DNA from: an uncultured Bacteroidales bacterium
GTDB taxonomy: Bacteria > Bacteroidota > Bacteroidia > Bacteroidales > UBA932
Assembly (NCBI GenBank): GCA_944326225.1
Contig: CALVDI010000006.1
Coordinates: 1,981-65,980, forward strand
Length of the DNA stretch: 64,000 bases
Reading direction: 5' to 3'
How positions within the stretch are numbered: position 1 is the stretch's first letter; every line of letters begins with the position of its first letter. Positions 1-64,000 of this stretch are shown piece after piece. Made by a program: the position numbers and the translations under genes. Under the pieces are notes generated by a model. The model did no database searches. It saw only the letters and a list, made by a program, of their open reading frames with translations, and was not told the origin of the DNA.

Positions 1-478
1 CTTTCCGGCTGCCTTCCACTTCCCCGTACAGGCGGAGAATGCCGGCCAGGGTCTCCTCGTCATAGCTGTTGAGGATGTCCGCCGCATTCTTCCCGGAGGA
101 GGTGTTCATCCTCATATCCAGTTCCGTGTCAAAACGGAACGAGAATCCTCTTTCCGGAGTGTCGAACTGATGGGAGGATACACCGAGATCAGCGAGAATG
201 CCGTCAACGCCATCGTGCCCCAGCAGCCTTATGTAGTTGTGAATAAAGCGGAAGTTGGCTCTAATAGCAGTGATTCTGCTGTCTTTGGGGGCATTGGCTA
301 TGGCATCGCTGTCCTGGTCGAACGCTATCAGCCGGCCCTGTCCGCCGAGTCTTGCCAGTATGGCACGGCTGTGTCCGCCGCCGCCGAGTGTGGCGTCGAC
401 ATACACTCCGGAGGGAACCACCCCCAGCAGTTCCATGCTTTCGTCAAGCATGACGGGAATATGATAAGACTCAGACAT
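1..478 (-). CDS. rsmH: 16S rRNA (cytosine1402-N4)-methyltransferase RsmH, N-terminal part (runs off window)
   Basis: Hand translation from ATG at 478: MSESYHIPVMLDESMELLGVVPSGVYVDATLGGGGHS..., the RsmH N-terminus with a SAM-binding G-rich loop. Lies directly downstream of mraZ. Confidence 0.85.
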   Translation of the reverse strand, partial: MSESYHIPVMLDESMELLGVVPSGVYVDATLGGGGHSRAILARLGGQGRLIAFDQDSDAIANAPKDSRITAIRANFRFIHNYIRLLGHDGVDGILADLGVSSHQFDTPERGFSFRFDTELDMRMNTSSGKNAADILNSYDEETLAGILRLYGEVEGSRK

Positions 479-488
479 GGCGGACTTG

Positions 489-935
489 TTATCCTAATAT
501 TTTCCTGGCCAGAGCGGCGAATGTTCCCTCGTCCACAAGGGAACTTTCGTAAGTCTCCTTGGCCCATAACTCAATCTTATGGTCGCTGCCGGCGAATATT
601 ACGTCTTTTACGACACCTATGCTGTCCAGCAGCTGGCGCGGAATGGATATTCTGCCCAGTTTTCCGTCCGGCTCTACGACGGCCCTTCCGCTCATGTATC
701 CTCTCCAGAAGAGGGCATGCTCCGGGTTGAAGAAATTGAGCCTGGACTTGATATCCTCCGACTCCCTCTCCCATTCCTCGTATGTGTAGATGTTGAGGCA
801 CGGGGAGAAAAGATCTTTCTTCACGACCAGGCGCACTTGGTGTCCCGACTCCATAAGAGCCTTGAAGGCAGAGGGAAAGACCAGTCTTCCCTTGTCGTCT
901 GTGCGGGCTTTGTATTCACCTATGAACTTGATCAT
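489..935 (-). CDS. mraZ: Transcriptional regulator MraZ
   Basis: MIKFIGEYKARTDDKGRLVFPSAF... plus a second GRISIP repeat, typical of MraZ. Start moved to 935 because a TACTTTTG -7 box lies at 959-966. Confidence 0.9.
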   Translation of the reverse strand: MIKFIGEYKARTDDKGRLVFPSAFKALMESGHQVRLVVKKDLFSPCLNIYTYEEWERESEDIKSRLNFFNPEHALFWRGYMSGRAVVEPDGKLGRISIPRQLLDSIGVVKDVIFAGSDHKIELWAKETYESSLVDEGTFAALARKILG

Positions 936-958
936 CCTGTCGCGAAGTTTATTTCCTG

Positions 959-966
959 CAAAAGTA
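959..966 (-). promoter_or_regulatory. Bacteroidetes -7 promoter box (TACTTTTG) for mraZ
   Basis: Exact TAnnTTTG on the minus strand, 23 nt upstream of the ATG at 935. Confidence 0.5.
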
Positions 967-1030
967 ACGAAAAATCTTACATAATTTTCCACTTTTTTAC
1001 AATTTTTTCCACAATGTCTGAAATATTTTT

Positions 1031-1038
1031 TACATTTG
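1031..1038 (+). promoter_or_regulatory. -7 promoter box (TACATTTG) abutting the M23 peptidase start codon
   Basis: Exact TAnnTTTG only 4 nt before the ATG at 1043. Confidence 0.45.
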
Positions 1039-1042
1039 TACT

Positions 1043-2428
1043 ATGAATTTTCAGGAAATTAAAGATAGAGTGCTGACGGACAGGATGTTTAAGGGTTTCG
1101 TTATAGGAGTGCTGTCCTCTCTTGCAGTCAGCATAATAATACTTCTCGCAGTGACAGTATTCCGGCCATCGCCAGGGCAGGTGCCCGTTGCCGGACAGGA
1201 TGCGGAGGACGTAGATGTCCGGACGCAGCCGCAGAGCGGAGATGGTGAGGAAGATGACGCCGCAGAGTCTCTGACAGACGGAATATACGAGTATGGGGTG
1301 CCGCTTTCCAAGTACCGGAAAGTGGAGGGCAATATACGCAGAGGAGAATTTTTCTCCACTCTGATGACCCGTCTCGGGGCATCTCAGGAAGACATATATG
1401 CTCTGGATGTCAAGTCCAAAGGGGTGTTCGACATGAGGCAGATAAAGGTAGGCTATCACTATCACGCCTATTATCTGCCCGGAGAGCCTGATACTCTGGC
1501 ACAGGTGGTGTACGAGAAAGACAATGCTTCCTACGTGGTGTTCACTCTCGTGGACTCCCTGTCGGTGACTGTCCATGAGAAGGATATTGTCAGCGAGATT
1601 GACTATGTGGAGGTGAGCATTGAGAACTCGTTGTGGCAGGATATCACGGATGCCGGTGCTCCGGCTCTTCTGGCTGTGTCGCTGGCGGATATATATGCCT
1701 GGAGCATTGATTTTTTCGGACTTCAGAAAGGCGACTCATTCAAGGCGGTCTATGAGAGGTCTGTATGTGACGGGGAGATACTCGATGTGGAGCGGGTCCT
1801 GTATGCTGAGTTTGCGCACGGAGACCAGGTGTATAAGTCGTATTGGTTCGATAACGGCAGCGGCAATTATTACTGGAATGAAAAAGGGGAAAGCATGCGG
1901 AAGGCTTTTCTGAAGGCACCTCTGAGCTATACGAGGATAAGTTCCGGATTCACATACAGCAGGAGGCATCCTATCACCAGGAAGGTGCGGCCTCATACCG
2001 GTATTGATTATGCGGCGCCGGCAGGGACTGAGGTGATGAGCATCGGAGACGGAGTCGTGGTGTTCAAGGGTTTCAAGACTGCCGAAGGCAATATGGTGAA
2101 GATCAAGCACAATTCAGTGTATACCTCAGCCTATCTCCATCTCTCGCGATATGGAAAGAACATAAGTGTGGGCCAGAGGGTCAGGCAGGGACAGGTCATA
2201 GGATACGTGGGAAGTACGGGGTACTCTACAGGACCGCATCTTGACTTCCGTATATGGAAGAACGGGACACCTGTCAATCCGCTCAAAATGGAGTCGCCCC
2301 CGGCTGAGCCGCTGGCAGAAAAGGATATGCCGGCATTCATGCAGAGTATGGGGGATTCAGAAAGAGCTGCGGCGAGATTCGAAGCCCGTACGGTGCTGCA
2401 CCGGATGGTGGAGACTGTAAGGCGATAA
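1043..2428 (+). CDS. M23 family metallopeptidase (membrane-anchored)
   Basis: N-terminal TM segment. C-terminal HTGIDYAAPAGTEV ... GSTGYSTGPHLDFRIW motifs of peptidase M23. Confidence 0.85.
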   Translation: MNFQEIKDRVLTDRMFKGFVIGVLSSLAVSIIILLAVTVFRPSPGQVPVAGQDAEDVDVRTQPQSGDGEEDDAAESLTDGIYEYGVPLSKYRKVEGNIRRGEFFSTLMTRLGASQEDIYALDVKSKGVFDMRQIKVGYHYHAYYLPGEPDTLAQVVYEKDNASYVVFTLVDSLSVTVHEKDIVSEIDYVEVSIENSLWQDITDAGAPALLAVSLADIYAWSIDFFGLQKGDSFKAVYERSVCDGEILDVERVLYAEFAHGDQVYKSYWFDNGSGNYYWNEKGESMRKAFLKAPLSYTRISSGFTYSRRHPITRKVRPHTGIDYAAPAGTEVMSIGDGVVVFKGFKTAEGNMVKIKHNSVYTSAYLHLSRYGKNISVGQRVRQGQVIGYVGSTGYSTGPHLDFRIWKNGTPVNPLKMESPPAEPLAEKDMPAFMQSMGDSERAAARFEARTVLHRMVETVRR

Positions 2429-2455
2429 ATATGAGATTGAATTAAAAAATTGTAC

Positions 2456-2463
2456 TATATTTG
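2456..2463 (+). promoter_or_regulatory. -7 promoter box (TATATTTG) for efp
   Basis: Exact TAnnTTTG 29 nt upstream of the ATG at 2493. Confidence 0.5.
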
Positions 2464-2492
2464 CGCTCCAATTACAGAGAAGTTTTTAGTAT

Positions 2493-3059
2493 ATGGCAAC
2501 AACAGCAGATTTCAAAAACGGACTTTATTTCAATTACGAGGGAAAGCCGGTATCCATTATTTGGTTCCAGCATGTGAAGCCGGGGAAAGGCCCTGCTTTC
2601 GTGAAGACAAAATTACGTAATCTTGAGAACGGCAAGATTCTTGACAGGACTTTTACCGCGGGCGAGAAGATTGAGCCCATCAATGTGGAGAGAAGACCTT
2701 ACCAGTACCTGTACAAGGATGACATGGGCTACAACTTTATGCATACGGAGACATACGAGCAGGTCAGCATCCCTGAGGAGATGGTGGAGAACGCCGATCT
2801 TATGAAGGAAGGCCAGTATGTGGAGATGATGTTTCTGGCTGATGAGGAGAAGTGCCTTACCTGCGAGCTTCCTACCTATGTGGAACTCGAGGTCACATAC
2901 ACCGAGCCTGCCGTCAAGGGGGATACTGCTTCCAGCAATGCACTCAAGGCTGCGACACTGGAGACGGGAGCTGAGATCATGGTGCCTCTGTTCATCAATC
3001 AGGGAGACAAGATCCGCGTCAATACAGTAGACAGAAGCTACGGAGAGAGAGTCAAATAG
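2493..3059 (+). CDS. efp: Elongation factor P
   Basis: 188 aa with MATTADFKNGL...VKPGKGPAFVKTKLRNL, the canonical EF-P N-terminus. Confidence 0.95.
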   Translation: MATTADFKNGLYFNYEGKPVSIIWFQHVKPGKGPAFVKTKLRNLENGKILDRTFTAGEKIEPINVERRPYQYLYKDDMGYNFMHTETYEQVSIPEEMVENADLMKEGQYVEMMFLADEEKCLTCELPTYVELEVTYTEPAVKGDTASSNALKAATLETGAEIMVPLFINQGDKIRVNTVDRSYGERVK

Positions 3060-3666
3060 TCCGGGATGCTTTTTTATAGATCAGGGCGAGACCGTCCCTG
3101 ATGGGAAGTATAAGCCTCCTGACCCTCGGGTCGGAGGCTGTTTTGTTGTTGAATCCGATGATGGATGCCGTCTGTCGGTCGGTGTGGCTTCCCGGTTCGG
3201 CCGTCTTGCCGCTCCAGAGTGCGTTGTCTGCCAGTATCCAGCCTCCGGGGCGGACCATGTCGAAGACCTTGTCGTAGTAGGATGAGTATCTGCGTTTGTC
3301 GGCGTCTATGTAGACGATATCGTAGGTCTTGTTCAGCCCTGGAATGATCTCTTCCGCGTCTCCGTGGTGAGCCTTTATCATGTCGGCTCCGGCTATGCTG
3401 AATGCCCTTGAGAATATGTCTGTCATCTCGTCGTCTATCTCGATGGTGTCCAGCACGCCTCCTTCCTTCAGCCCTCTGTACAGGCACAGGGTCGAATATC
3501 CCGTGAACGTGCCGATCTCAAGTATCGCTTCGGGCTTTACCATGAGTGAGAAAGCCTGGAGGAACTCCCCCTGCACTCCGTCGGAGAGCATACGGTAGGA
3601 CTTTGTTCTCAGATGTGTCTCTCTTTCTATGAAAGACAGCGCTTCTTTAAGTTTGTCCGGCTTCAT
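3052..3666 (-). CDS. Class I SAM-dependent O-methyltransferase (caffeoyl-CoA OMT-like)
   Basis: 204 aa. ILEIGTFTGYS SAM motif and IYIDADK, typical of O-methyltransferase family 3. Confidence 0.75.
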   Translation of the reverse strand: MKPDKLKEALSFIERETHLRTKSYRMLSDGVQGEFLQAFSLMVKPEAILEIGTFTGYSTLCLYRGLKEGGVLDTIEIDDEMTDIFSRAFSIAGADMIKAHHGDAEEIIPGLNKTYDIVYIDADKRRYSSYYDKVFDMVRPGGWILADNALWSGKTAEPGSHTDRQTASIIGFNNKTASDPRVRRLILPIRDGLALIYKKASRTI

Positions 3667-3675
3667 ATCAGTCTG

Positions 3676-4899
3676 TCATATATAAAGCAGTCTTGACATA
3701 TTCTCAGGATTGAAGACCTCTGCTGCGGTGCATCGGAGGTCTTCGGCCGTGATGCCGCAGATAAGGTCTGCTGTTTCCGCGTTGCTTATTACCCGGCCGT
3801 AGGTCATCAGGCTCTTGCCCATCGACAGGACCTGTGCCTCACCGTTGTCGGAGGCTATCGCCATCTGTCCCAGCAGTTGCTTTTTTGCACTGTTGAGGGC
3901 TCTTGGCGACAAGGGCGTCTCTCTGAGAGTGCGCAGCTCTTTGTCTATAAGCTCCAGGCATCTGGACACATTGGTCTTCTCGCACCCGAAATATATGGCG
4001 GCTATGCCGGCGTCCGAATACAGGCTGTAGGAGGCGTCCGCACTATAGACCAGGCCGTATCTTTCCCGGAGGGTAAGATTGAGCCTGGAGTTGGCTACCG
4101 GTCCTCCGAGTATGTTGATCAGGAGACTGAGCGGAATCCTGCGGCTGTCATAAGCGGAACAGGCCCGTGCTCCAAGGATGCAGTGTGCCTGATGGCTGTG
4201 CCGCTGGACTGTACGGCTGAACGGAGGATTGAGAGGAAGAAGGTACCGGTCGGGAGTCCCGCAGTCATGCTCCGTTCCGTACTTCAGGCAGTTCCCGCCT
4301 TCAGGAGAGTATTGTGCGAGAGCCTTGCTTACCATCTCCACGGCCCTGCTCTCCTCTATGTCGGCTACGGCGGTGAAAGACATGTTCTCTGACCGGAATC
4401 TTTCGCGATAGTACCGCCAGACAGTCTCCCTGTCCAGCTTTTTCAGATATTTTGACTTGCCCAGAACAGGCATGGAAAGCGGAGTGCCCTCAAATACAGC
4501 CTCCTCGAAGTCATCGTATATCTGTTCTGACGGGGAGTCCCTGTAGGAGCTTATCTCTTCCAGGATGACGCCTCTTTCTTTTTCTATCTCCTTTTCCGGA
4601 AAGATGCATCGGAACGCTATGTCCATCAGCAGTCCTATGGCCTTGCGCAGGTCCTCCTTGAGAACGGTGGCGTGTATCACTGTCTCTTCTTTGGTGGTAT
4701 AGGCGTTGAGCTCTCCGCCGAGTCTCTCGATGTATGAATTGACGGTGCCGGCGCTTCTGGTCTCTGTGCCCTTGAACAGTAGGTGCTCCGTGAAGTGGGC
4801 GAGACCGCCTTGATTCCGGCTCTCATACCTGGTGCCGGTTTTTATGTGCATGGCGCAGTATGCGACAGGGGACGGGCTGCGCTTGAATGCGAACTTCAT
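3676..4899 (-). CDS. M16 family (pitrilysin/insulinase-like) zinc peptidase
   Basis: HFTEHLLFKGT (HxxEH zinc motif) near the N-terminus; 407 aa. Confidence 0.85.
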   Translation of the reverse strand: MKFAFKRSPSPVAYCAMHIKTGTRYESRNQGGLAHFTEHLLFKGTETRSAGTVNSYIERLGGELNAYTTKEETVIHATVLKEDLRKAIGLLMDIAFRCIFPEKEIEKERGVILEEISSYRDSPSEQIYDDFEEAVFEGTPLSMPVLGKSKYLKKLDRETVWRYYRERFRSENMSFTAVADIEESRAVEMVSKALAQYSPEGGNCLKYGTEHDCGTPDRYLLPLNPPFSRTVQRHSHQAHCILGARACSAYDSRRIPLSLLINILGGPVANSRLNLTLRERYGLVYSADASYSLYSDAGIAAIYFGCEKTNVSRCLELIDKELRTLRETPLSPRALNSAKKQLLGQMAIASDNGEAQVLSMGKSLMTYGRVISNAETADLICGITAEDLRCTAAEVFNPENMSRLLYI

Positions 4900-4905
4900 A
4901 TCTGC

Positions 4906-5817
4906 TTATTGTGCTTTGAACTCGGGGGTAATGAGTTTGGAGATGCGTCTGAGGTCTGATTTGAGAAATCCAGGACCTTTTTTAGGGGTGATCCGGTGTC
5001 TTTTGAAGTAGTAAAGTTCATAGGTGTCCGCGCTGATGAGCATCTTGTAGCACCATGAGCCCTTTCCTTCCGAGGGCGGAGCTACGGTGAGCGACACCAG
5101 AGTGCCGGCTGCTGCGTCTTTCATCGCACGGTCGATCTCTTCCTGCGTGACTGTTTCCGCCCTTCCGCGGAAGAGTCTTTCAAAAGTCTGCATGGGCGCC
5201 TTGTAAGCCAGGTCGGAAGAATTGAACAGAATCCTGTTTTTCCTGGATTTGTTGAGAGAGCCCAGATGTATATTACCGTGTCCTAAGGGATATATCCTGC
5301 CGTCAACTATCTTCTGGATGTAGTTCTGTATAATGTTCATATAGGCCGGCAGATATGTGAACACGCGGTCGTTGCCGTCGTCCTCGGGGAACAGGGGGAG
5401 GGCTATGAGCTCCGGCATGGACGACAGGCTCTTGTCGGCTTTCCCGTTGCCTTTAAGGAAGCACACGAACTCCATGACGGGATCGGATGTCCTGCGGTGC
5501 ATCTTGTCGATACGCATGAGGAAATAGTAGCTTGTGTCGGTTTTTATCCTGTCGAACTCTTCCATGCTGCAGAACTCGAAGGGCGAGATGTTCCAGTTTT
5601 CCTCCACGGCGTTGCGGAACAGCAGGTCAGTCATGGAGTTGTCTCCCGAGACCACCACTTTTGTTATGCGGGCGGGAATGTCACCGTAGTACTCTCTGCC
5701 CGAATCTACTTTTTTCTCCTCGAACTGTTTGATTTCCATGTCGATGCCAGGGTTGCTCTGGGCGGATGCGGACATGCATGCGATAAGTGACAGCACTGTG
5801 GCAAGTATCTTTTTCAT
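4906..5817 (-). CDS. Secreted hypothetical protein
   Basis: Signal peptide MKKILATVLSLIACMSASAQ. No motif recognised. Start chosen 23 nt downstream of a TAAATTTG box at 5841-5848. Confidence 0.55.
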   Translation of the reverse strand: MKKILATVLSLIACMSASAQSNPGIDMEIKQFEEKKVDSGREYYGDIPARITKVVVSGDNSMTDLLFRNAVEENWNISPFEFCSMEEFDRIKTDTSYYFLMRIDKMHRRTSDPVMEFVCFLKGNGKADKSLSSMPELIALPLFPEDDGNDRVFTYLPAYMNIIQNYIQKIVDGRIYPLGHGNIHLGSLNKSRKNRILFNSSDLAYKAPMQTFERLFRGRAETVTQEEIDRAMKDAAAGTLVSLTVAPPSEGKGSWCYKMLISADTYELYYFKRHRITPKKGPGFLKSDLRRISKLITPEFKAQ

Positions 5818-5840
5818 CGTATTCGTCAATTAATTTGCTG

Positions 5841-5848
5841 CAAATTTA
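5841..5848 (-). promoter_or_regulatory. -7 promoter box (TAAATTTG) for the 4906-5817 operon
   Basis: Exact TAnnTTTG on the minus strand in the divergent intergenic region. Confidence 0.45.
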
Positions 5849-5859
5849 GATAAATAATT

Positions 5860-5867
5860 TACATTTG
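5860..5867 (+). promoter_or_regulatory. -7 promoter box (TACATTTG) abutting the cmk start codon
   Basis: Exact TAnnTTTG with TTTG 22 nt upstream (5834-5837). Only 4 nt before the ATG at 5872. Confidence 0.5.
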
Positions 5868-5871
5868 TAGT

Positions 5872-6579
5872 ATGACTTCACGCATCATAATAGCCATTGA
5901 CGGATATTCGTCCACCGGCAAGAGTACGTTTGCCAAAGCCATAGCGAAAGAGTTGGGCTACGTGTATATCGATACGGGAGCCATGTACAGGGCCGTGGCG
6001 CTTTTCGCCCTGCGCGGCGGCTGCGTGTCCGGGGATAATGCCGTGGACGAGACCGCGCTCAGGAGGCTGCTTATGGACGGCAGCCCGGTGGATATTTCAT
6101 TCCGGGCATCCGGGCCCGGAGGCGGGAGCGAGACTTGGCTGGACGGGGAGAATGTCGAGAAGGAGATACGAACTTTGGAGATATCAAGGATAGTCAGTCA
6201 TGTGGCGGCACTTCCGTTTGTCCGCGAGTATGTGGACAGGAGGCTCAGGGAGATAGGAGCAGGTAAGGGAGTGGTGATGGACGGCAGGGACATTGGCACA
6301 GCTGTGTTCCCGGATGCGGAGCTCAAGATATTCATGACGGCCAGACCCGAGGTGAGGGCACACCGTCGCTACGAGGAGATGAGCGCGCGCGGACACAGTG
6401 TCTCCTATGAGGATATTCTGGTAAATCTGAGCGAGCGGGACTATATCGACACCCACCGTGAGACAGCCCCTCTGCGTATGGCTGAGGATGCGGTGCTGCT
6501 GGACAACAGTGACATGACTGTGGAGGATCAGCTGGAGTGGTTCCGGGATCTATTGAAGGAACGTAATCTATGCGGGTGA
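5872..6579 (+). CDS. cmk: Cytidylate kinase
   Basis: IIIAIDGYSSTGKSTFAKAIA P-loop and overall CMK layout; 235 aa. Confidence 0.95.
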   Translation: MTSRIIIAIDGYSSTGKSTFAKAIAKELGYVYIDTGAMYRAVALFALRGGCVSGDNAVDETALRRLLMDGSPVDISFRASGPGGGSETWLDGENVEKEIRTLEISRIVSHVAALPFVREYVDRRLREIGAGKGVVMDGRDIGTAVFPDAELKIFMTARPEVRAHRRYEEMSARGHSVSYEDILVNLSERDYIDTHRETAPLRMAEDAVLLDNSDMTVEDQLEWFRDLLKERNLCG

Positions 6580-7436
6580 TTATAGACGGGCATTCGGGGT
6601 GCTGCAGCGGAGTGCGCAGGGCCATATCGGCTGCGGAGGACTATCTGGACGGGCACGGGAGTCTGTATTCGCTCGGGGCGATAGTCCATAACGACGCGGA
6701 GATCCGCCGGCTGGAGCACATAGGACTCAAGACGGTCGGGTACGCGGATTTTCCCTCCCTGAGAGGCTCTACAGTGCTGATACGGGCACATGGTGAGCCG
6801 CCGTCCACTTATAGACTGGCCGAGGCATCCGGGGTAAGCCTCATCGACTGCACCTGCCCGGTAGTGCTTGCACTTCAGAAGAAGATAGCTGCAAAGTATC
6901 TGGAACTCAGCAGTGCCGGCGGTCAGGTGATAATCTTCGGCAAACGCGGACATGCGGAGGTCAACGGTCTGGTAGGGCAGACGGACGGTCATGCCGTGGT
7001 GGTGGAGAGCATGGCGGATCTGGAGGAAAAGCTCTCTGCCGGGGTGATAGAGCCGTCCCGTCCGCTGGCCCTGTTCTCCCAGACCACGAAAGACCCTGAG
7101 GAGTTCGCCGCAGTCGCTGCCCGCCTGCGGCAGGCTGCTTCCGGCCTGGAGGTATTCGATACTATCTGCCGCAATGTCTCATCCCGTCACAAGGCTCTGC
7201 GCGAATTCGCGGTCTCCTGCTCGGTCATCATCTTCGTGTGCGGTCGTGAAAGTTCCAACGGCAAAGTGCTTTTTGATCTTTGCCGCTCTGTCAATCCACG
7301 TTCTTATAAGGTGGAGAGTGCTGAGGAAATCCCGGCCGGCATCTTCCGCCCGGATGACACCGTAGGCATCTGCGGTGCCACTTCAACTACCCGCTGGCAG
7401 CTCGAGAAAGCCGCAGAAAGCATATCCTGTCTTTAA
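6570..7436 (+). CDS. ispH: 4-hydroxy-3-methylbut-2-enyl diphosphate reductase
   Basis: 288 aa. [18 protein letters not shown] motifs (the three Fe-S Cys regions of IspH). Overlaps cmk by 10 nt. Confidence 0.9.
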
Positions 7437-8182
7437 TTGTCGCGGGGACGGAGGACAGCTTTGCGGAGCTCGAAGTTCTGGCCGAGATACTTTTTCCTTA
7501 CTTCAGGATTGGACGCCAGTTCTTCGGCCGTGCCGCTTTCCAGGATACTGCCCTCGTATAGAAGATATGCCCTGTCTGTGATGGCAAGGGTCTCGTGGAC
7601 GTTGTGGTCGGTGATGATCACGCCTATGTTCTTGAGCTTGAGCTTTGCTATGATGTGCTGGATGTCCTCCACGGCGATGGGGTCAACTCCGGCGAACGGC
7701 TCGTCCAGCAGGATAAACTTGGGGTCTATGGCCAGGGCACGGGCTATCTCGCAGCGGCGCCGTTCGCCTCCGGAGAGCTGTATACCGTAACTCTTCCTGA
7801 CCTTTGCCAGACCGAACTCGTCTATAAGGGATTCGAGTCTGTCCCTGCGCTCCTTTTTGCTGAAATGCGAGAACTCCATGACGGACATGATATTGTTCTC
7901 GACCGACATCTTGCGGAAGACGGATGCCTCCTGTGCCAGATAGCCCAGACCCTTCTGCGCCCTGCGGTACATGGGCAGGTCGGTGATCTCCTCATCGTTG
8001 AGGAATATGCGTCCGGCATTGGGTTTGATGAGGCCGGTTATCATGTAGAAGCTGGTGGTCTTGCCGGCTCCGTTGGGCCCGAGCAGTCCGACTATCTCGC
8101 CCTGCTCTACGTTGATGGATACGCCTTTTACGACTGTTCTGGCTCCGTATTTCTTGACTAAGTTGTCGCTGTAAAGTCTCAT
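7433..8182 (-). CDS. lptB: LPS export ABC transporter ATP-binding protein LptB
   Basis: 249 aa. [12 protein letters not shown] Walker A, LSGGERRR signature, ILLDEPF Walker B; size and C-terminus typical of LptB. Confidence 0.85.
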
Positions 8183-8191
8183 ATAAATGTG

Positions 8192-9985
8192 CTATTTAAC
8201 GTCCAGGTCCAGGTCTTTTACGAGCTCTCCCAGCTCAGGCTTCTTGTTTACCAGAAACTGGGCTTTCCCGGTGGAAGTGTATGGTATTGCTTTTTTCTTA
8301 TCGCTGTCTTCCGATTCGTGTGTCCGGACATCTATTTTTATTGTTCTGTTATTTAAAGTCCTGCGCAGTGATGCTTCCATCTTTGGCAGATTCCTCTCCC
8401 GGATGAAATCCCGTTGCGCATCATTGCTGACATAAAAAGTCAGTGTCGCACTATCAAGATCTATGCCCGGACTGTAGAGCATCATCGCCGTGTACATGCT
8501 GGCTTTGCCGGCCGCCTTCCAGGATTCGGCCAGACTCTGCCAGGCGTTCATTATGCCCTCGAATGTCAGCGGCTCGTCGGTAAGGTTCTCCGTGCCTGAT
8601 TTTTCAGAATATTCATTCTCCCTGGCCCGGCTCATCATGTCCTTCAGGCTCAGACCCGGTACTTTTATTCCGGAGGCTGTCCCGGCTGCGCGGGGCTGCT
8701 GCGGAGGTGTCTGTGCGGAATCCTCTACAGTGGTCCTGGCGGTTACGGAAGGTCCGGCCGGTGATGACGGTGCCGGCTCTGTCTGAGTGACAGCCGGTGC
8801 AGGAGCCTGGGATACCGTCTGTGCCAGGGTGGCTTTTTCTGCCGCTGAGTGTGCGGATACAGGCGGAGCTGGTGCTGCGTCGGGCTGTTGGGGCAGGGCC
8901 TTCTCGGCCAGCCGCATCAGAGCGAATTCTATGAGCAGCCGCTGGTTGCCGCTCTGGCGGTATGCCGCCTCGCAGCCCATGGTGATGTTCAGGGACGAGA
9001 AGATAAACGGCACGGAGCAGCGCGAGGCCTGTTCCCTGTACCTGTCAATCAGGGTAGGAGGCAGTGAGAGCAGGGCAGAGCTGCCTGAGCTGCGGCATAC
9101 GAGCAGATCCCTCAGGTGCGAGCTCAGGCCCGAGACGAAATACAGGGCATTGAAGCCTTTGGACAGTATCTCGTCGAAAAGCAGCAGGGAGGATATGTAG
9201 TCTCCTGCCAGGGAATTGTCTATGATCTTGAAATAATATTCGTAGTCCAGCACGTTGAGATCCCGGATCACGTCGTCGTACTTCACGTCCTTGCCGCAGA
9301 ATGCCACTATCTGGTCGAATATGGTCAGGGCGTCCCTCATGGCTCCGTCTGCCTTTACGGCTATGACGTGCAGGCTGGCGCTGTCGATGGCTATGCATTC
9401 CTTGGAGGCTATGTCCTCCAGGTTGCGCACTATGTCGGGGACGGATATGCGGTTGAAGTCAAATGTCTGGCAGCGGGACAGGATCGTGGGCAGTATCTTG
9501 TGCTTCTCGGTGGTGGCCAGAATGAAGATGGCGTGGGCCGGCGGCTCTTCCAGGGTCTTCAGAAAGGCGTTGAACGCGGCGGAGGAGAGCATGTGGACCT
9601 CATCGATGATGTAGACGCTGTACTTGCCGATCTGGGGCGGTATGCGGACCATCTCGGTAAGGTTGCGGATGTCGTCCACGGAGTTGTTGGAGGCGGCGTC
9701 CAGCTCATGGATACAGTAGGAGCGGCCCTCGGAGAAGGACAGGCAGGACTCACACTTGCCGCACGGCTCCATGTCGGGACCAGGGTTGAGGCAGTTGATG
9801 GACTTGGCGAAGATCCTGGCAGTGGTGGTCTTGCCGACCCCGCGCGGACCGCAGAAGAGGTATGCGTGGGCCAGCTGCCCGCGCAGGATGGAGTTCTTCA
9901 AGGTCCTGGCGATGTTCTCCTGGCCTATGAGTGACTCGAAAGTGTCCGGTCTGTATTTCCTGGCTGATACTATAAACTGTTCCAT
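8192..9985 (-). CDS. dnaX: DNA polymerase III subunit gamma/tau
   Basis: MEQFIVSARKYRP...GPRGVGKTT...CGKCESC; Pro/Ala-rich linker. Start set at 9985 because a TATATTTG box lies at 10000-10007. Confidence 0.9.
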   Translation of the reverse strand: MEQFIVSARKYRPDTFESLIGQENIARTLKNSILRGQLAHAYLFCGPRGVGKTTTARIFAKSINCLNPGPDMEPCGKCESCLSFSEGRSYCIHELDAASNNSVDDIRNLTEMVRIPPQIGKYSVYIIDEVHMLSSAAFNAFLKTLEEPPAHAIFILATTEKHKILPTILSRCQTFDFNRISVPDIVRNLEDIASKECIAIDSASLHVIAVKADGAMRDALTIFDQIVAFCGKDVKYDDVIRDLNVLDYEYYFKIIDNSLAGDYISSLLLFDEILSKGFNALYFVSGLSSHLRDLLVCRSSGSSALLSLPPTLIDRYREQASRCSVPFIFSSLNITMGCEAAYRQSGNQRLLIEFALMRLAEKALPQQPDAAPAPPVSAHSAAEKATLAQTVSQAPAPAVTQTEPAPSSPAGPSVTARTTVEDSAQTPPQQPRAAGTASGIKVPGLSLKDMMSRARENEYSEKSGTENLTDEPLTFEGIMNAWQSLAESWKAAGKASMYTAMMLYSPGIDLDSATLTFYVSNDAQRDFIRERNLPKMEASLRRTLNNRTIKIDVRTHESEDSDKKKAIPYTSTGKAQFLVNKKPELGELVKDLDLDVK

Positions 9986-9999
9986 AACCGATAATCGTA

Positions 10000-10007
10000 C
10001 AAATATA
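10000..10007 (-). promoter_or_regulatory. -7 promoter box (TATATTTG) for dnaX-lptB
   Basis: Exact TAnnTTTG 14 nt upstream of the ATG at 9985. Confidence 0.5.
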
Positions 10008-10062
10008 GTCACTACTTCCCGAACTCCTGCAAAATTCCTCGCAAATAGGCATTAAAATTGTA

Positions 10063-10070
10063 TATATTTG
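10063..10070 (+). promoter_or_regulatory. -7 promoter box (TATATTTG) for the response regulator
   Basis: Exact TAnnTTTG 21 nt upstream of the ATG at 10092. Confidence 0.5.
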
Positions 10071-10091
10071 CCGATAGTTGATTTTACGGTT

Positions 10092-11249
10092 ATGAAGATT
10101 CTTATTATAGATGATGAGCGGAGTATCCGCAATACACTTAAGGAGATACTGGAGTTCGAGGGACATGTGATATCGCTGGCCGAGGACGGCGCGTCGGGGC
10201 TGGAGGCTGCGGCATCCGGCAATTTCGATGTGATATTCTGCGACATCAAGATGCCGGGTATGGACGGAGTGGAGGTGCTGGACAAGCTGTCCGAAAGCGG
10301 CAACGAGGCCCCTGTGGTGATGATCTCCGGGCACGGTTCCATCGATACGGCCGTGGAGTGTATAAAGAAAGGAGCTTATGATTTCATCCAGAAACCGTTG
10401 GATCTGAACAGGATACTTATCACTCTGAAAAATGCCACGGACAAGAGTACGCTGGTCCGCGAGACCAAGGCTCTTAAGAAGAAAGTGGGCGGAGTGCAGG
10501 AGATCATAGGCGAGTCACCGGCCATCGTCCGTATCAAGAATATGATAGACCGGGTGGCCCCGACCGATGCGAGGGTGCTCATAACGGGAGCCAACGGTAC
10601 CGGCAAGGAGCTCGTGGCCCGTTGGTTGCACGAGAAGAGCGACCGCTCGTCGATGCCTTTTATCGAGGTCAACTGTGCGGCCATCCCGAGCGAGCTTATC
10701 GAGAGCGAGCTCTTCGGTCACGAGAAGGGTGCGTTCACCGGAGCCCAGAAGCAGCATAAGGGCAAGTTCGAGCAGGCTGACGGCGGCACTCTTTTCCTGG
10801 ATGAGATCGGCGATATGTCCCTGGCGGCCCAGGCCAAGGTGCTCCGCGTGCTGCAGGAAAACAAACTCACCAAGGTCGGCGGAGACAAGGACATAACGGT
10901 CAATGTCAGGGTGGTGGCGGCTACCAACAAGAACCTCCGGGAGGAGATAGCCAAGGGCAATTTCCGCGAGGACCTCTACCACCGTATAAGCGTCATCGTC
11001 ATAAGGGTGCCTTCGCTGGCGGAGAGACGGGAGGACATACCGCTGCTGATAGACTACTTCATCAGGCAGATCTGCCGCGAGTCCGGCAAGCCGGTCAAGG
11101 AGATAGACGCGGATGCCGTAGAGGAACTGTGCGCCCATGCCTGGAGCGGCAATATCCGCGAGCTGCACAACGTGGTGGAGCGTCTGCTGATCCTATCCAA
11201 CGCACGCATCACCAAGGATGACGTGATGATGTTTGCCCTTCCCAACTAG
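10092..11249 (+). CDS. Sigma-54-dependent response regulator (NtrX/NtrC-like, receiver + AAA+), no recognisable C-terminal HTH
   Basis: MKILIIDDE receiver with DIKMPGMDG. GANGTGKE Walker A, GAFTGA sigma-54 contact loop. Ends about 15 aa after the AAA+ module. Confidence 0.85.
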   Translation: MKILIIDDERSIRNTLKEILEFEGHVISLAEDGASGLEAAASGNFDVIFCDIKMPGMDGVEVLDKLSESGNEAPVVMISGHGSIDTAVECIKKGAYDFIQKPLDLNRILITLKNATDKSTLVRETKALKKKVGGVQEIIGESPAIVRIKNMIDRVAPTDARVLITGANGTGKELVARWLHEKSDRSSMPFIEVNCAAIPSELIESELFGHEKGAFTGAQKQHKGKFEQADGGTLFLDEIGDMSLAAQAKVLRVLQENKLTKVGGDKDITVNVRVVAATNKNLREEIAKGNFREDLYHRISVIVIRVPSLAERREDIPLLIDYFIRQICRESGKPVKEIDADAVEELCAHAWSGNIRELHNVVERLLILSNARITKDDVMMFALPN

Positions 11250-14200
11250 GTGTTGTCGTCGTCTGCGACGGTGTGTATAGGAAGTCTGACTGAGAAATCG
11301 GCACCGCCCAGTGATGCTGACGGGTAATAGTTTATCTCTCCATGACTCTGCGTTATGATGCTTTTGCAGATGGCCAGTCCGAGTCCGGAGCCTCTGGTCT
11401 TGGTGGTGAAGTTGGGATGGAACAGTTTCTCCATATTTTCCTTTGAGACACCCTCTCCGTTATCTTCCACATCTACCTGATAGTATCCGGAGATGACTCT
11501 CAGCGTGATGTTTATTATTCCGTTCTCCTTACTCTCCACTGCCTGGATGGCATTGGTTATGAGATTGACGAAAGTCCTTGTAATCTGTTCTTTCCTGGCC
11601 AGGACCACGGCTTTCTCTACCTGGCTGCGGAAGTTCATTTCTATATTGTCTCTATTGTCGAACAGGACTTCCTGCTCTGACAGAATTTCTACCAGATCGA
11701 CCTCAGTCTGCTCTTCCTGATACAGCTTGGCGAAGCTGGAGAACTCACTGGCGGTGTTGGACAGTATGTCTATCTGCTCGATGAGCATGGAGGCCAGGGC
11801 ATCGAAACGCTCCTTCCACTCCGGATTGCCCTGCTTCTTTATGAAGACCAGATGCTGTATGCTTATCTTCATTGGGGTAAGCGGGTTCTTGATCTCGTGG
11901 GCAATCTGGCGGGCCATCTCGCTCCAGGCTTTCTCTCTTTCGTTCTGGGCCAGCTCTTTTGTGCTGCGGTCCAGGTCGTCAATCATCTGATTGTAGGTCT
12001 TGACCAGCAGGCCCAGCTCGTCGTCGGCCTTGTAGTTGATGTGCTCGGCCTTGTGCGTGATGTCCATCTCAAGCATGTTGCGGTTGATCTCTTTCAGAGG
12101 TCTGGTTATGGAGTTGGAAATGGCCATGCCTATCAGGATTGCGGCTATGATGAAGAGTATGTAGAGGTTGATTATGGCGGCCACGATGGGCGAGGTGTCA
12201 TATTCGAAATTGGTCTCGGATATGAAGTACGGGATGTTGGCTATGGCTATCAGTCTGCCGTCGCTGTTGTATACGGGGGTGTACAGGGAATAGTAGCTGA
12301 GCGCGGATATGTGCTCTTCCTGCATGACCTGGGTCCTCTTGTTGATGGCCAGCTCGTAGAACGCTTCGGAGTTCATCCTGGTGCTGAGGAGATATTCGTT
12401 GAACACTTCCGGCTTGGTGGTGTGGATGAGCCTGCCTTTCGGGTCGTAGATGTTGATGTCCATCTGGGCGCTTCTGGAGATGTCGTTGATGACGCTGAGA
12501 ATCTCGGTCGCGCTGTGCTCGCTGTAGGAGTCGGTATTCTTTGATATCTGTGCGAGCGTGTTCTGTACGGACAGCACTTTCTCCTCCATCATGGTGCTGT
12601 TGTTGGTGTCCATATAGCCGATGATGATGACGACGCTGCCGATGGCCATCATGATCAGGGCGATCACCGTGAAAGCCGTGATGAATATGGTCATCTTCAT
12701 GCGGAATGACCGTTTCGGCCTCAGCAAGGACTCCTTGTGCCTTTTCTTTAGCAGGGCCGGGATTCCGATGACGGCCAGTGCCAGGAGCAGGAACAGGTAG
12801 GAGAAGGAGATGAGTGACGGGAACAGGCCGCGGGCCGGTCTGCTTACAGCTATCAGGTTGGTTCCGGGCAGCTTGTTGATGAAGACCACGTTGTCCTTGT
12901 AGAAATAGTGCGAGAAGCCGTCCTCGTATATGTTGACGTTGATTGAGACGGGAAAGTTGTACCGTCCCTGATGACTGGTCAGCCTGCCGTTGTGGTACCG
13001 TGCGACTGAATAGGGGTAGGCTATGGAGGACAGGGGGCGCGGGTTGTTCAGCAGAACCGAGGGATATCCGATGTTGTCCGAGCTTACCTTGGACTCGATC
13101 TCTATGTACATGTCGTACCTGACTTCTTTTCGGAAGATGCTGAATGCTCCCAGATAGCTTATGTAGTCCCGGAAATAGTCCAGATAATAGAATGCGGATA
13201 CGTCTGTAAGCGGTATTCCGTAATTGTCTACGATCTCCTCGTAATGCCTGAAGCAGTTCTTGGGCGATGAATACTCGTCCGGCTTTATATTCTGGTAGGC
13301 ATTGCATATGGTGAGGCGGATGTCGTATTCGGGCAGTATGTTGTAAAAATATCTTTCGGCCAGCCTGTTCAGGATGATGCCCTCGTAATCCTGATTGCCG
13401 ATCAGTCTGCGGATAAACGGGTCGGATATGATGCTCTTCTCTATGGCCTGAAGCTGCATCTCCAGATTCAGATCTCTCTCAATGGCCATGCGTCCGGTGA
13501 GCACTCTGATGTTCTCGCATTCTTTCTGGAATCCGTAGATCCCGACGGCTCCGCTCATGTAGACTGCGACGGTCAGGATGTAGATAAGTACCGGTTTCTT
13601 GGAGTGTCTGCGTCTTTTCCGGAGATAGTGCTTACTGGCTGTCGGCACAAGTATATCCAGCAGAAACAGCACGGCAAGTGCCAGCAGACTGTATGCAAAA
13701 TATGTTAAGACAGTATAATAGGAGATGTCGTTGATGCGGTACAGGTCGAAGTTGATGCTGGAGTTGAATATCAGCGAGCGGAATGTGTGGTGTATATATA
13801 TAGCCAGTAGGATAGTGCTGATACCCAGTGCGGTTATCTTGGACTTCCGGATTATGGGCCGGGACGAGAAAATGTTCCTTATGACCGCCTTGCGGGACAT
13901 GAAGACCACCGCGCAGTAGAGAAATATGAAAATGTGGAACAGCATCAGGGCACCGAACGAATTAAAGTACTCGTCGGCATAGATCATGGGAGAGAAAAAG
14001 TCGGAACTCAGCGGAACTCTGTTTACCATCATGGATGTGCATATCTGAAGTACCAGCAGGCCTCCCAGACCGAAAAACATGGTCCTGATGCCCTTGTTGG
14101 TGTGCTGATAGTAGATGATGGCAAGCGTAGCCAGCAGAAGGGCGAGCCATCTGAACGTAGAGGCGGTATCGTTGCCTGAGAGCGTATTGTCCCCGACTAC

Positions 14201-14845
14201 GGAAAAGACCGGTGTTCCGTCCGACGTGTGGACGACGCTGGTCCCGTCGATATACGGAGGTACTGCCGAGAACTTGTCGTTAAGTCCCAGTTTTCTGTTA
14301 CACGAGTTCTCCAGAGCGGCATTCTCAGATGGGTACTGTTCCATGACCTCGATGGCCGCGATTACGTACATGTTGCCCTGGCGGGCCGTCTTGATCACAT
14401 ACCATTTCGGACCGAGACTGACGTATTGGACATCATAATGGAGGAAGGCCAGCGGTATGTTGAATATGTTCTTGTTGCCCAGGTCGTGAATCCTGTACCA
14501 TGAGGACGGTATGCCGATGTTGTCGTTGCTTATGGGGAAAGTGTTGACCCAGCTCTGCAGGGTGTTGCCGATATACCGGTAGAGGACCATGTCCTCCGGA
14601 AATTTCTCGTACCTTATCCATTCGTCAGCCGGGACCTCAAAGGCTTTGTCCACATATGACTGCAGTACTTTCTCTCTCTTGTGCAGTAGTTTCTCTACTT
14701 TCTGGGCTCTTCTGTCCTCTGAGGTCGGGTTGAACTGGAAAAACGAGAGGAGGAAACAGCATATGGCCATTGTCCACAAGATGGATGTCAGCTTGCGGGA
14801 GATATGTCCGAATATGTTTTTTACGGTACCGGTCATAGTCGTCAT
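11246..14845 (-). CDS. Large multi-pass membrane sensor histidine kinase (NtrY-like H-box)
   Basis: 1199 aa. Many TM segments, HAMP-like linker, SEMARQIAHEIKNPLTP H-box, G-boxes near the C-terminus. Confidence 0.85.
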   Translation of the reverse strand: MTTMTGTVKNIFGHISRKLTSILWTMAICCFLLSFFQFNPTSEDRRAQKVEKLLHKREKVLQSYVDKAFEVPADEWIRYEKFPEDMVLYRYIGNTLQSWVNTFPISNDNIGIPSSWYRIHDLGNKNIFNIPLAFLHYDVQYVSLGPKWYVIKTARQGNMYVIAAIEVMEQYPSENAALENSCNRKLGLNDKFSAVPPYIDGTSVVHTSDGTPVFSVVGDNTLSGNDTASTFRWLALLLATLAIIYYQHTNKGIRTMFFGLGGLLVLQICTSMMVNRVPLSSDFFSPMIYADEYFNSFGALMLFHIFIFLYCAVVFMSRKAVIRNIFSSRPIIRKSKITALGISTILLAIYIHHTFRSLIFNSSINFDLYRINDISYYTVLTYFAYSLLALAVLFLLDILVPTASKHYLRKRRRHSKKPVLIYILTVAVYMSGAVGIYGFQKECENIRVLTGRMAIERDLNLEMQLQAIEKSIISDPFIRRLIGNQDYEGIILNRLAERYFYNILPEYDIRLTICNAYQNIKPDEYSSPKNCFRHYEEIVDNYGIPLTDVSAFYYLDYFRDYISYLGAFSIFRKEVRYDMYIEIESKVSSDNIGYPSVLLNNPRPLSSIAYPYSVARYHNGRLTSHQGRYNFPVSINVNIYEDGFSHYFYKDNVVFINKLPGTNLIAVSRPARGLFPSLISFSYLFLLLALAVIGIPALLKKRHKESLLRPKRSFRMKMTIFITAFTVIALIMMAIGSVVIIIGYMDTNNSTMMEEKVLSVQNTLAQISKNTDSYSEHSATEILSVINDISRSAQMDINIYDPKGRLIHTTKPEVFNEYLLSTRMNSEAFYELAINKRTQVMQEEHISALSYYSLYTPVYNSDGRLIAIANIPYFISETNFEYDTSPIVAAIINLYILFIIAAILIGMAISNSITRPLKEINRNMLEMDITHKAEHINYKADDELGLLVKTYNQMIDDLDRSTKELAQNEREKAWSEMARQIAHEIKNPLTPMKISIQHLVFIKKQGNPEWKERFDALASMLIEQIDILSNTASEFSSFAKLYQEEQTEVDLVEILSEQEVLFDNRDNIEMNFRSQVEKAVVLARKEQITRTFVNLITNAIQAVESKENGIINITLRVISGYYQVDVEDNGEGVSKENMEKLFHPNFTTKTRGSGLGLAICKSIITQSHGEINYYPSASLGGADFSVRLPIHTVADDDNT

Positions 14846-15315
14846 TCATTGTGGTATGGCTCGCCTTTGATTATTGTCATGGCCCTGTACAGCTGCTCCT
14901 CGAAGAACAGACGTATGATCTGGTGGGAGAAGGTCATATCCGACAGAGACAGTGTCTCGTCGGCCCGTTCCCTCACCTTGTCGGAGAAGCCGTAGGCTCC
15001 GCCGATGATGAAGACGAGGCTTTTGGTGCCTGTGTCCATCAGATGCCCTATGTGGCCGGCCCAGCCTGTCGAGGTGAAGCGGCGGCCTTTCTCGTCCAGT
15101 ATCACGACCCGGTCTTCCGGCTTCACCTTCTTCAATATGAGCTCTCCCTCCCTGCGTTTTACCTCTTCATGGGAAAGGGATGAGGTGCTCTGGAGCGCAG
15201 GTACTTCTGTCCGTGAGAAATTGAGGTATCGGCCTATCCGTTTCTCGTATATGGACATACCTTCTCTTATATAGTCGAAGGTGGTTTTGCCTGTCGTTAT
15301 CAGAGTGATTCTCAT
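14842..15315 (-). CDS. rlmH: 23S rRNA (pseudouridine1915-N3)-methyltransferase RlmH
   Basis: 157 aa, SPOUT-type C-terminus ...LSLSDMTFSHQIIRLFFEEQLYRA. Overlaps the HK start by 4 nt. Confidence 0.9.
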   Translation of the reverse strand: MRITLITTGKTTFDYIREGMSIYEKRIGRYLNFSRTEVPALQSTSSLSHEEVKRREGELILKKVKPEDRVVILDEKGRRFTSTGWAGHIGHLMDTGTKSLVFIIGGAYGFSDKVRERADETLSLSDMTFSHQIIRLFFEEQLYRAMTIIKGEPYHNE

Positions 15316-15337
15316 GTCGGTACAATATATCAGCCTA

Positions 15338-15345
15338 CAAATGTA
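15338..15345 (-). promoter_or_regulatory. -7 promoter box (TACATTTG) for rlmH-HK
   Basis: Exact TAnnTTTG 22 nt upstream of the ATG at 15315. Confidence 0.5.
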
Positions 15346-15408
15346 AGAAAATTTACAGCACAGTGGCCTGAATTTTGCTAAAGTAAGAGGACAAATATGG
15401 AATAACAG

Positions 15409-15828
15409 ATGATGAGCAGACTGATTGCGATAACCGGATTGTTGCTTCTTTTCCCGTTCGTGTCATCGTCCCAGAGCATAAGAGTGTGCGAGGACGACGA
15501 TGACAATAATGTGTTTATTCCGATTTCAAAGTATATGCAGAAAGGAGACGCGGATTGTCTGGCGGTATGGTTCGCTGACAATCTTCAGGTGGATGTCATG
15601 GGAACGGTCTCCAACTGCAGCCGCAATCAGGCCCGTCAGATTATCCGTAATTTCTTCACCAACTATACCCCGCGCTGCTTCGAGATAGTCTATAAGAGCG
15701 GCACCTATCCGATGAAGTATGCTGTCGGCAATCTGGACAGCGGAGGCAATATGTTCACGGTGACTATTCTGGTCAAGACCTACGACGCAGGCAACTACAT
15801 TGAGCAGTTAAAAATCGAAAAGCAGTAG
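15409..15828 (+). CDS. Secreted small protein, DUF4783-like
   Basis: Signal peptide. The ...SRNQARQIIRNFF... pattern and position next to rlmH recall DUF4783 (from memory only). Confidence 0.5.
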   Translation: MMSRLIAITGLLLLFPFVSSSQSIRVCEDDDDNNVFIPISKYMQKGDADCLAVWFADNLQVDVMGTVSNCSRNQARQIIRNFFTNYTPRCFEIVYKSGTYPMKYAVGNLDSGGNMFTVTILVKTYDAGNYIEQLKIEKQ

Positions 15829-16032
15829 CCGCGTCTTATCGCTCAACCTGTCCCGCTGCGTGTGGCTGTCTTGCTTACCGCCGTCCGACGGCATAGGTCT
15901 CCATCAGGCCGGCCGGCATGATACCTGATATCGGTATTGCGCTTGCGAAAAATTTTGCGCCGGATCGGTCTGTGAGTGGCAATGCGTTTATTGTCAGGTT
16001 GTTGAGCTATGCAAAAGGTGCCCTGTTGAGGT

Positions 16033-16078
16033 TTGAAAGCCGGACAGGGCACCTTTTTATAAGGTTAAGTTATTGAGA
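16033..16078. terminator. Bidirectional rho-independent terminator hairpin
   Basis: AAAAGGTGCCCTG ... CAGGGCACCTTTT: 13-nt arms with a 19-nt loop, an A-run before and a T-run after. Confidence 0.6.
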
Positions 16079-16151
16079 GCCAGAGCAATCGCGCTCTAGC
16101 AGGATTCCCGCCGTGTGCGGTCAGAATCGTTGTTAAAATCTGTGGTCGCCA

Positions 16152-16215
16152 GAAAGGAAAGGCCGCCCTCCGGATCAGACTGTCATAATATGTGTTGAGA
16201 GCGGCCTTTCCATAA
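16152..16215 (-). repeat. 64-nt hairpin module, copy 1 (GGAAAGGCCGC-N33-GCGGCCTTTCC), after the stop of 16226-16690
   Basis: The same module recurs at 18215-18278 and, degenerate, at 21043-21104, each directly 3' of a different minus-strand gene. Confidence 0.7.
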
Positions 16216-16225
16216 AATGTGCTAA

Positions 16226-16690
16226 TCAAAGCGAGTCGAGCCACTGAAGGTATTCTTCCTCAGTCATACCGTAGGGCAGTTGAGTCATGTGGATTCCCCA
16301 ATCGAAGAGGTCCGGGTCATCCGGGGTGTAGTAGACAGATATCTCTCTTGTCAGGGACTCGCTGGTGTTCTCCGAGAACGATACCTTGATGTTCCTTCCC
16401 TCTTGCCATATCCTGCACCATGAGTTTTCCCAGCAGTTGTCCTCGGCATTGAACACCACCGAACCGTATTCTACCTGCTCTCCTTTTTCTGTACTCAGAT
16501 CGCAGATACTGAACCTGACTTCAGTGATGGAATAGCCTGTACGGCCTTCGGGAACGCATGTGACTGTCTGAGCGTTGCTGGAGACGTACTTGGGCACGTC
16601 AAATGGAAGGATCGGATCGAAGTCCCTACATCCAGTTGCGGCCATGGCCGCCGATACTGTGAAAAGCAGTATGTATAATGTCCGTTTCAT
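16226..16690 (-). CDS. Small lipoprotein, family L150 copy 1 (BACON-like C-terminal pattern)
   Basis: Lipobox AATGC. Near-identical central region to 21847-22299. W..W...G..I.V.FSENTS...R.I.V pattern. Confidence 0.7.
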   Translation of the reverse strand: MKRTLYILLFTVSAAMAATGCRDFDPILPFDVPKYVSSNAQTVTCVPEGRTGYSITEVRFSICDLSTEKGEQVEYGSVVFNAEDNCWENSWCRIWQEGRNIKVSFSENTSESLTREISVYYTPDDPDLFDWGIHMTQLPYGMTEEEYLQWLDSL

Positions 16691-16739
16691 GATCTGATTA
16701 AAGAGAGGTTGTGTGCTGTTATTCTTATTGTGCCAATTA

Positions 16740-17240
16740 TTAGAATGTGTAAGTGAAAACCTTCGAGTACTTACTGGGCTCTGTCAGAGTATATGCCCTG
16801 CGGTCACAGATATTGTTCTGCTCCGGAGTGAAATGCCCGAACAGGTCGGTAGTCTCATGTGTGACGGAATCGGTCCCGTTGTATACGATGACGGCTTTGT
16901 ACAGAGCCTCACGTGGAGTCGTACCGTTGTAGTCATACGGATGGACCCAGTTGAGGTCGAGGTCGACAGGCCATACCCCCATTGCCTCATGGAAGAATTC
17001 CTCAGTCTCTCCCGGGGCGAGGTGGATTATCTCAAGAGTGTCCCCGGCAGTGACACTTCCAACAATGGTGGATGTGTAGACCTGCATTACGCGGATGTCG
17101 CATTCGGAAGAGTTCTCGTAGACAAACCGCACTGAGTATCCGTAGTCAGTCTCAGTGTTGCATCCGGAAAATAAGACAATGACGGCAGATATAAGTGTAA
17201 ATGCGGCTGCTGCGGTGAGAAGTTTCAGGATGGTTCTCAT
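16740..17240 (-). CDS. Lipoprotein, hypothetical (166 aa)
   Basis: Signal peptide ending LFSGC. No recognised domain. Confidence 0.6.
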   Translation of the reverse strand: MRTILKLLTAAAAFTLISAVIVLFSGCNTETDYGYSVRFVYENSSECDIRVMQVYTSTIVGSVTAGDTLEIIHLAPGETEEFFHEAMGVWPVDLDLNWVHPYDYNGTTPREALYKAVIVYNGTDSVTHETTDLFGHFTPEQNNICDRRAYTLTEPSKYSKVFTYTF

Positions 17241-17317
17241 AAGGTATGGAATTTAAAATTATTGGGTTAATAGATGTTTACTAAAAAGATGCATAAAAGT
17301 CAGATATCGCTGCACGG

Positions 17318-17890
17318 TCAGTCGTAGTATAGTTCGATCTCGGTGATGATGCCGTTCTCATCGTAGTAGAACGCGGGATAGCAGTCCCACTCGATCCACG
17401 GCTCGTCGGGACTGCCCTCGGGTGCCCAGTATATGCGGCTGCGGTCTTCTTCCTCCAGGGTCTTGCCTCCCATGTCGTAGACCTTGCTTACGGGGTCTCC
17501 CACCCGTACATAGTCATTGACGGCGAACCTGTCCGAGTATAAAGTGAAGACGCAGATTTTAATGCTGTCGTTTCCGACATCACTGTATCCGAAATCATCG
17601 ACTACATTCTTAGCTGCCCTGACATCGCTTAGGGAGAAATCCCCTGATGCCGGGGCCATGACCATGGTGGTATGATATACAAGGTATTTGTACACTACGT
17701 TGTCTTCCTCGTCAGGCTCACCTAGGGCGTCTATAATCTGCTCCCTTGTGTAGATTTTATATGTGTCCAGTCCGTTGATGCTGACGGAAGAGAAATCGTA
17801 CTGCAGTGTGTCCTGCGCCGCAGCAGTGAGTATGCCTGCCGCAGTCATGGCTGCTGCCGCGGCGGAGAGAAGTTTTAGGATTATTCTCAT
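17318..17890 (-). CDS. Secreted protein, family P190 copy 1
   Basis: Signal peptide MRIILKLLSAAAAAMTAAGILTAAAQ. Paralogs at 19544-20122 and 20132-20719. Confidence 0.7.
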   Translation of the reverse strand: MRIILKLLSAAAAAMTAAGILTAAAQDTLQYDFSSVSINGLDTYKIYTREQIIDALGEPDEEDNVVYKYLVYHTTMVMAPASGDFSLSDVRAAKNVVDDFGYSDVGNDSIKICVFTLYSDRFAVNDYVRVGDPVSKVYDMGGKTLEEEDRSRIYWAPEGSPDEPWIEWDCYPAFYYDENGIITEIELYYD

Positions 17891-18297
17891 TGCGATATTC
17901 TCTATAGTGTTAAATGGTTAATAGTCGTTATTGTTTATTTTGCTGTGTACTTTCAGCTGTGTTTCGTAAGTTTGTCCCCAAAGGTAAGCAAAATATACTT
18001 TCAGCGCAAGGAAAAAAGTTTCACATCGCAAATTTTATAATACTGGTTTACAGTGGTTTGTAAAAGTAGAAAATGTCGTGACTCTAAAAATGTTTCACAT
18101 CGCCGCTTTCCACCTGCCCATCCCGGCCTTATCGGTACCGCTGTACGGTCAGGGCGTAACAAATCACATGTATCAGAACTCTTTTTCTGCGCAATACATA
18201 CTTTGATGGTATGTGAAAGGAAAGGCCGCCCTCCGGATCAGACTGTCATAATATGTGTTGAGAGCGGCCTTTCCATAAGATACATGTTGGAGGATTC
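17891..18297 (-). promoter_or_regulatory. Conserved ~400-nt leader/promoter region Z1 upstream of P190 copy 1
   Basis: TACCTTTG -7 box at 17979-17986. Two 18-nt direct repeats (core GCGATGTGAAAC) at 18018-18029 and 18092-18103. Near-identical copy at 20720-21120. Confidence 0.6.
18215..18278 (-). repeat. 64-nt hairpin module, copy 2, after the stop of 18298-18786
   Basis: Identical to copy 1 by eye across the stem and loop. Confidence 0.7.
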
Positions 18298-18786
18298 CTA
18301 GAAATTGAGCACGAGTCCCATGCCTCCTGACGGAGAGATGAATGACAGCTCGGCGGCCTTGTTGAGCTTGACTGTACCGACCGCATACAGTGGTATGCTC
18401 ACCAGCAGCATTGTACCGCCGACAATAGCTCCGGTAATGGATACTACAGGGACATAGTTGGTCGGTTTCTCAGGGTTGACTGGGTGTGCGGCGTGGTTGA
18501 TAAGGTCGAAGGCGAGAGTACCGACAACGATGCCGGCTCCGATTGAGCTTACGATGATGCCCGAGCGGAACAGTTTGTGTCCCTTGAGGTAGTATTCGTA
18601 GTATGTGTCACTGGACATGTACTGCAGTGCCGTAGATTTATCAATCTTTGCATCGCTTGATGTGAAAAGTTCTCCTCCTTTTCGGTAGACATGACTCTTT
18701 TCACCATTGATCAGTTGTGCGGAAGCCGTCAGACATGCAGTCATGGCAGTGAGTGCCGCCACCGCGTAGATGAATGCTTTTCTCAT
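18298..18786 (-). CDS. Membrane protein with signal peptide and two C-terminal TM helices
   Basis: MRKAFIYAVAALTAMTACLTASAQ; hydrophobic GIIVSSIGAGIVVGTLAF and VVSITGAIVGGTMLLVSIPLYAV. Confidence 0.6.
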   Translation of the reverse strand: MRKAFIYAVAALTAMTACLTASAQLINGEKSHVYRKGGELFTSSDAKIDKSTALQYMSSDTYYEYYLKGHKLFRSGIIVSSIGAGIVVGTLAFDLINHAAHPVNPEKPTNYVPVVSITGAIVGGTMLLVSIPLYAVGTVKLNKAAELSFISPSGGMGLVLNF

Positions 18787-18829
18787 GGATAGATAATATT
18801 TGTCCGGTTAATAAAATAGAATAATCTTG

Positions 18830-19474
18830 TCAGAAGCGGTATCCGATACCAGCGGAGACAAGGCCGGTGTTCAGCGTTCCGACCTCGAAGCGTCCGTATA
18901 GCCTCTGTCCTACGGTGAGTCCAATGAGCCTGAGGTCAAATGTCGGCAGCAGTTTGGTGGAGCGTCCGGCGGCCTCCTCCGCGTTCTCCGCTCCGGCATT
19001 GGTGCTGACGATGCCCAGTCCTACCCCGACCCCGGAGTACATGCGTACCCATTTCCTGTTGAGCCAGTAGAACTTGACGTTGAACGTAGCGGTCGCCAGG
19101 TGCGTCCACTCGTCCCAAGCGTGTGAGTTGTCCTCCTTGTAGAGCATCCGGTAGCTGCCGTAGGAGTAGTTTACGCCAGCTCCGAGGCTGAGCCAGCTGA
19201 GGACGTTGTATCCGTACTCGGCCCTGAAAGTCGGCAGTACGGTCTTGTTCTCTCCGGTGACGATGTCGGACGGACTGATGAAGTTGAATCCGGCGAAAGC
19301 GTCACCGACTATACTTGCGGACCGGAACAGCGGTCCGTAAGGCAGTCCTACGCTGATGTCCACCTCCTGTGTGCCGGTGTAGTCCACCTTCTTGCCTTTG
19401 CTGTCCTGTGCGGACACAGATGGAATGAGCAGCATGAGCACTGCTGCAAGGATGAGTCTTCGTGTGAAATTCAT
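18830..19474 (-). CDS. Outer-membrane beta-barrel protein (porin/OmpW-like)
   Basis: Signal peptide, alternating aromatic/Gly beta-strand pattern, C-terminal ...GIGYRF. Confidence 0.65.
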   Translation of the reverse strand: MNFTRRLILAAVLMLLIPSVSAQDSKGKKVDYTGTQEVDISVGLPYGPLFRSASIVGDAFAGFNFISPSDIVTGENKTVLPTFRAEYGYNVLSWLSLGAGVNYSYGSYRMLYKEDNSHAWDEWTHLATATFNVKFYWLNRKWVRMYSGVGVGLGIVSTNAGAENAEEAAGRSTKLLPTFDLRLIGLTVGQRLYGRFEVGTLNTGLVSAGIGYRF

Positions 19475-19543
19475 ATGAAATCGGTTTGAACGGTTAATAA
19501 ATCTTTCTAAAAAGATGCATAAAAGTCAGATATCGCTGCACGG

Positions 19544-20122
19544 TCAGTCGTAGTACAGTTCTATTTTAATGATTATGCCGTTCTTATCGTACCAGAATGC
19601 GGGGTTGTACATCAAGTCCTCATCCTCTATGTAATCCGTTACGTATGAAGCCCAATACAGTTTGCCGCCGCCATCATTATTCTTGATGTCTCTGACACTT
19701 CCTCCCATGTCGTAGACCTTGGTTACAGGGTCTCCCACGCGGATATAGTCATTTACGGCGAATCTGTCCGAGTTTAAAGTGAAGACACAGAATCTGATGC
19801 TGTCCCGTCCATGGATTCCTCCAAATCCGATACCGTCTGATACTTTTCTGGCGACCCTGAAATCGCTTTCTATGGGATTGGATGCCGGGGTCATGATCAT
19901 GGTTGTATAATATACGAAATAGCTGTACACTACGTTATCCTCTTTGTCAGGTTCACCAAGGGCATCTATAATCTGCTCTGTAGTGTAGTATCTGTCCAGA
20001 ACAAGTCCGTTGATACGGACGGCGGAGAAATCGTACTGCTGTGTGTTCTGCGCAGCAGCGGTGAGTATGCCAGCTAATGCTGCTGCTATAATGCATATGA
20101 TGAGTTTTGATAAATCTTTCAT
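19544..20122 (-). CDS. Secreted protein, family P190 copy 2
   Basis: 192 aa; shares YDFS.V.INGL, FAVNDY.RVGDPV.KVYDMGG and ...IELYYD with the other copies. Confidence 0.7.
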   Translation of the reverse strand: MKDLSKLIICIIAAALAGILTAAAQNTQQYDFSAVRINGLVLDRYYTTEQIIDALGEPDKEDNVVYSYFVYYTTMIMTPASNPIESDFRVARKVSDGIGFGGIHGRDSIRFCVFTLNSDRFAVNDYIRVGDPVTKVYDMGGSVRDIKNNDGGGKLYWASYVTDYIEDEDLMYNPAFWYDKNGIIIKIELYYD

Positions 20123-20131
20123 GGTGCGGAT

Positions 20132-20719
20132 TTAATCGTAATATAGTTCAATCTTAGTGATGATGCCGTTCTTATCGTACCAGAATGCGGGGTTGTACAT
20201 CAAATCTTCATCCTCTATGTAATCCGTTACGAATGAAGCCCACCAATACAATTTGCCACCGCCGTCAGTATTCTTGATGTCTCTGACACTTCCCCCCATG
20301 TCGTAGACTTTGCTTACAGGGTCTCCCACCCTGACATAGCCGTTGACGGCGAACTTGTCCGAGTTTAAAGTGAAGACACAGAATCTGACGCTGTCCCGTC
20401 CATGGATTCCTCCAAATCCGAAATCATCGACAACATTTCTTGCTGCCCTGACATCGCTCAGGGAGAAGTCTCCTGAGGCCGGGGCCATGGCCATGGTGCT
20501 GTTGTATACAAAATAGCTGTACACTACGTCATCCTCTTCGTCAGGTACTCCCAGAGCGTCAATAAGTTGTTCCCTAGTGTAGTATCTGTCCAGTTCCAGT
20601 CCGTTGATGCTGACGGTGGAGAAATCGTATTGTTGTGAGTCCTGCGCCGCGGCAGTGAGTATGCCTGCCGCAGTCATGGCCGCTGCCGCTGCGGAGAGAA
20701 GTTTTAGGATTATTCTCAT
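20132..20719 (-). CDS. Secreted protein, family P190 copy 3 (chimera of copy-1-like N-half and copy-2-like C-half)
   Basis: Signal peptide and APASGDFSLSDVRAA block match copy 1. GFGGIHGRDS and GGSVRDIKN.DGGGKLYW...DYIEDEDLMYNPAFWYDKNGII match copy 2. Confidence 0.7.
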   Translation of the reverse strand: MRIILKLLSAAAAAMTAAGILTAAAQDSQQYDFSTVSINGLELDRYYTREQLIDALGVPDEEDDVVYSYFVYNSTMAMAPASGDFSLSDVRAARNVVDDFGFGGIHGRDSVRFCVFTLNSDKFAVNGYVRVGDPVSKVYDMGGSVRDIKNTDGGGKLYWWASFVTDYIEDEDLMYNPAFWYDKNGIITKIELYYD

Positions 20720-21120
20720 TGCGATATTCTCTCTAGTGTTAAATGGTTAATAGTCGTATTGTTTATTTTGCTGTGTACTTTCAGCTGTGTTTCTTAAGTT
20801 TGTCCCCAAAGGTAAGCAAAATATACTTTCAGCACAAGGAAAAAAGTTTCACATCGCAAATTTTATAATACTGGTTTACAGTGGTTTGTAAAAGTAGAAA
20901 ATGTCGTGACTCTAAAAATGTTTCACATCGCCGCTTTCCACCTGCCCATCCCGGCCTTATCGGTACCGCTGTACGGTCAGGGCGTAACAAATCACATGTA
21001 TCAGAACTGTTTTTCTGCGCAATACATACTTTGATGGTATGTGAAAGGAAAGGCCGCCCTCCGGATTAGACTGTCATAATATTTGTGGAGAGCGGTCCTT
21101 CCTGACATCGTGCTTGTCCG
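20720..21120 (-). promoter_or_regulatory. Conserved leader/promoter region Z2 upstream of P190 copy 3
   Basis: By-eye alignment to Z1 shows about 5 differences in about 345 nt. -7 box at 20807-20814; repeat boxes at 20846-20857 and 20920-20931. Confidence 0.6.
21043..21104 (-). repeat. 64-nt hairpin module, copy 3 (degenerate), after the stop of 21121-21717
   Basis: The left arm is intact; the loop and right arm carry substitutions (GCGGTCCTTCC). Confidence 0.55.
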
Positions 21121-21717
21121 TCAGAATGCGAGGCCGATTCTGTACTGGATGTACGGTGCCACGTACCAGTCGATCTGCCATCCTATGCGTGCTCCGACGG
21201 AGAACTCGCCGAACCAGTTCTTGCCCCATACCCTTCTGATGCCGTACATGGGCGTGATGCTTACATCGACACGCGAACTGAAACTCAAATCCTCGAACTC
21301 GCTTATATCGGGGATGAATCTGTTCCCGAGTGCGGTCTGTACTTTCAGCGCGACGAAGTCGGCGGAGTTCTTGTACGTGCTCTTGCCGAGTCTTTGGCGT
21401 CTGTCGAAGTTGGTGTAGAACCTGGGCTCCACGTTTACACCGAGCTTCATGGCGGCACTATATCCAAAGGAGAAATAGTCGTTAAAGACATAGATACCAG
21501 CCGGAACGAGTCCCGCCCTGAAGACCATTGAGAAACTTCCTCCGAGCTTCTGCTCGTATCCGTACTCGAGTCCGAGAATCTGCATGGAGATGGTGTGGTT
21601 GGACACCGCAGCGGTTTTTTGCACGGAGGCGGTGTCTTTCACAGGTTCAGCCGCTGCCACCGTGAGCACGGTGGTAATGAGGGCTGTGCAGATGGTGAAT
21701 AACTTGATAAGTCTCAT
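21121..21717 (-). CDS. Outer-membrane beta-barrel protein
   Basis: Signal peptide, beta-strand pattern, C-terminal ...YRIGLAF. Confidence 0.6.
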   Translation of the reverse strand: MRLIKLFTICTALITTVLTVAAAEPVKDTASVQKTAAVSNHTISMQILGLEYGYEQKLGGSFSMVFRAGLVPAGIYVFNDYFSFGYSAAMKLGVNVEPRFYTNFDRRQRLGKSTYKNSADFVALKVQTALGNRFIPDISEFEDLSFSSRVDVSITPMYGIRRVWGKNWFGEFSVGARIGWQIDWYVAPYIQYRIGLAF

Positions 21718-21846
21718 GTTCGTTAAAAAGTTGTAGAGAAAAGATTAGATATACGGCCCGCGGCAGGTATGCATTGGACCGTATATACGCGGATAGATTA
21801 AGTGAAGTTACTTTTTGCCGGATTCTTGATTGGATACGGTGTAGGT

Positions 21847-22299
21847 TTACAGGGACTCGTACCATTCGATGTATTCCTCCTCGGTCATGCCGTATGGCAG
21901 TTGAGTCATGTGGACTCCCCAGTCGAAGAGGTCAGGGTCGTCAGGGGTGTAGTCGATAGATATCTCTCTTGTCATGGACCCGCTGGTGTTCTCCGAGAAC
22001 GATACATTGATGTTCCTTCCCTCTTGCCATACCCTGCACCATGAGTTCTCCCAGCAGTTGTCCTCGGCATTGAACACCACCGAACCGTATTCTACCTGCT
22101 CTCCTTTTTCTGTGCTCAGATCGCAGATACTGAACCTGACTTCAGTGATGGAATAGCCTGTACGGCCGTCGGGAACGCACGAGACCGTCTGAGCGTCGCT
22201 GGAGACGTACTCGGGCGCGTCAAATGGAAGAATCCGATTTGTCTTCATGCATCCCGTCGCAACCATGGCGAAAGTCAGTAATAACAAACGCTGTATCAT
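21847..22299 (-). CDS. Small lipoprotein, family L150 copy 2
   Basis: Lipobox VATGC. Long blocks identical to 16226-16690. Starts 4 nt after the C10 fragment stop. Confidence 0.7.
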   Translation of the reverse strand: MIQRLLLLTFAMVATGCMKTNRILPFDAPEYVSSDAQTVSCVPDGRTGYSITEVRFSICDLSTEKGEQVEYGSVVFNAEDNCWENSWCRVWQEGRNINVSFSENTSGSMTREISIDYTPDDPDLFDWGVHMTQLPYGMTEEEYIEWYESL

Positions 22300-22303
22300 T
22301 GTA

Positions 22304-22591
22304 TCAAAGTGAGTAAGTTATGGTTCTGTAGTTCCATGTGTATTTTGCCTTAGTTGTACTGGAGTTCTCATCCACGCCGTTCTCCGTACTTATACGATTG
22401 GTCGTGTCGAAGACCCCCTGGCTGTAGTATCCGTCGCTCTGACCGTGCCATCCCCAGTTGATGTGGAAGAGGTTCTGCCTGCTTGTCTCTCCGTTCGAGA
22501 GCTTGACCTTGTCTCGCACATACAGGCCGTCGATGACCCATGCGTGTCCATCCTTGAGACCTTTTGATCCGAAAGTTAATAAGTGTTTCAT
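22304..22591 (-). pseudogene. C-terminal remnant of a C10 (streptopain/SpeB-like) cysteine peptidase
   Basis: GHAWVIDG ... FHINWGWHGQSDGYY matches the His-region/NWGW motif of family C10. The N-terminal catalytic-Cys half is absent. Confidence 0.65.
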
Positions 22592-22615
22592 TTTTGAAAT
22601 TGAATTTAAGTATCG

Positions 22616-22623
22616 CAAAATTA
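22616..22623 (-). promoter_or_regulatory. Canonical promoter (TTTG-N20-TAATTTTG) driving the C10 remnant and L150 copy 2
   Basis: Exact TAnnTTTG 24 nt upstream of the ATG at 22591, with TTTG 20 nt further upstream. Confidence 0.55.
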
Positions 22624-22730
22624 TACGAAACGGATATTACGCCCAAATCAGAAGTCTAACGCGCGTGTTTTTAGATGACTGATATTCAGTTTATTGCAAA
22701 TGGGTGTTTGAGAAAAGTCTGACGCTGTGA

Positions 22731-24404
22731 TTATCGGGTCTGACGCAATCTGTCAATAAGCTGCCGGAGATGGGTGTCTATGTTGACATCGTGCTCTCCA
22801 AGCCCGAGTTTTTTTCGGATACCGCTGCTTACGGAGTAATGTCTGGCGAGGCCGAGATACTGCCCTATCTCGTTTCCCCGCAGTCCTAAGAGGTACAGGT
22901 TGCAGAAGTCTCTCTCCCGTTCGGAAAGTCCGTGCTCTGTCAGATACGACTCCAGTTCGGGATATGTCATGGAGGTGTACTGCCTCAGATAGTCCAGCAG
23001 CATCTGCCTGTTGTCCACGACAGACTTTATCTCGCTTTCGGATGTGTCGGATATCTTTCCGTAGATGATGACCGAGACGAGGAGTTTGAAGAAGATCTGC
23101 ATCCGCTTGGTAATCATACTCCGCAGTTCGTGGTTGTCCGTAGTCTTGCTTTTCAGCTCGGAGAGCACGGACTCGTATTGCTTCTGAATCGTGTCGTTTG
23201 CGGACGACAGCTCTTGATAGGTCATCTCCAGTGCCTGCATCCGGGTCACGGCCTTTGTGTATCTGTTCTCCGCTTTCAGTCTGGCATTGCGGGAGCGGAG
23301 TATTATCAGATAAGCCGACAGTGCGATGATGACGATGATAAGTGCCGAGGCAACGAGGGATATGGTGAGTCTGTAGTGTTTCCTTTCAGCCTCCAGCTGT
23401 TCCTGCACATATTTCGTATCGTCGTTGACAGCAGCCTGTCTTTTTTTCACTTCAAGATTTGTATATTCGTTTAGGTATTGGAATGCTTTGTTATAATCGC
23501 CTTTCTCTTTCCAGATGTATGAGAGGAGAAGCCAGTAACTTAATTCTGTTTGGAAAACTGGGTCTGGAGGCGTAAGAGCAGTAAGGGCTGAGTCGGGCTC
23601 CCCTATCCGATGCCAGGCTAAGGCTATGGCTATGCGGTCCTGGTATGCGGGGTCGGTGACTGTCGACAGGTATTCGTCCAACGTGGTTCTGATAAGCCTC
23701 ACCGAGTCTTTCGGCAAAGTGTTGAGATATTCCCCGAAGTAGTAGCCCTTCGTCTCCTCCGAGATATGTGGAAAGACCTGTCGGGCATCGTTCAGGTACT
23801 GTCGTGCCCTTATGGTGTCCTTAAGTATAAAGCTGATATTTGCAGCAGTAATCATCTTGTCTGCATACCAGTTGGTGTCCGCAGCTTCGAGATAGGATTC
23901 CGCAGCATTGACGGAAGCCGACAGTGCGGATTCGAACTGATAAACGCTGTAGTAGATGGCCGTCATGGCTGTGTACAGTCTGCCGGCCATCCCGGCATCG
24001 TCACACTTTGATGCATATTTCTCGGCATTGACGAAGCATCGCATCGCGCTTTCGTTGTCACCGGCATTCTGGTATATCCGTCCGAGATAGTACTGTGCCT
24101 TGAGTCTGTCATCCGGACTGCCGTGCCTGGCGTAGTATCTGACGGCAGGCTTTATGATGCTGTCGGTGGAGAGGTCAATCCAGTTCTTGTCGAGGGCCTG
24201 GGAGTAAAGCAGTGCGTGCCGTGCCTTGGCTCCGCGTGTGCGCAGGCGGCTGCGGTCGAGGGTATCGAGCAGGGCGAGCGCGGAGTCCGGATGAGCTTCC
24301 ATGACGGCCTCGGCCCAGTCCAGTTCGGTCACGACGGCACTGTCGTCCACGCAGGACATCACAGCACAACAGGTCAGCACTGCGGCAGTTATCCTGATCA
24401 GCAT
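22731..24404 (-). CDS. TPR-repeat, single-TM, LuxR-family HTH transcriptional regulator
   Basis: N-terminal lipoprotein-like signal, TPR-like repeats, internal TM (LVASALIIVIIALSAYLIIL), C-terminal LuxR HTH (SERERDFCNLYLLGLRGNEIGQYLG). Confidence 0.75.
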   Translation of the reverse strand: MLIRITAAVLTCCAVMSCVDDSAVVTELDWAEAVMEAHPDSALALLDTLDRSRLRTRGAKARHALLYSQALDKNWIDLSTDSIIKPAVRYYARHGSPDDRLKAQYYLGRIYQNAGDNESAMRCFVNAEKYASKCDDAGMAGRLYTAMTAIYYSVYQFESALSASVNAAESYLEAADTNWYADKMITAANISFILKDTIRARQYLNDARQVFPHISEETKGYYFGEYLNTLPKDSVRLIRTTLDEYLSTVTDPAYQDRIAIALAWHRIGEPDSALTALTPPDPVFQTELSYWLLLSYIWKEKGDYNKAFQYLNEYTNLEVKKRQAAVNDDTKYVQEQLEAERKHYRLTISLVASALIIVIIALSAYLIILRSRNARLKAENRYTKAVTRMQALEMTYQELSSANDTIQKQYESVLSELKSKTTDNHELRSMITKRMQIFFKLLVSVIIYGKISDTSESEIKSVVDNRQMLLDYLRQYTSMTYPELESYLTEHGLSERERDFCNLYLLGLRGNEIGQYLGLARHYSVSSGIRKKLGLGEHDVNIDTHLRQLIDRLRQTR

Positions 24405-24428
24405 ATGTGACAGTCTTAATCTCACGTG

Positions 24429-24600
24429 GCAAATATACGCAGAAGCCGAGAGCAATGCAAATGAACTTGTTCGGTTTGCACTGCCGAGGCGTGAACAGTA
24501 TAAATGACGAAGTCAAATATAGCAAGAAGCCGAGAGCAATGCAAGTTCACTTGCGATTGCCGAGGCGCAACAGTATTGAGGGGCGGTTGTGCTGGCAAGA
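24429..24600 (-). repeat. Tandem ~84-nt duplication of the regulator promoter region
   Basis: AGAAGCCGAGAGCAATGCAA at 24441 and 24525. Each unit carries TATATTTG on the minus strand (24430-24437 and 24514-24521). Confidence 0.65.
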
Positions 24601-24710
24601 TGCTGACTGCTGGCTCTCGCATCGGGACGTGAAATACAAGTTTTTCTGCAGTATATTGATTGACAGCGATTTGGAAAACCATGTGCGATTTACGGTCGCT
24701 CACAACATGG

Positions 24711-24775
24711 CGAAAAATGCAGGCCGTCTTACAAGCGCCTTGATATTAGGTGTATACGAAGCGGCCTGCATTTCT
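24711..24775 (-). terminator. Long-loop terminator hairpin after der
   Basis: AAATGCAGGCCG-N35-CGGCCTGCATTT followed by TT on the minus strand. Confidence 0.45.
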
Positions 24776-24796
24776 CAGGATGGTGCTTTGTAAGCT

Positions 24797-26107
24797 CTAT
24801 TTCTGGCGCATGAAGATGCGTATGGGGCAGCCGGTGAAGTCGAAGTGGCTGCGCAGCTTGTTCTCCAGGAATCTCTTGTACGGTGCCCCGATGTACTGGG
24901 GCAGATTGCAGAAGAAGGCAAATGACGGACAGGGCGTCGGCAGTTGGGTGATATACTTGATCTTGATGAACTTGCCCTTTGTGGAGGGGGGAGGATAGTT
25001 GTCTATCTCCTCGAGCATAACCTCGTTCAGAGTGGATGTGGGAATCTTCTTGGAGTAATTGTCATAGACCTTGGCCGCCGCGTCCAGCACATCGAGGATT
25101 CTTTGCTTTTTGATGACCGATGTGAAGATGACGGGGATATCGCTGAAAGGCGCGAGCCGCTTGCGTATGGCCTCGGCGTATTCCTTCATGGTGTTGCCGG
25201 TCTTGTTCTCTATCAGGTCCCATTTGTTGACCGCCACCACGCAGCCTTTGCTGTTGCGCAGGATGAGATTGAAGATGGACATATCCTGAGCCTCGACTCC
25301 GTATTGGGCATCGATCATCAGGATGCAGATGTCAGCGTGCTCTATGGCCCTGATGGCCCTCATCACGGAGTAGAACTCCAAGTCCTCGTTGACCTTGCTT
25401 TTCTTGCGCAGTCCGGCGGTGTCCACCAGGATGAACTCGTGTCCGAATTTGTTGTAGTAGGACTCCACCGCGTCCCGGGTCGTCCCGGCCACGGGGGTTA
25501 CGATGTTGCGCTCCTCTCCGAGGAAAGCGTTGGTGATGGATGACTTGCCGGCGTTGGGCCTGCCTACTATGGCGATACGGGGTACTCCCGCGTGCTCTTC
25601 CTCCTCCTCTTTGGAGTCGGGCAGCATGGACACGAGCCGGTCCAGCATGTCGCCGGTGCCGCTGCCGTTGGCCGAGGAGATGTCCCACGGGTCGCCCAGC
25701 CCCAGGGAGTAGAACTGGTATGAGTCGAAGCGCTTGTCCGCCGAGTCCACCTTGTTGACCACCAGCAGGACGGGCTTATCACTGCGGCGCAGGATATCGG
25801 CTATCTCCTCGTCGAAATCGGTGATGCCGGTGCCCACTTCCACTAAGAACAGGATGACATCGGCCTCCTCGATGGCTATCATCACCTGCTTGCGTATCTC
25901 CTCCTCGAACACGTCTTCGGAGTTGACCGTATAGCCTCCTGTATCCACTACAGAGAATGTCGTGCCGCACCACTCGCACTTGCCGTAATGGCGGTCGCGC
26001 GTTACACCAGCCGTCTCATCGACGATGGCCTGCCGCATACCGACAAGCCTGTTGAAAAGGGTTGATTTGCCCACGTTGGGCCGTCCTACTATGGCAACTA
26101 AACTCAT
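24797..26107 (-). CDS. der: Ribosome-associated GTPase Der (EngA)
   Basis: Two tandem GTPase domains (GRPNVGKST and GRPNAGKSS) plus a KH-like C-terminus; 436 aa. Confidence 0.95.
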
Positions 26108-26110
26108 ACT

Positions 26111-26377
26111 CTATTGTTTATCAGATATATTGCATCCAGTACCGTTCAAGTTCAGGCCGCAGCTTCCGCAGGAGCCGCTGCAGCCGCCGGTGCTTCCTTT
26201 CTTCGGGCCCCACAGCCTCATCTCCTCCTCGCGGGCGCAGATGATGCCCCTCTTGCGGAGCTCCTTGTTGTGCTCTATCTCTCCGTCAGGAAAAGGCTTC
26301 TTCCTGAAGATGATGTTGAAGCACATGATGAATACCGCAAAACCGACGAATACTATGGCCGCTATCAATATTTCCAT
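26111..26377 (-). CDS. Small membrane protein with Cys-rich C-terminus
   Basis: N-terminal TM helix, then GGCSGSCGSCG...GC. 3-nt gaps to both der and nadE. Confidence 0.5.
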   Translation of the reverse strand: MEILIAAIVFVGFAVFIMCFNIIFRKKPFPDGEIEHNKELRKRGIICAREEEMRLWGPKKGSTGGCSGSCGSCGLNLNGTGCNISDKQ

Positions 26378-26380
26378 ATC

Positions 26381-27232
26381 TTACATTGTTTTTGGCTCCA
26401 CCCATTTGCTGCGGTCAAGCAGCGGGCAGGAGCTGACCGTTATCTCAGGGGCCAGCTGATGGACCTTGAACGCGGCTGCCTTTCTAAGCCGCAGGATCCT
26501 TTCCACCAAGGCCTTGTCCACACCTTCCTGCAAAATCTGTTCCGCGCTCCTGCCTCCTTCATTGAGGCTGTAGAGTACAGGGTCCAGCACATCGTAGGGC
26601 GGCAGGGAGTCTGTGTCCTTCTGTCCGTCACGCAACTCGGCCGAAGGGGCCTTGGTGATGGTGGACAGGGGGATCAGCTCTTTCTCCCGGTTGATATACG
26701 CCGCCAGTTCGTACACCTCGGTCTTGTAGAGGTCCGCGATGACCATCAGGGAGCCGCACAGGTCCCCGTACAGGGTGCCGTAGCCCATCGACAGCTCGCT
26801 CTTGTTGGTGGTGTTCAGCAGCAGGGCTCCATGCCTGTTGGAGTAGAGCATCAGTATGGTGCCGCGGATGCGGGCCTGAAGGTTCTCCTGGGTGGTGTCC
26901 CAGTGGAAATCCCCTTCGAACAGCGGCTCGGTCTCCTTGATGAACCGGTCGTAGACGGCCCCGATGGGGATGATGTGGTACTTGATGCCGAGGTTGTCCG
27001 CCAGTTCCACGGCATCGTTGACCGAGTGTACGGTAGACCAGGAGGATGGCATGAGGATGCCGGTGACATGGTCCTTGCCCAGGGCCTCCGCAGCTAGGGA
27101 GGCCACTACGGCCGAGTCAATGCCGCCTGACAGGCCGAGCACGGCCCGGGACATTCCCGCCTGAGCGAAGAAGTCCCGGACAGCCCGTACTATCCTGTCG
27201 TGTATGTCTTCTACTCTAGAACCCGAAAGCAT
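26381..27232 (-). CDS. nadE: Ammonia-dependent NAD+ synthetase
   Basis: GLSGGIDSAVVASLA PP-loop motif; 283 aa. Confidence 0.9.
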   Translation of the reverse strand: MLSGSRVEDIHDRIVRAVRDFFAQAGMSRAVLGLSGGIDSAVVASLAAEALGKDHVTGILMPSSWSTVHSVNDAVELADNLGIKYHIIPIGAVYDRFIKETEPLFEGDFHWDTTQENLQARIRGTILMLYSNRHGALLLNTTNKSELSMGYGTLYGDLCGSLMVIADLYKTEVYELAAYINREKELIPLSTITKAPSAELRDGQKDTDSLPPYDVLDPVLYSLNEGGRSAEQILQEGVDKALVERILRLRKAAAFKVHQLAPEITVSSCPLLDRSKWVEPKTM

Positions 27233-28178
27233 CGCTTATGGACTTGTAGTTGTAGATGCGGTCAATGACCTCTGCGAACATGTCCGCCACGGACAGGACG
27301 GTGAATTTGGAGAGGTCCGTACCGGCGGGGGCTCTAAGGGGAAGGGTGTCGGTAACAACCACCTCCTGAAGGGCGGACTTGTTGATGCGCTCGTAGGCCT
27401 GGCCGGAGAATACCGGATGGGTGGCCATGGCCCTTACGCTGAGTGCGCCTTTCTCCATAAGCATGTCGGCTGCTTTTGTTATGGTGCCGGCTGTGTCTAT
27501 CATGTCGTCGATGATCACGATGTTGCGTCCCTCGACGTCACCGATGGCGGTCATGGAGCCTACCACGTTGGGCCTCTCACGCGACTTGTGGCAGATGATC
27601 ATGGGGCAGCCCAGTACGCGGGAGTAGGCGTTGGCCCTCTTGGCGCCTCCCATGTCCGGGGCGGCTATGGAGAGGTTGTCCAGCTGCATGTCCCTCAGGT
27701 AAGGCAGGAAAATGGTGCTTGCGTATATGTGGTCTACCGGAAAATCGAAGAATCCCTGGATCTGGTCGGCATGCAGGTCGGTGGTGATCACGCGGTCGCA
27801 TCCTGCGGCTACAAGAAGGTTGGCCACCAGCTTGGCTCCGATGGAGACTCTGGGACGGTCCTTGCGGTCCTGACGGGCCCAGCCGAAGTAGGGGATGACG
27901 GCAATGACCTTGTAGGCCGATGCCCTGCGGGCCGCGTCAATCATGAGCAGGAGCTCAAAGAGGTTGTCCAGCGGCGGAAATGTGGACTGGACTATGAATG
28001 TGGTGGTTCCGCGGACGGATTCGTTGAATGCCGGCTGGAACTCGCCGTCGCTGAAGTCGGTTACTACTGAGTCTCCAAGCTCGAGACCGAGGGATTTGGC
28101 GATTCTCTCAGCCAGATAGCGTGAGCCTCTGCATGAGAAGATCTTGATGCTGTGTGTGTGGTTGGCAGTGTGTTTCAT
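27216..28178 (-). CDS. prs: Ribose-phosphate pyrophosphokinase
   Basis: FSDGE..., RQDRK, and the DDMIDTAGT PRPP-binding loop. Confidence 0.95.
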   Translation of the reverse strand: MKHTANHTHSIKIFSCRGSRYLAERIAKSLGLELGDSVVTDFSDGEFQPAFNESVRGTTTFIVQSTFPPLDNLFELLLMIDAARRASAYKVIAVIPYFGWARQDRKDRPRVSIGAKLVANLLVAAGCDRVITTDLHADQIQGFFDFPVDHIYASTIFLPYLRDMQLDNLSIAAPDMGGAKRANAYSRVLGCPMIICHKSRERPNVVGSMTAIGDVEGRNIVIIDDMIDTAGTITKAADMLMEKGALSVRAMATHPVFSGQAYERINKSALQEVVVTDTLPLRAPAGTDLSKFTVLSVADMFAEVIDRIYNYKSISDAFGF

Positions 28179-28199
28179 ATCGTATCAGTGTTTCGTGTA

Positions 28200-28811
28200 T
28201 TACTTGGTTGTTGGTATTCTGTTGTTTTTCAGGTCAGCCTCTATAAGGTCCAGTACAGCGTCCTTTCCGGTCTTCTTCTCGGAGGATGTGGGGATGACTG
28301 TAATGCCGGGCTTTATTGCGTCCAGACTGGCCTGTATGGATGCTGCGTTCCTCTCCAGTGCGGACTTGGACAGCTTGTCGCTTTTTGTCAGTATGACGGT
28401 GAAAGGGATGTTCGCTCCGGCTACTGCGGATATGAAGCTGCGGTCTATCTCCATCATCTCGTGCCGCGAGTCCAGCAGTATGAACAGCATGGCCAGCTCC
28501 TCGGAGTGACTCACGTAGTCCTCTATCATGGCTTTCAGCGTGGCCTGCGCCTTCTTGGAGGCCTTGGCGAAGCCGTAGCCCGGCAGGTCTACCAGATACC
28601 AGCTGTCATTGATGAGGAAGTGGTTGACCAGTATGGTCTTGCCTGGCATGGCCGAGGTCTTCGCCAGGCTCTTCTGAGCGCACAGCATGTTGATGAGCGA
28701 GGACTTGCCGACGTTGGACCGTCCGATGAAGGCGTACTCGGGTGCTCTGAGTTTCGGCTTCTGCTCCACTTTTGTGCTGCTTCCCTTGAATATGGCTGTC
28801 TTGATAATCAT
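28200..28811 (-). CDS. engB: Ribosome biogenesis GTP-binding protein YihA/YsxC
   Basis: GRSNVGKSSLIN, DLPGYGFA, TKSDK motifs. Confidence 0.9.
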   Translation of the reverse strand: MIIKTAIFKGSSTKVEQKPKLRAPEYAFIGRSNVGKSSLINMLCAQKSLAKTSAMPGKTILVNHFLINDSWYLVDLPGYGFAKASKKAQATLKAMIEDYVSHSEELAMLFILLDSRHEMMEIDRSFISAVAGANIPFTVILTKSDKLSKSALERNAASIQASLDAIKPGITVIPTSSEKKTGKDAVLDLIEADLKNNRIPTTK

Positions 28812-28826
28812 TCTGCTTTAAAACGG

Positions 28827-28834
28827 CAAAAATA
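28827..28834 (-). promoter_or_regulatory. -7 box (TATTTTTG) for engB-prs-nadE
   Basis: Exact TAnnTTTG 15 nt upstream of the ATG at 28811. Confidence 0.5.
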
Positions 28835-28881
28835 GCAAAATTTTCCACTCCCTCCCAATACTTTCTTTGGCGTATTTGTGT

Positions 28882-28889
28882 TAAATTTG
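28882..28889 (+). promoter_or_regulatory. -7 box (TAAATTTG) for xseA
   Basis: Exact TAnnTTTG 15 nt upstream of the ATG at 28905. Confidence 0.5.
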
Positions 28890-28904
28890 TTCGTGGAATA
28901 AAAT

Positions 28905-30242
28905 ATGATAAATGGTATGCGGGAATATATTTCATTGGCGCAGTTGTTGATGAGGGTGAAAGGCGCAGTGGCCGAGGCACTTCCAGGGCCCGTGTGGGTG
29001 AAAGCCGAGATACATGAGCTGAGGATTCACGGCAACGGGCACTGCTATATGGAACTGGTGGAGAAGGGTTCGGGCCGGGATGTGTTCAGCGCGAAGGTGT
29101 CGGCTGTCATCTGGCGGTCCAGGCGCGCGCTGGTGGAGGCGGCTTTCTATCAGGGAACCGGGCGCAGGCTGGAGGCCGGTATGACAGTGCTGGTGCAGGT
29201 GCGGGTGCAGTATTCGGAACTATACGGTATGAGCCTGAGTGTCGAGGACATTGATCCTGCTTTTACACTGGGGGAGGTGGAGCTGGCCCGGCAACGTACT
29301 TTGGAAAGGCTTTCCCGAGAGGGGCTTCTGGAGTTGAACAAAGCCCTGCCCATGCCCGGTCTGCCGAGAAGGTTTGCCCTGATAACTTCCGAGACGGCCG
29401 CCGGTTACGGGGACTTTATGAATCATCTTTACGATAACGGCTACGGATTCCGTTTTTATACAAGGTTGTATCCGGCTCCGATGCAGGGAGCTGCGGCTCC
29501 GGCCGGAATTATAGACGCTCTGAACAGCGTGCTGGATGACCTGGCCGAGGGGGCTGAGTATGATGCGGTGCTGTTGCTGCGCGGAGGCGGGGCGGTAGCG
29601 GATCTGGTGTGCTTTGACGATTACGACCTGGCGGTCAGTATTGCCCGCTTTCCGCTGCCGGTGCTGGTGGCCGTGGGACATGAGCGGGACAGGCATATCT
29701 GTGACATGGTGGCGGCCAGGTCTCTCAAGACCCCGACTGCCCTTGCCGACTACATAGTGGATGCTTTCGTGGCAGAGGACGCTTCCCTGACGGCTCTGTC
29801 CGACCGTCTGCGTTCGTCGGTCACGCTCAGGATGGAGAATCTGCGCCTGCGTCAGGAGCAGACGGCCCGTCGGCTCCAGTCCGGGACGGCCATGCGCTGC
29901 CGTCTGGAAGGCAACCGTATGGATATGCTGCTCATGCGTGTCAGGAAAGGAGTGACGGTGCGTTCCGGCAATGAGCAGAACGGACTGAACATGTTGTGGA
30001 TGAGAGCCAGGAGCGGTGTGACTCTGCGTCTTAAGGCGGAGTCGGGCAGATTGGACATGCTGGAGCTCCGCATCCGCAAGGGTGATCCTGTGGCCATGCT
30101 CCGGCCCGGCAGCGCCTATGTGCTGCGCGGAGGGCGTCCGGTGGAGTCTGCCGCCCTCCTCGCGCCCGGAGACAGCATAGACCTGCTTCTGAGTGACGGC
30201 ACCGCCCGCTGCCTCGTCGAGGACATCCGTCAGCAGAAATAA
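28905..30242 (+). CDS. xseA: Exodeoxyribonuclease VII large subunit
   Basis: OB-fold N-terminus (VWVKAEI...GHCYMELV), catalytic core, repetitive coiled C-terminal region. Its last ~80 nt contain direct repeat copy 1. Confidence 0.9.
   Translation: MINGMREYISLAQLLMRVKGAVAEALPGPVWVKAEIHELRIHGNGHCYMELVEKGSGRDVFSAKVSAVIWRSRRALVEAAFYQGTGRRLEAGMTVLVQVRVQYSELYGMSLSVEDIDPAFTLGEVELARQRTLERLSREGLLELNKALPMPGLPRRFALITSETAAGYGDFMNHLYDNGYGFRFYTRLYPAPMQGAAAPAGIIDALNSVLDDLAEGAEYDAVLLLRGGGAVADLVCFDDYDLAVSIARFPLPVLVAVGHERDRHICDMVAARSLKTPTALADYIVDAFVAEDASLTALSDRLRSSVTLRMENLRLRQEQTARRLQSGTAMRCRLEGNRMDMLLMRVRKGVTVRSGNEQNGLNMLWMRARSGVTLRLKAESGRLDMLELRIRKGDPVAMLRPGSAYVLRGGRPVESAALLAPGDSIDLLLSDGTARCLVEDIRQQK
30164..30217. 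repeat. 54-bp perfect direct repeat, left copy (inside the xseA 3' end)
   Basis: GCCCGGAGACAGCATAGACCTGCTTCTGAGTGACGGCACCGCCCGCTGCCTCGT, identical to 32287-32340. Confidence 0.95.
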
Positions 30243-30762
30243 GCAGTGATTGGCTACAGGCTTTTAGCCAATGAACATCCCGCAGGTGTCTGCTGTGACT
30301 CCTTCGGAAGGAGTGGCGCATTCCCGTCTTTTTGACACTCCTTCCGAAGGAGTGATCGGTTCAAGAACATGCAAGGTAATGATGCCGGCCGGGCGTAAAC
30401 AGCTTTAGGGATATTTACTGGTGTTTTTGCAGAGTGCTTGATTTACAATGACTTTTATCGCTGAATATCAGCCATATGAGAAAATAACGGTACAACTATC
30501 AGTTAAGGAAAAGAGGGAGTGAAAAAATTGCTTTGAGGGAATGAAAATTTTAGAAAAGACTTGAGTTTGAGCTGTAATATTTAACTAAATATTAACAGTT
30601 CATTAGTGTTTTTTGTAGGTGGTGGACGCCTTGAGGTAAAAATGTCGGCTAATACGGATTTAGGTGACTAACAATCCACCAAGTGAATAGAGAACGAGGA
30701 ACCTACAAGCACAATAGCTTCAAATATCATTCATGGAGAGTGTGTATTCACCTGATTATTAC

Positions 30763-30770
30763 TACTTTTG
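30763..30770 (+). promoter_or_regulatory. -7 box (TACTTTTG) for the ECF sigma gene
   Basis: Exact TAnnTTTG 39 nt upstream of the ATG at 30810. Confidence 0.45.
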
Positions 30771-30809
30771 CAGAGAGAAACAAAAAAATACCTAAAATAA
30801 ATCGCGTTT

Positions 30810-31352
30810 ATGAAACTTTCGGGGCTAAATCTGCATCTAACGAGGCAAAACAAACGAAGTATGACAGACCCACCAACTAACGAAAGGGATTTTGCCTCGC
30901 TCATAAAGCAGCACTCCCGAATTATCAACAAGGTCAGCTATTTCTATGCTACCGACAAATTGCCGTTTGATGACCTTCGGCAAGAAATCTATGTCAACAT
31001 CTGGCTGGGATTAAAACAGTTCCGAGGTGACAGCAAAATATCTACATGGATTTATCGGGTAGCAGTAAATTCGGCATTCATGGCCTTGCGTTCGTCAAAA
31101 TCAAACATAGAAACTGCATCGGTTGATTTTGGTCTGCTCGACCTCTCTTCCGAGATTGACGATGCGCAAAAGGAGAATCTTCAAGTTCTACACTCACTAA
31201 TTAATAGACTTGAAGATATGGAGAAAGCTATCATACTCCTTTGGCTTGATGAGTATTCGTATGATGAAATAGCTGATACACTTGGCATTAAACGCAATAC
31301 TGTTGCAGTTAAAATCCACCGTATTAAAGACAAACTTTCAAAACAGATGTAA
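30810..31352 (+). CDS. ECF-type RNA polymerase sigma-70 family factor
   Basis: Region 2 (DLRQEIYVNIWLGLKQFRG...STWIYRVAVN) and region 4 (YDEIADTLGIKRNTVAVKIHR). An alternative start lies at 30861. Confidence 0.8.
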   Translation: MKLSGLNLHLTRQNKRSMTDPPTNERDFASLIKQHSRIINKVSYFYATDKLPFDDLRQEIYVNIWLGLKQFRGDSKISTWIYRVAVNSAFMALRSSKSNIETASVDFGLLDLSSEIDDAQKENLQVLHSLINRLEDMEKAIILLWLDEYSYDEIADTLGIKRNTVAVKIHRIKDKLSKQM

Positions 31353-31353
31353 T

Positions 31354-31905
31354 ATGAAACTCAACGAACTTAAAAAAAGCATGTCAACGCTTGAGCAGGT
31401 GCTCGCCAAGACAAACACTGATATAAAGATAAACGTGTCAGCCTCCAAAACAGCGCAGACCAAGATACTAAAAGAATTCCGCAAGGCATATACATCTTTG
31501 CTCTTAGTAGCTATTATATTTGTGGCTGCGGCAATCTACAACATCAATCCAATCTCGTTTCCTCTCTATCTGAAAATATACCTGTCTTCGTTCCTCGCTA
31601 TCGGTGCAATATGGTACATTTATCTGTACTGCAAATTAAAGAGCATCAACATAGCCGTCCTCTCTCCCAAACAACTTTTTTCAAAAACTGCAACTATCAA
31701 GTTGCTGACATTATCGGGTGAAATATTCATCGGCATGTGTCTTGTTTTCTTTTTCGCCCTTCTTTTGCCGAGCGTATGGACTTTTCACCGTATTGGCTTC
31801 TGGATAATGACAATTGGACTGATTTTAGGCATTGTTTACAGCATATTCCATTATTGGCCGCAATACATAAAACTGTTCCGTGACCTCAATTCCATAAAGG
31901 AATAA
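31354..31905 (+). CDS. Four-TM membrane protein, possible anti-sigma partner
   Basis: Starts 1 nt after the sigma stop. About 45-aa cytoplasmic N-terminus, then four hydrophobic helices. No zf-HC2 motif. Confidence 0.55.
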   Translation: MKLNELKKSMSTLEQVLAKTNTDIKINVSASKTAQTKILKEFRKAYTSLLLVAIIFVAAAIYNINPISFPLYLKIYLSSFLAIGAIWYIYLYCKLKSINIAVLSPKQLFSKTATIKLLTLSGEIFIGMCLVFFFALLLPSVWTFHRIGFWIMTIGLILGIVYSIFHYWPQYIKLFRDLNSIKE

Positions 31906-31929
31906 ATCCAGTCTATTCATACTCTTCAA

Positions 31930-31960
31930 GAAAGCCGCTCACAATCCGAGCGGCTTTCTT
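31930..31960. terminator. Terminator hairpin after the cassette genes
   Basis: GAAAGCCGCTC-acaatcc-GAGCGGCTTTC followed by TT. Confidence 0.6.
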
Positions 31961-32286
31961 ATATCGTAAACCACCTATTGCAGTCCCCTTAAAGGAAAGT
32001 TGAAAATGCGAAGGACTTGTCCATGAACGTATCACGCACGGACTGCTTGTAGTTAGCTGCTGGAATGAGCCGCCGTTTCGCCGGGCTGCCCATTGCTTTC
32101 TTCTTTCCCTCCTGTCGTGTGAGGGCTGTTTCTTCTGTCGTTTGCATATCTTCTTTCATCTTCCCTTTTGTCTTTTTCCCCTGCTTGGCGAATACTGAAA
32201 CGCTCCGCTTGCAGTAGGTTGTTTCCTTAATCATCAGGAAGAAATCCTCCTTGGTGATTAGCGTAATGTGGTATGTTATCCTGCAA

Positions 32287-32340
32287 GCCCGGAGACAGCA
32301 TAGACCTGCTTCTGAGTGACGGCACCGCCCGCTGCCTCGT
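32287..32340. repeat. 54-bp perfect direct repeat, right copy
   Basis: Identical to 30164-30217. Continues into a different short tail (…LVDSVRSDKCGGN stop), an alternative xseA C-terminus. Confidence 0.95.
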
Positions 32341-32416
32341 TGACTCTGTCAGGAGCGACAAGTGTGGTGGAAATTAAAAAAATCAAGAATGTTTCCTGAA
32401 AAGGAACGGAATTTGT

Positions 32417-32424
32417 TACATTTG
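32417..32424 (+). promoter_or_regulatory. -7 box (TACATTTG) for the toxin-antitoxin pair
   Basis: Exact TAnnTTTG 17 nt upstream of the ATG at 32442. Confidence 0.5.
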
Positions 32425-32441
32425 CATTAGATTAAAGTTGT

Positions 32442-32804
32442 ATGGTAGGACGGGAAAGATTTAAAGTGTTGTATTTGAAAGAGGCGGTAGAGTTTTTAGA
32501 GTCATTGGATGGAAAGGCCAGGGAAAAAATAGTCTTTAACATCAGTAAGGCGATGCATGTGGTGGATAAAGATTTGTTTAAGAAGATGGGAGACTCTGAC
32601 ATATGGGAATTCCGCACTTTATATAGGGGGATTGCGTATCGCCTTTTAGCCTTTTGGGATACAGAGTCGGAGACACTTGTGGTTGTGGCGCACGGGTTTG
32701 TGAAAAAGACTCAGAAAACGCCTAAAAGAGAGATAGAAAGGGCGGACGGGATAAGAAAACGATATTTTGATTTTAAAAGAAAATACAATGGAGAAAATCG
32801 GTAA
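32442..32804 (+). CDS. RelE/HigB-type toxin (phage Gp49-like family)
   Basis: 120 aa. ...IWEFRTLYRGIAYRLLAFWD....LVVVAHGFVKKTQKTP pattern typical of Gp49/HigB-like toxins. Confidence 0.7.
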   Translation: MVGRERFKVLYLKEAVEFLESLDGKAREKIVFNISKAMHVVDKDLFKKMGDSDIWEFRTLYRGIAYRLLAFWDTESETLVVVAHGFVKKTQKTPKREIERADGIRKRYFDFKRKYNGENR

Positions 32805-33114
32805 TATGGAGCTCTTTACTCATGAAGAGGTGTTGGATCGGGTTGTTGGAGAAAAAGGTACTTCTGCACGTGCGGAGTTTGATCAGAGGATGGATGAATT
32901 TCTTATAGGGGACGCTATCAGGCATACGCGGGAAGCCAACCATCTGACACAGGAACAACTTGGAGAGCTTATGGGAGTGAAGCGGGCTCAAATTTCAAAG
33001 ATTGAAAGTGGAAAAAGCATTACTTATTCCACTATTGTAAGAGCTTTTAAAGCCATGGGCGTAAAGACCGCCAGTCTGGATATGGGAGCGATGGGCAAGG
33101 TCGCGTTGTGGTGA
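32788..33114 (+). CDS. XRE-family HTH antitoxin (HigA-like)
   Basis: LTQEQLGELMGVKRAQISKIESGK HTH. Overlaps the toxin 3' end; toxin-first order as in higBA. Confidence 0.7.
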   Translation: MEKIGNMELFTHEEVLDRVVGEKGTSARAEFDQRMDEFLIGDAIRHTREANHLTQEQLGELMGVKRAQISKIESGKSITYSTIVRAFKAMGVKTASLDMGAMGKVALW

Positions 33115-33135
33115 TTATAGACCAAATCAAAGATA

Positions 33136-33330
33136 ATGGAAATGGAGAATATGAAGTATGAGGAGGCGCTCGGGCGTCTGGAGAAGATAGTGGCGGAGAT
33201 AGAGAATCCGCAGACCGCCGTCGGAGATATACCGGCGAAGGTCAGGGAGGCGGCCGCGCTGCTGGCATACTGCCGCAGGATGCTCAAGGAGAGCGAGGAG
33301 AGTATCGGCAGGATACTTGAGGAACAGTAA
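33136..33330 (+). CDS. xseB: Exodeoxyribonuclease VII small subunit
   Basis: 64 aa; YEEALGRLEKIVAEIE is the XseB signature region. Confidence 0.9.
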   Translation: MEMENMKYEEALGRLEKIVAEIENPQTAVGDIPAKVREAAALLAYCRRMLKESEESIGRILEEQ

Positions 33331-33413
33331 CCGCCGGGCGGGTGTGTCCCGAAAGCCTGCCGGAACGGCTGGGTGTGACGGAATATTGAAGTACGATAAA
33401 AACGACAGAAGTT

Positions 33414-35384
33414 ATGATTTACGATGCGGATCCGTATCTGGCCCCGTACCGGGAACAGATAGACAGACGTTACAGAAACATAGTGTTTCAGAAGCAGGAG
33501 ACGGCCGGTTATGGCCGCAGGCTCACCGATGCGGTGAACAATCATCTGTACTACGGAGTCCATCGGGAGAAGGACAGTGTGGTGTTCCGCGAGTGGGCTC
33601 CCAATGCCACGGCCGTATACCTGATAGGAGACGTCAATGGGTGGCGGAAGGATGAGCGTTACCGCCTTGCCGGTATCGGGAGCGGTGACTGGGAGCTGCG
33701 TCTTCCGGCAGCGGAGATGCCGCACGGCTCACTGTTCAAATGGTACGTGGAGTGGAACGGCGGCGGCGGCGAGAGGCTTCCGGCCTATGCGGTCCGCTGT
33801 GTCCAGGATCCTGAGACCAAGGTATTCGCAGCCCAGGTGTGGCTGCCTTCGAAGAGATACCGCTGGAAGCACGGATTTGTGCCTCATAACGGCAATCCTC
33901 TTATCTACGAGGCCCATATAGGCATGAGTTCCGAGCAGGAGAAGGTCGCTTCTTTCGACGAATTCCGTCGGAATGTACTGCCGCGTGTCCATGAGCTGGG
34001 CTACAACACCCTGCAGCTTATGGCCCTGCAGGAACATCCCTATTACGGGTCGTTCGGCTATCAGGTCTCTAATTTTTTCGCCCTCAGCTCGCGTTTCGGC
34101 ACTCCGGAGGAGTTCAAGGCTCTGGTAGACGAGGCGCATGGCCTGGGCATTGCAGTGGTGATGGATATCGTGCATTCCCATGCCGTGGACAACGAGGTGG
34201 AGGGCATAGGCATGCTGGACGGTACAGACTGCATGTACTGCCACAGCGGACCGAGAGGCCGTCATCCTGCATGGGGCTCCAGATGTTTCAATTACGGCAA
34301 GCCGGCCACGGTGCATTTCCTGCTCTCGAACATCAAGTTCTGGATGGAGGAGTACCATATCGACGGCTTCCGCTTTGACGGAGTGACCAGCATGATATAC
34401 CTGGATCACGGCCTGGGCAGGGACTTTACGGACTATTCCTGCTATTTCGACGGAGGTCAGGACGAGGATGCGCTGACTTATCTCGGGCTGGCCAATATCC
34501 TGGTCAAGGAGATCAACCCCAAGGCCATAACCATAGCCGAGGACGTGAGCGGTATGCCGGGTCTGGCGGCTCCCCTCAGGGACGGCGGTACAGGTTTCGA
34601 CTTCCGGCTCAGCATGGGCATAGCCGACCACTGGATCAAGTGGATAAAGGAGCGCCGGGATGAGGACTGGAGCATGGGGGAGATATACTATGAGCTGACC
34701 AACAAGCGTCAGGACGAGCGTACCGTCAGCTATGCGGAATGTCACGACCAGGCGCTTGTGGGGGACAAGACGATCATCTTCCGGCTGATGGACAAGGAGA
34801 TGTACACGGCCATGAACAGAGGCTCGCAGAATCTGACGGTGGAGCGAGGCATGGCCCTGCACAAGATGATACGCCTGGTGACCCTGGCTACGGCCGGGGA
34901 CGGATACCTCAATTTCATGGGCAATGAGTTCGGCCATCCCGAGTGGATAGACTTTCCGAGAGAGGGGAACGGCTGGTCGTATTTCTACGCCCGCCGGCAG
35001 TGGTCTCTGGCCGACAATCCCGATCTGCGGTACGGTCAGCTGCTGCAGTTCGACAAGGCCATGATACATCTTTTCTCGGAGAATGGAATACTGAGGGACA
35101 GACCTGTCCAACTTTATGTGGATGAGCGGCAAAAAGTTTTGATTTTTGGCAGAGGATATTTTATCTTTGCACTGAATTTCCATCCTGAGCGTTCTGTCTC
35201 AGATTTCAGGTTCCGCGCTGCGGCCGGAGAGTACAGGCAGGTGCTCGATTCCGATGATCCGGTGTTCGGAGGTTTCGGTAGAAATGATGGAAGTGTGTCT
35301 CACTTCACCGTGAGAGAAGGGGACTGCGACCTGCTGTCACTCTATCTGCCCAGCAGGTCGGCCATTGTCCTGAAAAGACATTAA
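33414..35384 (+). CDS. glgB: 1,4-alpha-glucan branching enzyme (GH13)
   Basis: CBM48-like N-terminus. GH13 motifs DIVHSHA, GFRFDGVTSM, IAEDVSG, YAECHDQ. Confidence 0.85.
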   Translation: MIYDADPYLAPYREQIDRRYRNIVFQKQETAGYGRRLTDAVNNHLYYGVHREKDSVVFREWAPNATAVYLIGDVNGWRKDERYRLAGIGSGDWELRLPAAEMPHGSLFKWYVEWNGGGGERLPAYAVRCVQDPETKVFAAQVWLPSKRYRWKHGFVPHNGNPLIYEAHIGMSSEQEKVASFDEFRRNVLPRVHELGYNTLQLMALQEHPYYGSFGYQVSNFFALSSRFGTPEEFKALVDEAHGLGIAVVMDIVHSHAVDNEVEGIGMLDGTDCMYCHSGPRGRHPAWGSRCFNYGKPATVHFLLSNIKFWMEEYHIDGFRFDGVTSMIYLDHGLGRDFTDYSCYFDGGQDEDALTYLGLANILVKEINPKAITIAEDVSGMPGLAAPLRDGGTGFDFRLSMGIADHWIKWIKERRDEDWSMGEIYYELTNKRQDERTVSYAECHDQALVGDKTIIFRLMDKEMYTAMNRGSQNLTVERGMALHKMIRLVTLATAGDGYLNFMGNEFGHPEWIDFPREGNGWSYFYARRQWSLADNPDLRYGQLLQFDKAMIHLFSENGILRDRPVQLYVDERQKVLIFGRGYFIFALNFHPERSVSDFRFRAAAGEYRQVLDSDDPVFGGFGRNDGSVSHFTVREGDCDLLSLYLPSRSAIVLKRH

Positions 35385-35395
35385 TTATACAATAT

Positions 35396-37339
35396 ATGTC
35401 GTATCTTAAATTTGACAAAGCAGAGTTGGTGAACCTGGAGTATTCCCTGGTTCGGGAGATTCTCGCCACCAACAAGACCGGCGGATACCTCAACACCACC
35501 ATTGTCGGTTGCAACACACGGAAATACCACGGTCTTTTCGTACTCCCCGTCAAGAATTTCGACAGCAGAAGGTATGTCCTCCTGTCATCTCTGGACGAGA
35601 CCCTGATCCAGCATGACAGGGACTTCAACCTCGGCATCCGCTGTTACGGCAAGAACAATTATGAGCCGCGCGGACACAAGTACATAGTGGACTTCGAGTT
35701 CGACAGGTATCCCGTCATCACCTACCGCGTCGGAGGCATCCTGATGAGCAAGTCTTTCCTCTTTCTGCACAACAAGGAGCAGTTGCTCATAAAGTACACC
35801 CTGCTGGATGCACATTCGGCCACTACGTTGCGTCTCAGGCCGTTCCTGGCATTCAGGGAGATACATGCGCTGACCCATGCCAATGACGCCGCTGACCGTA
35901 ACTACGCTGCTGTGGACGGAGGCGCGGCTTTCAGACTGTATGACGGATTTCCCGCCGTCAATATCCAGATAAACCGTAAGAACGACTATTTTCATAATCC
36001 GGACTGGTATTACAATGTCGAGTACCAGGAGGAGAAACGCAGGGGCTTCCCCTACGAGGAGGACCTGTTCACTCCGGGATATTTCGAGCTTCCTATAAAG
36101 AAAGGCGAGTCCGTGATAGTCTCGGTCTCCACGTCCCCGGCGGCGGTCAAGGGACTGGCGGGAGTATTTACCAGGGAGGAGGCCAGTAGGATATCCCTGC
36201 AGAGCTACGACGACTGTCTCAGACGGGCGGCCAAGCAGTTCATCATCAACAGCGGACGCGGGCTTAAAGAGATATACAGCGGCTATACCTGGCTGGGGAA
36301 AGGGCTGAGGGAGACGATGATAGCCCTGCCCGGCCTTACTTTGTCGGCAGAAGGGGATACCGGCACTTTCGAGGAGGTCATGGAGAGTGCTTTCAGGATA
36401 TACGGTCAGCAGATTCTGCACGGCTCCAGGCAGGCTGATGCGGCTCTTTGGATAATATGGGCGGTGCAGCAGTATGCGTCCTTTACGGGAGACACGCAGG
36501 GAGTATGGCTGAAATACAGGGACAGGCTCAGGGCCATAGTCCGGAGTTTCCTGGAAGGGGGCAGGATGGGAGTCCGTCTCGACGACAACGGCCTGCTCTG
36601 GGTCAGGATGAACGGTGTGGCCATGTCGTGGATGAACGCTTATGACAGCGAGGGCAATCCCGTGACCGAGCGGGCAGGGTATCAGGTGGAGACCAATGCT
36701 TTCTGGTACAATGCTGTGGCCTATGTGCTGGATATGGAGTCCCGTTACGGCAACGATACACGTCTGCTCTATGCCCTGCAGTCACTGAAAGACCGTATGG
36801 ATACTTCTTTCTACGATATGTTCTGGGATGAGGGACGCGGTCATCTGGCGGACTATGTGGACGAGCGCGGCAGGAATCTCTATATGAGGCCCAATCAGAT
36901 ATTTGCCTGTGCGCTGGAGTATTCGCCGCTTTCCGAGGAAGTCCGGGCAAATGTCATGGATGCTGTCAAGCGCGAGCTGCTGACCTCGCGGGGCATCCGC
37001 ACCCTTTCGCCGAAAAATCCCCTTTACAAAGGCGTATATGACGGAAACCAGAACCAGCGCGACCACGCCTATCATCAGGGCTCTACCAGGGTCTGGCTGC
37101 TGACATTCTACATAGAGGCCATGCTCAGACTGTATGGCGGCATGTTTGTCAGAAGGGCAGAGGAACTGACCGGTGCTTTTGAGGAGGATATAGAGCGTCA
37201 CGGAGTCGGCAGCATCTGCGAGCTTTACGACGGAGATCCCCCGCACAACCCTCACGGAGCTATCTCCAGTGCGGTGGCCACAGCGTCGCTTCTGCGTTCG
37301 GAATATCTGGTGGAACAATATAAAAAGGAGGAGTTATGA
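35396..37339 (+). CDS. Glycogen debranching enzyme (GDE_N + amylo-alpha-1,6-glucosidase GDE_C type)
   Basis: N-terminal GGY..TTIVGCNTRKYHGL pattern and an (alpha/alpha)6-type C-terminus. Confidence 0.75.
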   Translation: MSYLKFDKAELVNLEYSLVREILATNKTGGYLNTTIVGCNTRKYHGLFVLPVKNFDSRRYVLLSSLDETLIQHDRDFNLGIRCYGKNNYEPRGHKYIVDFEFDRYPVITYRVGGILMSKSFLFLHNKEQLLIKYTLLDAHSATTLRLRPFLAFREIHALTHANDAADRNYAAVDGGAAFRLYDGFPAVNIQINRKNDYFHNPDWYYNVEYQEEKRRGFPYEEDLFTPGYFELPIKKGESVIVSVSTSPAAVKGLAGVFTREEASRISLQSYDDCLRRAAKQFIINSGRGLKEIYSGYTWLGKGLRETMIALPGLTLSAEGDTGTFEEVMESAFRIYGQQILHGSRQADAALWIIWAVQQYASFTGDTQGVWLKYRDRLRAIVRSFLEGGRMGVRLDDNGLLWVRMNGVAMSWMNAYDSEGNPVTERAGYQVETNAFWYNAVAYVLDMESRYGNDTRLLYALQSLKDRMDTSFYDMFWDEGRGHLADYVDERGRNLYMRPNQIFACALEYSPLSEEVRANVMDAVKRELLTSRGIRTLSPKNPLYKGVYDGNQNQRDHAYHQGSTRVWLLTFYIEAMLRLYGGMFVRRAEELTGAFEEDIERHGVGSICELYDGDPPHNPHGAISSAVATASLLRSEYLVEQYKKEEL

Positions 37340-38616
37340 GAGTCTTGATGTTCGGGTGGGAGTTCCCCCCTCACATAGCCGGAGGTCTCGGAACAGCCTG
37401 TTACGGAATGGTCCGGGGTCTGGCCAACAACGGAGTGGACGTGCTGTTCGTGATGCCCTCGGCCTCCGGAGACGAGGACGGCAGGGTGGCGCGCATCATC
37501 AATGCCAGTGACGTGGAGGCTGCGGACATAACCTGCTCTCCTCTGGATTTTCTGGAACGGATCAATTTCCTGAGAATAGGGACAAACATGATTCCCTATG
37601 TCGATCCGGAGGACTTTACGGAGATGGTGGAGAAGGACCGGCATTCACAGGCGCAGGAGTTCAGGATCAATTTCAAACAGAAGTACAAGTTCTCCGGAAA
37701 GTACGGTACGAACCTTATGGAGGAGGTTGCCCGCTATGCTCTGGTGGGCGGAACTATTGCCATGCAGAATCAGTTCGATGTGATACATGCACATGACTGG
37801 CTTACCTATCCGGCCGGAGTGGCGGCCAAGAGGCTTACGGGCAAGCCGCTGGTGATACATGTCCATGCCACTGAGTATGACCGCAGCGGAGAGAACGTCA
37901 ATACTCAGGTGTATGCCCTTGAGAAGATGGGTATGGAGGCTGCTGACAGGGTCATAACGGTGAGCAACCTTACCCGCAACATAGTCATCAACCGTTACGG
38001 CATATCTCCGGACAAAGTCTTTACCGTCCACAATGCGGTGGACTTCAGCGGCCGCAGTGAGCTGGACGTACACCGGGGAGTGCCGGAAAAGGTAGTTACA
38101 TTCCTCGGCAGGATTACCTTCCAGAAGGGCCCGGAGTATTTCATAGAGGCGGCGAACAAGGTCTTGAAATACTATAAGAACGTCAGGTTCGTGATGGCAG
38201 GCAGCGGAGACCTGCTCAACCGCTCGATCCGCCGGGTGGCCAAGCTGGGCATATCCGACAGATTCCATTTCACCGGATTTCTCAGAGGAGCCGACGTGCA
38301 GCGTATGTTCGCTATGTCGGATGTGTATGTGATGCCGTCGGTGTCGGAGCCGTTCGGCATATCGCCCCTGGAGGCCATGAGGACCGGCGTACCGACCATC
38401 ATCTCGAAGCAGTCCGGCGTGGCTGAGGTGCTCAGACATTCCATCAAGGTGGACTTCTGGGATATAGACGCCATGGCCGATGCCATATACGGCATCCTCA
38501 GATATCCGGCTCTCGGAGTCATGGCCTCGCGCTGCGGTCTGGACGAGGTCAATACCCTCAAATGGAACAACGCGGCCAAGAAGATAAAGGAGATATATTT
38601 GTCAACAATCGATTAA
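37336..38616 (+). CDS. GT4 family glycosyltransferase (glycogen-synthase-like)
   Basis: FPPHIAGGLGTACYG N-terminus and C-terminal E-x7-E region (SEPFGISPLEAM). Confidence 0.75.
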   Translation: MRVLMFGWEFPPHIAGGLGTACYGMVRGLANNGVDVLFVMPSASGDEDGRVARIINASDVEAADITCSPLDFLERINFLRIGTNMIPYVDPEDFTEMVEKDRHSQAQEFRINFKQKYKFSGKYGTNLMEEVARYALVGGTIAMQNQFDVIHAHDWLTYPAGVAAKRLTGKPLVIHVHATEYDRSGENVNTQVYALEKMGMEAADRVITVSNLTRNIVINRYGISPDKVFTVHNAVDFSGRSELDVHRGVPEKVVTFLGRITFQKGPEYFIEAANKVLKYYKNVRFVMAGSGDLLNRSIRRVAKLGISDRFHFTGFLRGADVQRMFAMSDVYVMPSVSEPFGISPLEAMRTGVPTIISKQSGVAEVLRHSIKVDFWDIDAMADAIYGILRYPALGVMASRCGLDEVNTLKWNNAAKKIKEIYLSTID

Positions 38617-38627
38617 AACAAGCAATT

Positions 38628-39833
38628 ATGGAAACAAAACCCTCAATCTGCATATATTTTCAGGTGCATCAGCCTGACAGGCTCAGACAGTACCGCTTCT
38701 TCGATATAGGAAACGATCAGCACTATTACGATGACTTCGCCAACAGGACCATTCTGCGCCGTGTGGCCGACAGATGCTACCTGCCCATGAACAGGCTTCT
38801 GCTGGACGTGATAGCCGCCTGCGGCAAGAAATTCAAGGTGGCCTTCTCCATTTCCGGCTCAGTAATAGAGCAGTTCGAGGCCTATGCTCCGGAAGTTCTG
38901 GACAGTTTCAAGGAACTTGCCGGGACCGGCTGTGTGGAGTTCATCGCCGAGACATATTCCCATACACTTGCCTCCCTGTTCTCCATGAGTGAGTTCGAAA
39001 AGCAGGTCAAGCTGCATTCGGCCCTTATAGCCAAGCATTTCGGCAAGAAGCCCAAATGCTTCCGCAATACCGAGCTGATATACTCCGACGAGATCGGGGC
39101 TGCGGTCAGCAGGATGGGCTACACCTGTATGCTGACCGAGGGAGCCAGGCACATCCTGGGCTGGAAATCCCCCAACTACGTGTATGCCAACGCCGTCAAT
39201 CCGAAACTGAAACTGCTTCTGCGCAATTTTACCCTTAGCGATGACATCGCCTTCCGTTTCTCCGACCGTTCGTGGGAGAAATGGCCGGTGGATACGGGCA
39301 AGTATGTCTCATGGCTGCAGGATTCGATAAAGGACGGAGAGGTGATCAACCTCTTCATGGACTACGAGACGTTCGGGGAGCATCAGAGCGCGTCCACAGG
39401 TATATTCGAGTTCATGAAGGCCCTGCCCGAGGCAGTTCTTTCGCAGACAGACTTTGAGTTCTGCACCCCTTCTCAGGTCATTAAAAAGCATCAGCCGGTG
39501 GCTCCGCTCAACGTGCCGTTCCCTATATCCTGGGCCGACGAGGAGAGGGATACCACCGCATGGCTGGGCAATGAGCTGCAGAACGAGGCTTCCTCGAAGC
39601 TCTATGCCCTTACGGACAAAGTAATTGCCGCTGAAGACCCGAATATAGCCAGGGACTTCCTGAAGCTGCAGGAGAGCGACCATTTCTACTATATGTGTAC
39701 CAAGTTCTTCTCGGACGGCGCCGTACACAATTACTTCAATCCGTACGATACCCCTTACGAGGCGTTCATCAATTATATGAATGTCCTGAGTGACTTTATT
39801 CTGAGGGTGGACCGCAGACTTAAACAGGAATAG
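38628..39833 (+). CDS. GH57 family alpha-glucan-active enzyme (alpha-amylase / 4-alpha-glucanotransferase type)
   Basis: ICIYFQVHQP..., FMDYETFGEH motifs typical of GH57. Confidence 0.75.
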   Translation: METKPSICIYFQVHQPDRLRQYRFFDIGNDQHYYDDFANRTILRRVADRCYLPMNRLLLDVIAACGKKFKVAFSISGSVIEQFEAYAPEVLDSFKELAGTGCVEFIAETYSHTLASLFSMSEFEKQVKLHSALIAKHFGKKPKCFRNTELIYSDEIGAAVSRMGYTCMLTEGARHILGWKSPNYVYANAVNPKLKLLLRNFTLSDDIAFRFSDRSWEKWPVDTGKYVSWLQDSIKDGEVINLFMDYETFGEHQSASTGIFEFMKALPEAVLSQTDFEFCTPSQVIKKHQPVAPLNVPFPISWADEERDTTAWLGNELQNEASSKLYALTDKVIAAEDPNIARDFLKLQESDHFYYMCTKFFSDGAVHNYFNPYDTPYEAFINYMNVLSDFILRVDRRLKQE

Positions 39834-39860
39834 CAATAGTTACCGATATTTTGAATATTT

Positions 39861-42800
39861 ATGAGTACTGAAAAAGTAGTGATGCCCGACTATCTGTTCG
39901 AGGCAAGCTGGGAGGTGTGCAACAAGGTAGGAGGCATCCATACCGTTTTGGCCTCCAAGTCGCTGAATCTTTCCAAGGAATTAAAAAACAACCACATCCA
40001 TATAGGTCCGGATGTCTGGATGGATACTGCCCAGAACCCGGAATTCACCGAAGACCCCATTCTTTTCCGTACATGGCGCATGGCCGCAGCGGAGGAAGGA
40101 CTGAGGCTCAGGGTAGGCCGCTGGAACATCCCGGGCAAGCCCATAGCCGTGCTGGTGGATTTCTCGCAGTTCATCCCGAAGAAGAACGAGATATTCACCT
40201 CGCTGTGGGAGAAGTTCAAGCTGGACTCCATATCCGGGCAATGGGACTTTATAGAGTCGGCCCTGTTCGGCTATGCGGCCGGAAAGGTGATAGAGAGTTT
40301 CGTGCGCTTCAATCTCCAGCCGCATCACAAGGTCGTGGCTCATTTCCACGAGTGGATGACCGGTGCCGGTATCCTTTATCTCAAGAGCGTGAAGGCTCAT
40401 GTGGCCACTATCTTCACCACACACGCAACGGTGATCGGACGCTGCCTGGCCTGCAACAACGTGCCCCTGTACGATTCCCTGTCCAACTGCAACGCCGATG
40501 AGAAGGCCCGCTATTACAATGTGACCGCGAAACATTCCATGGAGAAGTGCGCGGCCTTGAACGCGGACGTATTCACCACGGTAAGCGACATTACGGCTAC
40601 GGAATGTGAGAAACTGCTGGGCAAGAAGGTGGACCTGATTACGCCCAACGGCTTTGACAACGGAATCGTGCCGCCCAAGGACAAACTTCAGAAGGCTGCC
40701 GCGGAGGGCAGGAAAGTCCTGCTTGACCTGGCCGGTGCCATGTGCGGAGAGGACTGCTCCGATGCGTTTATCCTGGGTATAAGCGGCCGCTATGAGTACA
40801 AGAACAAGGGCATAGACGTATTCCTGGACGTGCTGGGTAGACTGGGCAACTCCGGCTACAGCGGCCGTACAGTAGTGGCGTTCATCATGGTGCCCTCCGG
40901 TCACAACGGTCCGGACAAGGAGCTGGCGGCCAAGCTTGCCGGCAACGGCTCCGATTACCGTACTCTTACCACGCATCAGCTCCAGGACCCCGATTCGGAC
41001 ATCATCCTCAACCGTATGAAGGCCCTGAATCTGGTAAACAGGGAGGGCAGCAAGGTCAAGGTGTTCTTCGTCCCTTCATATCTCAACGGAGACGACGGCA
41101 TCATAGGCCGGAAATACTACGAGCTGCTGATGTCCATGGACATGACCCTCTTCCCTTCGTATTACGAGCCTTGGGGATATACTCCGCTGGAGTCCCTGGC
41201 CTTCGGTGTGCCGACACTGACGACGACTCTGGCCGGCTTCGGCCTGTGGGTGCGCAGCCATTACAATGCGGCCCATCCGTCCATCACCATAGTTCCCCGC
41301 AATGACTCCAACTACGGGCAGGTGGTGGACAATGTGCTCAAGGCCGTGATGGAGATGACCGCACTCTCCCCGGAGACCGTCCGTCAGTATAAGGACAATG
41401 CCGTAGAGGTATCGGAGATAGCTCTGTGGAAGCACAATATCTACTATTACAAGCAGGCCTATTCCCTGGCGATAGAGAGACTGGTGGAGGAGATGGGCGC
41501 CTTCCCCGAGTACAAGGAGGACCAGGTGCAGAACTATCACCGCTTTGAGGTGAACAGGCCGTCATGGAGCCGGATTCTGGTCACGAGGGACATGCCTGAG
41601 AGGCTCAAGGCTCTGGATGTCATATCGAAGAATCTCTGGTGGTGCTGGAACCAGGAGGCGATGGACCTGTTCCGTAGCATCAATGCGGATCTGTGGAAGG
41701 AGTGCGAGCGCAACCCCATAGCCCTGCTGGACAGACTTACGCTGGACGATTACAACCGCCTGGAGGCGGATACGGATTTCCTGGCCCGGATGGATGCCGT
41801 ATATGATATATTCAACACCTATATGGACGGCAAGAAAGACCGCAAGTCTCCCTCTATAGCTTATTTCAGCATGGAGTATGGTCTGGACACCTCCCTTAAG
41901 ATATATTCCGGAGGTCTGGGTATCCTCGCCGGAGACTACCTCAAGGAGTCCAGCGACATGAAGGTCAGGATGACTGGTGTCGGCCTGCTGTACCGTTACG
42001 GCTATTTCAGCCAGAGACTTACGGCGCAGGGAGATCAGGTGGCCGACTATGAGCCTCAGGATTTCTTCAAGATACCGGCCATGCCCGTGCGCGACGGGAG
42101 CGGCAACTGGAAGACTGTGTCGATAGTCTTCCCCGGCCGTACCGTATATGCCCGGATATGGAGGGTGGACGTAGGCCGTACCGAACTGTATCTGCTTGAT
42201 ACCGACTTTGAGGACAACCTGCCCGAGGACCGTCAGATCACCCATCATCTCTACGGAGGTGACTGGGAGAACCGCCTGAAGCAGGAGCTTCTGCTCGGTA
42301 TCGGAGGCATCCGGGCTCTGAGGACGCTGGGTATCCAGTGCGATATATATCACTGCAACGAGGGTCATGCCGCCTTTATCGGACTGGAGCGACTGCGGGA
42401 GTACGTGGCTCAGAATCTTTCGTTCTCCGAGGCTATGGAGCTCGTCAGATGCTCATCCCTCTTTACGACCCATACTCCGGTGCCGGCCGGACACGATGCC
42501 TTCAGCGAGGATATGCTCAGGACTTATATCAATCATTACCCTCAGAGGATGAAGATTGACTGGGAGACCCTGATGGCCCTGGGCAAGACCAATCCCGCCG
42601 ACCGCAACGAGAAGTTCTCCATGAGCAATCTGGCCTGCAACCTGTCACAGGAGGTCAACGGCGTGAGCTGGATGCACGGCAAGGTCAGCCAGCAGGTTCT
42701 GGGCGGTCTGTGGCCCGGTTATCTGCCGGAGGAACTGCACATAGGCTATGTGACCAACGGAGTGCATTATCCCACATGGACCGCGCCTCAGTGGAAGGAG

Positions 42801-44096
42801 ATTCACGCCAAGGTATTCGGCCCCGAGTTCGCCGCCCACAAATACGACAAGAAGTGCTTCGAGGGTATCTACAATGTAGACGACAGTGTGATCTGGAACG
42901 TGCGCAACGAGCTTCGTGCCAGGATGATAGAGGTGGTCAAGAAACGTATATCCAATACGGACATATCCAGCCACTACTCGCCTCATCAGATAGTGACCAT
43001 CCTGGACACTCTCCGCTCCGATGTGCTGACCATAGGCTTTGCCCGCAGATTCGCCACCTACAAGAGGGCGCATCTGCTGTTCCGCGACCTGAACCGCCTC
43101 AATGAGATAGTCAACAATCCGGACCGTCCGGTGCAGTTCATCTTCGCCGGTAAGGCGCATCCGGCCGACAAGGCTGGTCAGGATCTGATCAAGCGCATCG
43201 TGGACATATCCAAGATGCCTCAGTTCATAGGAAAGATAGTCTTTGTCCCCAACTATGACATGAATCTGGCCAAGGCTCTCGTACAGGGTGTGGACGTATG
43301 GATGAACACGCCTACCAGGCCTCTGGAGGCCTCCGGTACGTCCGGTGAGAAGGCCGCGATGAACGGAGTCATGCACTTCTCGGTACTTGACGGCTGGTGG
43401 ATAGAGGGCTATAAGAAGGATGCCGGCTGGGCTCTTCCCATGGAGAAGACCTACGATGACCAGAACTTCCAGGATGAGCTGGATGCCGCGACCATCTACA
43501 ACATCATAGAGAACGAGATAGCTCCGGGGTACTATGACGAGCGGGACAGGAAGACCGGAATCCCGTCCAGGTGGATTCAGTACATCAAGAACACGATTGC
43601 GCTCGTAGCCTCCAACTTCACTACCAACCGGATGCTGACGGATTATCTGGAGAAATATTACATGCCTCTTTATGAGAGGACACTCAGGCTCAATGCCGAT
43701 GACTGCGCCGTGGCCAAGGAGATAGCTTTCTGGAAGAAGAATATCCGCCACAGCTGGCAGCATATCGAGATAAAGGACTATGTGCGTCCTACGGACTCCA
43801 ACGACCAGCCGATGCTCGGCAAGGAGAGAGTCTTCCGGCTGGAACTCTTTATCGGGGATATCAATCCTCATGATATAGGTGTCGAACTGGTATGGGCGGA
43901 GCAGGACCGCAAGGGCGTGTTCCATGTACGCAAGTGCTTCACCTTCGACTATGAGTCGGGCGGAGACGGAACGGCCCGGTACGTCTGCCGTCTGGTGCCT
44001 ACCGCCACTGGAGTCTACTATCTTACAGTCAGGGTGTTCGCTAAGAATGATCTCCTGCCTCACCGTCAGGACTTAGAGTTGGTGAGATGGTTGTAG
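39861..44096 (+). CDS. Fusion protein: GT3 glycogen synthase (N, about 560 aa) + GT35 alpha-glucan phosphorylase (C, about 850 aa)
   Basis: N: LFEASWEVCNKVGGIHTVL (GT3). C: NLWWCWNQEA, YFSMEYGL..SGGLGILAGDYLK, NEGHAAF, SGTSGEKAAMNG (PLP-Lys region). One uninterrupted 1411-aa ORF. Confidence 0.8.
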   Translation: MSTEKVVMPDYLFEASWEVCNKVGGIHTVLASKSLNLSKELKNNHIHIGPDVWMDTAQNPEFTEDPILFRTWRMAAAEEGLRLRVGRWNIPGKPIAVLVDFSQFIPKKNEIFTSLWEKFKLDSISGQWDFIESALFGYAAGKVIESFVRFNLQPHHKVVAHFHEWMTGAGILYLKSVKAHVATIFTTHATVIGRCLACNNVPLYDSLSNCNADEKARYYNVTAKHSMEKCAALNADVFTTVSDITATECEKLLGKKVDLITPNGFDNGIVPPKDKLQKAAAEGRKVLLDLAGAMCGEDCSDAFILGISGRYEYKNKGIDVFLDVLGRLGNSGYSGRTVVAFIMVPSGHNGPDKELAAKLAGNGSDYRTLTTHQLQDPDSDIILNRMKALNLVNREGSKVKVFFVPSYLNGDDGIIGRKYYELLMSMDMTLFPSYYEPWGYTPLESLAFGVPTLTTTLAGFGLWVRSHYNAAHPSITIVPRNDSNYGQVVDNVLKAVMEMTALSPETVRQYKDNAVEVSEIALWKHNIYYYKQAYSLAIERLVEEMGAFPEYKEDQVQNYHRFEVNRPSWSRILVTRDMPERLKALDVISKNLWWCWNQEAMDLFRSINADLWKECERNPIALLDRLTLDDYNRLEADTDFLARMDAVYDIFNTYMDGKKDRKSPSIAYFSMEYGLDTSLKIYSGGLGILAGDYLKESSDMKVRMTGVGLLYRYGYFSQRLTAQGDQVADYEPQDFFKIPAMPVRDGSGNWKTVSIVFPGRTVYARIWRVDVGRTELYLLDTDFEDNLPEDRQITHHLYGGDWENRLKQELLLGIGGIRALRTLGIQCDIYHCNEGHAAFIGLERLREYVAQNLSFSEAMELVRCSSLFTTHTPVPAGHDAFSEDMLRTYINHYPQRMKIDWETLMALGKTNPADRNEKFSMSNLACNLSQEVNGVSWMHGKVSQQVLGGLWPGYLPEELHIGYVTNGVHYPTWTAPQWKEIHAKVFGPEFAAHKYDKKCFEGIYNVDDSVIWNVRNELRARMIEVVKKRISNTDISSHYSPHQIVTILDTLRSDVLTIGFARRFATYKRAHLLFRDLNRLNEIVNNPDRPVQFIFAGKAHPADKAGQDLIKRIVDISKMPQFIGKIVFVPNYDMNLAKALVQGVDVWMNTPTRPLEASGTSGEKAAMNGVMHFSVLDGWWIEGYKKDAGWALPMEKTYDDQNFQDELDAATIYNIIENEIAPGYYDERDRKTGIPSRWIQYIKNTIALVASNFTTNRMLTDYLEKYYMPLYERTLRLNADDCAVAKEIAFWKKNIRHSWQHIEIKDYVRPTDSNDQPMLGKERVFRLELFIGDINPHDIGVELVWAEQDRKGVFHVRKCFTFDYESGGDGTARYVCRLVPTATGVYYLTVRVFAKNDLLPHRQDLELVRWL

Positions 44097-44989
44097 CCGC
44101 TACGGGATTCTTCGACGGAGTTCATGCCGGACACCGGGCCGTGCTTCAGGTGCTGAAGGACACGGCCCGGGAAGAAGGCGAGGAGAGTGCCGTGATAACA
44201 TTCTGGCCTCATCCGCGCAATGTCCTGCAGCAGGATGCATCTACTTTCCGTCTGCTCAATACCCTGGAGGAGAAGAAGGCCCTGATACGGAATTTCGGCA
44301 TCGACCGGTTTCACGTCATACCGTTCACCAGGGATTTCAGCCGGTTGGATACTGCCGGCTTTATGAAGGAGTATCTGGTGGACCGTTTTCATGTGGACAC
44401 TCTCATCATCGGCTACGACCACCGTCTGGGCCGTTCGTCCACGGCGTCCAGGGAAGAGCTGGCGGCCATCGCCTCCACTGTCGGGCTGCGTACCCGCATA
44501 GTGGAGGAGGTACACTGCGATGAGCGGAAAGTCAGCTCCACTCAGATCCGCAACCTGCTCTCGGCCGGAGACGTGGTGACCGCCGCCCAGATGCTGGGCT
44601 ACCGGTATTCCCTGCTGGGAGTGGTGGTCTCCGGCAACATGCTGGGCAGGACGATGGGTTTCCCTACGGCAAATATGCAGCTCTACGAACCGTTGAAGAT
44701 GGTGCCTGCCGACGGAGTCTATGCGGTAAACGTGGATGTCCTGGGACAGCGGCGCGGAGGTATCTGCAACATCGGTACCCGCCCTACAGTCTCGGAAGGC
44801 AATGCCCGCACGATCGAGACCAATATCTTCGACTTCAACGAGAACATATACGGTCTCGACATCCGCATTGAGTTTGTGGCCCGCATCCGCGACGAGCACC
44901 GCTTCGCATCCCTTGACGACTTGCGGCATCAGCTGGAGAAAGATAGGGAATTAGCGGAGAAAATGTTATCTTTGTCCCGGAACGTATAA
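44087..44989 (+). CDS. ribF: Bifunctional riboflavin kinase / FMN adenylyltransferase
   Basis: GFFDGVHAGH, GYDHRLG, and C-terminal kinase GFPTAN...IETNIFDF. Confidence 0.9.
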   Translation: MVVAATGFFDGVHAGHRAVLQVLKDTAREEGEESAVITFWPHPRNVLQQDASTFRLLNTLEEKKALIRNFGIDRFHVIPFTRDFSRLDTAGFMKEYLVDRFHVDTLIIGYDHRLGRSSTASREELAAIASTVGLRTRIVEEVHCDERKVSSTQIRNLLSAGDVVTAAQMLGYRYSLLGVVVSGNMLGRTMGFPTANMQLYEPLKMVPADGVYAVNVDVLGQRRGGICNIGTRPTVSEGNARTIETNIFDFNENIYGLDIRIEFVARIRDEHRFASLDDLRHQLEKDRELAEKMLSLSRNV

Positions 44990-44999
44990 ATTGACGCAA

Positions 45000-45395
45000 A
45001 TGGAAGACTGGTTAGGTATTGTATTGGGAATCCTGTTTATTCTGGGACCGGCTCTGCTGGAGAAAGGCAGCAGGAAGAAAAAGCGCGGACAGAGACATGA
45101 ACGGCAGTTGCCGCAGCAGGATGAGGTGTATGGGCCGGAGCCGGTTCTGCGGCCTGAGACGACTGAGTCTCAGCTGCCCGAGGTAAGGCCGGTATATGTT
45201 CCGGTTCCGTCCGAAGAACCGATGACGTTCCCTGAGGAGACGGTCTCCAGTGAACCTGTTGCCCGGGAATCTGCTGCACCGGACAAGGCTGTTCCCGTTC
45301 CGGACCGCGGGAGCAATCCCCCTGCCCGCAGGAAACGCCGCTTCAATGGACGGGACATGATAATTTATTCCGAGATACTGAAGCCGAAATTTTAA
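45000..45395 (+). CDS. Small membrane-anchored Pro/Glu-rich protein
   Basis: N-terminal TM (WLGIVLGILFILGPALL), low-complexity middle, basic C-terminus. Confidence 0.5.
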   Translation: MEDWLGIVLGILFILGPALLEKGSRKKKRGQRHERQLPQQDEVYGPEPVLRPETTESQLPEVRPVYVPVPSEEPMTFPEETVSSEPVARESAAPDKAVPVPDRGSNPPARRKRRFNGRDMIIYSEILKPKF

Positions 45396-48025
45396 AATTT
45401 TACCTGCACACCCAGCAGTATGTTAAGAGGGCGTATTTTGTATTCGAAATGTGTTATCTGCATAGGCTGTAGGCTGGTGTATGAGAAGTTACGTTGATCA
45501 GTGAGGTTCTTCGCGTGAATGAAAACCTGAATATCAGGATTGATATAGTACCACGCTGATGCATTTATGAAGTAAGCCGAGAAGTGTGTATCGGTGCCGT
45601 ATTTGTTTAGATAGAAGTCACATGACAGATCAATGTCAAGCTTGTCAAAAGGAAGCAAGGTAAATGTTATGTTGTGGTCTGTGGAATGATTTGCAATTAT
45701 ACTTTCTGATTTACCGATGACGTAAGTCGAATATTCGTAACTGCCGGAGTAGTTTATACCGAGCCATCGTGTAATGTTTCCTTTGTATTGGATACCGACA
45801 ACATAATAGGATCCAGTGTATTCGTTTTGGATGTTGTTCTGAGATATGGTTGAGTTCATTCGTGAGAAGTCGAAAGTTCCTGTCAGTTTACTGGCGGATT
45901 TAAAGAAAGTTTTTGATATCTCGGTGCTCGAACTGCCTATTACGTAGTTGCTGATGTTGTTGGACAGAACATTTACGATATAGTCGTCATTCAAAAAGTA
46001 CCGTGTCTGTTCAAAGTCTTTTCCGGCAGAGTATCTCCCTTTGCCTTTTATGAACCATCCTTTCAGCGGATCGCGGTACTCCAGCTCCATATTTATGCTG
46101 TATCCGGGAAGTTGTCCGAGATCAGTGCGCCCTTGAGTGAGATATTTGTAATCCTGCATAATCAGACCTGAGAATATCTGCTGTTCGTCTATGGCTGACA
46201 TGGTGTAGTCTGTCATGGCCTTGACTGTGAATCTCGGACCGAAGTCGTATTTCATTTCTATTGATGGATTGACAGCAAAGTTATGTTTGTCCGTATCATC
46301 TGATGTGAGTTTGTAATTGATGTACTGATACCATGCATCAATGTAAATATATGCACTAAATCTTCTTGCAGTGAAGTTGAGTGTCAGATATTCCTTAGGC
46401 TGCAGGTACTGAAGCACGGCATCGTTGCTGTAAGTCTCGGGCGGCAGGCCCAGATTCAGGCCGTTAAACCAGGTGATAAGATGACGGCGCATATACGGCA
46501 GTTCGGTTTGAGAACTGAGCCTGAACCATTTGACAGGATTATAGGTGTGGCTGTATTTGATGTTGTTGTAGAAATACTCACCCTGTATATCCTGGACAGC
46601 ATCTTCATTATCGCTGTCAGAGAGGATATTCATGTTTTCAGTCTGCTTTGTGTATTGTGTGAACATCTGCATGCCGAATCCTGATTTCTCAAGCCGTCTG
46701 AAAAACCGAAGATAATTAAGAACGTTGAGACCATTAATATCTGAGTCTTCTTTTTTTGATGCGGTTCCGGTAAGATTATTATTTGCATTGCTGCCGGAAA
46801 ATTCAATCTGAAAATTATTCCTTAAATAGAGTTTTTTTGTATTAAGTTCAGCTGTGATATTACCGTATCCCAGGTATGCTGCGGAGCATGTGTTGTTGTA
46901 TTCGGTAAATTCTGCAGATTTTCCATCATCAATCATAAATTTCTGGACAACTGAATTATATGAAGAGAGAACCTCGTGCTCGAATAGTCCGGATATACCT
47001 ATTTTAAGGTTTTTACGTTTCCCGATCGAAAATTTATTGTTTGTGGTTGCCGAGTAGCTGGTGTTGAAACGTGTTCTTTCATCCTGTATGGGGGCTGACA
47101 AGTGATATATGCCGGTGAAGAGTCGCGGAGTATAGCGTTCACTGAGTTCCACGTTACTCCAGTCAGTGGAGAGCCCTGTGCCGTCAAGCGTGGAGGTAAT
47201 GTCGTTCCCTGCGGCATCCGTCTTCAGTGTGTTGATGGTCTGGAATTTCCTGCTTATGTTCATAAGCATCCCGCCGGCGGAATATGGAACCCATGGCTCT
47301 TCTGTACTACCCCCTGCTTCAGCCTGCAGAGTCCCAATCCATTTTGCTCTGGAATCGTTTTTCAATATAATATCAATTGCTGCTTGGTCGCTTTCAACAA
47401 TGCCTTCCAATGCCCTGACCGGCTGATGATTCTCGTATATTTTCACTTCTTTTATATCCTTAGGACTGATATTTTTAGTGGCAATGTTGTAGCGGCCTTC
47501 CAGCAGATCGTTGCCTTCAATGTATAATTTATTGATAGGCCGTCCGTACGCTTTTACGAATCCTTCTCTGTCCACACTTATTCCCGGTAGTTTTGTCAGT
47601 ACGTCACCAAGTACACGATCATCATTTGAAACAAGTGTCGGAATATAGTATGTGATGGTGTCTCCTGTTTTTTTCACTTGTTCAGCCTTGATAATAGTTT
47701 CGTTTAGTGTGATAATGTCTTCCGTCAGTTGTATTTCCATATATTCTTCAAACGGAGGCAGAAGCCTATAGGGCTTATATCCCATTATCCTGGCCTCCAG
47801 CGTGGTGCTGTCAGTTTCTGCCGACTGTATGCGCAATGTGAATATTCCGTCGGAATCGGTGAAAGAGTATGAGACAGGTATGCCTTTAAAATTTTTCAGA
47901 ATGACAGTAACTCCTTCAATTGGTTTCATTGTTTTACTGTCCGTTATTCTGCCTTTGATTTCGTCAGCAGATGCACTGATTGATAATGCGAGGAGTATAA
48001 TAATGGAGAATAGTCTTATTTTCAT
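45392..48025 (-). CDS. CarboxypepD_reg-domain outer-membrane beta-barrel (TonB-dependent-receptor-like)
   Basis: Signal peptide. IKGRITDSKTMKPIEGVTVILKN...DSDGIFTL, plug-like region, long beta-barrel ending ...GVQVKF. Confidence 0.75.
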   Translation of the reverse strand: MKIRLFSIIILLALSISASADEIKGRITDSKTMKPIEGVTVILKNFKGIPVSYSFTDSDGIFTLRIQSAETDSTTLEARIMGYKPYRLLPPFEEYMEIQLTEDIITLNETIIKAEQVKKTGDTITYYIPTLVSNDDRVLGDVLTKLPGISVDREGFVKAYGRPINKLYIEGNDLLEGRYNIATKNISPKDIKEVKIYENHQPVRALEGIVESDQAAIDIILKNDSRAKWIGTLQAEAGGSTEEPWVPYSAGGMLMNISRKFQTINTLKTDAAGNDITSTLDGTGLSTDWSNVELSERYTPRLFTGIYHLSAPIQDERTRFNTSYSATTNNKFSIGKRKNLKIGISGLFEHEVLSSYNSVVQKFMIDDGKSAEFTEYNNTCSAAYLGYGNITAELNTKKLYLRNNFQIEFSGSNANNNLTGTASKKEDSDINGLNVLNYLRFFRRLEKSGFGMQMFTQYTKQTENMNILSDSDNEDAVQDIQGEYFYNNIKYSHTYNPVKWFRLSSQTELPYMRRHLITWFNGLNLGLPPETYSNDAVLQYLQPKEYLTLNFTARRFSAYIYIDAWYQYINYKLTSDDTDKHNFAVNPSIEMKYDFGPRFTVKAMTDYTMSAIDEQQIFSGLIMQDYKYLTQGRTDLGQLPGYSINMELEYRDPLKGWFIKGKGRYSAGKDFEQTRYFLNDDYIVNVLSNNISNYVIGSSSTEISKTFFKSASKLTGTFDFSRMNSTISQNNIQNEYTGSYYVVGIQYKGNITRWLGINYSGSYEYSTYVIGKSESIIANHSTDHNITFTLLPFDKLDIDLSCDFYLNKYGTDTHFSAYFINASAWYYINPDIQVFIHAKNLTDQRNFSYTSLQPMQITHFEYKIRPLNILLGVQVKF

Positions 48026-48039
48026 TATGTTTCCGCGGA

Positions 48040-48726
48040 TTATTTGTAAGAAATAATGAACTCTTCAGGAAGAAAGCCCCAGCTGCGGCTGTCATAGGAC
48101 TGTGTCATGTTGTCTCCGCATACAAAATAGTAATCATGAGTGAATACGTGGATACTGTCCATGCGGGGTATACTGTCGTTTTCGTACTCAAAATCTATGA
48201 TTTTATTGTAAATATGCCATAAATGGTGGTCTCTCTTATACAGAGTGTCGCCTTTTTTCGGTATGTAAATCCAAGACATATTGAGTAGATCATCGTCACT
48301 GGAATAGCTGTTGTTAGTTATGACAGAATAGAATAATGGTGACGGATTGAGTGGCGCAGGTATCTGCCTGCAATGATATGTGGAGATGCCTGTCCGTCTG
48401 TTTAAGACAACACCATTGTCTATGCGTAGAGAATCTCCAGGGCCGGCGATACATCTTTTTATAAGCAGGTGATTGGTGTCGGGGGAAATAGTGGGCTTGT
48501 AGTCTTTGTACGGAAAATAGAAGATGACAACTTTGTCTGTAAGATTTTTTCTCCTTCCTTGCTTCAATCTGTAGGCCAGGATTTTATCTCCATCTTCAAG
48601 ATAAGGAGACATAGAACTGTCATGGATTCTGTATATGTCAAACTTGCATGATCCGATTATCATCAAGATTATAACGGCAGCTGCAGATACTGCAGTTGCA
48701 ACTCTATTTAATGTTCCACGATGCAT
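48040..48726 (-). CDS. S26 family signal peptidase I (accessory copy)
   Basis: N-terminal TM. SSMSP (Ser box), IKRCIAGPGD (Lys box), GDNMTQSYDSRSWG (box E): all catalytic motifs intact. Confidence 0.8.
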   Translation of the reverse strand: MHRGTLNRVATAVSAAAVIILMIIGSCKFDIYRIHDSSMSPYLEDGDKILAYRLKQGRRKNLTDKVVIFYFPYKDYKPTISPDTNHLLIKRCIAGPGDSLRIDNGVVLNRRTGISTYHCRQIPAPLNPSPLFYSVITNNSYSSDDDLLNMSWIYIPKKGDTLYKRDHHLWHIYNKIIDFEYENDSIPRMDSIHVFTHDYYFVCGDNMTQSYDSRSWGFLPEEFIISYK

Positions 48727-49198
48727 AATTGATTATTCTACCGTTGTAGACAAGGTATATTCCGTCTTGGGAATAAGTCTCCTCCGGTATGAATATAGTT
48801 GTTATATTTTCAGTCAGTTCATTTATATCTTCTTTTTCCATATAATATCTGAAAACTTCTTCTCCGCCTTTTACAAGAAGTAACTTGAACTCTTTGTCGT
48901 TGTGCATATCATAGTAGGTGCGTATAAAGTCAAATGCATCGGCTATGCAGAAAGAGCAGTCACCTGTTGCGACATATGCGATATATGGTTCTTCTGATTC
49001 TATATTGGCGGCAGCCGTTCTCCAAAGAGTGTCTGTACGTACCATTTTCTGTATGGGGATACATTCTATGTCGTAGATAAAGGAAACGGCATTGATTGTT
49101 TTATGTTTTTTAGCTGTTTGGATATCAGTGCAGCCGTTAATGGCGGACAGACATCCGTGGCTGAAAAGCATGATGAGAATAATCAGTACTTTATACAT
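48704..49198 (-). CDS. Secreted thioredoxin-fold-like protein with a CxxC motif
   Basis: Signal peptide; ...YIAYVATGDCSFCIADA... places CxxC after a beta-strand, as in TlpA/DsbE-type proteins. Confidence 0.5.
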   Translation of the reverse strand: MYKVLIILIMLFSHGCLSAINGCTDIQTAKKHKTINAVSFIYDIECIPIQKMVRTDTLWRTAAANIESEEPYIAYVATGDCSFCIADAFDFIRTYYDMHNDKEFKLLLVKGGEEVFRYYMEKEDINELTENITTIFIPEETYSQDGIYLVYNGRIINYASWNIK

Positions 49199-49199
49199 A

Positions 49200-50099
49200 T
49201 TATAAATCCGTCTCAATAAAGTCGTTGCCTAAAGGAGTGAAAGAGGCATAGCTCTCTGGAGTGTTCTCAACAAAAACAGCAGAGTTGACAAGGTAGACCT
49301 CACTGGCGACCCAGTATCTTGTCTCGTGAAGAATCTTTGCCTCCATATATTTCTTCCGGCTAGTTTTGAGATACAGGTAATCCGGCAGATAGATGTCACC
49401 TTCGGTAAAATAAATATTGTCCAGTGTAAACCTGTAGTATCCGTCTTTATCGGATACAGATATGATTAGCCCCGGAAGACCGTGGAATTTCCAGGGCCCG
49501 GCCTGGGAGGGAATCTCTGTCGTGAACCATGCGGTATAGTCTCTGCCCCTGAAAGTGCATGTAGCCATTACGGCATTGTATCCGGCTATTATTTTAGTAC
49601 TGTCTTGGATAGACCATTCGATATTCATGGATTTTTCTTTATACAGAAAGTCCTGAGTGATTATCCTGCCTGTACAAGTCCATTCGTCATTTTGAAGATT
49701 GTGTATGAAGGTCTCATAGAAAGTCAGCAGACCCACTTTTGAGCCGGCTATTTTCTTATTACCAAGATAACTGGATACGATACCATGACGAACCAGTGAG
49801 TCTGTCTCAAAGAACAGCCGGTTGTAGTACTTGGTGTAGGTTCTGCCGATTTCCAATGTGGCTTGCCCTTCTTCTGTTGCTCCTGTCAAAGTGTCTTTGA
49901 CAAAAGCATAGGAATATCCTGCTCTCATGATAATCCTGTCAAGAGAATCGGCCGGATAGATTTTACTGTCCATAAACAGGACGCTCTCGTATTGGCCGGG
50001 AATGTCACTGTCCATGAAAATCATTGTACTCTGAGCCTTGACTTGCAATATGCAGCAACAGATAACGATGATTAAGACAAAGAATGGCTTGTAGCTCAT
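49200..50099 (-). CDS. GLPGLI family protein
   Basis: Signal peptide and the eponymous motif WKFHGLPGLIISV. Confidence 0.8.
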   Translation of the reverse strand: MSYKPFFVLIIVICCCILQVKAQSTMIFMDSDIPGQYESVLFMDSKIYPADSLDRIIMRAGYSYAFVKDTLTGATEEGQATLEIGRTYTKYYNRLFFETDSLVRHGIVSSYLGNKKIAGSKVGLLTFYETFIHNLQNDEWTCTGRIITQDFLYKEKSMNIEWSIQDSTKIIAGYNAVMATCTFRGRDYTAWFTTEIPSQAGPWKFHGLPGLIISVSDKDGYYRFTLDNIYFTEGDIYLPDYLYLKTSRKKYMEAKILHETRYWVASEVYLVNSAVFVENTPESYASFTPLGNDFIETDL

Positions 50100-51154
50100 T
50101 ATATGGCGAATCTTGTTAATCGCGTAATGCCGTTATTGTCGGTTACTGCGGCATAGATATATCCGTCAGAGTAGGTCATATAGTAATAAATAACCCCGTT
50201 TATTCTATATGCTCCCTTATAGTTGCCATCCCAATCAAAATTGATGAGGTAAGTGTAGAGACTGTCGCTGTCATCACTCATCCCAAGGTATGCCGCATAT
50301 ACATCAGACCCATCGCTGCATGCGCATAAATATGTGTTGCAGAAACCTCCTGACTGCATAGGAATATTGTTTTCGTCAATATTCTTAGGAAATGTAAAGA
50401 CAGGCTGTACATTGTCCGGTCCCGTAATCTTTCTTATAATATTCAGGGAATAATCGTACACTTCAAGCAAGTCGTCAAATCTGTCGAAATAGAGTATCCT
50501 GTCTTTTTCCTTGTTGGAAATCAAGATGCCGGCAGAAATATTCAGTGTCAAGTATTTTCCGTCTTCCCAACCGGGAGTGAAGCCAGGACCGGTAACAAGA
50601 AATTTATCTCCGGCTTCTTGTTTGCTTACTCTTTGGTCATCCGTCCAGTACGGGCTTAAATAGAGGAGTCTGTCCTTGTAGGGCATTATCTGGTTTGTCC
50701 AGAAATCTATCCCGATAACGTCAGGACTGTATCCGCTGTCACTGATTGCACGCCTGAGGTCAACAATAGTGATGCAGTCCTTTATCACGTCGTGCAATAT
50801 AAGTGTATCACCATGAATATAGGGTTGTGCTGAAAGGAGTTGTCCTTGTCCTCTGCCGAACTCTACCGCTGTGTAGATAGGCTCTGCGTTGTTGAATGTG
50901 TATATTTTCAGAAGTTTGTCGCCAGGAGTTTCAGAAGATACGTTTATACAGATTATGCAGCTGTCATTGTATGTCAGCATAAACGGTGCGTCAAGAGTGT
51001 CATACTTAAAGCCGGTGCGTACAGGCTCGGAGGCCAATTCCTTAGCGGAAAGTTTGATTTCCTGTGGAATGGCTGTCGTATCGATGTCTTTTGCAAAAGA
51101 GCATCGGCACAATACCGCAAGGACGCATACTGCGGTAATAAAGTACCTGTTCAT
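50099..51154 (-). CDS. Secreted beta-propeller protein (BF3164 / 6-bladed TolB-like type)
   Basis: Signal peptide. Repeated hydrophobic-strand/Asp-Gly pattern resembling Bacteroidales 6-bladed propeller lipoproteins (recall only). Stop overlaps the next start (TAATG). Confidence 0.55.
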   Translation of the reverse strand: MNRYFITAVCVLAVLCRCSFAKDIDTTAIPQEIKLSAKELASEPVRTGFKYDTLDAPFMLTYNDSCIICINVSSETPGDKLLKIYTFNNAEPIYTAVEFGRGQGQLLSAQPYIHGDTLILHDVIKDCITIVDLRRAISDSGYSPDVIGIDFWTNQIMPYKDRLLYLSPYWTDDQRVSKQEAGDKFLVTGPGFTPGWEDGKYLTLNISAGILISNKEKDRILYFDRFDDLLEVYDYSLNIIRKITGPDNVQPVFTFPKNIDENNIPMQSGGFCNTYLCACSDGSDVYAAYLGMSDDSDSLYTYLINFDWDGNYKGAYRINGVIYYYMTYSDGYIYAAVTDNNGITRLTRFAI

Positions 51155-51186
51155 AAGATTGTTATGTTTGAAATTTCTTATTCGGT

Positions 51187-51462
51187 TCAGTTTTCAGTAT
51201 TACCGCCAAGACCTGGTGTGCCGCCGTTCTCATTTTTCGGTTCAGCCTTACCGTAGCATTTGAATGTTGAGCCACTGGTTGTAACCCCTTTCATGCAGGT
51301 CAGGACTTTCCCTTTGCAGACATAGTCAGTACCGTCCATTGTAAATGAACAGATCTCAGCCTGAACGTTTCGTATGTTGTTAATCTTGCTGATTGTTGTC
51401 AATACTGCGCCGGCAGTAATTGCAAATGCGATGATGATTGCAGTGGCACTGTTTTTTTTCAT
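51187..51462 (-). CDS. Signal-anchored 4-Cys peptide precursor (NVEALA-like leader)
   Basis: MKKNSATAIIIAFAITAGAVLTTISKINNIRNVQA then EICSF...VCKG...TCMKG...KCYG... and a Gly/Asn-rich tail. First gene of the operon. Confidence 0.6.
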   Translation of the reverse strand: MKKNSATAIIIAFAITAGAVLTTISKINNIRNVQAEICSFTMDGTDYVCKGKVLTCMKGVTTSGSTFKCYGKAEPKNENGGTPGLGGNTEN

Positions 51463-51564
51463 TGTGATTGGTTTTAAAAAGTTAAACATATCGTAAAGAT
51501 ATACATAAAAAAACTAAAAAGCAAGTATTGGCAGTAAAAGATTGTTTGATTTGGAAAATTTATT

Positions 51565-51572
51565 TACCTTTG
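51565..51572 (+). promoter_or_regulatory. -7 box (TACCTTTG) for greA
   Basis: Exact TAnnTTTG 71 nt upstream of the greA ATG, far longer than the 4-39 nt at the other plain -7 boxes (only the 84-nt P190 leader is comparable). Confidence 0.5.
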
Positions 51573-51580
51573 CAAAAGAA

Positions 51581-51611
51581 AGAGTCCTGCTCAGGTGCGG
51601 GATTCTTTTTT
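51581..51611 (+). terminator. Intrinsic-terminator-like hairpin in the greA leader (attenuator)
   Basis: 10-bp stem (AGAGTCCTGC / GCGGGATTCT, with two G-U pairs), 6-nt loop, then TTTTTATATTTTAT. Confidence 0.55.
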
Positions 51612-51643
51612 ATATTTTATAAACTCATAAGCAAGATTGTATC

Positions 51644-52114
51644 ATGTCCGAGATTCATTATGTAACATCAGAAGGTCTTGATAAACTCAAGGCCGAACTG
51701 GCAGAGGCTATAAGCCAGAGACCTGTAATATCCAGACAGATTGCCGAGGCAAGGGATAAGGGAGACCTCTCCGAGAATGCAGAGTACGACGCCGCCAAGG
51801 AGGCCCAGGGACTGTTGGAGCTCAAGATATCCAAGCTGGAGAATCTGGTGGCCAATGCCCGCGTAATCGACGAGTCCAAGATCAATACCGACCATGTGCA
51901 GATGCTTACGAAGGTGACCCTCAAGAACCTGCTCAACAACACCACGGTCCAGTACACGCTGGTGGGAGAGAGCGAGGCCAATTTCCGTGAGGGGAAGCTG
52001 GCGGCCGGTACTCCGATAGGCAAAGCCCTTATAGGCAGGCGGAAAGGTGATGTCGTGGAGGTGAAGGTGCCTTCAGGAGTCCTCAAGTTTGAAATTCTCG
52101 ATATCTCACTCTAA
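51644..52114 (+). CDS. greA: Transcription elongation factor GreA
   Basis: 156 aa. ...AEARDKGDLSENAEYDAAKE... coiled-coil tip with the acidic residues. Confidence 0.95.
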   Translation: MSEIHYVTSEGLDKLKAELAEAISQRPVISRQIAEARDKGDLSENAEYDAAKEAQGLLELKISKLENLVANARVIDESKINTDHVQMLTKVTLKNLLNNTTVQYTLVGESEANFREGKLAAGTPIGKALIGRRKGDVVEVKVPSGVLKFEILDISL

Positions 52115-52125
52115 AGCATATAGTC

Positions 52126-52527
52126 ATGTCATCTGTTTTTACCAGAATAGTCAACGGGGAGATTCCTTCCTACAAGGTGGCCGAGACGGAGCACTGCTAC
52201 GCGTTTCTGGATATCAATCCGCTGAAGGAGGGACATACTCTGGTCATCCCCAAGAAGGAGGTCGATTATCTCTTTGATCTGGACGAGGCGCTTTATTCTG
52301 AGCTGATGCTTTTCGCCCGTAAGGTGGCTGCCGCTGTACGGGCCGCCGTGCCCTGCAAAAGGGTAGGCGTGGCTGTACTCGGTATGGAAGTACCTCATGC
52401 CCACATCCATCTTGTACCGCTGGATACAGAAGGGGATCTGGACTTCAGAAAGCAGAAACTGGAACTTACGCCCGAGCGTTTCAAGGAGATATCCGCATCC
52501 ATAGCCGCAGAATATGCAAAACTCTGA
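52126..52527 (+). CDS. HIT family (histidine triad) protein
   Basis: HAHIHLVP histidine triad. Confidence 0.9.
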   Translation: MSSVFTRIVNGEIPSYKVAETEHCYAFLDINPLKEGHTLVIPKKEVDYLFDLDEALYSELMLFARKVAAAVRAAVPCKRVGVAVLGMEVPHAHIHLVPLDTEGDLDFRKQKLELTPERFKEISASIAAEYAKL

Positions 52528-52531
52528 GTCT

Positions 52532-53701
52532 ATGAGATCGAAGTACTACTGGATTGGTATGTTCACCCTGCCGTTGTTCGTGGCTCTTATGACGATGTGC
52601 GGAGACAGGGATACAGCGCGTATAAGTCTTACAGTAAAAGGTGCTCCCGACAGTACTCAGGTAGTGGTCTCACGCTTGGCATTGAATCAGATGCAGGTAC
52701 TGGATACAGTCTGCACCGTCGGGGGGAAGGCGGAGTGCCGTGTGACGGTCAATCCGGGTTCTCCCGAGTTCATATATCTGACTTTTGGCAGTGACGGCGT
52801 GGTCTCCCTGCTTCTGCAGGGCAGGGACAGGGTAAGCGTTGCGGCGGACTGGTCCCGGCCGTCGGTCGTGTCGATTGATGGTTCCGAGGAGTCGGTGCTT
52901 ATGCAGGAGGTGAATGACGGCATCCGGACTTTCAATCACAAGTTCGATTCCCTGTTCGCGGAGATGTCTTCGGCCGAGGCGGAGGAAGATGTAGACAGAA
53001 GTTCCGCTCTCAGGCGCGAACTCGGATTGCTGTATGTGAGGCACAAGCAGGATGCCCTGCAGTATGTGCTGCGGCATAGGGGCTCGATGACGGTAATCCC
53101 GGTGCTGTATCAGGTGGCTCCGAACGGACAGTGGATATTCTCTGAAATGACCGACGCTCTTGTCATGGAGCAGGTGTATGATACTCTGCATACGCTTTAT
53201 CCTGTCTCGCCGTATCTGGCCGCTCTGGCCGACGAGGTCCAGTCAAGGCGCAATGTCATGGATATGGGCAATATTCTTTCGGATGCGGAGGAAGTGGATT
53301 TTCCGGAGATAGCCCTGGCCGATGTGAACGGAGAAATGCGGAGTCTGACAGCCCTCAAGGGCAGGGTGGTCGTGCTGTATTTTTGGGACCCCTCGGTGAT
53401 GGAGCAGCGTATCTTCAATGTCGGGCTGAAAGAACTTTATGAGAAGTACAGTGGCCGTGGCCTGGAGATATACCAGGTGGCCGTGACCCAGGACAAGACT
53501 GCGTGGGCCATGCAGGTCAAGGAACAGGAACTGCCGTGGATCAGTGTCTGCGATCCTTCCGGAGCGTCGTCAGCGGCGGTAGTGATGTACAATGTGTCAC
53601 AGTTGCCGGCCATGTACGTTATCTCCAGAGACGGAGTGATAACGGCCAGAGACCTGTTTGAGACTGATAAGCTGGGACAGGAAATCAGCCGTCTGTTATG
53701 A
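52532..53701 (+). CDS. TlpA/AhpC-like thioredoxin-fold protein lacking the CxxC motif
   Basis: C-terminal VVVLYFWDPSVMEQRIFN sits where FWASWCGPC is expected. N-terminal TM/lipoprotein-like anchor. Confidence 0.6.
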   Translation: MRSKYYWIGMFTLPLFVALMTMCGDRDTARISLTVKGAPDSTQVVVSRLALNQMQVLDTVCTVGGKAECRVTVNPGSPEFIYLTFGSDGVVSLLLQGRDRVSVAADWSRPSVVSIDGSEESVLMQEVNDGIRTFNHKFDSLFAEMSSAEAEEDVDRSSALRRELGLLYVRHKQDALQYVLRHRGSMTVIPVLYQVAPNGQWIFSEMTDALVMEQVYDTLHTLYPVSPYLAALADEVQSRRNVMDMGNILSDAEEVDFPEIALADVNGEMRSLTALKGRVVVLYFWDPSVMEQRIFNVGLKELYEKYSGRGLEIYQVAVTQDKTAWAMQVKEQELPWISVCDPSGASSAAVVMYNVSQLPAMYVISRDGVITARDLFETDKLGQEISRLL

Positions 53702-54427
53702 TCTGTCCGGATGCAGGACGGCATCCAGTTTCCTGGACGGACTGGCTGCGATAAATTCTTTAAGGTAGAACGGTTCGAAGTAGGCTGCATCTTCGAACCG
53801 TTTTTCCGTATATGCCCTGCGGGCCGGTTCCGCCATATATGCGGCATCGGGATGGCTTGCTGTAAATGTGCACCTGTCCAGGTACTCAGGATTGATGACC
53901 TGCCTGTATTTCCCGGCTCCGTCTCCGGTGAATATCAGGTGTCCGTATCCGGCTATCTCTCCGGCGAATGTATCCGGCTCAAGGATGACTGCTTTTGTGT
54001 CGGATATCCTGCGTCCCGATGAGTCGAACAGGGCCGTGTACACCTCCATCCTTCTGGCATCAATCATGGGAATAATCAGGGTATCAGCGGATATGTTCCC
54101 GGTACTCAAGGCGCCGCAGGCTATTGCTTCCAGGGTTTCTACCGCGATAAGCGGCAGGCCTGCTCCGAAGCAAATGCCTTTTGCGGTCGATACGCCTACC
54201 CGGAGTCCAGTGTAGGAACCCGGTCCGGAGCTGACGGCTACGGCCGACAGATCTTTGGCGGAAAGACCGGCCTTTTTCAGGACTTCGTCAATCATCGGAG
54301 CGAGTCCTGATGCCTGACTCTTGGGCTCGGATGTGTATCTGGCGGAAATAATCCCTTTTCCGTCTGTTATGGCTGCGGAACATACGTCCGTGGCCGTCTC
54401 AATAAGCAGTATCTTATCGTTCATCAT
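53696..54427 (-). CDS. tsaB: tRNA t6A37 biosynthesis protein TsaB
   Basis: ILLIETATDVCSAAI..., GPGSYTGLRVG motifs. Confidence 0.9.
   Translation of the reverse strand: MMNDKILLIETATDVCSAAITDGKGIISARYTSEPKSQASGLAPMIDEVLKKAGLSAKDLSAVAVSSGPGSYTGLRVGVSTAKGICFGAGLPLIAVETLEAIACGALSTGNISADTLIIPMIDARRMEVYTALFDSSGRRISDTKAVILEPDTFAGEIAGYGHLIFTGDGAGKYRQVINPEYLDRCTFTASHPDAAYMAEPARRAYTEKRFEDAAYFEPFYLKEFIAASPSRKLDAVLHPDRS
53769..53805 (+). terminator. Rho-independent terminator for the plus-strand gene, embedded in the convergent tsaB CDS
   Basis: AACGGTTCGAAG-taggctgcat-CTTCGAACCGTT followed by TTT; about 70 nt past the stop at 53701. Confidence 0.55.
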
Positions 54428-55637
54428 CGTTGTGTTTTTCTATATCGGCATTGACTTTCATCCCGTCCTCCAGTACTCTGTTCACGGTGCTGTACGGTCC
54501 GGTGACGATCCAGGTGGAGTCCGCGTCTTCCAGGCCTCCTGTTATCTGGATGTTCTCTATGCTCTGGATGCCCGTGCTCACCTTGACGGAGCTGACGGTG
54601 GCCGTGGACGGGTCGTATGTGAATATGCATTCTTCGGAAGTAACGGCCTGCAGGGGTACGGTCAGGGCATTGTCCTGTCTGTCAGTCTCTATCTCTACCG
54701 ATGCGGACATGCCCGGCCTGAACGGGATGGGGTCTTTTTCCAGCAGGTCTGCATAGGATGCCGGCAGCAGCCGGATCCTGACCTCGAAGTTGGTTACGTC
54801 CGTAAGGGCGGAGGTGGCTGCAGTAAGGTTTTTCGCCGAATTGGCAATCTGAGTGACCACTCCCTTGAAACGTCTGCCCGGGTATGCGTCCACGTCGATA
54901 TCGGCCGTGTCGCCTTTTGTTATGCGTATGATGTCATTCTCGTTGACATCCACGAGCACTTCCATCATGTTGAAGTCGGCTATCCGCAGCATCTCGGTTC
55001 CGGCCATCTGGGAGGTGCCCACGACCCTTTCTCCTTTCTCTACGCTAAGGCTGGATATGATGCCGTCGATAGGGGAGTATATGACGGTCTTGGTCAGGTT
55101 CTCCTCGGCCTCGCTCAATGAAGCGGTGGCGCTTTCAATGTTGTACTCGGCGGCCTTCAGCTGTTCCGCGGCCATTCCGTACTCAGCAGTGCTGGCCTCG
55201 AACTCCTGCAGGGAGATGGCCCGCTTCTCATAGAGGTCCCGGTTGCGGTTGTAATTCTGCTCGGCCTGGTCAAAAGCGGCTTTCTGCTGACGGTACTGGG
55301 CCTTCGTGGAGTTGAGGGATGCCTCCGCCCTGTCTCTCAAGGATATGTAGACATCCTGCCGGATCTTGATGATCAGGTCTCCTTTCCGGACTCTGTCGCC
55401 CTCCTCCACGTTGAGCTCGATGATCTCTCCTGAGACATCGGGACTTATCTTTACTTCCGTCACAGGACGTATCTTTCCGTTTGCAGGTATCTTTTCTATG
55501 ATGGTCTCTCTCGTCGGACGGTTGATGACGACAGGCTCGCCCTTGTCCGTCCTTAGCAGAGCAAACAGGACGGCGGCCGTCACAGCTGCGGCCATGGCGA
55601 TGAGAGTGTATCTTATGCCTTTTCTTTTCTTTCCCAT
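54414..55637 (-). CDS. Membrane fusion protein (HlyD/MacA-type periplasmic adaptor)
   Basis: N-terminal TM, lipoyl-like and coiled-coil hairpin, beta-barrel domain; 407 aa. Confidence 0.8.
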   Translation of the reverse strand: MGKKRKGIRYTLIAMAAAVTAAVLFALLRTDKGEPVVINRPTRETIIEKIPANGKIRPVTEVKISPDVSGEIIELNVEEGDRVRKGDLIIKIRQDVYISLRDRAEASLNSTKAQYRQQKAAFDQAEQNYNRNRDLYEKRAISLQEFEASTAEYGMAAEQLKAAEYNIESATASLSEAEENLTKTVIYSPIDGIISSLSVEKGERVVGTSQMAGTEMLRIADFNMMEVLVDVNENDIIRITKGDTADIDVDAYPGRRFKGVVTQIANSAKNLTAATSALTDVTNFEVRIRLLPASYADLLEKDPIPFRPGMSASVEIETDRQDNALTVPLQAVTSEECIFTYDPSTATVSSVKVSTGIQSIENIQITGGLEDADSTWIVTGPYSTVNRVLEDGMKVNADIEKHNDDER

Positions 55638-55639
55638 AA

Positions 55640-56974
55640 TTATAGTGACATAGGTATCCCTTTATAAAAGTCTATGATTTTCAATTGGAATACGAATTGG
55701 TACCTGGCCTGCAGGTATTCTGACCTGGCTTTGAACAGGTTGGCCCTGGCTACGGTATAGTCGGTGCCGTTCAGGACACCGGAGTTGAACTTCTCCTCCA
55801 CGTATCTGAAAGACTCCTGCATGGATGCGACATTGGCCTCGGCTGCTTCCATCTGACGGTAATAGGTCTCGGCTTCAGTAACGGCGGTCTGTATCTCCTT
55901 GTAGAGAGTCTGCTCCTTGGCCCTGAGCTCCAGTTCCAGGCTCTCTCTGGCCAGCCTGGCGTTTCTGACGTTGGTCTTGACGCTCCAGTTGTTGAAGATC
56001 GGGATACTCAGGCCGACGGTTATGGACGGATTGATGTTGTCCCGGAACTGCTCGAAGAACGGATATACGCTTCCGTCCGGGGCAAAGGTTGAGGAACTGT
56101 AGAAGGTCCCGTAGCTGGCGGACAGGGATATCTTCGGATAGAGCTGGCCTTTGGCTGACTTCAGATCCAGCTCTCCTTTGTCCAGGGCCAGTCTGGCACT
56201 CTGTATCACGGGCATGGACAGAGCTCCGGCATAGATCTCGTCGATATTGTCGGCAGTGTATCCCTGTATGATGTAATCTATATCCGGCACAGCTATGCGG
56301 AAGTCCGGACTGTACTGCAGATCCAGCAGCTGCTGAAGGGCCAGGGTGTTGGTCCTGACCTGGCTCTCGGCCGTGACAACCTGCACTCTCTCGGAGGCCA
56401 GCTGGGACTCTATGTCCAGCAGGGAAGTGTAGGGCTGACTGCCGGCCTCTACCAGCAGCCGGGTCCTGTCTCTCTGCTCCTGGAGCGAATGGAAACTCTC
56501 TTCCGCAGCGGCAAGTATTTCCCGGGCCAGAAGTATCTGCAGGTAACTCTTGGCGATGGAGACGGATATCTCGTCCTTGAGCCTCTCGACTTCCTGTATG
56601 GAGATCTCCAGACTCTTCTGACTGCTTTTAAGACCGTACAGCTTTGACAGACCGTCCAGCAGGTATATTGAGGCATTTGCCGACGCGCTGGTGCTCTGGG
56701 ACAGCTTGTTGTGTATGATTTCCAGGTTCTGGAGGTCTACTGAGCGGCCCCAGTTGAGGTTGTGCCCGAAAGAGACATTGAGACTGGGAGCAAAGTCCAG
56801 CTTGTCCTGAAGCAGCTGGGCCTCGCTTCGGGAGACCTCGATGTTCTGCTGCTTGATGGACAGGTTGTTGCTCCAGGCATATTCAATACACCTTTCCAGG
56901 GTCCATGTCTCCTGGGCAAGAGCGGTCTGGCTCAGAACCAGAGCTGAAAGTATTAAGCATATCCTGTAGTTCAT
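55640..56974 (-). CDS. TolC family outer-membrane channel
   Basis: Signal peptide MNYRICLILSALVLSQTALAQ and two tandem OEP repeats. Start set 27 nt downstream of a TATTTTTG box. Confidence 0.85.
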   Translation of the reverse strand: MNYRICLILSALVLSQTALAQETWTLERCIEYAWSNNLSIKQQNIEVSRSEAQLLQDKLDFAPSLNVSFGHNLNWGRSVDLQNLEIIHNKLSQSTSASANASIYLLDGLSKLYGLKSSQKSLEISIQEVERLKDEISVSIAKSYLQILLAREILAAAEESFHSLQEQRDRTRLLVEAGSQPYTSLLDIESQLASERVQVVTAESQVRTNTLALQQLLDLQYSPDFRIAVPDIDYIIQGYTADNIDEIYAGALSMPVIQSARLALDKGELDLKSAKGQLYPKISLSASYGTFYSSSTFAPDGSVYPFFEQFRDNINPSITVGLSIPIFNNWSVKTNVRNARLARESLELELRAKEQTLYKEIQTAVTEAETYYRQMEAAEANVASMQESFRYVEEKFNSGVLNGTDYTVARANLFKARSEYLQARYQFVFQLKIIDFYKGIPMSL

Positions 56975-57001
56975 GCCTTTCCTGTCTATCCTATCGTCGT
57001 G

Positions 57002-57009
57002 CAAAAATA
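57002..57009 (-). promoter_or_regulatory. -7 box (TATTTTTG) for tolC-MFP(-tsaB), formed by the T-tract of the preceding terminator
   Basis: Exact TAnnTTTG on the minus strand, 27 nt upstream of the ATG at 56974. Confidence 0.45.
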
Positions 57010-57057
57010 ATAAAAATAAAGAGGCTGTGGCCGAAATTCGCGCCCGGTCACAGCCTC
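57003..57057 (-). terminator. Rho-independent terminator after the second GG-leader peptide gene
   Basis: GAGGCTGTGACC...GGCCACAGCCTC stem (about 12 bp) followed by TTTATTTTTATTATTTTT on the minus strand. Confidence 0.7.
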
Positions 57058-57062
57058 AATTA

Positions 57063-57233
57063 TCAGAATGCCGAAGCGGTCTGAGGTTTCTTACCGTTTC
57101 TGAGCAAGTCATAAAGAGCCCTGAGAGCCGCGCCTACAAGCCGGCCGAGCATACGTGCCACATTACCCTCTGAGCTGCCTCCTCCTATTATCGAGCAGGA
57201 TTCACTTCTTCTAAGTACGATGAACTGTTCCAT
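57063..57233 (-). CDS. Double-glycine-leader peptide B (56 aa, absent from the ORF track)
   Basis: Codon-by-codon hand translation: MEQFIVLRRSESCSIIGG / GSSEGNVARMLGRLVGAALRALYDLLRNGKKPQTASAF. Leader has L(-12) E(-8) I(-4) GG. 8 nt after peptide A. Confidence 0.65.
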   Translation of the reverse strand: MEQFIVLRRSESCSIIGGGSSEGNVARMLGRLVGAALRALYDLLRNGKKPQTASAF

Positions 57234-57241
57234 AGCAGCGA

Positions 57242-57430
57242 TCAGTTACCGGTTGAACATGCTGCCTCCTTTCCGGTCCACCCCTCGATGAATCCCAACA
57301 GGAACTGATCGATGTTGTCGACGAAGAATTTTACGATTTTGCCCCATAGGCCGGCACCCCCGCGGACGGTGGCGCAAAGGTCAGAATTAACACATTCAAA
57401 CCCTTCATACCTTTGAATAATTCTTTCCAT
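57242..57430 (-). CDS. Double-glycine-leader peptide A (62 aa)
   Basis: MERIIQRYEGFECVNSDLCATVRGG / AGLWGKIVKFFVDNIDQFLLGFIEGWTGKEAACSTGN. Lies 45 nt downstream of the C39-ABC gene. Confidence 0.65.
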   Translation of the reverse strand: MERIIQRYEGFECVNSDLCATVRGGAGLWGKIVKFFVDNIDQFLLGFIEGWTGKEAACSTGN

Positions 57431-57475
57431 GATGCTAGATTTTAATGTTGTGCCGCAGATAAAAGGCGCTGCGGC

Positions 57476-59572
57476 TTACGCCTGTGAACGCGCGTTCTTA
57501 TGTGATAGATCTATTATGTTGTCGGCAATGTCCAGTGCCTGCTCCTCGTGGGATATGAGCACTGTCGTGATATTGTGCTCTTTAAGAAGACAGATAGTGT
57601 CAGTCAGCCTCTTGCGGCTCTCCTGGTCCAGAAATGTGGCCGCCTCGTCCAGAATCAGCACTTTGGGCTGGCGGTACAGGGCTCTGGCCAGGGCTATCTT
57701 CTGTCTTTCTCCCCCGGACAGTCTGCATCCATGCTCTCCGGTATGGGCCGTTATACCGCCCGGCAGGCTCTCTATCGTGCGGGCCAGACCGGCCATGGCG
57801 CATACTGCAGTGACGGAACGCATGTCGTAGTCCCTGTCTCCCATTACTATGTTGTCCAGGATGCTTCCGTCGGATATTTCCGGCTTCTGCGGGACTATCG
57901 AGATGTATTTCCGCCAGGTGTCCAGCGGGATGGTCTGTATGTCCACTCCGCCGGCGGTGATGCTTCCGCTATGGGGCGCATAGCCCCGCATCAGCAGTGC
58001 CGCGACGGTGCTCTTGCCGCTGCCGTTGGCTCCGAGTATGAGGTTGGTCTTTCCGGGCAGGATCCTGAACGAGAGTCCGTCCAGCAGTTGCTCTCTTCCG
58101 GGGAATGAGAAGCAGATGTCTCTGGCCTCGATGATGTCGTCCTGTGCCGGCTGGAACCTTACTGTCCCTGTGGGCTCTTCCCCCTCCAGGTCCAGGATGT
58201 CGAATATCCTCTCCGCTGATATCCGTGCTTCGGCAATCTCACGGCTGCTCTCGATGAGCAGGACTACGGGAGAGCTGAAGACGGTGGTCATGGATATGAA
58301 GGATACCAGTTCTCCTACGGTCAGCTCGGAATTCAGTACGAAAAACGCTCCCGCAAGCAGGGTCGTAAGATATACTGCCCGGCTGACAGTGTCGGAGACG
58401 GAGGCTACGGCCGATGCCAGCACTCCTCCACCGTACAGTGCGGATGCCGTCCTGAAGTACTGTGTCTCTATCTTTCTTACGGCCTCTCTCTCGGAGTTGA
58501 AATATTTTACGTCCCTGACTGCGGAGAGCTGCTCGATGCTGGTCTGCTCGAACCTGGCGTTCTCCTCTATGATCCGCCGGTTGACTTTTCTGTTGAGCCT
58601 GTCCGAGACTATGTACAGCAGGACGAACAGCGGTATGAAGCTCAGGACGATCAGTGTGAGTTTCCAGTAGAAGGTCATGAGCACGGCGGTGGCTATGGTC
58701 AGGGTGATGACGCTTATTGTCATCAGCAGCAGTCTCTCGGTGATGAACGACCGTATGCGGTAGGCGTCTGATACTCTGGAGTTGAGCTCTCCGCTGCTCA
58801 TGGAGTTGAAGAACGACAGCGGCAGCGAGAACACTTTGCGGAAATATTCCGTGATGAGGCGGCAGTCTATCTTGATGCTTGTACGTACCAGCAGGACAGA
58901 CCTTACGTAGGATATGTACCAGCACAGCAGGGCAAGGCATATCATGACGGCTCCTGCGGTCAGCAGTCCGTTGCGGTTACCTGCCGGTATGACCGAGTCG
59001 ATGATCCTCTGCAGGAATACGGATATGCTCAGAGTGGCGGCTATGTAGGCGGCCGAGCCGGCCAGTACCAGTGCCAGCTCCTTTCTGTAGAACGTGAGAA
59101 TGTCCTTGAACCGGCCGAGGATGTCGGTCCTCATGTCTCCCTTTTTGAACATCGGCGAAGGGGTGACGGCGATGATGTAGCCGCTCCATTCTTCTTCCAG
59201 TTCTTTCAGACTGGTCCTGTGCATCCTTCCGTCCTCTGGGTCCATGATCCGGGCATGGTCCTTGTCCATCCCGTAGAGGACCACGAAGTGCAGCCATCCG
59301 CTTTTCTTCTCCAGATGCAGTATGACTGGCCTCTCCACATTACGGAGACTGTCCATGTCCTTGTCCTTCGCCTTCAGTCCGGCCGCTTCAAGTCCCAGCT
59401 TGCCGCAGGCATCGATGACGCCCTGCATGGTGGTGCCGTCCGCGTTTGTCCCGCAGGCCTCCCGTATCCTTATAAGGGGCAGCCTGAGTCCGTAATGGGC
59501 GCATACTGACGCGACGCATGCGGCGGCGCAGTCATTCCGGTCCTGTTGTCTGATTCTGATCTCCTTCTCCAT
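57476..59572 (-). CDS. C39 peptidase-domain ABC transporter (bacteriocin/GG-peptide exporter)
   Basis: QQDRNDCAAACVASV (catalytic Cys), WLHFVVLYG (His), six TM helices, GANGSGKST, LSGGERQKIALARAL, VLILDEA. Confidence 0.9.
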   Translation of the reverse strand: MEKEIRIRQQDRNDCAAACVASVCAHYGLRLPLIRIREACGTNADGTTMQGVIDACGKLGLEAAGLKAKDKDMDSLRNVERPVILHLEKKSGWLHFVVLYGMDKDHARIMDPEDGRMHRTSLKELEEEWSGYIIAVTPSPMFKKGDMRTDILGRFKDILTFYRKELALVLAGSAAYIAATLSISVFLQRIIDSVIPAGNRNGLLTAGAVMICLALLCWYISYVRSVLLVRTSIKIDCRLITEYFRKVFSLPLSFFNSMSSGELNSRVSDAYRIRSFITERLLLMTISVITLTIATAVLMTFYWKLTLIVLSFIPLFVLLYIVSDRLNRKVNRRIIEENARFEQTSIEQLSAVRDVKYFNSEREAVRKIETQYFRTASALYGGGVLASAVASVSDTVSRAVYLTTLLAGAFFVLNSELTVGELVSFISMTTVFSSPVVLLIESSREIAEARISAERIFDILDLEGEEPTGTVRFQPAQDDIIEARDICFSFPGREQLLDGLSFRILPGKTNLILGANGSGKSTVAALLMRGYAPHSGSITAGGVDIQTIPLDTWRKYISIVPQKPEISDGSILDNIVMGDRDYDMRSVTAVCAMAGLARTIESLPGGITAHTGEHGCRLSGGERQKIALARALYRQPKVLILDEAATFLDQESRKRLTDTICLLKEHNITTVLISHEEQALDIADNIIDLSHKNARSQA

Positions 59573-59599
59573 GTCCCGCTCCTCCAGAATGTGTCTTGA

Positions 59600-59749
59600 T
59601 TATATAAAAGGAGTGAACGGCAGTGCGGACAGCAGAAACGCCGCAGCTGCAGCAATCTTGTACCTGATGATTTTCCTGGATGCCATCGGCGGCAGTACGG
59701 ATTCTGCCAGCCGGCCTGTGATCTCCCTCAAACTCTTCTCTTCTTCCAT
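59600..59749 (-). CDS. Small tail-anchored membrane protein (49 aa), first ORF of the exporter transcript
   Basis: MEEEKSLREITGRLAESVLPPMASRKIIRYK then the hydrophobic IAAAAAFLLSALPFTPFI. Near-consensus ATACTTTG box at 59769-59776. Confidence 0.35.
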   Translation of the reverse strand: MEEEKSLREITGRLAESVLPPMASRKIIRYKIAAAAAFLLSALPFTPFI

Positions 59750-59849
59750 ATCATTGAATTTTCTGATGCAAAGTATGGAAAAATATTTCACATTCCGTTA
59801 CCACTTTTGACAAAATCGAAAAAGTTTTTACGGAAGTGGTTGAAAAAGG

Positions 59850-60344
59850 CTAGATTTTGAACAGTTCCTTGATATAGGGGAATACGGAGTCGGTGATGGA
59901 GGTTATGATCTGTACGCCTTTGGAGCCCTCCAGGGCCTCTTTGGGGACGAGAGTGAACCAGGTGTCATTGACGTATTCTATCAATGACAGCAGGACTCCG
60001 ATGAGGAGCACGGTCGTGGCTATGGACAGCACCATGCCCAGAATCCTGTTGACCCATCCCAGTGTGGCGAGCTGAATGATCTTCTCAAGCAGTTTGCCCA
60101 GCAGGTGCATGCACAGGCATGTAGCAATGATTATCAGGATAAATGCTATGATCTTTACTATATTCTCCGAGGCGTTGACCCACTGGCCGAGCCAGTCTGC
60201 GAGCAGTGATGAGAATCTGCCGGCAAGGATGATTCCTATGAAAAGTCCCGCTATGCCGCCTATCTGGCGGATCAGTCCGTCCTTAAGTCCCTTTATTACT
60301 GCCAGTGCGAGCAGTACAAGGATGATAATGTCAATAACAGCCAT
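59850..60344 (-). CDS. cvpA: CvpA family membrane protein
   Basis: MAVIDIIILVLLALAVIKGLKDG... four TM helices. The ORF-track TTG start at 60353 was replaced by the ATG at 60344. Confidence 0.8.
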   Translation of the reverse strand: MAVIDIIILVLLALAVIKGLKDGLIRQIGGIAGLFIGIILAGRFSSLLADWLGQWVNASENIVKIIAFILIIIATCLCMHLLGKLLEKIIQLATLGWVNRILGMVLSIATTVLLIGVLLSLIEYVNDTWFTLVPKEALEGSKGVQIITSITDSVFPYIKELFKI

Positions 60345-60350
60345 AATGGG

Positions 60351-60358
60351 CAAAATTA
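60351..60358 (-). promoter_or_regulatory. -7 box (TAATTTTG) 6 nt upstream of the cvpA ATG
   Basis: Exact TAnnTTTG on the minus strand. Confidence 0.45.
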
Positions 60359-60431
60359 GTAATATTTTCTTTTATTATAGGCATGAGGATGATAAGATTG
60401 AGATTTTTCTTGCAGATTTATGGTTTTTACC

Positions 60432-60439
60432 TAATTTTG
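60432..60439 (+). promoter_or_regulatory. -7 box (TAATTTTG) for the lipoprotein gene
   Basis: Exact TAnnTTTG 27 nt upstream of the ATG at 60467. Confidence 0.5.
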
Positions 60440-60466
60440 CGCAAAGTTAATTTAAATGTTTTGAAG

Positions 60467-60808
60467 ATGAGAAAAGGTATAATCTGTATTCTCGCCGCAG
60501 TGATGGGCATACTGCCGTTTCTGACAAGTTGCGAGGAGGAAAGTAAAGTTGAGCATCCCGGACTCTGGCTTTCTGCGGACAAGACCACTATAACCGCTGA
60601 CGGAGAGGATATGGTCACATTCACAGTTACACTTGATGATGAGGACGTGACATCACAATGTACGTTCTGCTCCCAGTCCGAATGCTATGGTAGGAATGTA
60701 TTCACTACCACAACAGCCGGCGAGTATGTGTTCCACGCCACTTATCAGGGGGAGAACAGCGACTATCAGGGACAGAACAGCAATGAGGTGACGATTACTG
60801 CCCAGTAA
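60467..60808 (+). CDS. Small lipoprotein with an Ig-like (Big-type) pattern
   Basis: Lipobox LTSC; ...LSADKTTITADGEDMVTFTVTLD... resembles bacterial Ig-like domains. Confidence 0.6.
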   Translation: MRKGIICILAAVMGILPFLTSCEEESKVEHPGLWLSADKTTITADGEDMVTFTVTLDDEDVTSQCTFCSQSECYGRNVFTTTTAGEYVFHATYQGENSDYQGQNSNEVTITAQ

Positions 60809-60832
60809 CGCCTGTTACTAAAGAAGAGAGTT

Positions 60833-60867
60833 AAGCCGGGTCAAGTCAATTTGGACCGGCTTTTTTG
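60833..60867 (+). terminator. Rho-independent terminator
   Basis: AAGCCGG...CCGGCTT stem followed by TTTTTG. Confidence 0.6.
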
Positions 60868-60889
60868 TCTGAATAATACGAAATCTTTA

Positions 60890-60897
60890 TATCTTTG
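60890..60897 (+). promoter_or_regulatory. -7 box (TATCTTTG) for ileS
   Basis: Exact TAnnTTTG 18 nt upstream of the ATG at 60916. Confidence 0.5.
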
Positions 60898-60915
60898 CCC
60901 GTTAAAATTCAGAAT

Positions 60916-63900
60916 ATGTTTAAAGAATATAAAGGATTGGACCTTACGGGCCTGTCGGCCGAGGTTCTGGACAGCTGGAAGAAGCAGGATATATTTCACA
61001 AGACCCTTCAGATGAGGGAGGGAGCGCCTGAGTATGTGTTTTTCGAGGGACCTCCTTCGGCCAACGGTATGCCGGGCATCCACCATGTGATGGCCCGCTC
61101 GATAAAGGATGTGATATGCCGCTTCAAGACTCAGTCCGGATATCATGTCAGCCGCAAGGCCGGATGGGACACACACGGTCTGCCCGTGGAGTTGGGAGTG
61201 GAGAAGATGCTCGGCATCACCAAGGATGACATAGGCAAGAAGATATCCGTAGCCGAATACAACTCCATCTGCCGCCGCGAGGTCATGAAATACACCAAGG
61301 AATGGGTCAACCTGACCGAGCGCGTGGGCTACTGGGTGGATACCGACAATCCTTATATCACATACGACAACCGTTACATAGAGACACTGTGGTATCTGCT
61401 CAAGGAGATATACAAGAAAGGTTATCTGTATAAGGGATACTCCATACAGCCTTATTCTCCGGCAGCGGGTACAGGCCTGAGTACACACGAGCTCAACCAG
61501 CCCGGCTGCTACCGGGACGTGAAGGACACGACTGCGGTCGTACAGTTCAAGGTAATCCGTGACGATGTTTCCGAGCCGTTTTTTCAGAAAGCCGGAGGGG
61601 ATCCCCTCTACTTCATCGCCTGGACTACTACCCCCTGGACCCTGCCTTCCAATACCGCCCTGTGTGTAGGCCCCGGCATCGAGTACGTCCTGGTGCGCTC
61701 CTCGAATCCCTACACCGGTCTTCCCGGTGTCTATGTCGTCGCAAAGGCGCTGGTTCACGACCATTTCAACGGAAAAGTGCCTTTCGAAGTGCTTGAAGGC
61801 TCATATAAGGGCACCGACCTTGTAGGTATGCGCTACGAGCAGCTGATCCCCTGGGTACGTCCGGACGAGGGTGCTTTCCGAGTGATTCCCGGAGACTACG
61901 TGACCACGGACGAGGGCACCACAGGTATTGTCCACATTGCCCCTACATTCGGTGCCGACGACGCCAAGGTGGCCCGCCAGAGCGGAGTGCCCGCCCTGAT
62001 GGTGCGTGATGCTGCCGGAGTGATGCAGGCCCAGGTGGACCGTCACGGCAAGATGTACCGCATAGAGGACCTTGATCCGGAATTTGTCCGCGAGAGGGTG
62101 GACGTGGATCTGTACAGGGAGTTCGCCGGACGTTATGTCAAGAATGCCTACGATCCGGAGGCTACGCCCGAGACTCCGACTATCGACGTGGATATCTGCG
62201 TGATGCTCAAGGGCCAGAACAAGGCCTTCAAGATAGAGAAGCACGTACACTCCTATCCTCATTGCTGGAGGACCGACAAGCCCGTGCTGTATTATCCTTT
62301 GGATTCGTGGTTTATCCGCACTACCGCAGTGCAGGACCGTCTGATAGAACTCAACAGGACCATAGAGTGGAAGCCGGCCTCCACCGGCAGCGGCCGTTTC
62401 GGCAAGTGGCTGGAGAACCTGCAGGACTGGAATCTTTCCCGCAGCCGTTATTGGGGAACCCCCCTGCCTGTATGGAGGACAGAAGACGGAGCCGAGGAGA
62501 AGTGCATAGGTTCCGTAGCGGAACTCTACGCCGAGATAGACAAGGCGGTGGCCGCCGGCATCATGCAGGAGAATCCGCTGGCCGCAGCCGGATTTGTTCC
62601 CGGAGATTATTCCAAGGAGAATTACGACCGCATCGATCTGCACAGGCCGTATGTGGATGAGATATATCTGGTGTCCGACAAGGGACGGAAGATGGTGCGT
62701 GAGACCGACCTGATAGACGTGTGGTTCGACTCAGGCTCCATGCCCTATGCCCAGGAGGGGCTGCAGGCTCTCGGCACTCCCAAGTTCGGCCAGACCGCTG
62801 ACTTCATAGCCGAGGGAGTGGACCAGACCCGCGGATGGTTCTTCACTTTGCACGCCATCCATACGATGATAAGCGACAGCGTGGCTTTCAGAAGAGTCAT
62901 CTCCAACGGACTGGTGCTGGACAAGGACGGCAACAAGATGAGCAAGCGTCTGGGCAATGCCGTAGACCCGTTCAAGGCTCTGGACAATTACGGTCCGGAT
63001 GCACTGCGCTGGTACATGCTCACCAACTCCCAGCCCTGGGACAACCTCAAGTTCGACGAGGCCGGTGTGGACGAGGTGCGCCGCAAGTTCTTCGGAACTC
63101 TCTATAATACATATTCGTTCTTTGCCCTTTATGCCAATGTGGATGGATTTGACGGCAAGAACATGTCTCCGGTACCGGTGGCGGAGAGGCCGGAGATAGA
63201 CCGCTGGCTGATGTCCCTGCTCAATACCCTGGTCAAGAACGTCAGGGCCTGCTACGAGGATTACGACATCACCGGAGCCGGCAGGCTGATTCAGGACTTC
63301 GTATGCGACAACCTCAGCAACTGGTACGTGCGCCTGAACCGCAAGCGTTTCTGGGGCGGAAAGATGGATGCGGACAAGATGGCCGCTTATCAGACCCTTT
63401 ACTGCGCTCTGGAGACTGTGGCCGTACTGGCCGCTCCTATCGCGCCTTTCTACATGGACCGCCTGTTCTGTGACCTCAATGCCGGAACTTCCCGTCATAG
63501 CGTGGAGTCCGTGCATATGATGCCCATGCCCGAGTGCGACACCTCGTGCATCGACTCCGATCTAGAGGCCCGCATGGCTCTGGCACAGAAATCCTCCTCG
63601 ATGGTGCTGGCCCTGCGCCGCAAGGTCAACATCAAGGTCCGTCAGCCTCTGTCGCGCATGATAATCCCCGTACTGGACCCCAAGGTGGAGGAACAGTTTG
63701 AGAAGGTCCGTAATCTCGTGCTCGGCGAGGTCAATGTCAAGGAAGTGGAATATATAAAGGACACCACGGGGCTCATCACCAAGAAGATAAAACCCAATTT
63801 CAAGACTCTCGGCAAGCGTTACGGCAAGCAGATGAAGGAGATAGCGGCGTCATTCGGTACGCTGTCCCAGCAGGATATCGCTGCGGTGGAACAGGCCGGT

Positions 63901-64000
63901 CTGAAGGGCAGTCCGTATACGCTGCGTCTGCCGTCGGGAGATGTGGTTCTGGAGCCGTCCGATTACGAGGTGTCTTCTGAGGATATGCCCGGAAGGCTGG
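60916..64000 (+). CDS. ileS: Isoleucine--tRNA ligase (3' end beyond window)
   Basis: Hand translation MFKEYKGLDL...FFEGPPSANGMPGIHHVMAR (HIGH) and ...DKDGNKMSKRLGN (KMSKS). Open to the window end. Confidence 0.9.
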   Translation, partial: MFKEYKGLDLTGLSAEVLDSWKKQDIFHKTLQMREGAPEYVFFEGPPSANGMPGIHHVMARSIKDVICRFKTQSGYHVSRKAGWDTHGLPVELGVEKMLGITKDDIGKKISVAEYNSICRREVMKYTKEWVNLTERVGYWVDTDNPYITYDNRYIETLWYLLKEIYKKGYLYKGYSIQPYSPAAGTGLSTHELNQPGCYRDVKDTTAVVQFKVIRDDVSEPFFQKAGGDPLYFIAWTTTPWTLPSNTALCVGPGIEYVLVRSSNPYTGLPGVYVVAKALVHDHFNGKVPFEVLEGSYKGTDLVGMRYEQLIPWVRPDEGAFRVIPGDYVTTDEGTTGIVHIAPTFGADDAKVARQSGVPALMVRDAAGVMQAQVDRHGKMYRIEDLDPEFVRERVDVDLYREFAGRYVKNAYDPEATPETPTIDVDICVMLKGQNKAFKIEKHVHSYPHCWRTDKPVLYYPLDSWFIRTTAVQDRLIELNRTIEWKPASTGSGRFGKWLENLQDWNLSRSRYWGTPLPVWRTEDGAEEKCIGSVAELYAEIDKAVAAGIMQENPLAAAGFVPGDYSKENYDRIDLHRPYVDEIYLVSDKGRKMVRETDLIDVWFDSGSMPYAQEGLQALGTPKFGQTADFIAEGVDQTRGWFFTLHAIHTMISDSVAFRRVISNGLVLDKDGNKMSKRLGNAVDPFKALDNYGPDALRWYMLTNSQPWDNLKFDEAGVDEVRRKFFGTLYNTYSFFALYANVDGFDGKNMSPVPVAERPEIDRWLMSLLNTLVKNVRACYEDYDITGAGRLIQDFVCDNLSNWYVRLNRKRFWGGKMDADKMAAYQTLYCALETVAVLAAPIAPFYMDRLFCDLNAGTSRHSVESVHMMPMPECDTSCIDSDLEARMALAQKSSSMVLALRRKVNIKVRQPLSRMIIPVLDPKVEEQFEKVRNLVLGEVNVKEVEYIKDTTGLITKKIKPNFKTLGKRYGKQMKEIAASFGTLSQQDIAAVEQAGLKGSPYTLRLPSGDVVLEPSDYEVSSEDMPGRL

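What the first reader, a model, noticed from the sequence alone, without database searches (positions are those of the whole stretch)
45392..51560. Low-GC six-gene operon: Cys-rich anchored peptide, beta-propeller, GLPGLI, CxxC protein, private signal peptidase, OM barrel
Six minus-strand genes are packed with 0-32 nt gaps or overlaps (TAATG stop/start at 50099; 23-nt overlap at 48704-48726). They sit in a block of roughly 40-42% GC (hand counts) between flanks of 50-60% GC. The composition changes at the convergent stop at 45392-45395 and just before the greA promoter. Gene order is: a 91-aa signal-anchored 4-Cys peptide, a secreted beta-propeller, a GLPGLI protein, a secreted CxxC thioredoxin-fold-like protein, a catalytically intact S26 signal peptidase, and a CarboxypepD_reg OM barrel. 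From memory, GLPGLI + OM barrel pairs and NVEALA-peptide + propeller pairs each recur in Bacteroidetes without an assigned function. Here both pairs are joined with a dedicated leader peptidase and a disulfide catalyst. That combination reads like a self-contained module for maturation and surface handling of a small disulfide-bonded peptide (bacteriocin, signal or receptor ligand). I saw no integrase, transposase or flanking repeats.
Basis: partly seen in the sequence, partly recalled or inferred. Interest (0 to 1): 0.8.

Follow-up and report, generated by a model that had tools for sequence, protein, structure and literature searches.

The report
Mobile operon for a disulfide peptide
A 6-kb, horizontally acquired operon in a chicken-gut Bacteroidales bacterium appears to make, cut, disulfide-bond and handle at the outer membrane a small four-cysteine peptide; it gives a first functional context to several large protein families of unknown function.

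Summary
Six tightly packed minus-strand genes form a 38-46% GC block between 52-59% GC flanks.

Strains with an identical GreA either carry this block or have an empty site. It is therefore a 6.1-kb island (about 45401-51544), with no integrase and no terminal repeats.

Gene identities:
- GLPGLI and a catalytically intact S26 peptidase are solid.
- The CxxC protein is a lipoprotein with a thioredoxin fold (model pLDDT 92).
- The barrel resembles a TonB-dependent transporter, but is not PF14905.
- The propeller call is weak.
- The peptide is not NVEALA. It belongs to a new 4-Cys family.

The genes are co-conserved. All six recur, in shuffled order, in divergent loci (24-45% identity). S26 is present only where the peptide has a charged spacer before a distal AxA site.

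80 more distant barrel loci show a parallel design: double-glycine (GG) leader 2-Cys peptide, GLPGLI, a C39-VKOR fusion, barrel, and a C39-ABC exporter with HlyD. Here Sec plus S26 replaces the GG leader and C39. The thioredoxin-like lipoprotein replaces VKOR.

The peptide gene is the variable part. An A7/A8/A9 tract in codons 2-4 switches it on or off across samples.

The most likely function is production and envelope handling of a secreted disulfide peptide, probably antagonistic. This is inferred, not shown.

The parts
45401..51544 (.). Low-GC genomic island (about 6.1 kb), present or absent between the 134-aa gene and greA in otherwise 99-100% identical strains
   Evidence: GC profile. 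Empty-site and occupied contigs. blastn boundaries at 45400 and 51545. The right edge is fuzzy over about 20 nt. No terminal repeats.
51187..51462 (-). Gene for the 91-aa precursor of a 4-Cys peptide (an upstream in-frame ATG at 51489 would give 100 aa). It has an MKK start, a hydrophobic anchor, a K/R-containing spacer and then VQA|E.
   Evidence: ORF. Homologous peptides with the pattern C-x10-12-C-x6-8-C-x11-18-C occur in L011, L111/112, L113/114, L115/116 and L118. No Pfam or NCBIfam match.
51190..51357 (-). Predicted mature 56-aa peptide (EICSF...NTEN) after cleavage at VQA|E
   Evidence: Inference from the -3/-1 rule for signal peptidase I, and from the aligned VHA|S, VSA|L and AKA|E sites in relatives. 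Three of the four nonsynonymous SNPs fall here.
51452..51459 (-). A8 homopolymer in codons 2-4 of the peptide gene. It is polymorphic: A8 in frame, A9 and A7 out of frame.
   Evidence: Among 15 island copies: 7 with A8, 7 with A9, 1 with A7. This is the only coding indel in 6.4 kb. It is the only A/T run of 8 or more in the 64-kb window. The 50-aa truncated product P0004 is seen on 21 contigs, the intact P0003 on 6.
50099..51154 (-). 351-aa lipoprotein, probably a 6-bladed beta-propeller (TolB_like/DUF5128 superfamily)
   Evidence: PF15869 at E 1.8e-4 over 269 residues, below the cutoff. 4 of 7 relatives match PF15869 and one matches DUF5128. The Cys at the end of the signal is conserved in 6 of the 7 aligned relatives. 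The single-sequence structure model failed.
49200..50099 (-). 299-aa GLPGLI family protein with a type I signal peptide (VKA|Q)
   Evidence: TIGR01200 at 6e-44 and PF09697 at 3e-10. [quoted passage not shown]
48704..49216 (-). Thioredoxin-fold CxxC lipoprotein, 170 aa from the TTG start (164 aa from the ATG at 49198). The CSFC motif lies at 48947-48958.
   Evidence: phmmer finds a family of 50 cluster representatives, none carrying a name. C87 and C90 are invariant and the lipobox Cys22 is nearly so. AF2 model pLDDT 92. All top Foldseek matches are thioredoxin-fold proteins, most of them TlpA/CcmG/ResA/StoA-type oxidoreductases.
48040..48726 (-). Compact 228-aa S26 signal peptidase I paralogue with an intact Ser38/Lys90 dyad
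   Evidence: PF10502 at 8e-21 and TIGR02227 at 4e-21. Catalytic boxes are invariant, and it lacks the insert and C-terminal tail of housekeeping LepB. The nearest relative found (37%) lies in the same module type.
45392..48025 (-). 877-aa outer-membrane protein: CarboxypepD_reg N-terminal domain, then a plug-like region and a beta-barrel, resembling a TonB-dependent transporter. It ends in ...VKF.
   Evidence: CarboxypepD_reg. Among 28 aligned homologues (this protein and 27 relatives), CarbopepD_reg_2 matches 28/28, Plug 16/28 and PF14905 0/28. A family profile matches the SusC N-terminal domain (2e-10) and, weakly, the C-termini of TonB-dependent receptors.
45387..45400 (.). Palindrome AAATTTTAAAATTT at the left junction. 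It holds both convergent stop codons and is also present in the empty site.
   Evidence: Sequence comparison with L015. It may have served as microhomology for the insertion. There is no target-site duplication.

Best explanation
This is a horizontally acquired, strain-variable operon. It produces a small secreted disulfide-bonded peptide and supplies the envelope machinery to handle it.

Proposed steps:
1. The 91-aa precursor enters the inner membrane through Sec, using an N-terminal signal anchor. This is read from the sequence.
2. The cleavage site (VQA|E) lies about 10 residues beyond the hydrophobic core, after Lys and Arg residues. The operon's own compact S26 Ser-Lys peptidase, not the housekeeping LepB, releases a 56-aa peptide into the periplasm. 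This is inferred.
3. The thioredoxin-fold CxxC lipoprotein forms or shuffles the peptide's two disulfides. Bacteroidales are reported to lack general disulfide-forming machinery. This is inferred.
4. The GLPGLI protein and the propeller lipoprotein bind the peptide. The TonB-dependent-transporter-like barrel acts on it at the outer membrane, either as the exit route or as a cognate receptor or self-protection device. This step is inferred and is the least certain.
5. Peptide production is switched on and off by slippage of an A8 tract in codons 2-4. The polymorphism is observed. Switching within a strain is inferred.

The peptide is most likely an interbacterial antagonism factor, that is, bacteriocin-like. 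Strains often keep the accessory genes while silencing or losing the peptide gene.
For: Co-conservation:
- All six gene types recur in L011 (24-37% identity, propeller relocated), L115/116 and L118.
- Five of the six (no S26) recur in L111/112 and L113/114.
- L026 has GLPGLI, CxxC, S26 and barrel. L107 has CxxC, S26 and barrel; its contig starts just before CxxC.
- Sources.

Link between S26 and peptide type:
- In 4 of 4 loci with S26, the peptide has a K/R-containing spacer before a distal AxA-type site.
- In 2 of 2 loci without S26, the peptide has a canonical signal peptide (GIA|S, LIA|Q).
- Sources.

Component checks:
- The S26 catalytic dyad is intact.
- The CxxC protein has a thioredoxin fold and invariant Cys residues.

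Analogous design in 80 loci with distant barrel relatives:
- GLPGLI is present in 74 of 80. A C39-ABC exporter or a C39-VKOR fusion is present in 46 of 80.
- In 7 loci C39-VKOR sits in the slot between GLPGLI and the barrel, where CxxC and S26 sit here.
- A GG-leader 2-Cys peptide ORF lies directly upstream of 38 of 121 GLPGLI genes.
- Sources.

Precedent:
- Bacteroidetocin loci need a locus-encoded thiol oxidoreductase. The authors state that Bacteroides lack general disulfide machinery (PMC6671954).

The peptide gene is the variable part:
- It carries the A7/8/9 tract and has the highest SNP density, 19.8/kb against 2-8/kb for the other genes.
- It is deleted in L117 but present in L118.

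Island status:
- Presence/absence polymorphism.
- Lower GC than the adjacent sequence in every module measured.
Against: - There is no evidence of transcription, translation, cleavage, oxidation or secretion.
- L026 and L117 keep S26 and the CxxC protein with no 4-Cys peptide gene within reach. L109 pairs the CxxC protein with a different small lipoprotein. Both proteins may therefore act on another substrate.
- All characterised proteins with a TonB-dependent-transporter fold are importers. Export through one has no precedent (own knowledge).
- TlpA/ResA-like thioredoxin-fold proteins are usually reductants. The canonical cis-Pro is not conserved in this family and is Gln in the window protein.
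- The S26 correlation rests on six loci.
- The mature peptide has about zero net charge by my count of its residues, and no known bacteriocin motif matched in the family searches.
- The A-tract variation comes from metagenome consensus sequences, not from clonal cultures.
- The tract is not conserved in relatives.
Confidence: 0.55

Rival explanations
1. A nutrient or ligand uptake system. The barrel is a genuine TonB-dependent importer. The propeller lipoprotein is its surface capture protein, as BtuG is for BtuB or XusB for XusA in Bacteroides. GLPGLI is an accessory binder. The 4-Cys peptide is either a secreted carrier that is re-imported or a small structural subunit.
For: - The barrel family has a SusC-like N-terminal domain, weak Plug matches in 16 of 28 homologues and weak matches to the C-termini of TonB-dependent receptors. 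Its consensus contains LKEVxVKA, which resembles a TonB box.
- The propeller has a lipoprotein signal.
- Pairing of a TonB-dependent transporter with a propeller lipoprotein is established in Bacteroides (own knowledge).
- Frequent peptide-off variants would fit cheating on a public good.
Against: - It does not explain why the sibling architecture carries a bacteriocin-type C39-ABC exporter, HlyD, C39-VKOR and GG-leader peptide genes placed directly upstream of GLPGLI genes.
- No metabolic, regulatory (sigma/anti-sigma, hybrid two-component sensor) or SusD-like genes accompany it.
- The propeller is absent from the 80 base loci.
Confidence: 0.2
2. A peptide signalling system. The disulfide peptide is a secreted pheromone and the barrel with GLPGLI is its outer-membrane receptor or entry route.
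For: - GG-leader peptides with C39-ABC exporters include quorum-sensing pheromones in other phyla (own knowledge).
- GG-peptide genes lie directly upstream of GLPGLI genes in tandem cassettes, which would fit ligand-receptor specificity.
- Some base loci carry histidine kinase, TetR or BlaI/BlaR regulators.
Against: - The island itself contains no sensor kinase, response regulator or transcription factor.
- Several peptide-GLPGLI cassettes in one operon, and loss of the peptide while the partners are kept, look more like toxin-immunity dynamics.
Confidence: 0.12
3. An envelope or surface-variation cassette unrelated to a diffusible peptide. The small protein stays membrane-anchored as a subunit or assembly factor of an outer-membrane complex. 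S26 and the CxxC protein mature the large proteins. Phase variation changes surface properties, for example to evade phage or the host immune system.
For: - S26 and the CxxC protein persist in loci without the peptide gene (L026, L117).
- The island varies between strains, and the small gene has a slippery tract.
Against: - No Cys pairs are conserved in the barrel or propeller that would need a dedicated oxidoreductase, by inspection of the alignments. The GLPGLI Cys pair is also present in loci that lack the CxxC protein.
- The GLPGLI and barrel proteins have ordinary type I signal peptides.
- No match in the PADLOC defence-system library.
Confidence: 0.08
4. Chance adjacency of unrelated genes within a low-GC region.
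For: Four of the six proteins do not reach the curated cutoff of any family: no match for the peptide and the CxxC protein, sub-threshold matches for the propeller and the barrel.
Against: - The same gene set recurs at 24-45% identity in at least eight distinct loci from different hosts, in several gene orders.
- The genes overlap or nearly touch one another.
Confidence: 0.02

Closest known systems
Bacteroidetocin (class IIf bacteriocin) loci of Bacteroidales (Coyne et al. 2019, PMC6671954)
   Same: - A small secreted peptide with 4 Cys.
- A locus-encoded thiol oxidoreductase that is needed for activity, because the host is reported to lack general disulfide machinery.
- A dedicated leader peptidase.
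- Distribution that varies between strains.
   Different: - Bacteroidetocins have a 15-aa GG leader cut by a C39-ABC exporter, and a 5-TM protein.
- The island instead has a Sec signal anchor, an S26 peptidase and a thioredoxin-like lipoprotein.
- The island adds GLPGLI, a propeller and a barrel resembling a TonB-dependent transporter. None of these is part of the four-gene locus described in that paper.
- I saw no resemblance between the peptides; I did not align them.
GG-leader 2-Cys peptide / GLPGLI / C39-VKOR / barrel / C39-ABC / HlyD operons
   Same: - Homologous GLPGLI and barrel (22-29% identity over the full length).
- A Cys peptide gene upstream of GLPGLI.
- A peptidase and a thiol oxidoreductase in the operon, in 7 loci in the same slot between GLPGLI and the barrel.
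   Different: - The peptidase (C39 against S26), the oxidoreductase (VKOR against a thioredoxin-like lipoprotein) and the route across the inner membrane (ABC against Sec) are not homologous.
- The base loci have no propeller, and 28 of the 80 have a TPR protein, in several followed by a ~130-aa protein (BT3442-/BT3441-like in the representatives tested).
NVEALA peptide with DUF5128/TolB_like propeller clusters (for example L012-L014)
   Same: - A small Cys-rich peptide with an N-terminal anchor, next to a 6-bladed propeller lipoprotein.
- An S26 paralogue about 30% identical to this one, and a lipoprotein carrying a CxxC motif.
   Different: - The window peptide does not match PF14055.
- L012-type clusters have a GT1-like glycosyltransferase and a stand-alone C39 domain, and lack GLPGLI and the barrel.
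Operon-encoded private signal peptidases: SipW in tapA-sipW-tasA of Bacillus subtilis, TraF, and the Ni-SOD maturation protease SodX (own knowledge)
   Same: An S26-family paralogue encoded next to its presumed dedicated substrate.
   Different: - Different phylum and different substrates.
- Here the substrate assignment is only inferred. TIGR02754 and TIGR02771 match far below their cutoffs.
BtuB-BtuG and XusA-XusB (a TonB-dependent transporter paired with a surface propeller lipoprotein in Bacteroides; own knowledge)
   Same: An outer-membrane barrel resembling a TonB-dependent transporter, encoded together with a beta-propeller lipoprotein.
   Different: - No sequence relationship was detected.
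- Those systems have no peptide, S26, thioredoxin-like protein or GLPGLI partner.

Membership tests
GLPGLI family (TIGR01200 / PF09697) | HMM score above the curated cutoff, and the GLPGLI motif | tested here: met
   150.5 bits against a cutoff of 50; PF09697 40.8 against 25. The motif HGLPGLI is present.
Signal peptidase I (S26; PF10502, TIGR02227) | HMM score above the cutoff | tested here: met
   75.1 bits against 22.9, and 75.4 against 47.
Signal peptidase I (S26) | Ser-Lys catalytic dyad and the GDN / S-x-DSR boxes | tested here: met
   S38-M39, K90-R91, D205, S210 and D212-S213-R214 are invariant in the alignment with a housekeeping LepB.
Signal peptidase I (S26) | Cleaves the operon's peptide precursor | not testable with these tools
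   Only a correlation is available: 4/4 against 0/2 loci.
NVEALA (PF14055) | HMM match and the NVEALA motif | tested here: not met
   No match even at E 10. The motif reads NVQAEI. The L012 peptide does match, at 1.6e-5.
OMP_b-brl_3 (PF14905) | HMM match | tested here: not met
   No match for the window protein or for any of the 28 aligned homologues. Only the L109 barrel carries PF14905.
TonB-dependent transporter | Plug domain followed by a 22-strand barrel | tested here: inconclusive
   Plug matches weakly in 16 of 28 homologues, but not in the window protein at E 0.01. The family profile gives weak C-terminal matches to 5fok (4e-3) and 4epa (0.012). No structure model was made.
TonB-dependent transporter | A functional TonB box and energy-dependent import | not testable with these tools
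   The family consensus LKEVxVKA resembles a TonB box. This rests on memory only.
Thioredoxin-fold thiol-disulfide oxidoreductase | Thioredoxin fold with the CxxC motif at the N-terminus of the first helix | tested here: met
   AF2 model pLDDT 92, with strand 78-84, CSFC at 87-90 and helix 88-104. Foldseek top matches are 4grf, 1kng, 3erw, 1st9 and 5um7. A profile search gives weak matches to 4fyb and 3hcz.
Thioredoxin-fold thiol-disulfide oxidoreductase | Conserved cis-Pro loop opposite the CxxC motif | tested here: not met
   The position before the DGxY strand is Pro in many relatives, but Gln in the window protein and variable in others.
6-bladed beta-propeller (PF15869 TolB_like / PF17170 DUF5128) | HMM score above the cutoff, or a propeller fold | tested here: inconclusive
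   21.4 bits against a cutoff of 29.2, though over 269 residues. 4 of 7 relatives match PF15869, the best at 2e-7. The structure model was unusable, pLDDT 39.
Class II (double-glycine leader) bacteriocin locus | A GG leader on the peptide and a C39 peptidase-ABC exporter in the locus | tested here: not met
   The peptide has a signal anchor and no GG leader. There is no C39 or ABC gene in the island. The C39-ABC gene at 57476-59572 belongs to the core genome and is present in island-free strains.
Phase-variable contingency gene (simple-sequence repeat) | A homopolymer inside the ORF whose length differs among natural isolates and changes the reading frame | tested here: met
   A7, A8 and A9 among 15 copies, with no other coding indel. 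It is the only A/T run of 8 or more in 64 kb.
Phase-variable contingency gene (simple-sequence repeat) | Reversible switching within a clonal lineage | not testable with these tools
   Only metagenome consensus sequences are available. A8 and A9 both occur on the haplotype with C at 51490.

The most novel reading that the evidence does not exclude
GLPGLI proteins and their partner barrels, which resemble TonB-dependent transporters, form a previously unrecognised Bacteroidota system for handling peptides at the outer membrane. The system would be the second step of a two-step secretion route, or a cognate immunity or receptor device, for small disulfide-bonded peptides. It would accept cargo from two interchangeable front ends: a GG leader with a C39-ABC exporter and VKOR, or a Sec signal anchor with a private S26 peptidase and a thioredoxin-like lipoprotein. 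The window carries the rarer Sec-type version, with the peptide under on/off control by a simple-sequence repeat.
Probability: 0.3. Interest if true: 0.85.

Novelty: new variant of a known kind. Interest (0 to 1): 0.68.

Why it matters
GLPGLI (TIGR01200), the partner CarboxypepD_reg barrels and the DUF5128/TolB_like propellers are widespread families in Bacteroidota (my recollection for the families as a whole). In the paper library I could search, GLPGLI occurs in four papers and none assigns a function.

Three results point to one testable hypothesis:
- The families sit in this island next to a Cys peptide, a private signal peptidase and a thioredoxin-like lipoprotein.
- The commoner relatives sit next to double-glycine (GG) leader peptides, C39-ABC exporters and C39-VKOR fusions.
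- The peptide gene is the part that varies or is lost.

The hypothesis is that these families handle secreted disulfide peptides at the envelope.

If true, it would add a new class of peptide-based competition or communication loci in gut Bacteroidales. It might also address how such peptides cross or engage the outer membrane, which the bacteroidetocin work left open. It would further give an example of non-homologous replacement of both leader peptidase and disulfide catalyst, and of simple-sequence phase variation. As I recall, phase variation in this order is usually described as invertase-driven.

Tried and rejected
1. The word-indexed protein search with the peptide and with the CxxC protein found only near-identical copies. 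The exhaustive phmmer search was needed to find the CxxC family.
With the S26 pair A3 it found nothing in the genome collection. With A5 it found one locus, L026.
3. The S26 homologues P0007 and P0013 turned out to be housekeeping-type: P0007 sits in a lepA-lepB context, and P0013 has no module genes nearby. They were not informative.
4. A propeller structure could not be obtained. The single-sequence model had pLDDT 39 and was not searched further. A PDB profile search with the five propellers found nothing.
5. A mobile-element origin was not supported. There is no megablast match in the plasmid or phage collections. There is no tRNA, integrase or terminal repeat. Anti-phage defence was also not supported: no PADLOC match. 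No Rfam family matched.
6. The sigma-70 promoter and terminator scan was at chance level, and it is not suited to Bacteroidota promoters.
7. The double-glycine (GG) leader peptides matched no NCBIfam family.
8. Literature searches for GLPGLI, NVEALA, DUF5128, PF15869 and BF3164 gave no functional study.
9. I considered that the A-tract indel is an assembly artefact and think it unlikely. The contig names point to short-read assemblers and to several independent samples. Four A/T7 runs in the island show no variation. This is not excluded.

Full report
**Observation**

- Peptide: 51187-51489. The ORF is 100 aa, or 91 aa from the MKK start at 51462.
- Propeller-like protein: 50099-51154.
- GLPGLI: 49200-50099.
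- CxxC protein: 48704-49216.
- S26 peptidase: 48040-48726.
- Barrel: 45392-48025.

The junctions are a 32-nt gap, a TAATG overlap, a short overlap, a 23-nt overlap and a 14-nt gap. GC is 0.37-0.46 across 45250-51750, against 0.52-0.59 on both sides.

**The block is an insertion**

An exact look-up of the neighbouring GreA protein returned contigs of one species in two states.
- In L015 and L017-19 the 134-aa gene lies 108 bp from greA.
- In L016 and L020-22 the six-gene block lies between them.

blastn puts the break in identity at window 45400 and 51545, with flanks 99-100% identical.

The left junction is a 14-nt palindrome, AAATTTTAAAATTT. It carries both convergent stop codons and already exists in the empty site.

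There is no target-site duplication, terminal repeat, integrase, tRNA or Rfam match. There is no match in the plasmid or phage collections.

All 118 collection blocks that hold the exact S26 protein have contigs under 10 kb. This is what a strain-variable segment does to metagenome assemblies.

The only named members read in the GreA 90%-identity cluster are from Candidatus Coprenecus (Rikenellaceae, chicken gut).

**What the six proteins are**

- **GLPGLI** is a clear TIGR01200 member. [quoted passage not shown] The function of that domain is unknown (PMC9522356).
- **S26** passes both curated cutoffs and keeps Ser38, Lys90 and the GDN and S-x-DSR boxes. It is a compact form that lacks an insert and the C-terminal tail of housekeeping LepB.
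- **The CxxC protein** matched no library, but exhaustive phmmer found 50 cluster representatives.
  - C87 and C90 are invariant and a lipobox Cys is nearly so.
  - An AlphaFold2 model with that alignment has pLDDT 92.
  - All of its top Foldseek matches are thioredoxin-fold proteins, most of them thiol-disulfide oxidoreductases (TlpA-like 4grf, CcmG, ResA, StoA, SdbA).
  - The usual cis-Pro is not conserved.
- **The barrel** is not PF14905, either for the protein itself or for any of the 28 aligned homologues. The family has a SusC-like N-terminal domain, weak Plug matches in 16 of 28, and weak matches to the C-termini of TonB-dependent receptors.
- **The propeller** assignment rests on a sub-threshold PF15869 match over 269 residues, and on matches in 4 of 7 relatives. 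The structure model failed.
- **The peptide** is not NVEALA.

**Co-conservation**

I used the contexts of S26 and CxxC-family relatives. Identities to the window proteins are 24-45% where I measured them (L011, L026, the CxxC relatives).

| Locus | Gene order |
|---|---|
| window | peptide, propeller, GLPGLI, CxxC, S26, barrel |
| L011 | peptide, GLPGLI, CxxC, S26, propeller, barrel |
| L115/116 | peptide, GLPGLI, CxxC, S26, barrel, propeller |
| L118 | CxxC, peptide, GLPGLI, propeller, S26, barrel |
| L117 | as L118, with the peptide gene deleted |
| L026 (Muribaculaceae MAG) | GLPGLI, CxxC, S26, barrel |
| L107 | CxxC, S26, barrel (contig starts just before CxxC) |
| L111/112 | peptide, propeller, GLPGLI, CxxC, barrel (no S26) |
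| L113/114 | barrel (divergent), then peptide, GLPGLI, CxxC, propeller (no S26) |
| L109/110 | propeller, CxxC, a 78-aa lipoprotein, PF14905 barrel |

Sources.

Every module measured has lower GC than the adjacent sequence. Random adjacency is excluded.

**The peptides**

The peptides form a new family with the pattern C-x10-12-C-x6-8-C-x11-18-C and conserved C-x-G motifs.

Such peptides occur in none of the 80 base loci described below.

**S26 and the peptide**

In the four loci that have both S26 and a peptide, the hydrophobic core is followed by 7-11 residues containing Lys or Arg, and then an AxA-type site:
- window: SKINNIRNVQA|E
- L011: INRKSTPVHA|S
- L115: IIKAEKVSA|L
- L118: STQSMITAKA|E

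In the two loci with a peptide but no S26, the signal peptide is canonical (SLGIA|S and TSLIA|Q).

This is the main argument that the private S26 cuts the peptide precursor. Six loci is a small sample. L026 and L117 show S26 kept without a peptide gene.

**A parallel architecture**

A metagenome scan with the barrel gave 80 loci with full-length relatives at 22-29% identity.

Local HMMs found GLPGLI genes (one to five copies) in 74 of the 80, in most of them directly upstream of the barrel. They found no CxxC protein and no propeller. The only S26 was an unlinked one in L055.

Clustering the neighbouring ORFs and annotating the cluster representatives showed a recurrent co-directional operon:
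- a TPR protein (BT3442-like);
- a protein of about 130 aa (BT3441-like);
- a C39-VKOR fusion, in 33 loci;
- GLPGLI, one to five copies;
- the barrel;
- a C39-ABC exporter, in 36 loci;
- HlyD, in 11 loci.

46 of the 80 loci have a C39 component and 23 have both. In seven loci the C39-VKOR gene sits exactly between GLPGLI and the barrel, the slot that CxxC and S26 occupy in the window.

Small ORFs with canonical double-glycine (GG) leaders lie directly upstream of 38 of 121 GLPGLI genes. Their mature parts are about 41 aa. Those I inspected are acidic and Trp-rich, with one Cys near each end.

So two sets of non-homologous parts do the same jobs around a shared GLPGLI and barrel core:
- leader removal: C39 or S26;
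- thiol-disulfide chemistry: VKOR or a thioredoxin-like lipoprotein;
- crossing the inner membrane: ABC or Sec.

A third relative, L012-14, combines an NVEALA peptide, a DUF5128 propeller, a GT1-like enzyme, a C39 domain, an S26 and a CxxC-bearing lipoprotein.

**Precedent**

For bacteroidetocins, the authors state that Bacteroides lack general disulfide-bond machinery. They show that the locus-encoded thiol oxidoreductase is needed for full toxin activity. How those peptides cross the outer membrane was left open (PMC6671954).

**The peptide gene is the variable part**

I compared 15 copies of the island that are 99.8-99.9% identical.
- The only coding indel is in the A8 run at 51452-51459, in codons 2-4 of the peptide gene. 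Seven copies have A8, seven have A9 and one has A7.
- It is the only A/T run of 8 or more in the 64-kb window.
- Four A/T7 runs elsewhere in the island do not vary.
- The truncated 50-aa product was seen on 21 contigs and the intact one on 6.
- SNP density is highest in the peptide gene, 19.8/kb against 2-8/kb. Four of its six changes are nonsynonymous and three of those lie in the mature part.
- In another species the peptide gene is present in L118 and cleanly absent in L117.

Keeping the accessory genes while silencing or losing the peptide is what one sees with orphan immunity or cheating in bacteriocin systems. It would also fit a shared public good.

**Interpretation**

I think the island is a Sec-type variant of a wider, undescribed Bacteroidales system in which GLPGLI and a barrel resembling a TonB-dependent transporter deal with small secreted disulfide peptides.

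What is shown:
- island status;
- co-conservation of the genes;
- the fold of the CxxC protein;
- an intact S26 active site;
- the parallel architecture;
- the A-tract polymorphism.

What is inferred:
- S26 cleaves at VQA|E;
- the CxxC lipoprotein oxidises the peptide;
- what GLPGLI, the propeller and the barrel do with it;
- that the peptide is antagonistic.

The weakest point is the barrel. Every characterised protein of this fold imports. It could therefore be a receptor, an immunity device or a re-uptake route rather than an exit. That is why the uptake-system rival keeps 0.2.

**Novelty**

Peptide loci with their own thiol oxidoreductase are known in this order. The combination found here is not among them, as far as the searchable library shows. 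It consists of a signal-anchored 4-Cys peptide, a private S26, a thioredoxin-like lipoprotein, GLPGLI, a propeller and the barrel. The link of GLPGLI and the barrel to peptides is likewise not described there.

I rate it a new variant of a known kind. There is a real chance (about 0.3) that the GLPGLI and barrel core is a new outer-membrane system for handling peptides.

Noticed in passing
window 30000-33000: A second low-GC block (about 0.42-0.43) holds an ECF-type sigma-70 factor (30810-31352), an unannotated 207-aa ORF and a Gp49/HigB-like toxin-family protein (32442-32804). It may be another acquired segment.
   Followed up: partly
window 54414-60353: An HlyD-type adaptor, an OEP outer-membrane factor, a C39-peptidase ABC exporter (57476-59572) and a CvpA/Colicin_V protein lie 3-9 kb from the island. 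They are also present in island-free strains, so they belong to the core genome. They show that the host has a bacteriocin-type exporter for double-glycine (GG) leader peptides as well. I did not look for a cargo peptide.
   Followed up: partly
window 51576-51611: A 15-bp stem-loop followed by a T run lies in the shared flank upstream of greA. In the empty site it follows the 134-aa gene like a terminator. The island was inserted between that gene's stop codon and this hairpin. A T-run length difference at 51613 occurs in two contigs.
   Followed up: no
L027-L106 (for example L029 5007-8310, L047 6336-9973, L058 4549-8611): Tandem cassettes in which a double-glycine (GG) leader 2-Cys peptide gene is followed directly by a GLPGLI gene, up to three cassettes per operon. 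There are 30 distinct mature peptides; those I inspected are acidic and Trp-rich. None matches an NCBIfam model.
   Followed up: partly
L117 2061-8576: A second, degenerate module (GLPGLI, propeller, a 37-codon S26 remnant, barrel) is followed by a DDE transposase, just upstream of the complete module. This is evidence of duplication and decay of these modules.
   Followed up: no
L012 974-4436; L109 565-3988: In L012, L109 and 28 of the double-glycine (GG) leader loci a TPR or TPR-like protein heads the cluster. In L012 and several GG loci a ~130-aa protein follows it (DUF3244 in L012; BT3441-like in the one tested). In L012 and L109 an AAA-ATPase_like/PDDEXK_9 gene lies before it. BT3441 and BT3442 flank a MACPF cluster in B. 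thetaiotaomicron (PMC2954219). This may be a common regulatory or assembly unit of toxin-type loci.
   Followed up: partly
protein P0064: A 1032-aa protein with an N-terminus that looked CarboxypepD_reg-like to me by eye matched the N-terminal part of the CxxC protein in six separate stretches. It may be a fusion or repeat protein related to this system.
   Followed up: no
L026 7995-8963: In the Muribaculaceae locus, which lacks the peptide and the propeller, the gene upstream of GLPGLI encodes a roughly 270-aa protein. By inspection it has a signal peptide, one transmembrane helix and a cytoplasmic tail that looks like an HTH domain. A further 789-aa barrel lies before it. It may be a regulator. 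It has no Pfam match.
   Followed up: no
window 44991-45395: The 134-aa Pro/Glu-rich protein that abuts the island has no family match. Its stop codon lies inside the junction palindrome.
   Followed up: no

What the first reader, a model, noticed from the sequence alone, without database searches (positions are those of the whole stretch)
51187..51462. Signal-anchored 4-Cys peptide with an NVQA cleavage-like site as probable substrate of the island
The first gene of the island encodes MKKNSATAIIIAFAITAGAVLTTISKINNIRNVQA | EICSFTMDGTDYVCKGKVLTCMKGVTTSGSTFKCYGKAEPKNENGGTPGLGGNTEN. The N-terminus is a TM/signal anchor. It is followed by a V-x-A site (NVQA, reminiscent of the NVEALA motif) that fits the -3/-1 rule of type I signal peptidase. 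Cleavage there would release a 56-aa product with four cysteines (two potential disulfides) and a Gly/Asn-rich tail. An S26 peptidase and a CxxC protein are encoded in the same operon, which matches exactly those two processing steps.
Basis: inference. Interest (0 to 1): 0.7.

Follow-up and report, generated by a model that had tools for sequence, protein, structure and literature searches.

The report
Anchored four-cysteine peptide on mobile island
A real, rare small gene in a gut Bacteroidales bacterium encodes a membrane-anchored precursor that looks built to be cut and disulfide-locked by a signal peptidase and a CxxC lipoprotein on the same horizontally acquired 6-kb island. Cleavage itself is not shown, and what the peptide does is unknown.

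Summary
The ORF (minus strand, 51187-51462, 91 aa) is exactly as described and is a real gene. Nine diverged homologues keep all four cysteines (C-x10-12-C-x6-C-x10-14-C). They also keep a small-x-small site ([V/A/L]-x-[A/S]) 0-2 residues before Cys1. dN/dS is 0.10.

The family is tiny: 6 clusters among 5.8 billion proteins. It matches no Pfam or NCBIfam model, and PF14055 (NVEALA) is not hit. Context still links it to NVEALA/propeller cassettes.

The leader is not a textbook signal peptide. It has 19-24 uncharged residues, usually a 10-residue polar spacer, then the site.

The six genes form one tight operon on a low-GC 6.15-kb insertion that is absent from conspecific strains. The S26 peptidase, with its Ser/Lys dyad intact, is therefore accessory. 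S26 and the CxxC lipoprotein accompany the peptide in five locus types but are missing from one.

The constant partners are a TolB-like propeller lipoprotein, a GLPGLI protein and a TonB-dependent-receptor-like barrel.

An A8/A9 run at codons 2-4 switches the peptide gene off in many assemblies.

Cleavage, disulfides and function remain inference.

The parts
51187..51462 (-). Precursor gene of the anchored 4-Cys peptide (91 aa; an alternative ATG at 51489 gives 100 aa)
   Evidence: Homologues. dN/dS 0.10. No Pfam or NCBIfam hit.
51358..51462 (-). Leader, residues 1-35: MKKN, then a 21-residue uncharged TM-length stretch, then the 10-residue polar spacer KINNIRNVQA ending in the V-Q-A site
   Evidence: anatomy. 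The [V/A/L]-x-[A/S] site is conserved in 9 members. AF2 places a helix at residues 7-30, at low confidence.
51190..51357 (-). Putative mature 56-aa peptide with Cys38, 49, 56 and 69 (codons at 51349-51351, 51316-51318, 51295-51297, 51256-51258), then a non-conserved Gly/Asn tail
   Evidence: The spacing C-x10-C-x6-C-x12-C and the C-x-G motif are invariant. No PDB sequence match.
51452..51459 (-). A8 homopolymer at codons 2-4. The A9 allele shifts the frame (MKKKQCHCNHH...stop)
   Evidence: A8 is found in the window, L001-L006 and L031. A9 is found in L019, L020 and L033. The resulting 50-aa call P0002 is listed in 36 collection blocks.
50099..51154 (-). Six-bladed TolB-like propeller lipoprotein (351 aa), a constant partner of the peptide
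   Evidence: PF15869 at 1.8e-4, below cut-off, in the window. 4 of 6 homologues match, best 1.4e-13. It is adjacent to the peptide in most loci and present in every locus long enough to show it.
49200..50099 (-). GLPGLI family protein (299 aa) with an ordinary signal peptide ending VKA|Q
   Evidence: TIGR01200 6e-44, 150 bits against a cut-off of 50. PF09697.
48704..49198 (-). CxxC lipoprotein (164 aa from MYKVL; TTG start at 49216 possible). The CSFC motif is at 48947-48958
   Evidence: C81, S82 and C84 are invariant in 7 homologues, and most have an L-x-S-C lipobox. No Pfam or PDB match. The AF2 model is unusable, pLDDT 40.7.
48040..48726 (-). Accessory type I signal peptidase (S26, 228 aa) with one N-terminal TM. 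Ser38 is at 48613-48615 and Lys90 at 48457-48459
   Evidence: PF10502 8e-21 and TIGR02227 4e-21. The alignment to E. coli LepB 1T7D matches SM, KR and GDNxxxSxDSR. Residue coordinates.
45392..48025 (-). 877-aa outer-membrane protein like a TonB-dependent receptor: carboxypeptidase-regulatory-like N-terminal domain, plug-like region, barrel, C-terminal Phe
   Evidence: PF13620 and PF13715. Plug PF07715 in 4 of 6 homologues, best 2.7e-4. The N-terminal domain matches PDB 6YTC (TonB-dependent receptor) and 9HFJ (SusC homolog).
45401..51554 (.). The 6.15-kb low-GC accessory island between a 134-aa gene and greA, with AAAATTT at both junctions
   Evidence: GC profile. Empty site in L032 and L034-L038, occupied in L031 and L033. 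Junction alignment.

Best explanation
The gene encodes a Sec-inserted pre-peptide. A TM-length N-terminal anchor holds it in the inner membrane with the C-terminus in the periplasm.

About ten residues beyond the anchor lies a conserved [V/A]-x-A site. The island's own accessory type I signal peptidase cuts there. Its catalytic Ser sits 11 residues beyond its own single TM, which is a similar height above the membrane. Cutting releases a 56-aa beta-rich peptide.

The four invariant cysteines of that peptide are oxidised to two disulfides, helped by the island's CxxC lipoprotein.

The freed peptide then works with the three partners that never leave it: the TolB-like propeller lipoprotein, the GLPGLI protein and the TonB-dependent-receptor-like barrel. 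Most likely it is handed to, or through, the outer membrane. An Oar-like export route is one possibility. Acting as a ligand of that receptor is another.

SHOWN:
- The gene is real, and the Cys pattern and the site are conserved.
- The S26 dyad is intact and the S26 is accessory.
- The genes form an operon and the synteny is conserved.
- The island is mobile.
- An ON/OFF homopolymer sits in the peptide gene.

INFERRED: cleavage, disulfides, the role of the CxxC protein, localisation, and the final function. A competition or signalling peptide is my guess for the function.
For: - Four Cys are invariant and the site is conserved directly before Cys1 in 9 members at 23-50% identity. The rest of the leader varies freely.
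- Purifying selection: dN/dS 0.10.
- S26 matches LepB boxes B, D and E. It is dispensable for the species (empty site), so it is specialised.
- S26 and the CxxC lipoprotein are syntenic with the peptide in the window-type, L007/8, L010, L012 and L022 loci. CxxC lipoproteins also lie next to peptides in L023 and L027.
- The operon is tightly packed with overlapping genes.
- Other exported island proteins have ordinary h-regions of 10-16 residues. GLPGLI and the barrel also have V-K-A and A-S-A sites, so this site type is what SPase I uses in this organism.
- There is a precedent for a TBDT needed for protein export: Oar/PopC (PMC6434023).
Against: - The leader is atypical for SPase I: 19-24 uncharged residues plus a spacer of about 10 residues. 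Long h-regions usually give uncleaved signal anchors (established knowledge).
- No signal-peptide predictor could be run.
- L021 keeps the peptide with no S26 or CxxC gene nearby. The two are helpers at most, or housekeeping enzymes suffice.
- The thioredoxin fold of the CxxC protein is unproven.
- The L027 peptide next to a CxxC lipoprotein has only one Cys.
- TBDT-like barrels normally import.
- Structure models are of low confidence.
Confidence: 0.45

Rival explanations
1. It is an uncleaved bitopic membrane protein. The N-terminus is a permanent signal anchor, and the small periplasmic 4-Cys domain is a tether or subunit that docks the propeller lipoprotein / GLPGLI / TBDT-like complex to the inner membrane. 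The S26 then has another substrate, or processes the other island proteins.
For: - The uncharged stretch of 19-24 residues is TM-length, like the S26's own anchor (19) and unlike the 10-16 residue h-regions of the other exported island proteins.
- AF2 draws one long helix over residues 7-30, at low confidence.
- The peptide persists without S26 or CxxC in L021.
- The peptide and the propeller occur in the same locus in every contig long enough to show both.
Against: - An uncleaved anchor gives no reason to conserve small residues at -1 and -3 exactly before Cys1 while the surrounding spacer sequence drifts.
- GLPGLI and the barrel carry ordinary signal peptides that housekeeping SPase I should handle, and the propeller and the CxxC protein have lipobox-type leaders. 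That leaves the peptide as the only unusual candidate substrate for an accessory S26.
Confidence: 0.3
2. It is a secreted antibacterial peptide (a Sec-dependent bacteriocin-like toxin) whose cognate propeller lipoprotein is the immunity or escort protein. The island is then a competition module. This is a more specific version of the best explanation.
For: - The island is accessory, low-GC and varies in presence.
- The peptide gene alone is frequently switched off (A9) or 5'-deleted (L018) while the downstream genes stay intact. That pattern is typical of toxin-loss with immunity retained.
- L023 carries tandem peptide+propeller pairs with diverged peptides, like toxin/immunity arrays.
Against: - There is no similarity to any known bacteriocin or PADLOC model.
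- There is no amphipathic or cationic signature typical of pore-formers.
- No activity data exist.
- The peptide is not clearly more diverged than its neighbours: 30-46% identity against 43-53%.
Confidence: 0.15
3. It is a lipoprotein precursor, with Cys1 as the lipidated +1 Cys of a lipobox (V-K-A-C).
For: In P0013, P0014, P0015, L007, L010 and L012 the site reads V-[KQ]-A|C, with Cys directly at +1.
Against: - In the window protein, P0010, L021, L022 and L028, one or two residues separate the site from Cys1 (AEIC, AGMC, AGIC, AGC, ASC).
- The site is about 10 polar or charged residues away from the hydrophobic core, and a K or Q sits at -2. Both are unlike lipoboxes.
- Lipidation would leave an odd number of Cys for disulfides.
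Confidence: 0.04
4. It is a RiPP-like precursor. The leader directs the core to a modifying enzyme (the propeller, or the CxxC protein making thioether or other crosslinks) before proteolytic release.
For: - The architecture is small precursor, conserved cut site and Cys-rich core, placed first in an operon with a protease.
- The propeller has many invariant polar residues.
Against: - No recognisable RiPP maturase is present (rSAM, YcaO, LanB/C/M, cyclodehydratase).
- The leader is a membrane anchor, not a cytoplasmic recognition sequence.
- All partners carry export signals, so any chemistry would be periplasmic.
Confidence: 0.06

Closest known systems
NVEALA small proteins (Pfam PF14055) paired with DUF5128/TolB-like six-bladed propeller lipoproteins in Bacteroidales (catalogued, function unknown)
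   Same: - Size of about 80-90 aa.
- N-terminal Lys-rich start plus a TM-length anchor, a short spacer, a small-residue motif, then a Cys-containing C-terminal part.
- The gene is paired with a six-bladed propeller lipoprotein, usually directly upstream of it.
- CxxC lipoproteins are interspersed.
- One member of the present family reads DVEALSS|C and sits in an array with NVEALT peptides.
   Different: - There is no PF14055 match even at E<=10. hhalign aligns only the hydrophobic anchor.
- The Cys pattern differs: C-x10-12-C-x6-C-x10-14-C here, against C-x15-C-x2-C-x12-C in the L023 NVEALT peptides.
- Here the cassette is fused to GLPGLI, a TBDT-like barrel and a dedicated S26.
B. subtilis tapA-sipW-tasA (a dedicated type I signal peptidase encoded with its substrates); own knowledge, not tested here
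   Same: An accessory S26-family peptidase is encoded in the same operon as the secreted proteins it is thought to process. It is dispensable for viability.
   Different: - SipW is an ER/archaeal-type (Ser/His) SPase. The island enzyme is a bacterial LepB-type Ser/Lys enzyme.
- The substrates there are amyloid-fibre proteins, not a 4-Cys mini-peptide.
- B. subtilis has a Gram-positive envelope.
Mitochondrial inner-membrane peptidase Imp1/Imp2 (S26) acting on bipartite sorting signals; own knowledge
   Same: An S26 enzyme cuts a short distance after a stop-transfer hydrophobic anchor. This frees a soluble domain on the trans side, which is the geometry proposed here (anchor, about 10 residues, then the site).
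   Different: It is a eukaryotic organelle system and unrelated in its substrates. No evidence here goes beyond the shared geometry.
Sec-dependent or disulfide-containing class II bacteriocins with accessory thiol-disulfide oxidoreductases (e.g. pediocin PedC, sublancin BdbB); own knowledge
   Same: A small exported peptide with two disulfides is encoded next to a CxxC accessory protein.
   Different: - There is no double-glycine leader and no sequence similarity.
- This is a Gram-negative context with outer-membrane components.
- Antimicrobial activity is untested.
Myxococcus xanthus Oar, a TonB-dependent transporter required for secretion of PopC (PMC6434023)
   Same: An outer-membrane TBDT-type protein with an N-terminal carboxypeptidase-regulatory-like domain is genetically tied to a protein or peptide that has to leave the periplasm.
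   Different: - The direction of transport here is unknown.
- The plug match is weak: 4 of 6 homologues, best 2.7e-4.
- No TonB/ExbBD genes lie in the island.

Membership tests
NVEALA (Pfam PF14055) | Match to the family HMM at or above the gathering score (27 bits) | tested here: not met
   No PF14055 hit for the window peptide or any of 8 relatives, even at E<=10. The two literal NVEALT peptides of L023 themselves reach only 15-16 bits.
NVEALA (Pfam PF14055) | Literal NVEALA-type motif after an N-terminal hydrophobic segment | tested here: not met
   The window has NVQA. Relatives have HVKA, QVKA, EASA, VAKA, SVKA and EVSA. Only L023:966-1211 has DVEALS.
NVEALA (Pfam PF14055) | Small protein (~68-85 aa) encoded beside a six-bladed propeller lipoprotein. 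This is a contextual hallmark, not a formal criterion | tested here: met
   The members are 78-91 aa. A propeller gene lies directly downstream in most loci and elsewhere in the same locus in L021 and L022.
Cleavable Sec (SPase I) signal peptide | Positively charged n-region | tested here: met
   MKKN, with MKRK, MRK or MNRK in relatives.
Cleavable Sec (SPase I) signal peptide | Short h-region (about 7-15 residues) | tested here: not met
   21 uncharged residues in the window protein and 19-24 in relatives. The other island proteins have 10-16.
Cleavable Sec (SPase I) signal peptide | Small neutral residues at -1 and -3, and no Pro at +1 | tested here: met
   V-Q-A|E. Across the 9 family members, -1 is A in 8 and S in 1, and -3 is V in 6, A in 2 and L in 1.
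Cleavable Sec (SPase I) signal peptide | Actual cleavage, or a predictor call (SignalP/DeepTMHMM) | not testable with these tools
   No signal-peptide predictor or experiment was available.
Type I signal peptidase (S26, LepB type) | Family HMM above cut-off, with the Ser/Lys dyad and box E | tested here: met
   PF10502 at 75 bits against a cut-off of 22.9, and TIGR02227 at 75 bits against 47. S38, K90 and GDNMTQSYDSR align to LepB S90, K145 and box E in 1T7D.
Thioredoxin-fold thiol-disulfide oxidoreductase (for the CxxC protein) | Conserved CxxC at a strand-to-helix junction | tested here: met
   C-S-x-C is invariant in 7 homologues. The helix after the motif is seen only in a low-confidence model.
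Thioredoxin-fold thiol-disulfide oxidoreductase (for the CxxC protein) | Thioredoxin fold, or a match to a Trx-like family | tested here: inconclusive
   No Pfam, NCBIfam or PDB match. AF2 pLDDT is 40.7. hhalign to two local Trx-like or CxxC proteins gave probability below 1%.
GLPGLI family (TIGR01200) | Family HMM above cut-off | tested here: met
   150.5 bits against a cut-off of 50.
TolB-like six-bladed propeller (PF15869) | Family HMM above gathering score | tested here: inconclusive
   The window protein scores 21.4 bits against a cut-off of 29.2. 4 of 6 aligned homologues match, best E 1.4e-13.
TonB-dependent receptor | Plug domain plus a 22-strand barrel | tested here: inconclusive
   Plug PF07715 is found in 4 of 6 homologues, best 2.7e-4, but not in the window copy. 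The N-terminal domain matches PDB 6YTC and 9HFJ. The barrel part matches no model.
Double-glycine-leader (class II) bacteriocin | GG-type leader and a C39 exporter in the locus | tested here: not met
   There is no GG motif before the core and no C39 gene in the island. The C39 cluster at 54-59.6 kb lies in the core genome outside the island.
Bacterial lipoprotein | Lipobox with Cys at +1, directly after the h-region | tested here: not met
   The window reads VQA-E-I-C, and the site lies 10 polar residues after the hydrophobic core.

The most novel reading that the evidence does not exclude
The island is a self-contained, horizontally mobile 'make-and-move' module of a kind not yet described. 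A membrane-anchored pre-peptide is released by its own LepB-type peptidase and disulfide-locked by its own CxxC lipoprotein. It is then carried by a propeller lipoprotein and a GLPGLI protein to a TonB-dependent-type barrel, which either exports it or re-imports it with cargo. Production is toggled by an A8/A9 tract. On this reading, the large uncharacterised NVEALA/propeller cassettes of Bacteroidales would all be peptide-based competition or signalling systems.
Probability: 0.2. Interest if true: 0.8.

Novelty: new variant of a known kind. Interest (0 to 1): 0.55.

Why it matters
Bacteroidales genomes are full of NVEALA-type mini-proteins paired with six-bladed propeller lipoproteins. Full-text searches found no paper mentioning NVEALA and nothing functional on GLPGLI, PF14055 or DUF5128.

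This island is a compact version that can be tested. It has one peptide, one dedicated signal peptidase, one CxxC lipoprotein and three envelope partners, all on 6 kb. Natural controls exist: empty-site strains, A9 frameshift alleles, and a 5'-deleted allele.

Showing cleavage at V-Q-A and two disulfides would do three things. It would give the first processing pathway for this class of mini-proteins. It would give an example of a substrate-dedicated LepB-type peptidase in Bacteroidota. It would also give a handle on what GLPGLI proteins and their TBDT-like barrels do.

Tried and rejected
- Pfam, NCBIfam and PADLOC scans of the peptide and its relatives gave nothing above threshold. The sub-threshold DUF6520 (L021) and ExtJ (L028) hits were not pursued.
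- phmmer against 1.84 billion representatives gave four hits: the fragment P0002 of the peptide itself, one true homologue (P0010), and two spurious repeat proteins, P0011 and P0012.
- The profile search of 5.8 billion proteins found only 6 clusters.
- The JGI metagenome scan with the peptide profile found no relative.
- AF2 models of the CxxC protein (single sequence, pLDDT 40.7) and of the peptide (5-sequence alignment, pLDDT 50.3) were too poor for fold search, so no fold search was run.
- Profile searches of the PDB found nothing for the CxxC protein or the mature peptide, and a single-sequence search found nothing for the propeller.
- hhalign of the CxxC profile against a local TlpA-like domain and against the L023 192-aa CxxC protein gave no signal.
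- hhalign of the peptide family against the NVEALT pair aligned only the hydrophobic anchor, and I do not count that as homology.
- tblastn of the propeller and the CxxC protein against plasmids found no match. The viral contig scan found none.
- Rfam found nothing across 44.5-60.5 kb. The sigma-70 and terminator scan was uninformative for a Bacteroidetes promoter.
- I suspected co-degeneration of S26 in L018 and rejected it. The gene is intact and only the called start differs.
- I dropped the argument that Bacteroides lacks Dsb enzymes. A B. thetaiotaomicron table lists a DsbA-family protein, and my literature search for support found nothing.
Full report
OBSERVATION

The finding's coordinates hold a minus-strand ORF, 51187-51462. 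An in-frame ATG 27 nt upstream (51489) gives a 100-aa product, which metagenome gene callers chose (P0001). Every homologue begins at the MK/MR/MN-(R)K position. A Bacteroidetes -7-box-like TATCTTTA ends 4 nt before the upstream ATG (read by eye). I therefore keep the 91-aa reading.

The gene heads a minus-strand operon of six genes with gaps or overlaps of -23 to +32 nt:
- the peptide
- a 351-aa TolB-like six-bladed propeller (PF15869, below cut-off in this copy)
- a GLPGLI protein (TIGR01200, 150 bits)
- a 164-aa CxxC protein
- a 228-aa S26 signal peptidase (PF10502 8e-21)
- an 877-aa outer-membrane protein with a carboxypeptidase-regulatory-like N-terminal domain

IS IT A REAL GENE, AND HOW RARE IS IT?

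The peptide matches no Pfam or NCBIfam model, and PF14055 (NVEALA) is not hit even at E<=10. Word-indexed and exhaustive HMMER searches found almost nothing:
- 2 near-identical clusters
- one true homologue at 52% identity, P0010, among 1.84 billion representatives; the two further hits were repeat-driven artefacts
- 6 clusters in 5.8 billion proteins with a profile

Synteny was more productive. Propeller homologues at 43-47% identity lie in loci with the same gene order, each headed by a 79-80-aa gene. Scans of GTDB genomes and JGI metagenomes with the propeller profile added four more members:
- L021, from a Muribaculaceae MAG
- L022 (the same sequence as L025)
- L023
- L028

Across nine distinct members at 23-50% identity, four cysteines and one glycine are invariant. 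The spacing is C-x10-12-C-x6-C-x10-14-C. For the pair L007/L010, dS is about 1.1 and dN 0.10, so dN/dS is about 0.1. This is a conserved protein-coding gene, not a chance ORF.

ANATOMY OF THE LEADER

All members share the same plan:
- a basic start
- 19-24 uncharged residues (21 in the window protein)
- a polar spacer, exactly 10 residues in six of nine members
- a small-x-small site

The sites read VQA, ASA, VKA, VQA, VKA, AKA, VKA, LSS and VSA. Cys1 lies at +1 to +3 and Pro never occupies +1. The site is the only conserved feature of an otherwise drifting leader, which is what a processing site predicts.

The hydrophobic stretch, however, is of transmembrane length. It resembles the S26's own anchor (19 residues). 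It does not resemble the 10-16-residue h-regions of the GLPGLI, barrel, propeller and CxxC proteins of the same operon. GLPGLI and the barrel end in VKA|Q and ASA|D respectively.

The precursor is therefore a signal anchor, a spacer and an AXA-type site, not a textbook signal peptide. The catalytic Ser38 of the island S26 lies 11 residues beyond its own TM. The scissile bond lies 10-11 residues beyond the substrate's anchor. I note this geometric match as inference only.

THE PUTATIVE PROCESSING ENZYMES

The S26 aligns to E. coli LepB (PDB 1T7D) across boxes B, D and E. Ser38, Lys90 and GDNMTQSYDSR fall on LepB S90, K145 and the GDNxxxSxDSR box.

The CxxC protein has an invariant C-S-x-C in seven homologues. 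Most of them carry an L-x-S-C lipobox, so it is a lipoprotein. It matches no Pfam, NCBIfam or PDB sequence. Its single-sequence AF2 model is unusable at pLDDT 40.7. A thioredoxin fold is thus plausible but unproven. The peptide model is also poor (pLDDT 50.3; a helix at 7-30, then five short strands). I ran no fold searches on either model.

THE ISLAND

GC falls from 0.55-0.57 to 0.39-0.44 between about 45.4 and 51.5 kb. Looking up the neighbouring GreA protein recovered conspecific contigs. In these the 134-aa gene and greA are separated by only 108 bp (L032, L034-L038). In others the six genes sit between them (L031, L033).

Alignment places the junctions at about 45400/45401 and 51554/51555. 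AAAATTT occurs at both ends. The empty site holds 13 nt that are absent from the occupied one, so this is not a clean target duplication. No integrase is present.

Two consequences follow. The island was horizontally acquired and varies in presence between strains. Its S26 cannot be the housekeeping signal peptidase.

No relatives were found on plasmids or viral contigs, and no PADLOC model matches.

WHICH PARTNERS ARE CONSTANT?

S26 and the CxxC lipoprotein accompany the peptide in five diverged locus types: window type, L007/8, L010, L012 and L022. CxxC lipoproteins also sit next to peptides in L023 and L027.

L021 carries the peptide (AKA|GIC), GLPGLI, propeller and barrel only. L024 shows a propeller directly followed by the barrel.

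The invariant core is therefore peptide, propeller, GLPGLI and barrel. The peptidase and the CxxC protein are frequent accessories.

The barrel family shows a Plug domain in 4 of 6 members, best E 2.7e-4. Its N-terminal domain matches those of a TonB-dependent receptor (PDB 6YTC) and a SusC homologue (9HFJ). It is TBDT-like, which by default suggests import. There is a precedent for a TBDT required for protein export: Oar/PopC (PMC6434023).

RELATION TO NVEALA

There is no PF14055 hit, and hhalign aligns only the hydrophobic anchor. Context does support it. L023 is an array of cassettes:
- a member of the present family reading DVEALSS|C, followed by a CxxC lipoprotein
- two NVEALT peptides, each followed by a propeller
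- another CxxC protein
- a DNLDALTS peptide followed by a DUF5128 propeller (PF17170, 3e-7)

I therefore regard the window gene as a new variant of the catalogued but uncharacterised 'anchored mini-protein plus six-bladed propeller' cassette. I do not regard it as a member of PF14055. Full-text searches found no paper mentioning NVEALA and nothing functional on GLPGLI, PF14055 or DUF5128.

AN ON/OFF TRACT

Codons 2-4 are an A8 run (51452-51459). Among fetched conspecific loci the alleles are:
- A8 in L001-L006 and L031
- A9 in L019, L020 and L033, which shifts the frame to MKKKQCHCNHH...stop

The resulting 50-aa gene call (P0002) is listed in 36 collection blocks. The 100-aa call is carried by 8 contigs.

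In L018 the 5' half of the gene is replaced by unrelated sequence, while the downstream genes, including S26, are intact.

The peptide gene alone is repeatedly silenced. This fits a costly or frequency-dependent product. Whether it is true phase variation needs read-level data.

MECHANISM AND VERDICT

The best-supported model (confidence 0.45) has four steps:
1. Sec insertion as a signal-anchored precursor.
2. Release at V-Q-A|E by the island's accessory LepB-type peptidase.
3. Oxidation of the four Cys to two disulfides with help from the CxxC lipoprotein.
4. Action together with the propeller, GLPGLI and TBDT-like barrel at the outer membrane.

Steps 2-4 are inferred.

The main rival (0.30) is an uncleaved bitopic protein whose periplasmic 4-Cys domain tethers the envelope complex. 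The long hydrophobic stretch and the L021 locus favour it. The conserved site argues against it.

A bacteriocin-plus-immunity reading (0.15) is a sharper version of the main model. It is suggested by the island's mobility, the silenced peptide alleles and the L023 arrays, but no similarity or activity data support it. The lipoprotein and RiPP readings are unlikely for the window protein.

Its interpretation is partly supported.

Noticed in passing
window 54414-59572 (minus strand): This looks like a peptide-export cluster of class II bacteriocin type. It holds a C39-peptidase ABC transporter (57476-59572; PF03412 8e-30, PF00664, PF00005), two small ORFs with double-glycine-like leaders (57242-57430 ...CATVRGG|AGLWGK...; 57063-57233 ...CSIIGG|GSSEG...), a TolC/OEP protein (55640-57004) and an HlyD protein (54414-55637). 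It lies in the 55% GC core genome, about 3 kb from the island, and is unrelated to it.
   Followed up: partly
window 51452-51459: An A8 homopolymer at codons 2-4 of the peptide gene. An A9 allele that shifts the frame is found in L019, L020 and L033 and underlies the widespread 50-aa gene call P0002. Possible phase variation. Read-level data are needed.
   Followed up: partly
window 45401-51554; L032, L034-L038 (empty site); L031, L033 (occupied): The six-gene island is a low-GC (0.39-0.44 against 0.55-0.57) insertion that is present in some conspecific assemblies and absent from others. It lies between a 134-aa gene and greA. AAAATTT occurs at both junctions and there is no integrase.
   Followed up: yes
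L018:5304-5456 and upstream: In this strain the 5' half of the peptide gene (start codon, anchor) is replaced by unrelated sequence next to rubrerythrin and cytochrome c peroxidase genes. The island thus sits in a different genomic context and the peptide is truncated, while the propeller, GLPGLI, CxxC, S26 and barrel genes remain intact.
   Followed up: partly
L023:1-10851 (contig labelled Flexilinea sp., CAVAMP010000005.1): A tandem array of 'anchored mini-peptide + six-bladed propeller' cassettes with interspersed CxxC proteins. It includes two NVEALT peptides, a DVEALSS peptide of the present family and a DNLDALTS peptide. A transglutaminase-like protein lies within the array and a Wzy_C+TPR protein follows it. 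The taxonomic labels of L022 (Bacillota) and L023 (Flexilinea) look odd for Bacteroidales-type genes, so mis-binning is possible.
   Followed up: partly
L007:475-2730, L010:115-2307, L012:155-2370: In the 43-47%-identity loci, the peptide operon is preceded by a 563-578-aa TPR protein and a DUF3244 protein. One TPR protein has a weak C-terminal GerE/LuxR hit. This may be a regulator module that the window island lacks.
   Followed up: no
L013:3690-4385 vs L012:5200-5910: The S26 gene of L013 carries a 1-nt deletion in the TM-coding part relative to L012 and is called as 189 aa. This could be an assembly error or natural inactivation.
   Followed up: no
L027:1529-3466: A propeller and a CxxC lipoprotein are preceded by a different 55-aa signal-bearing ORF (...SQKANA|QYMRPNC..., one Cys only), next to an IS-like transposase. 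The CxxC lipoprotein is therefore not strictly tied to 4-Cys peptides.
   Followed up: no
literature: PMC10434189 (B. thetaiotaomicron table): The locus tags BT0662 (O-antigen ligase family), BT0663 (hypothetical), BT0664 (6-bladed beta-propeller) and BT0667 (lepB) are listed close together. This hints that SPase I genes ride with propeller cassettes in Bacteroides too. The same table lists a DsbA-family protein, BT2225. Not verified at sequence level.
   Followed up: no
window 52514-53701 (+): A 395-aa core-genome protein with a C-terminal AhpC-TSA/Thioredoxin_8 domain, by precomputed Pfam on identical contigs. It seems to lack the CxxC, reading FWDPSVMEQ. It lies just outside the island and is unrelated to the island's CxxC lipoprotein by hhalign.
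   Followed up: partly
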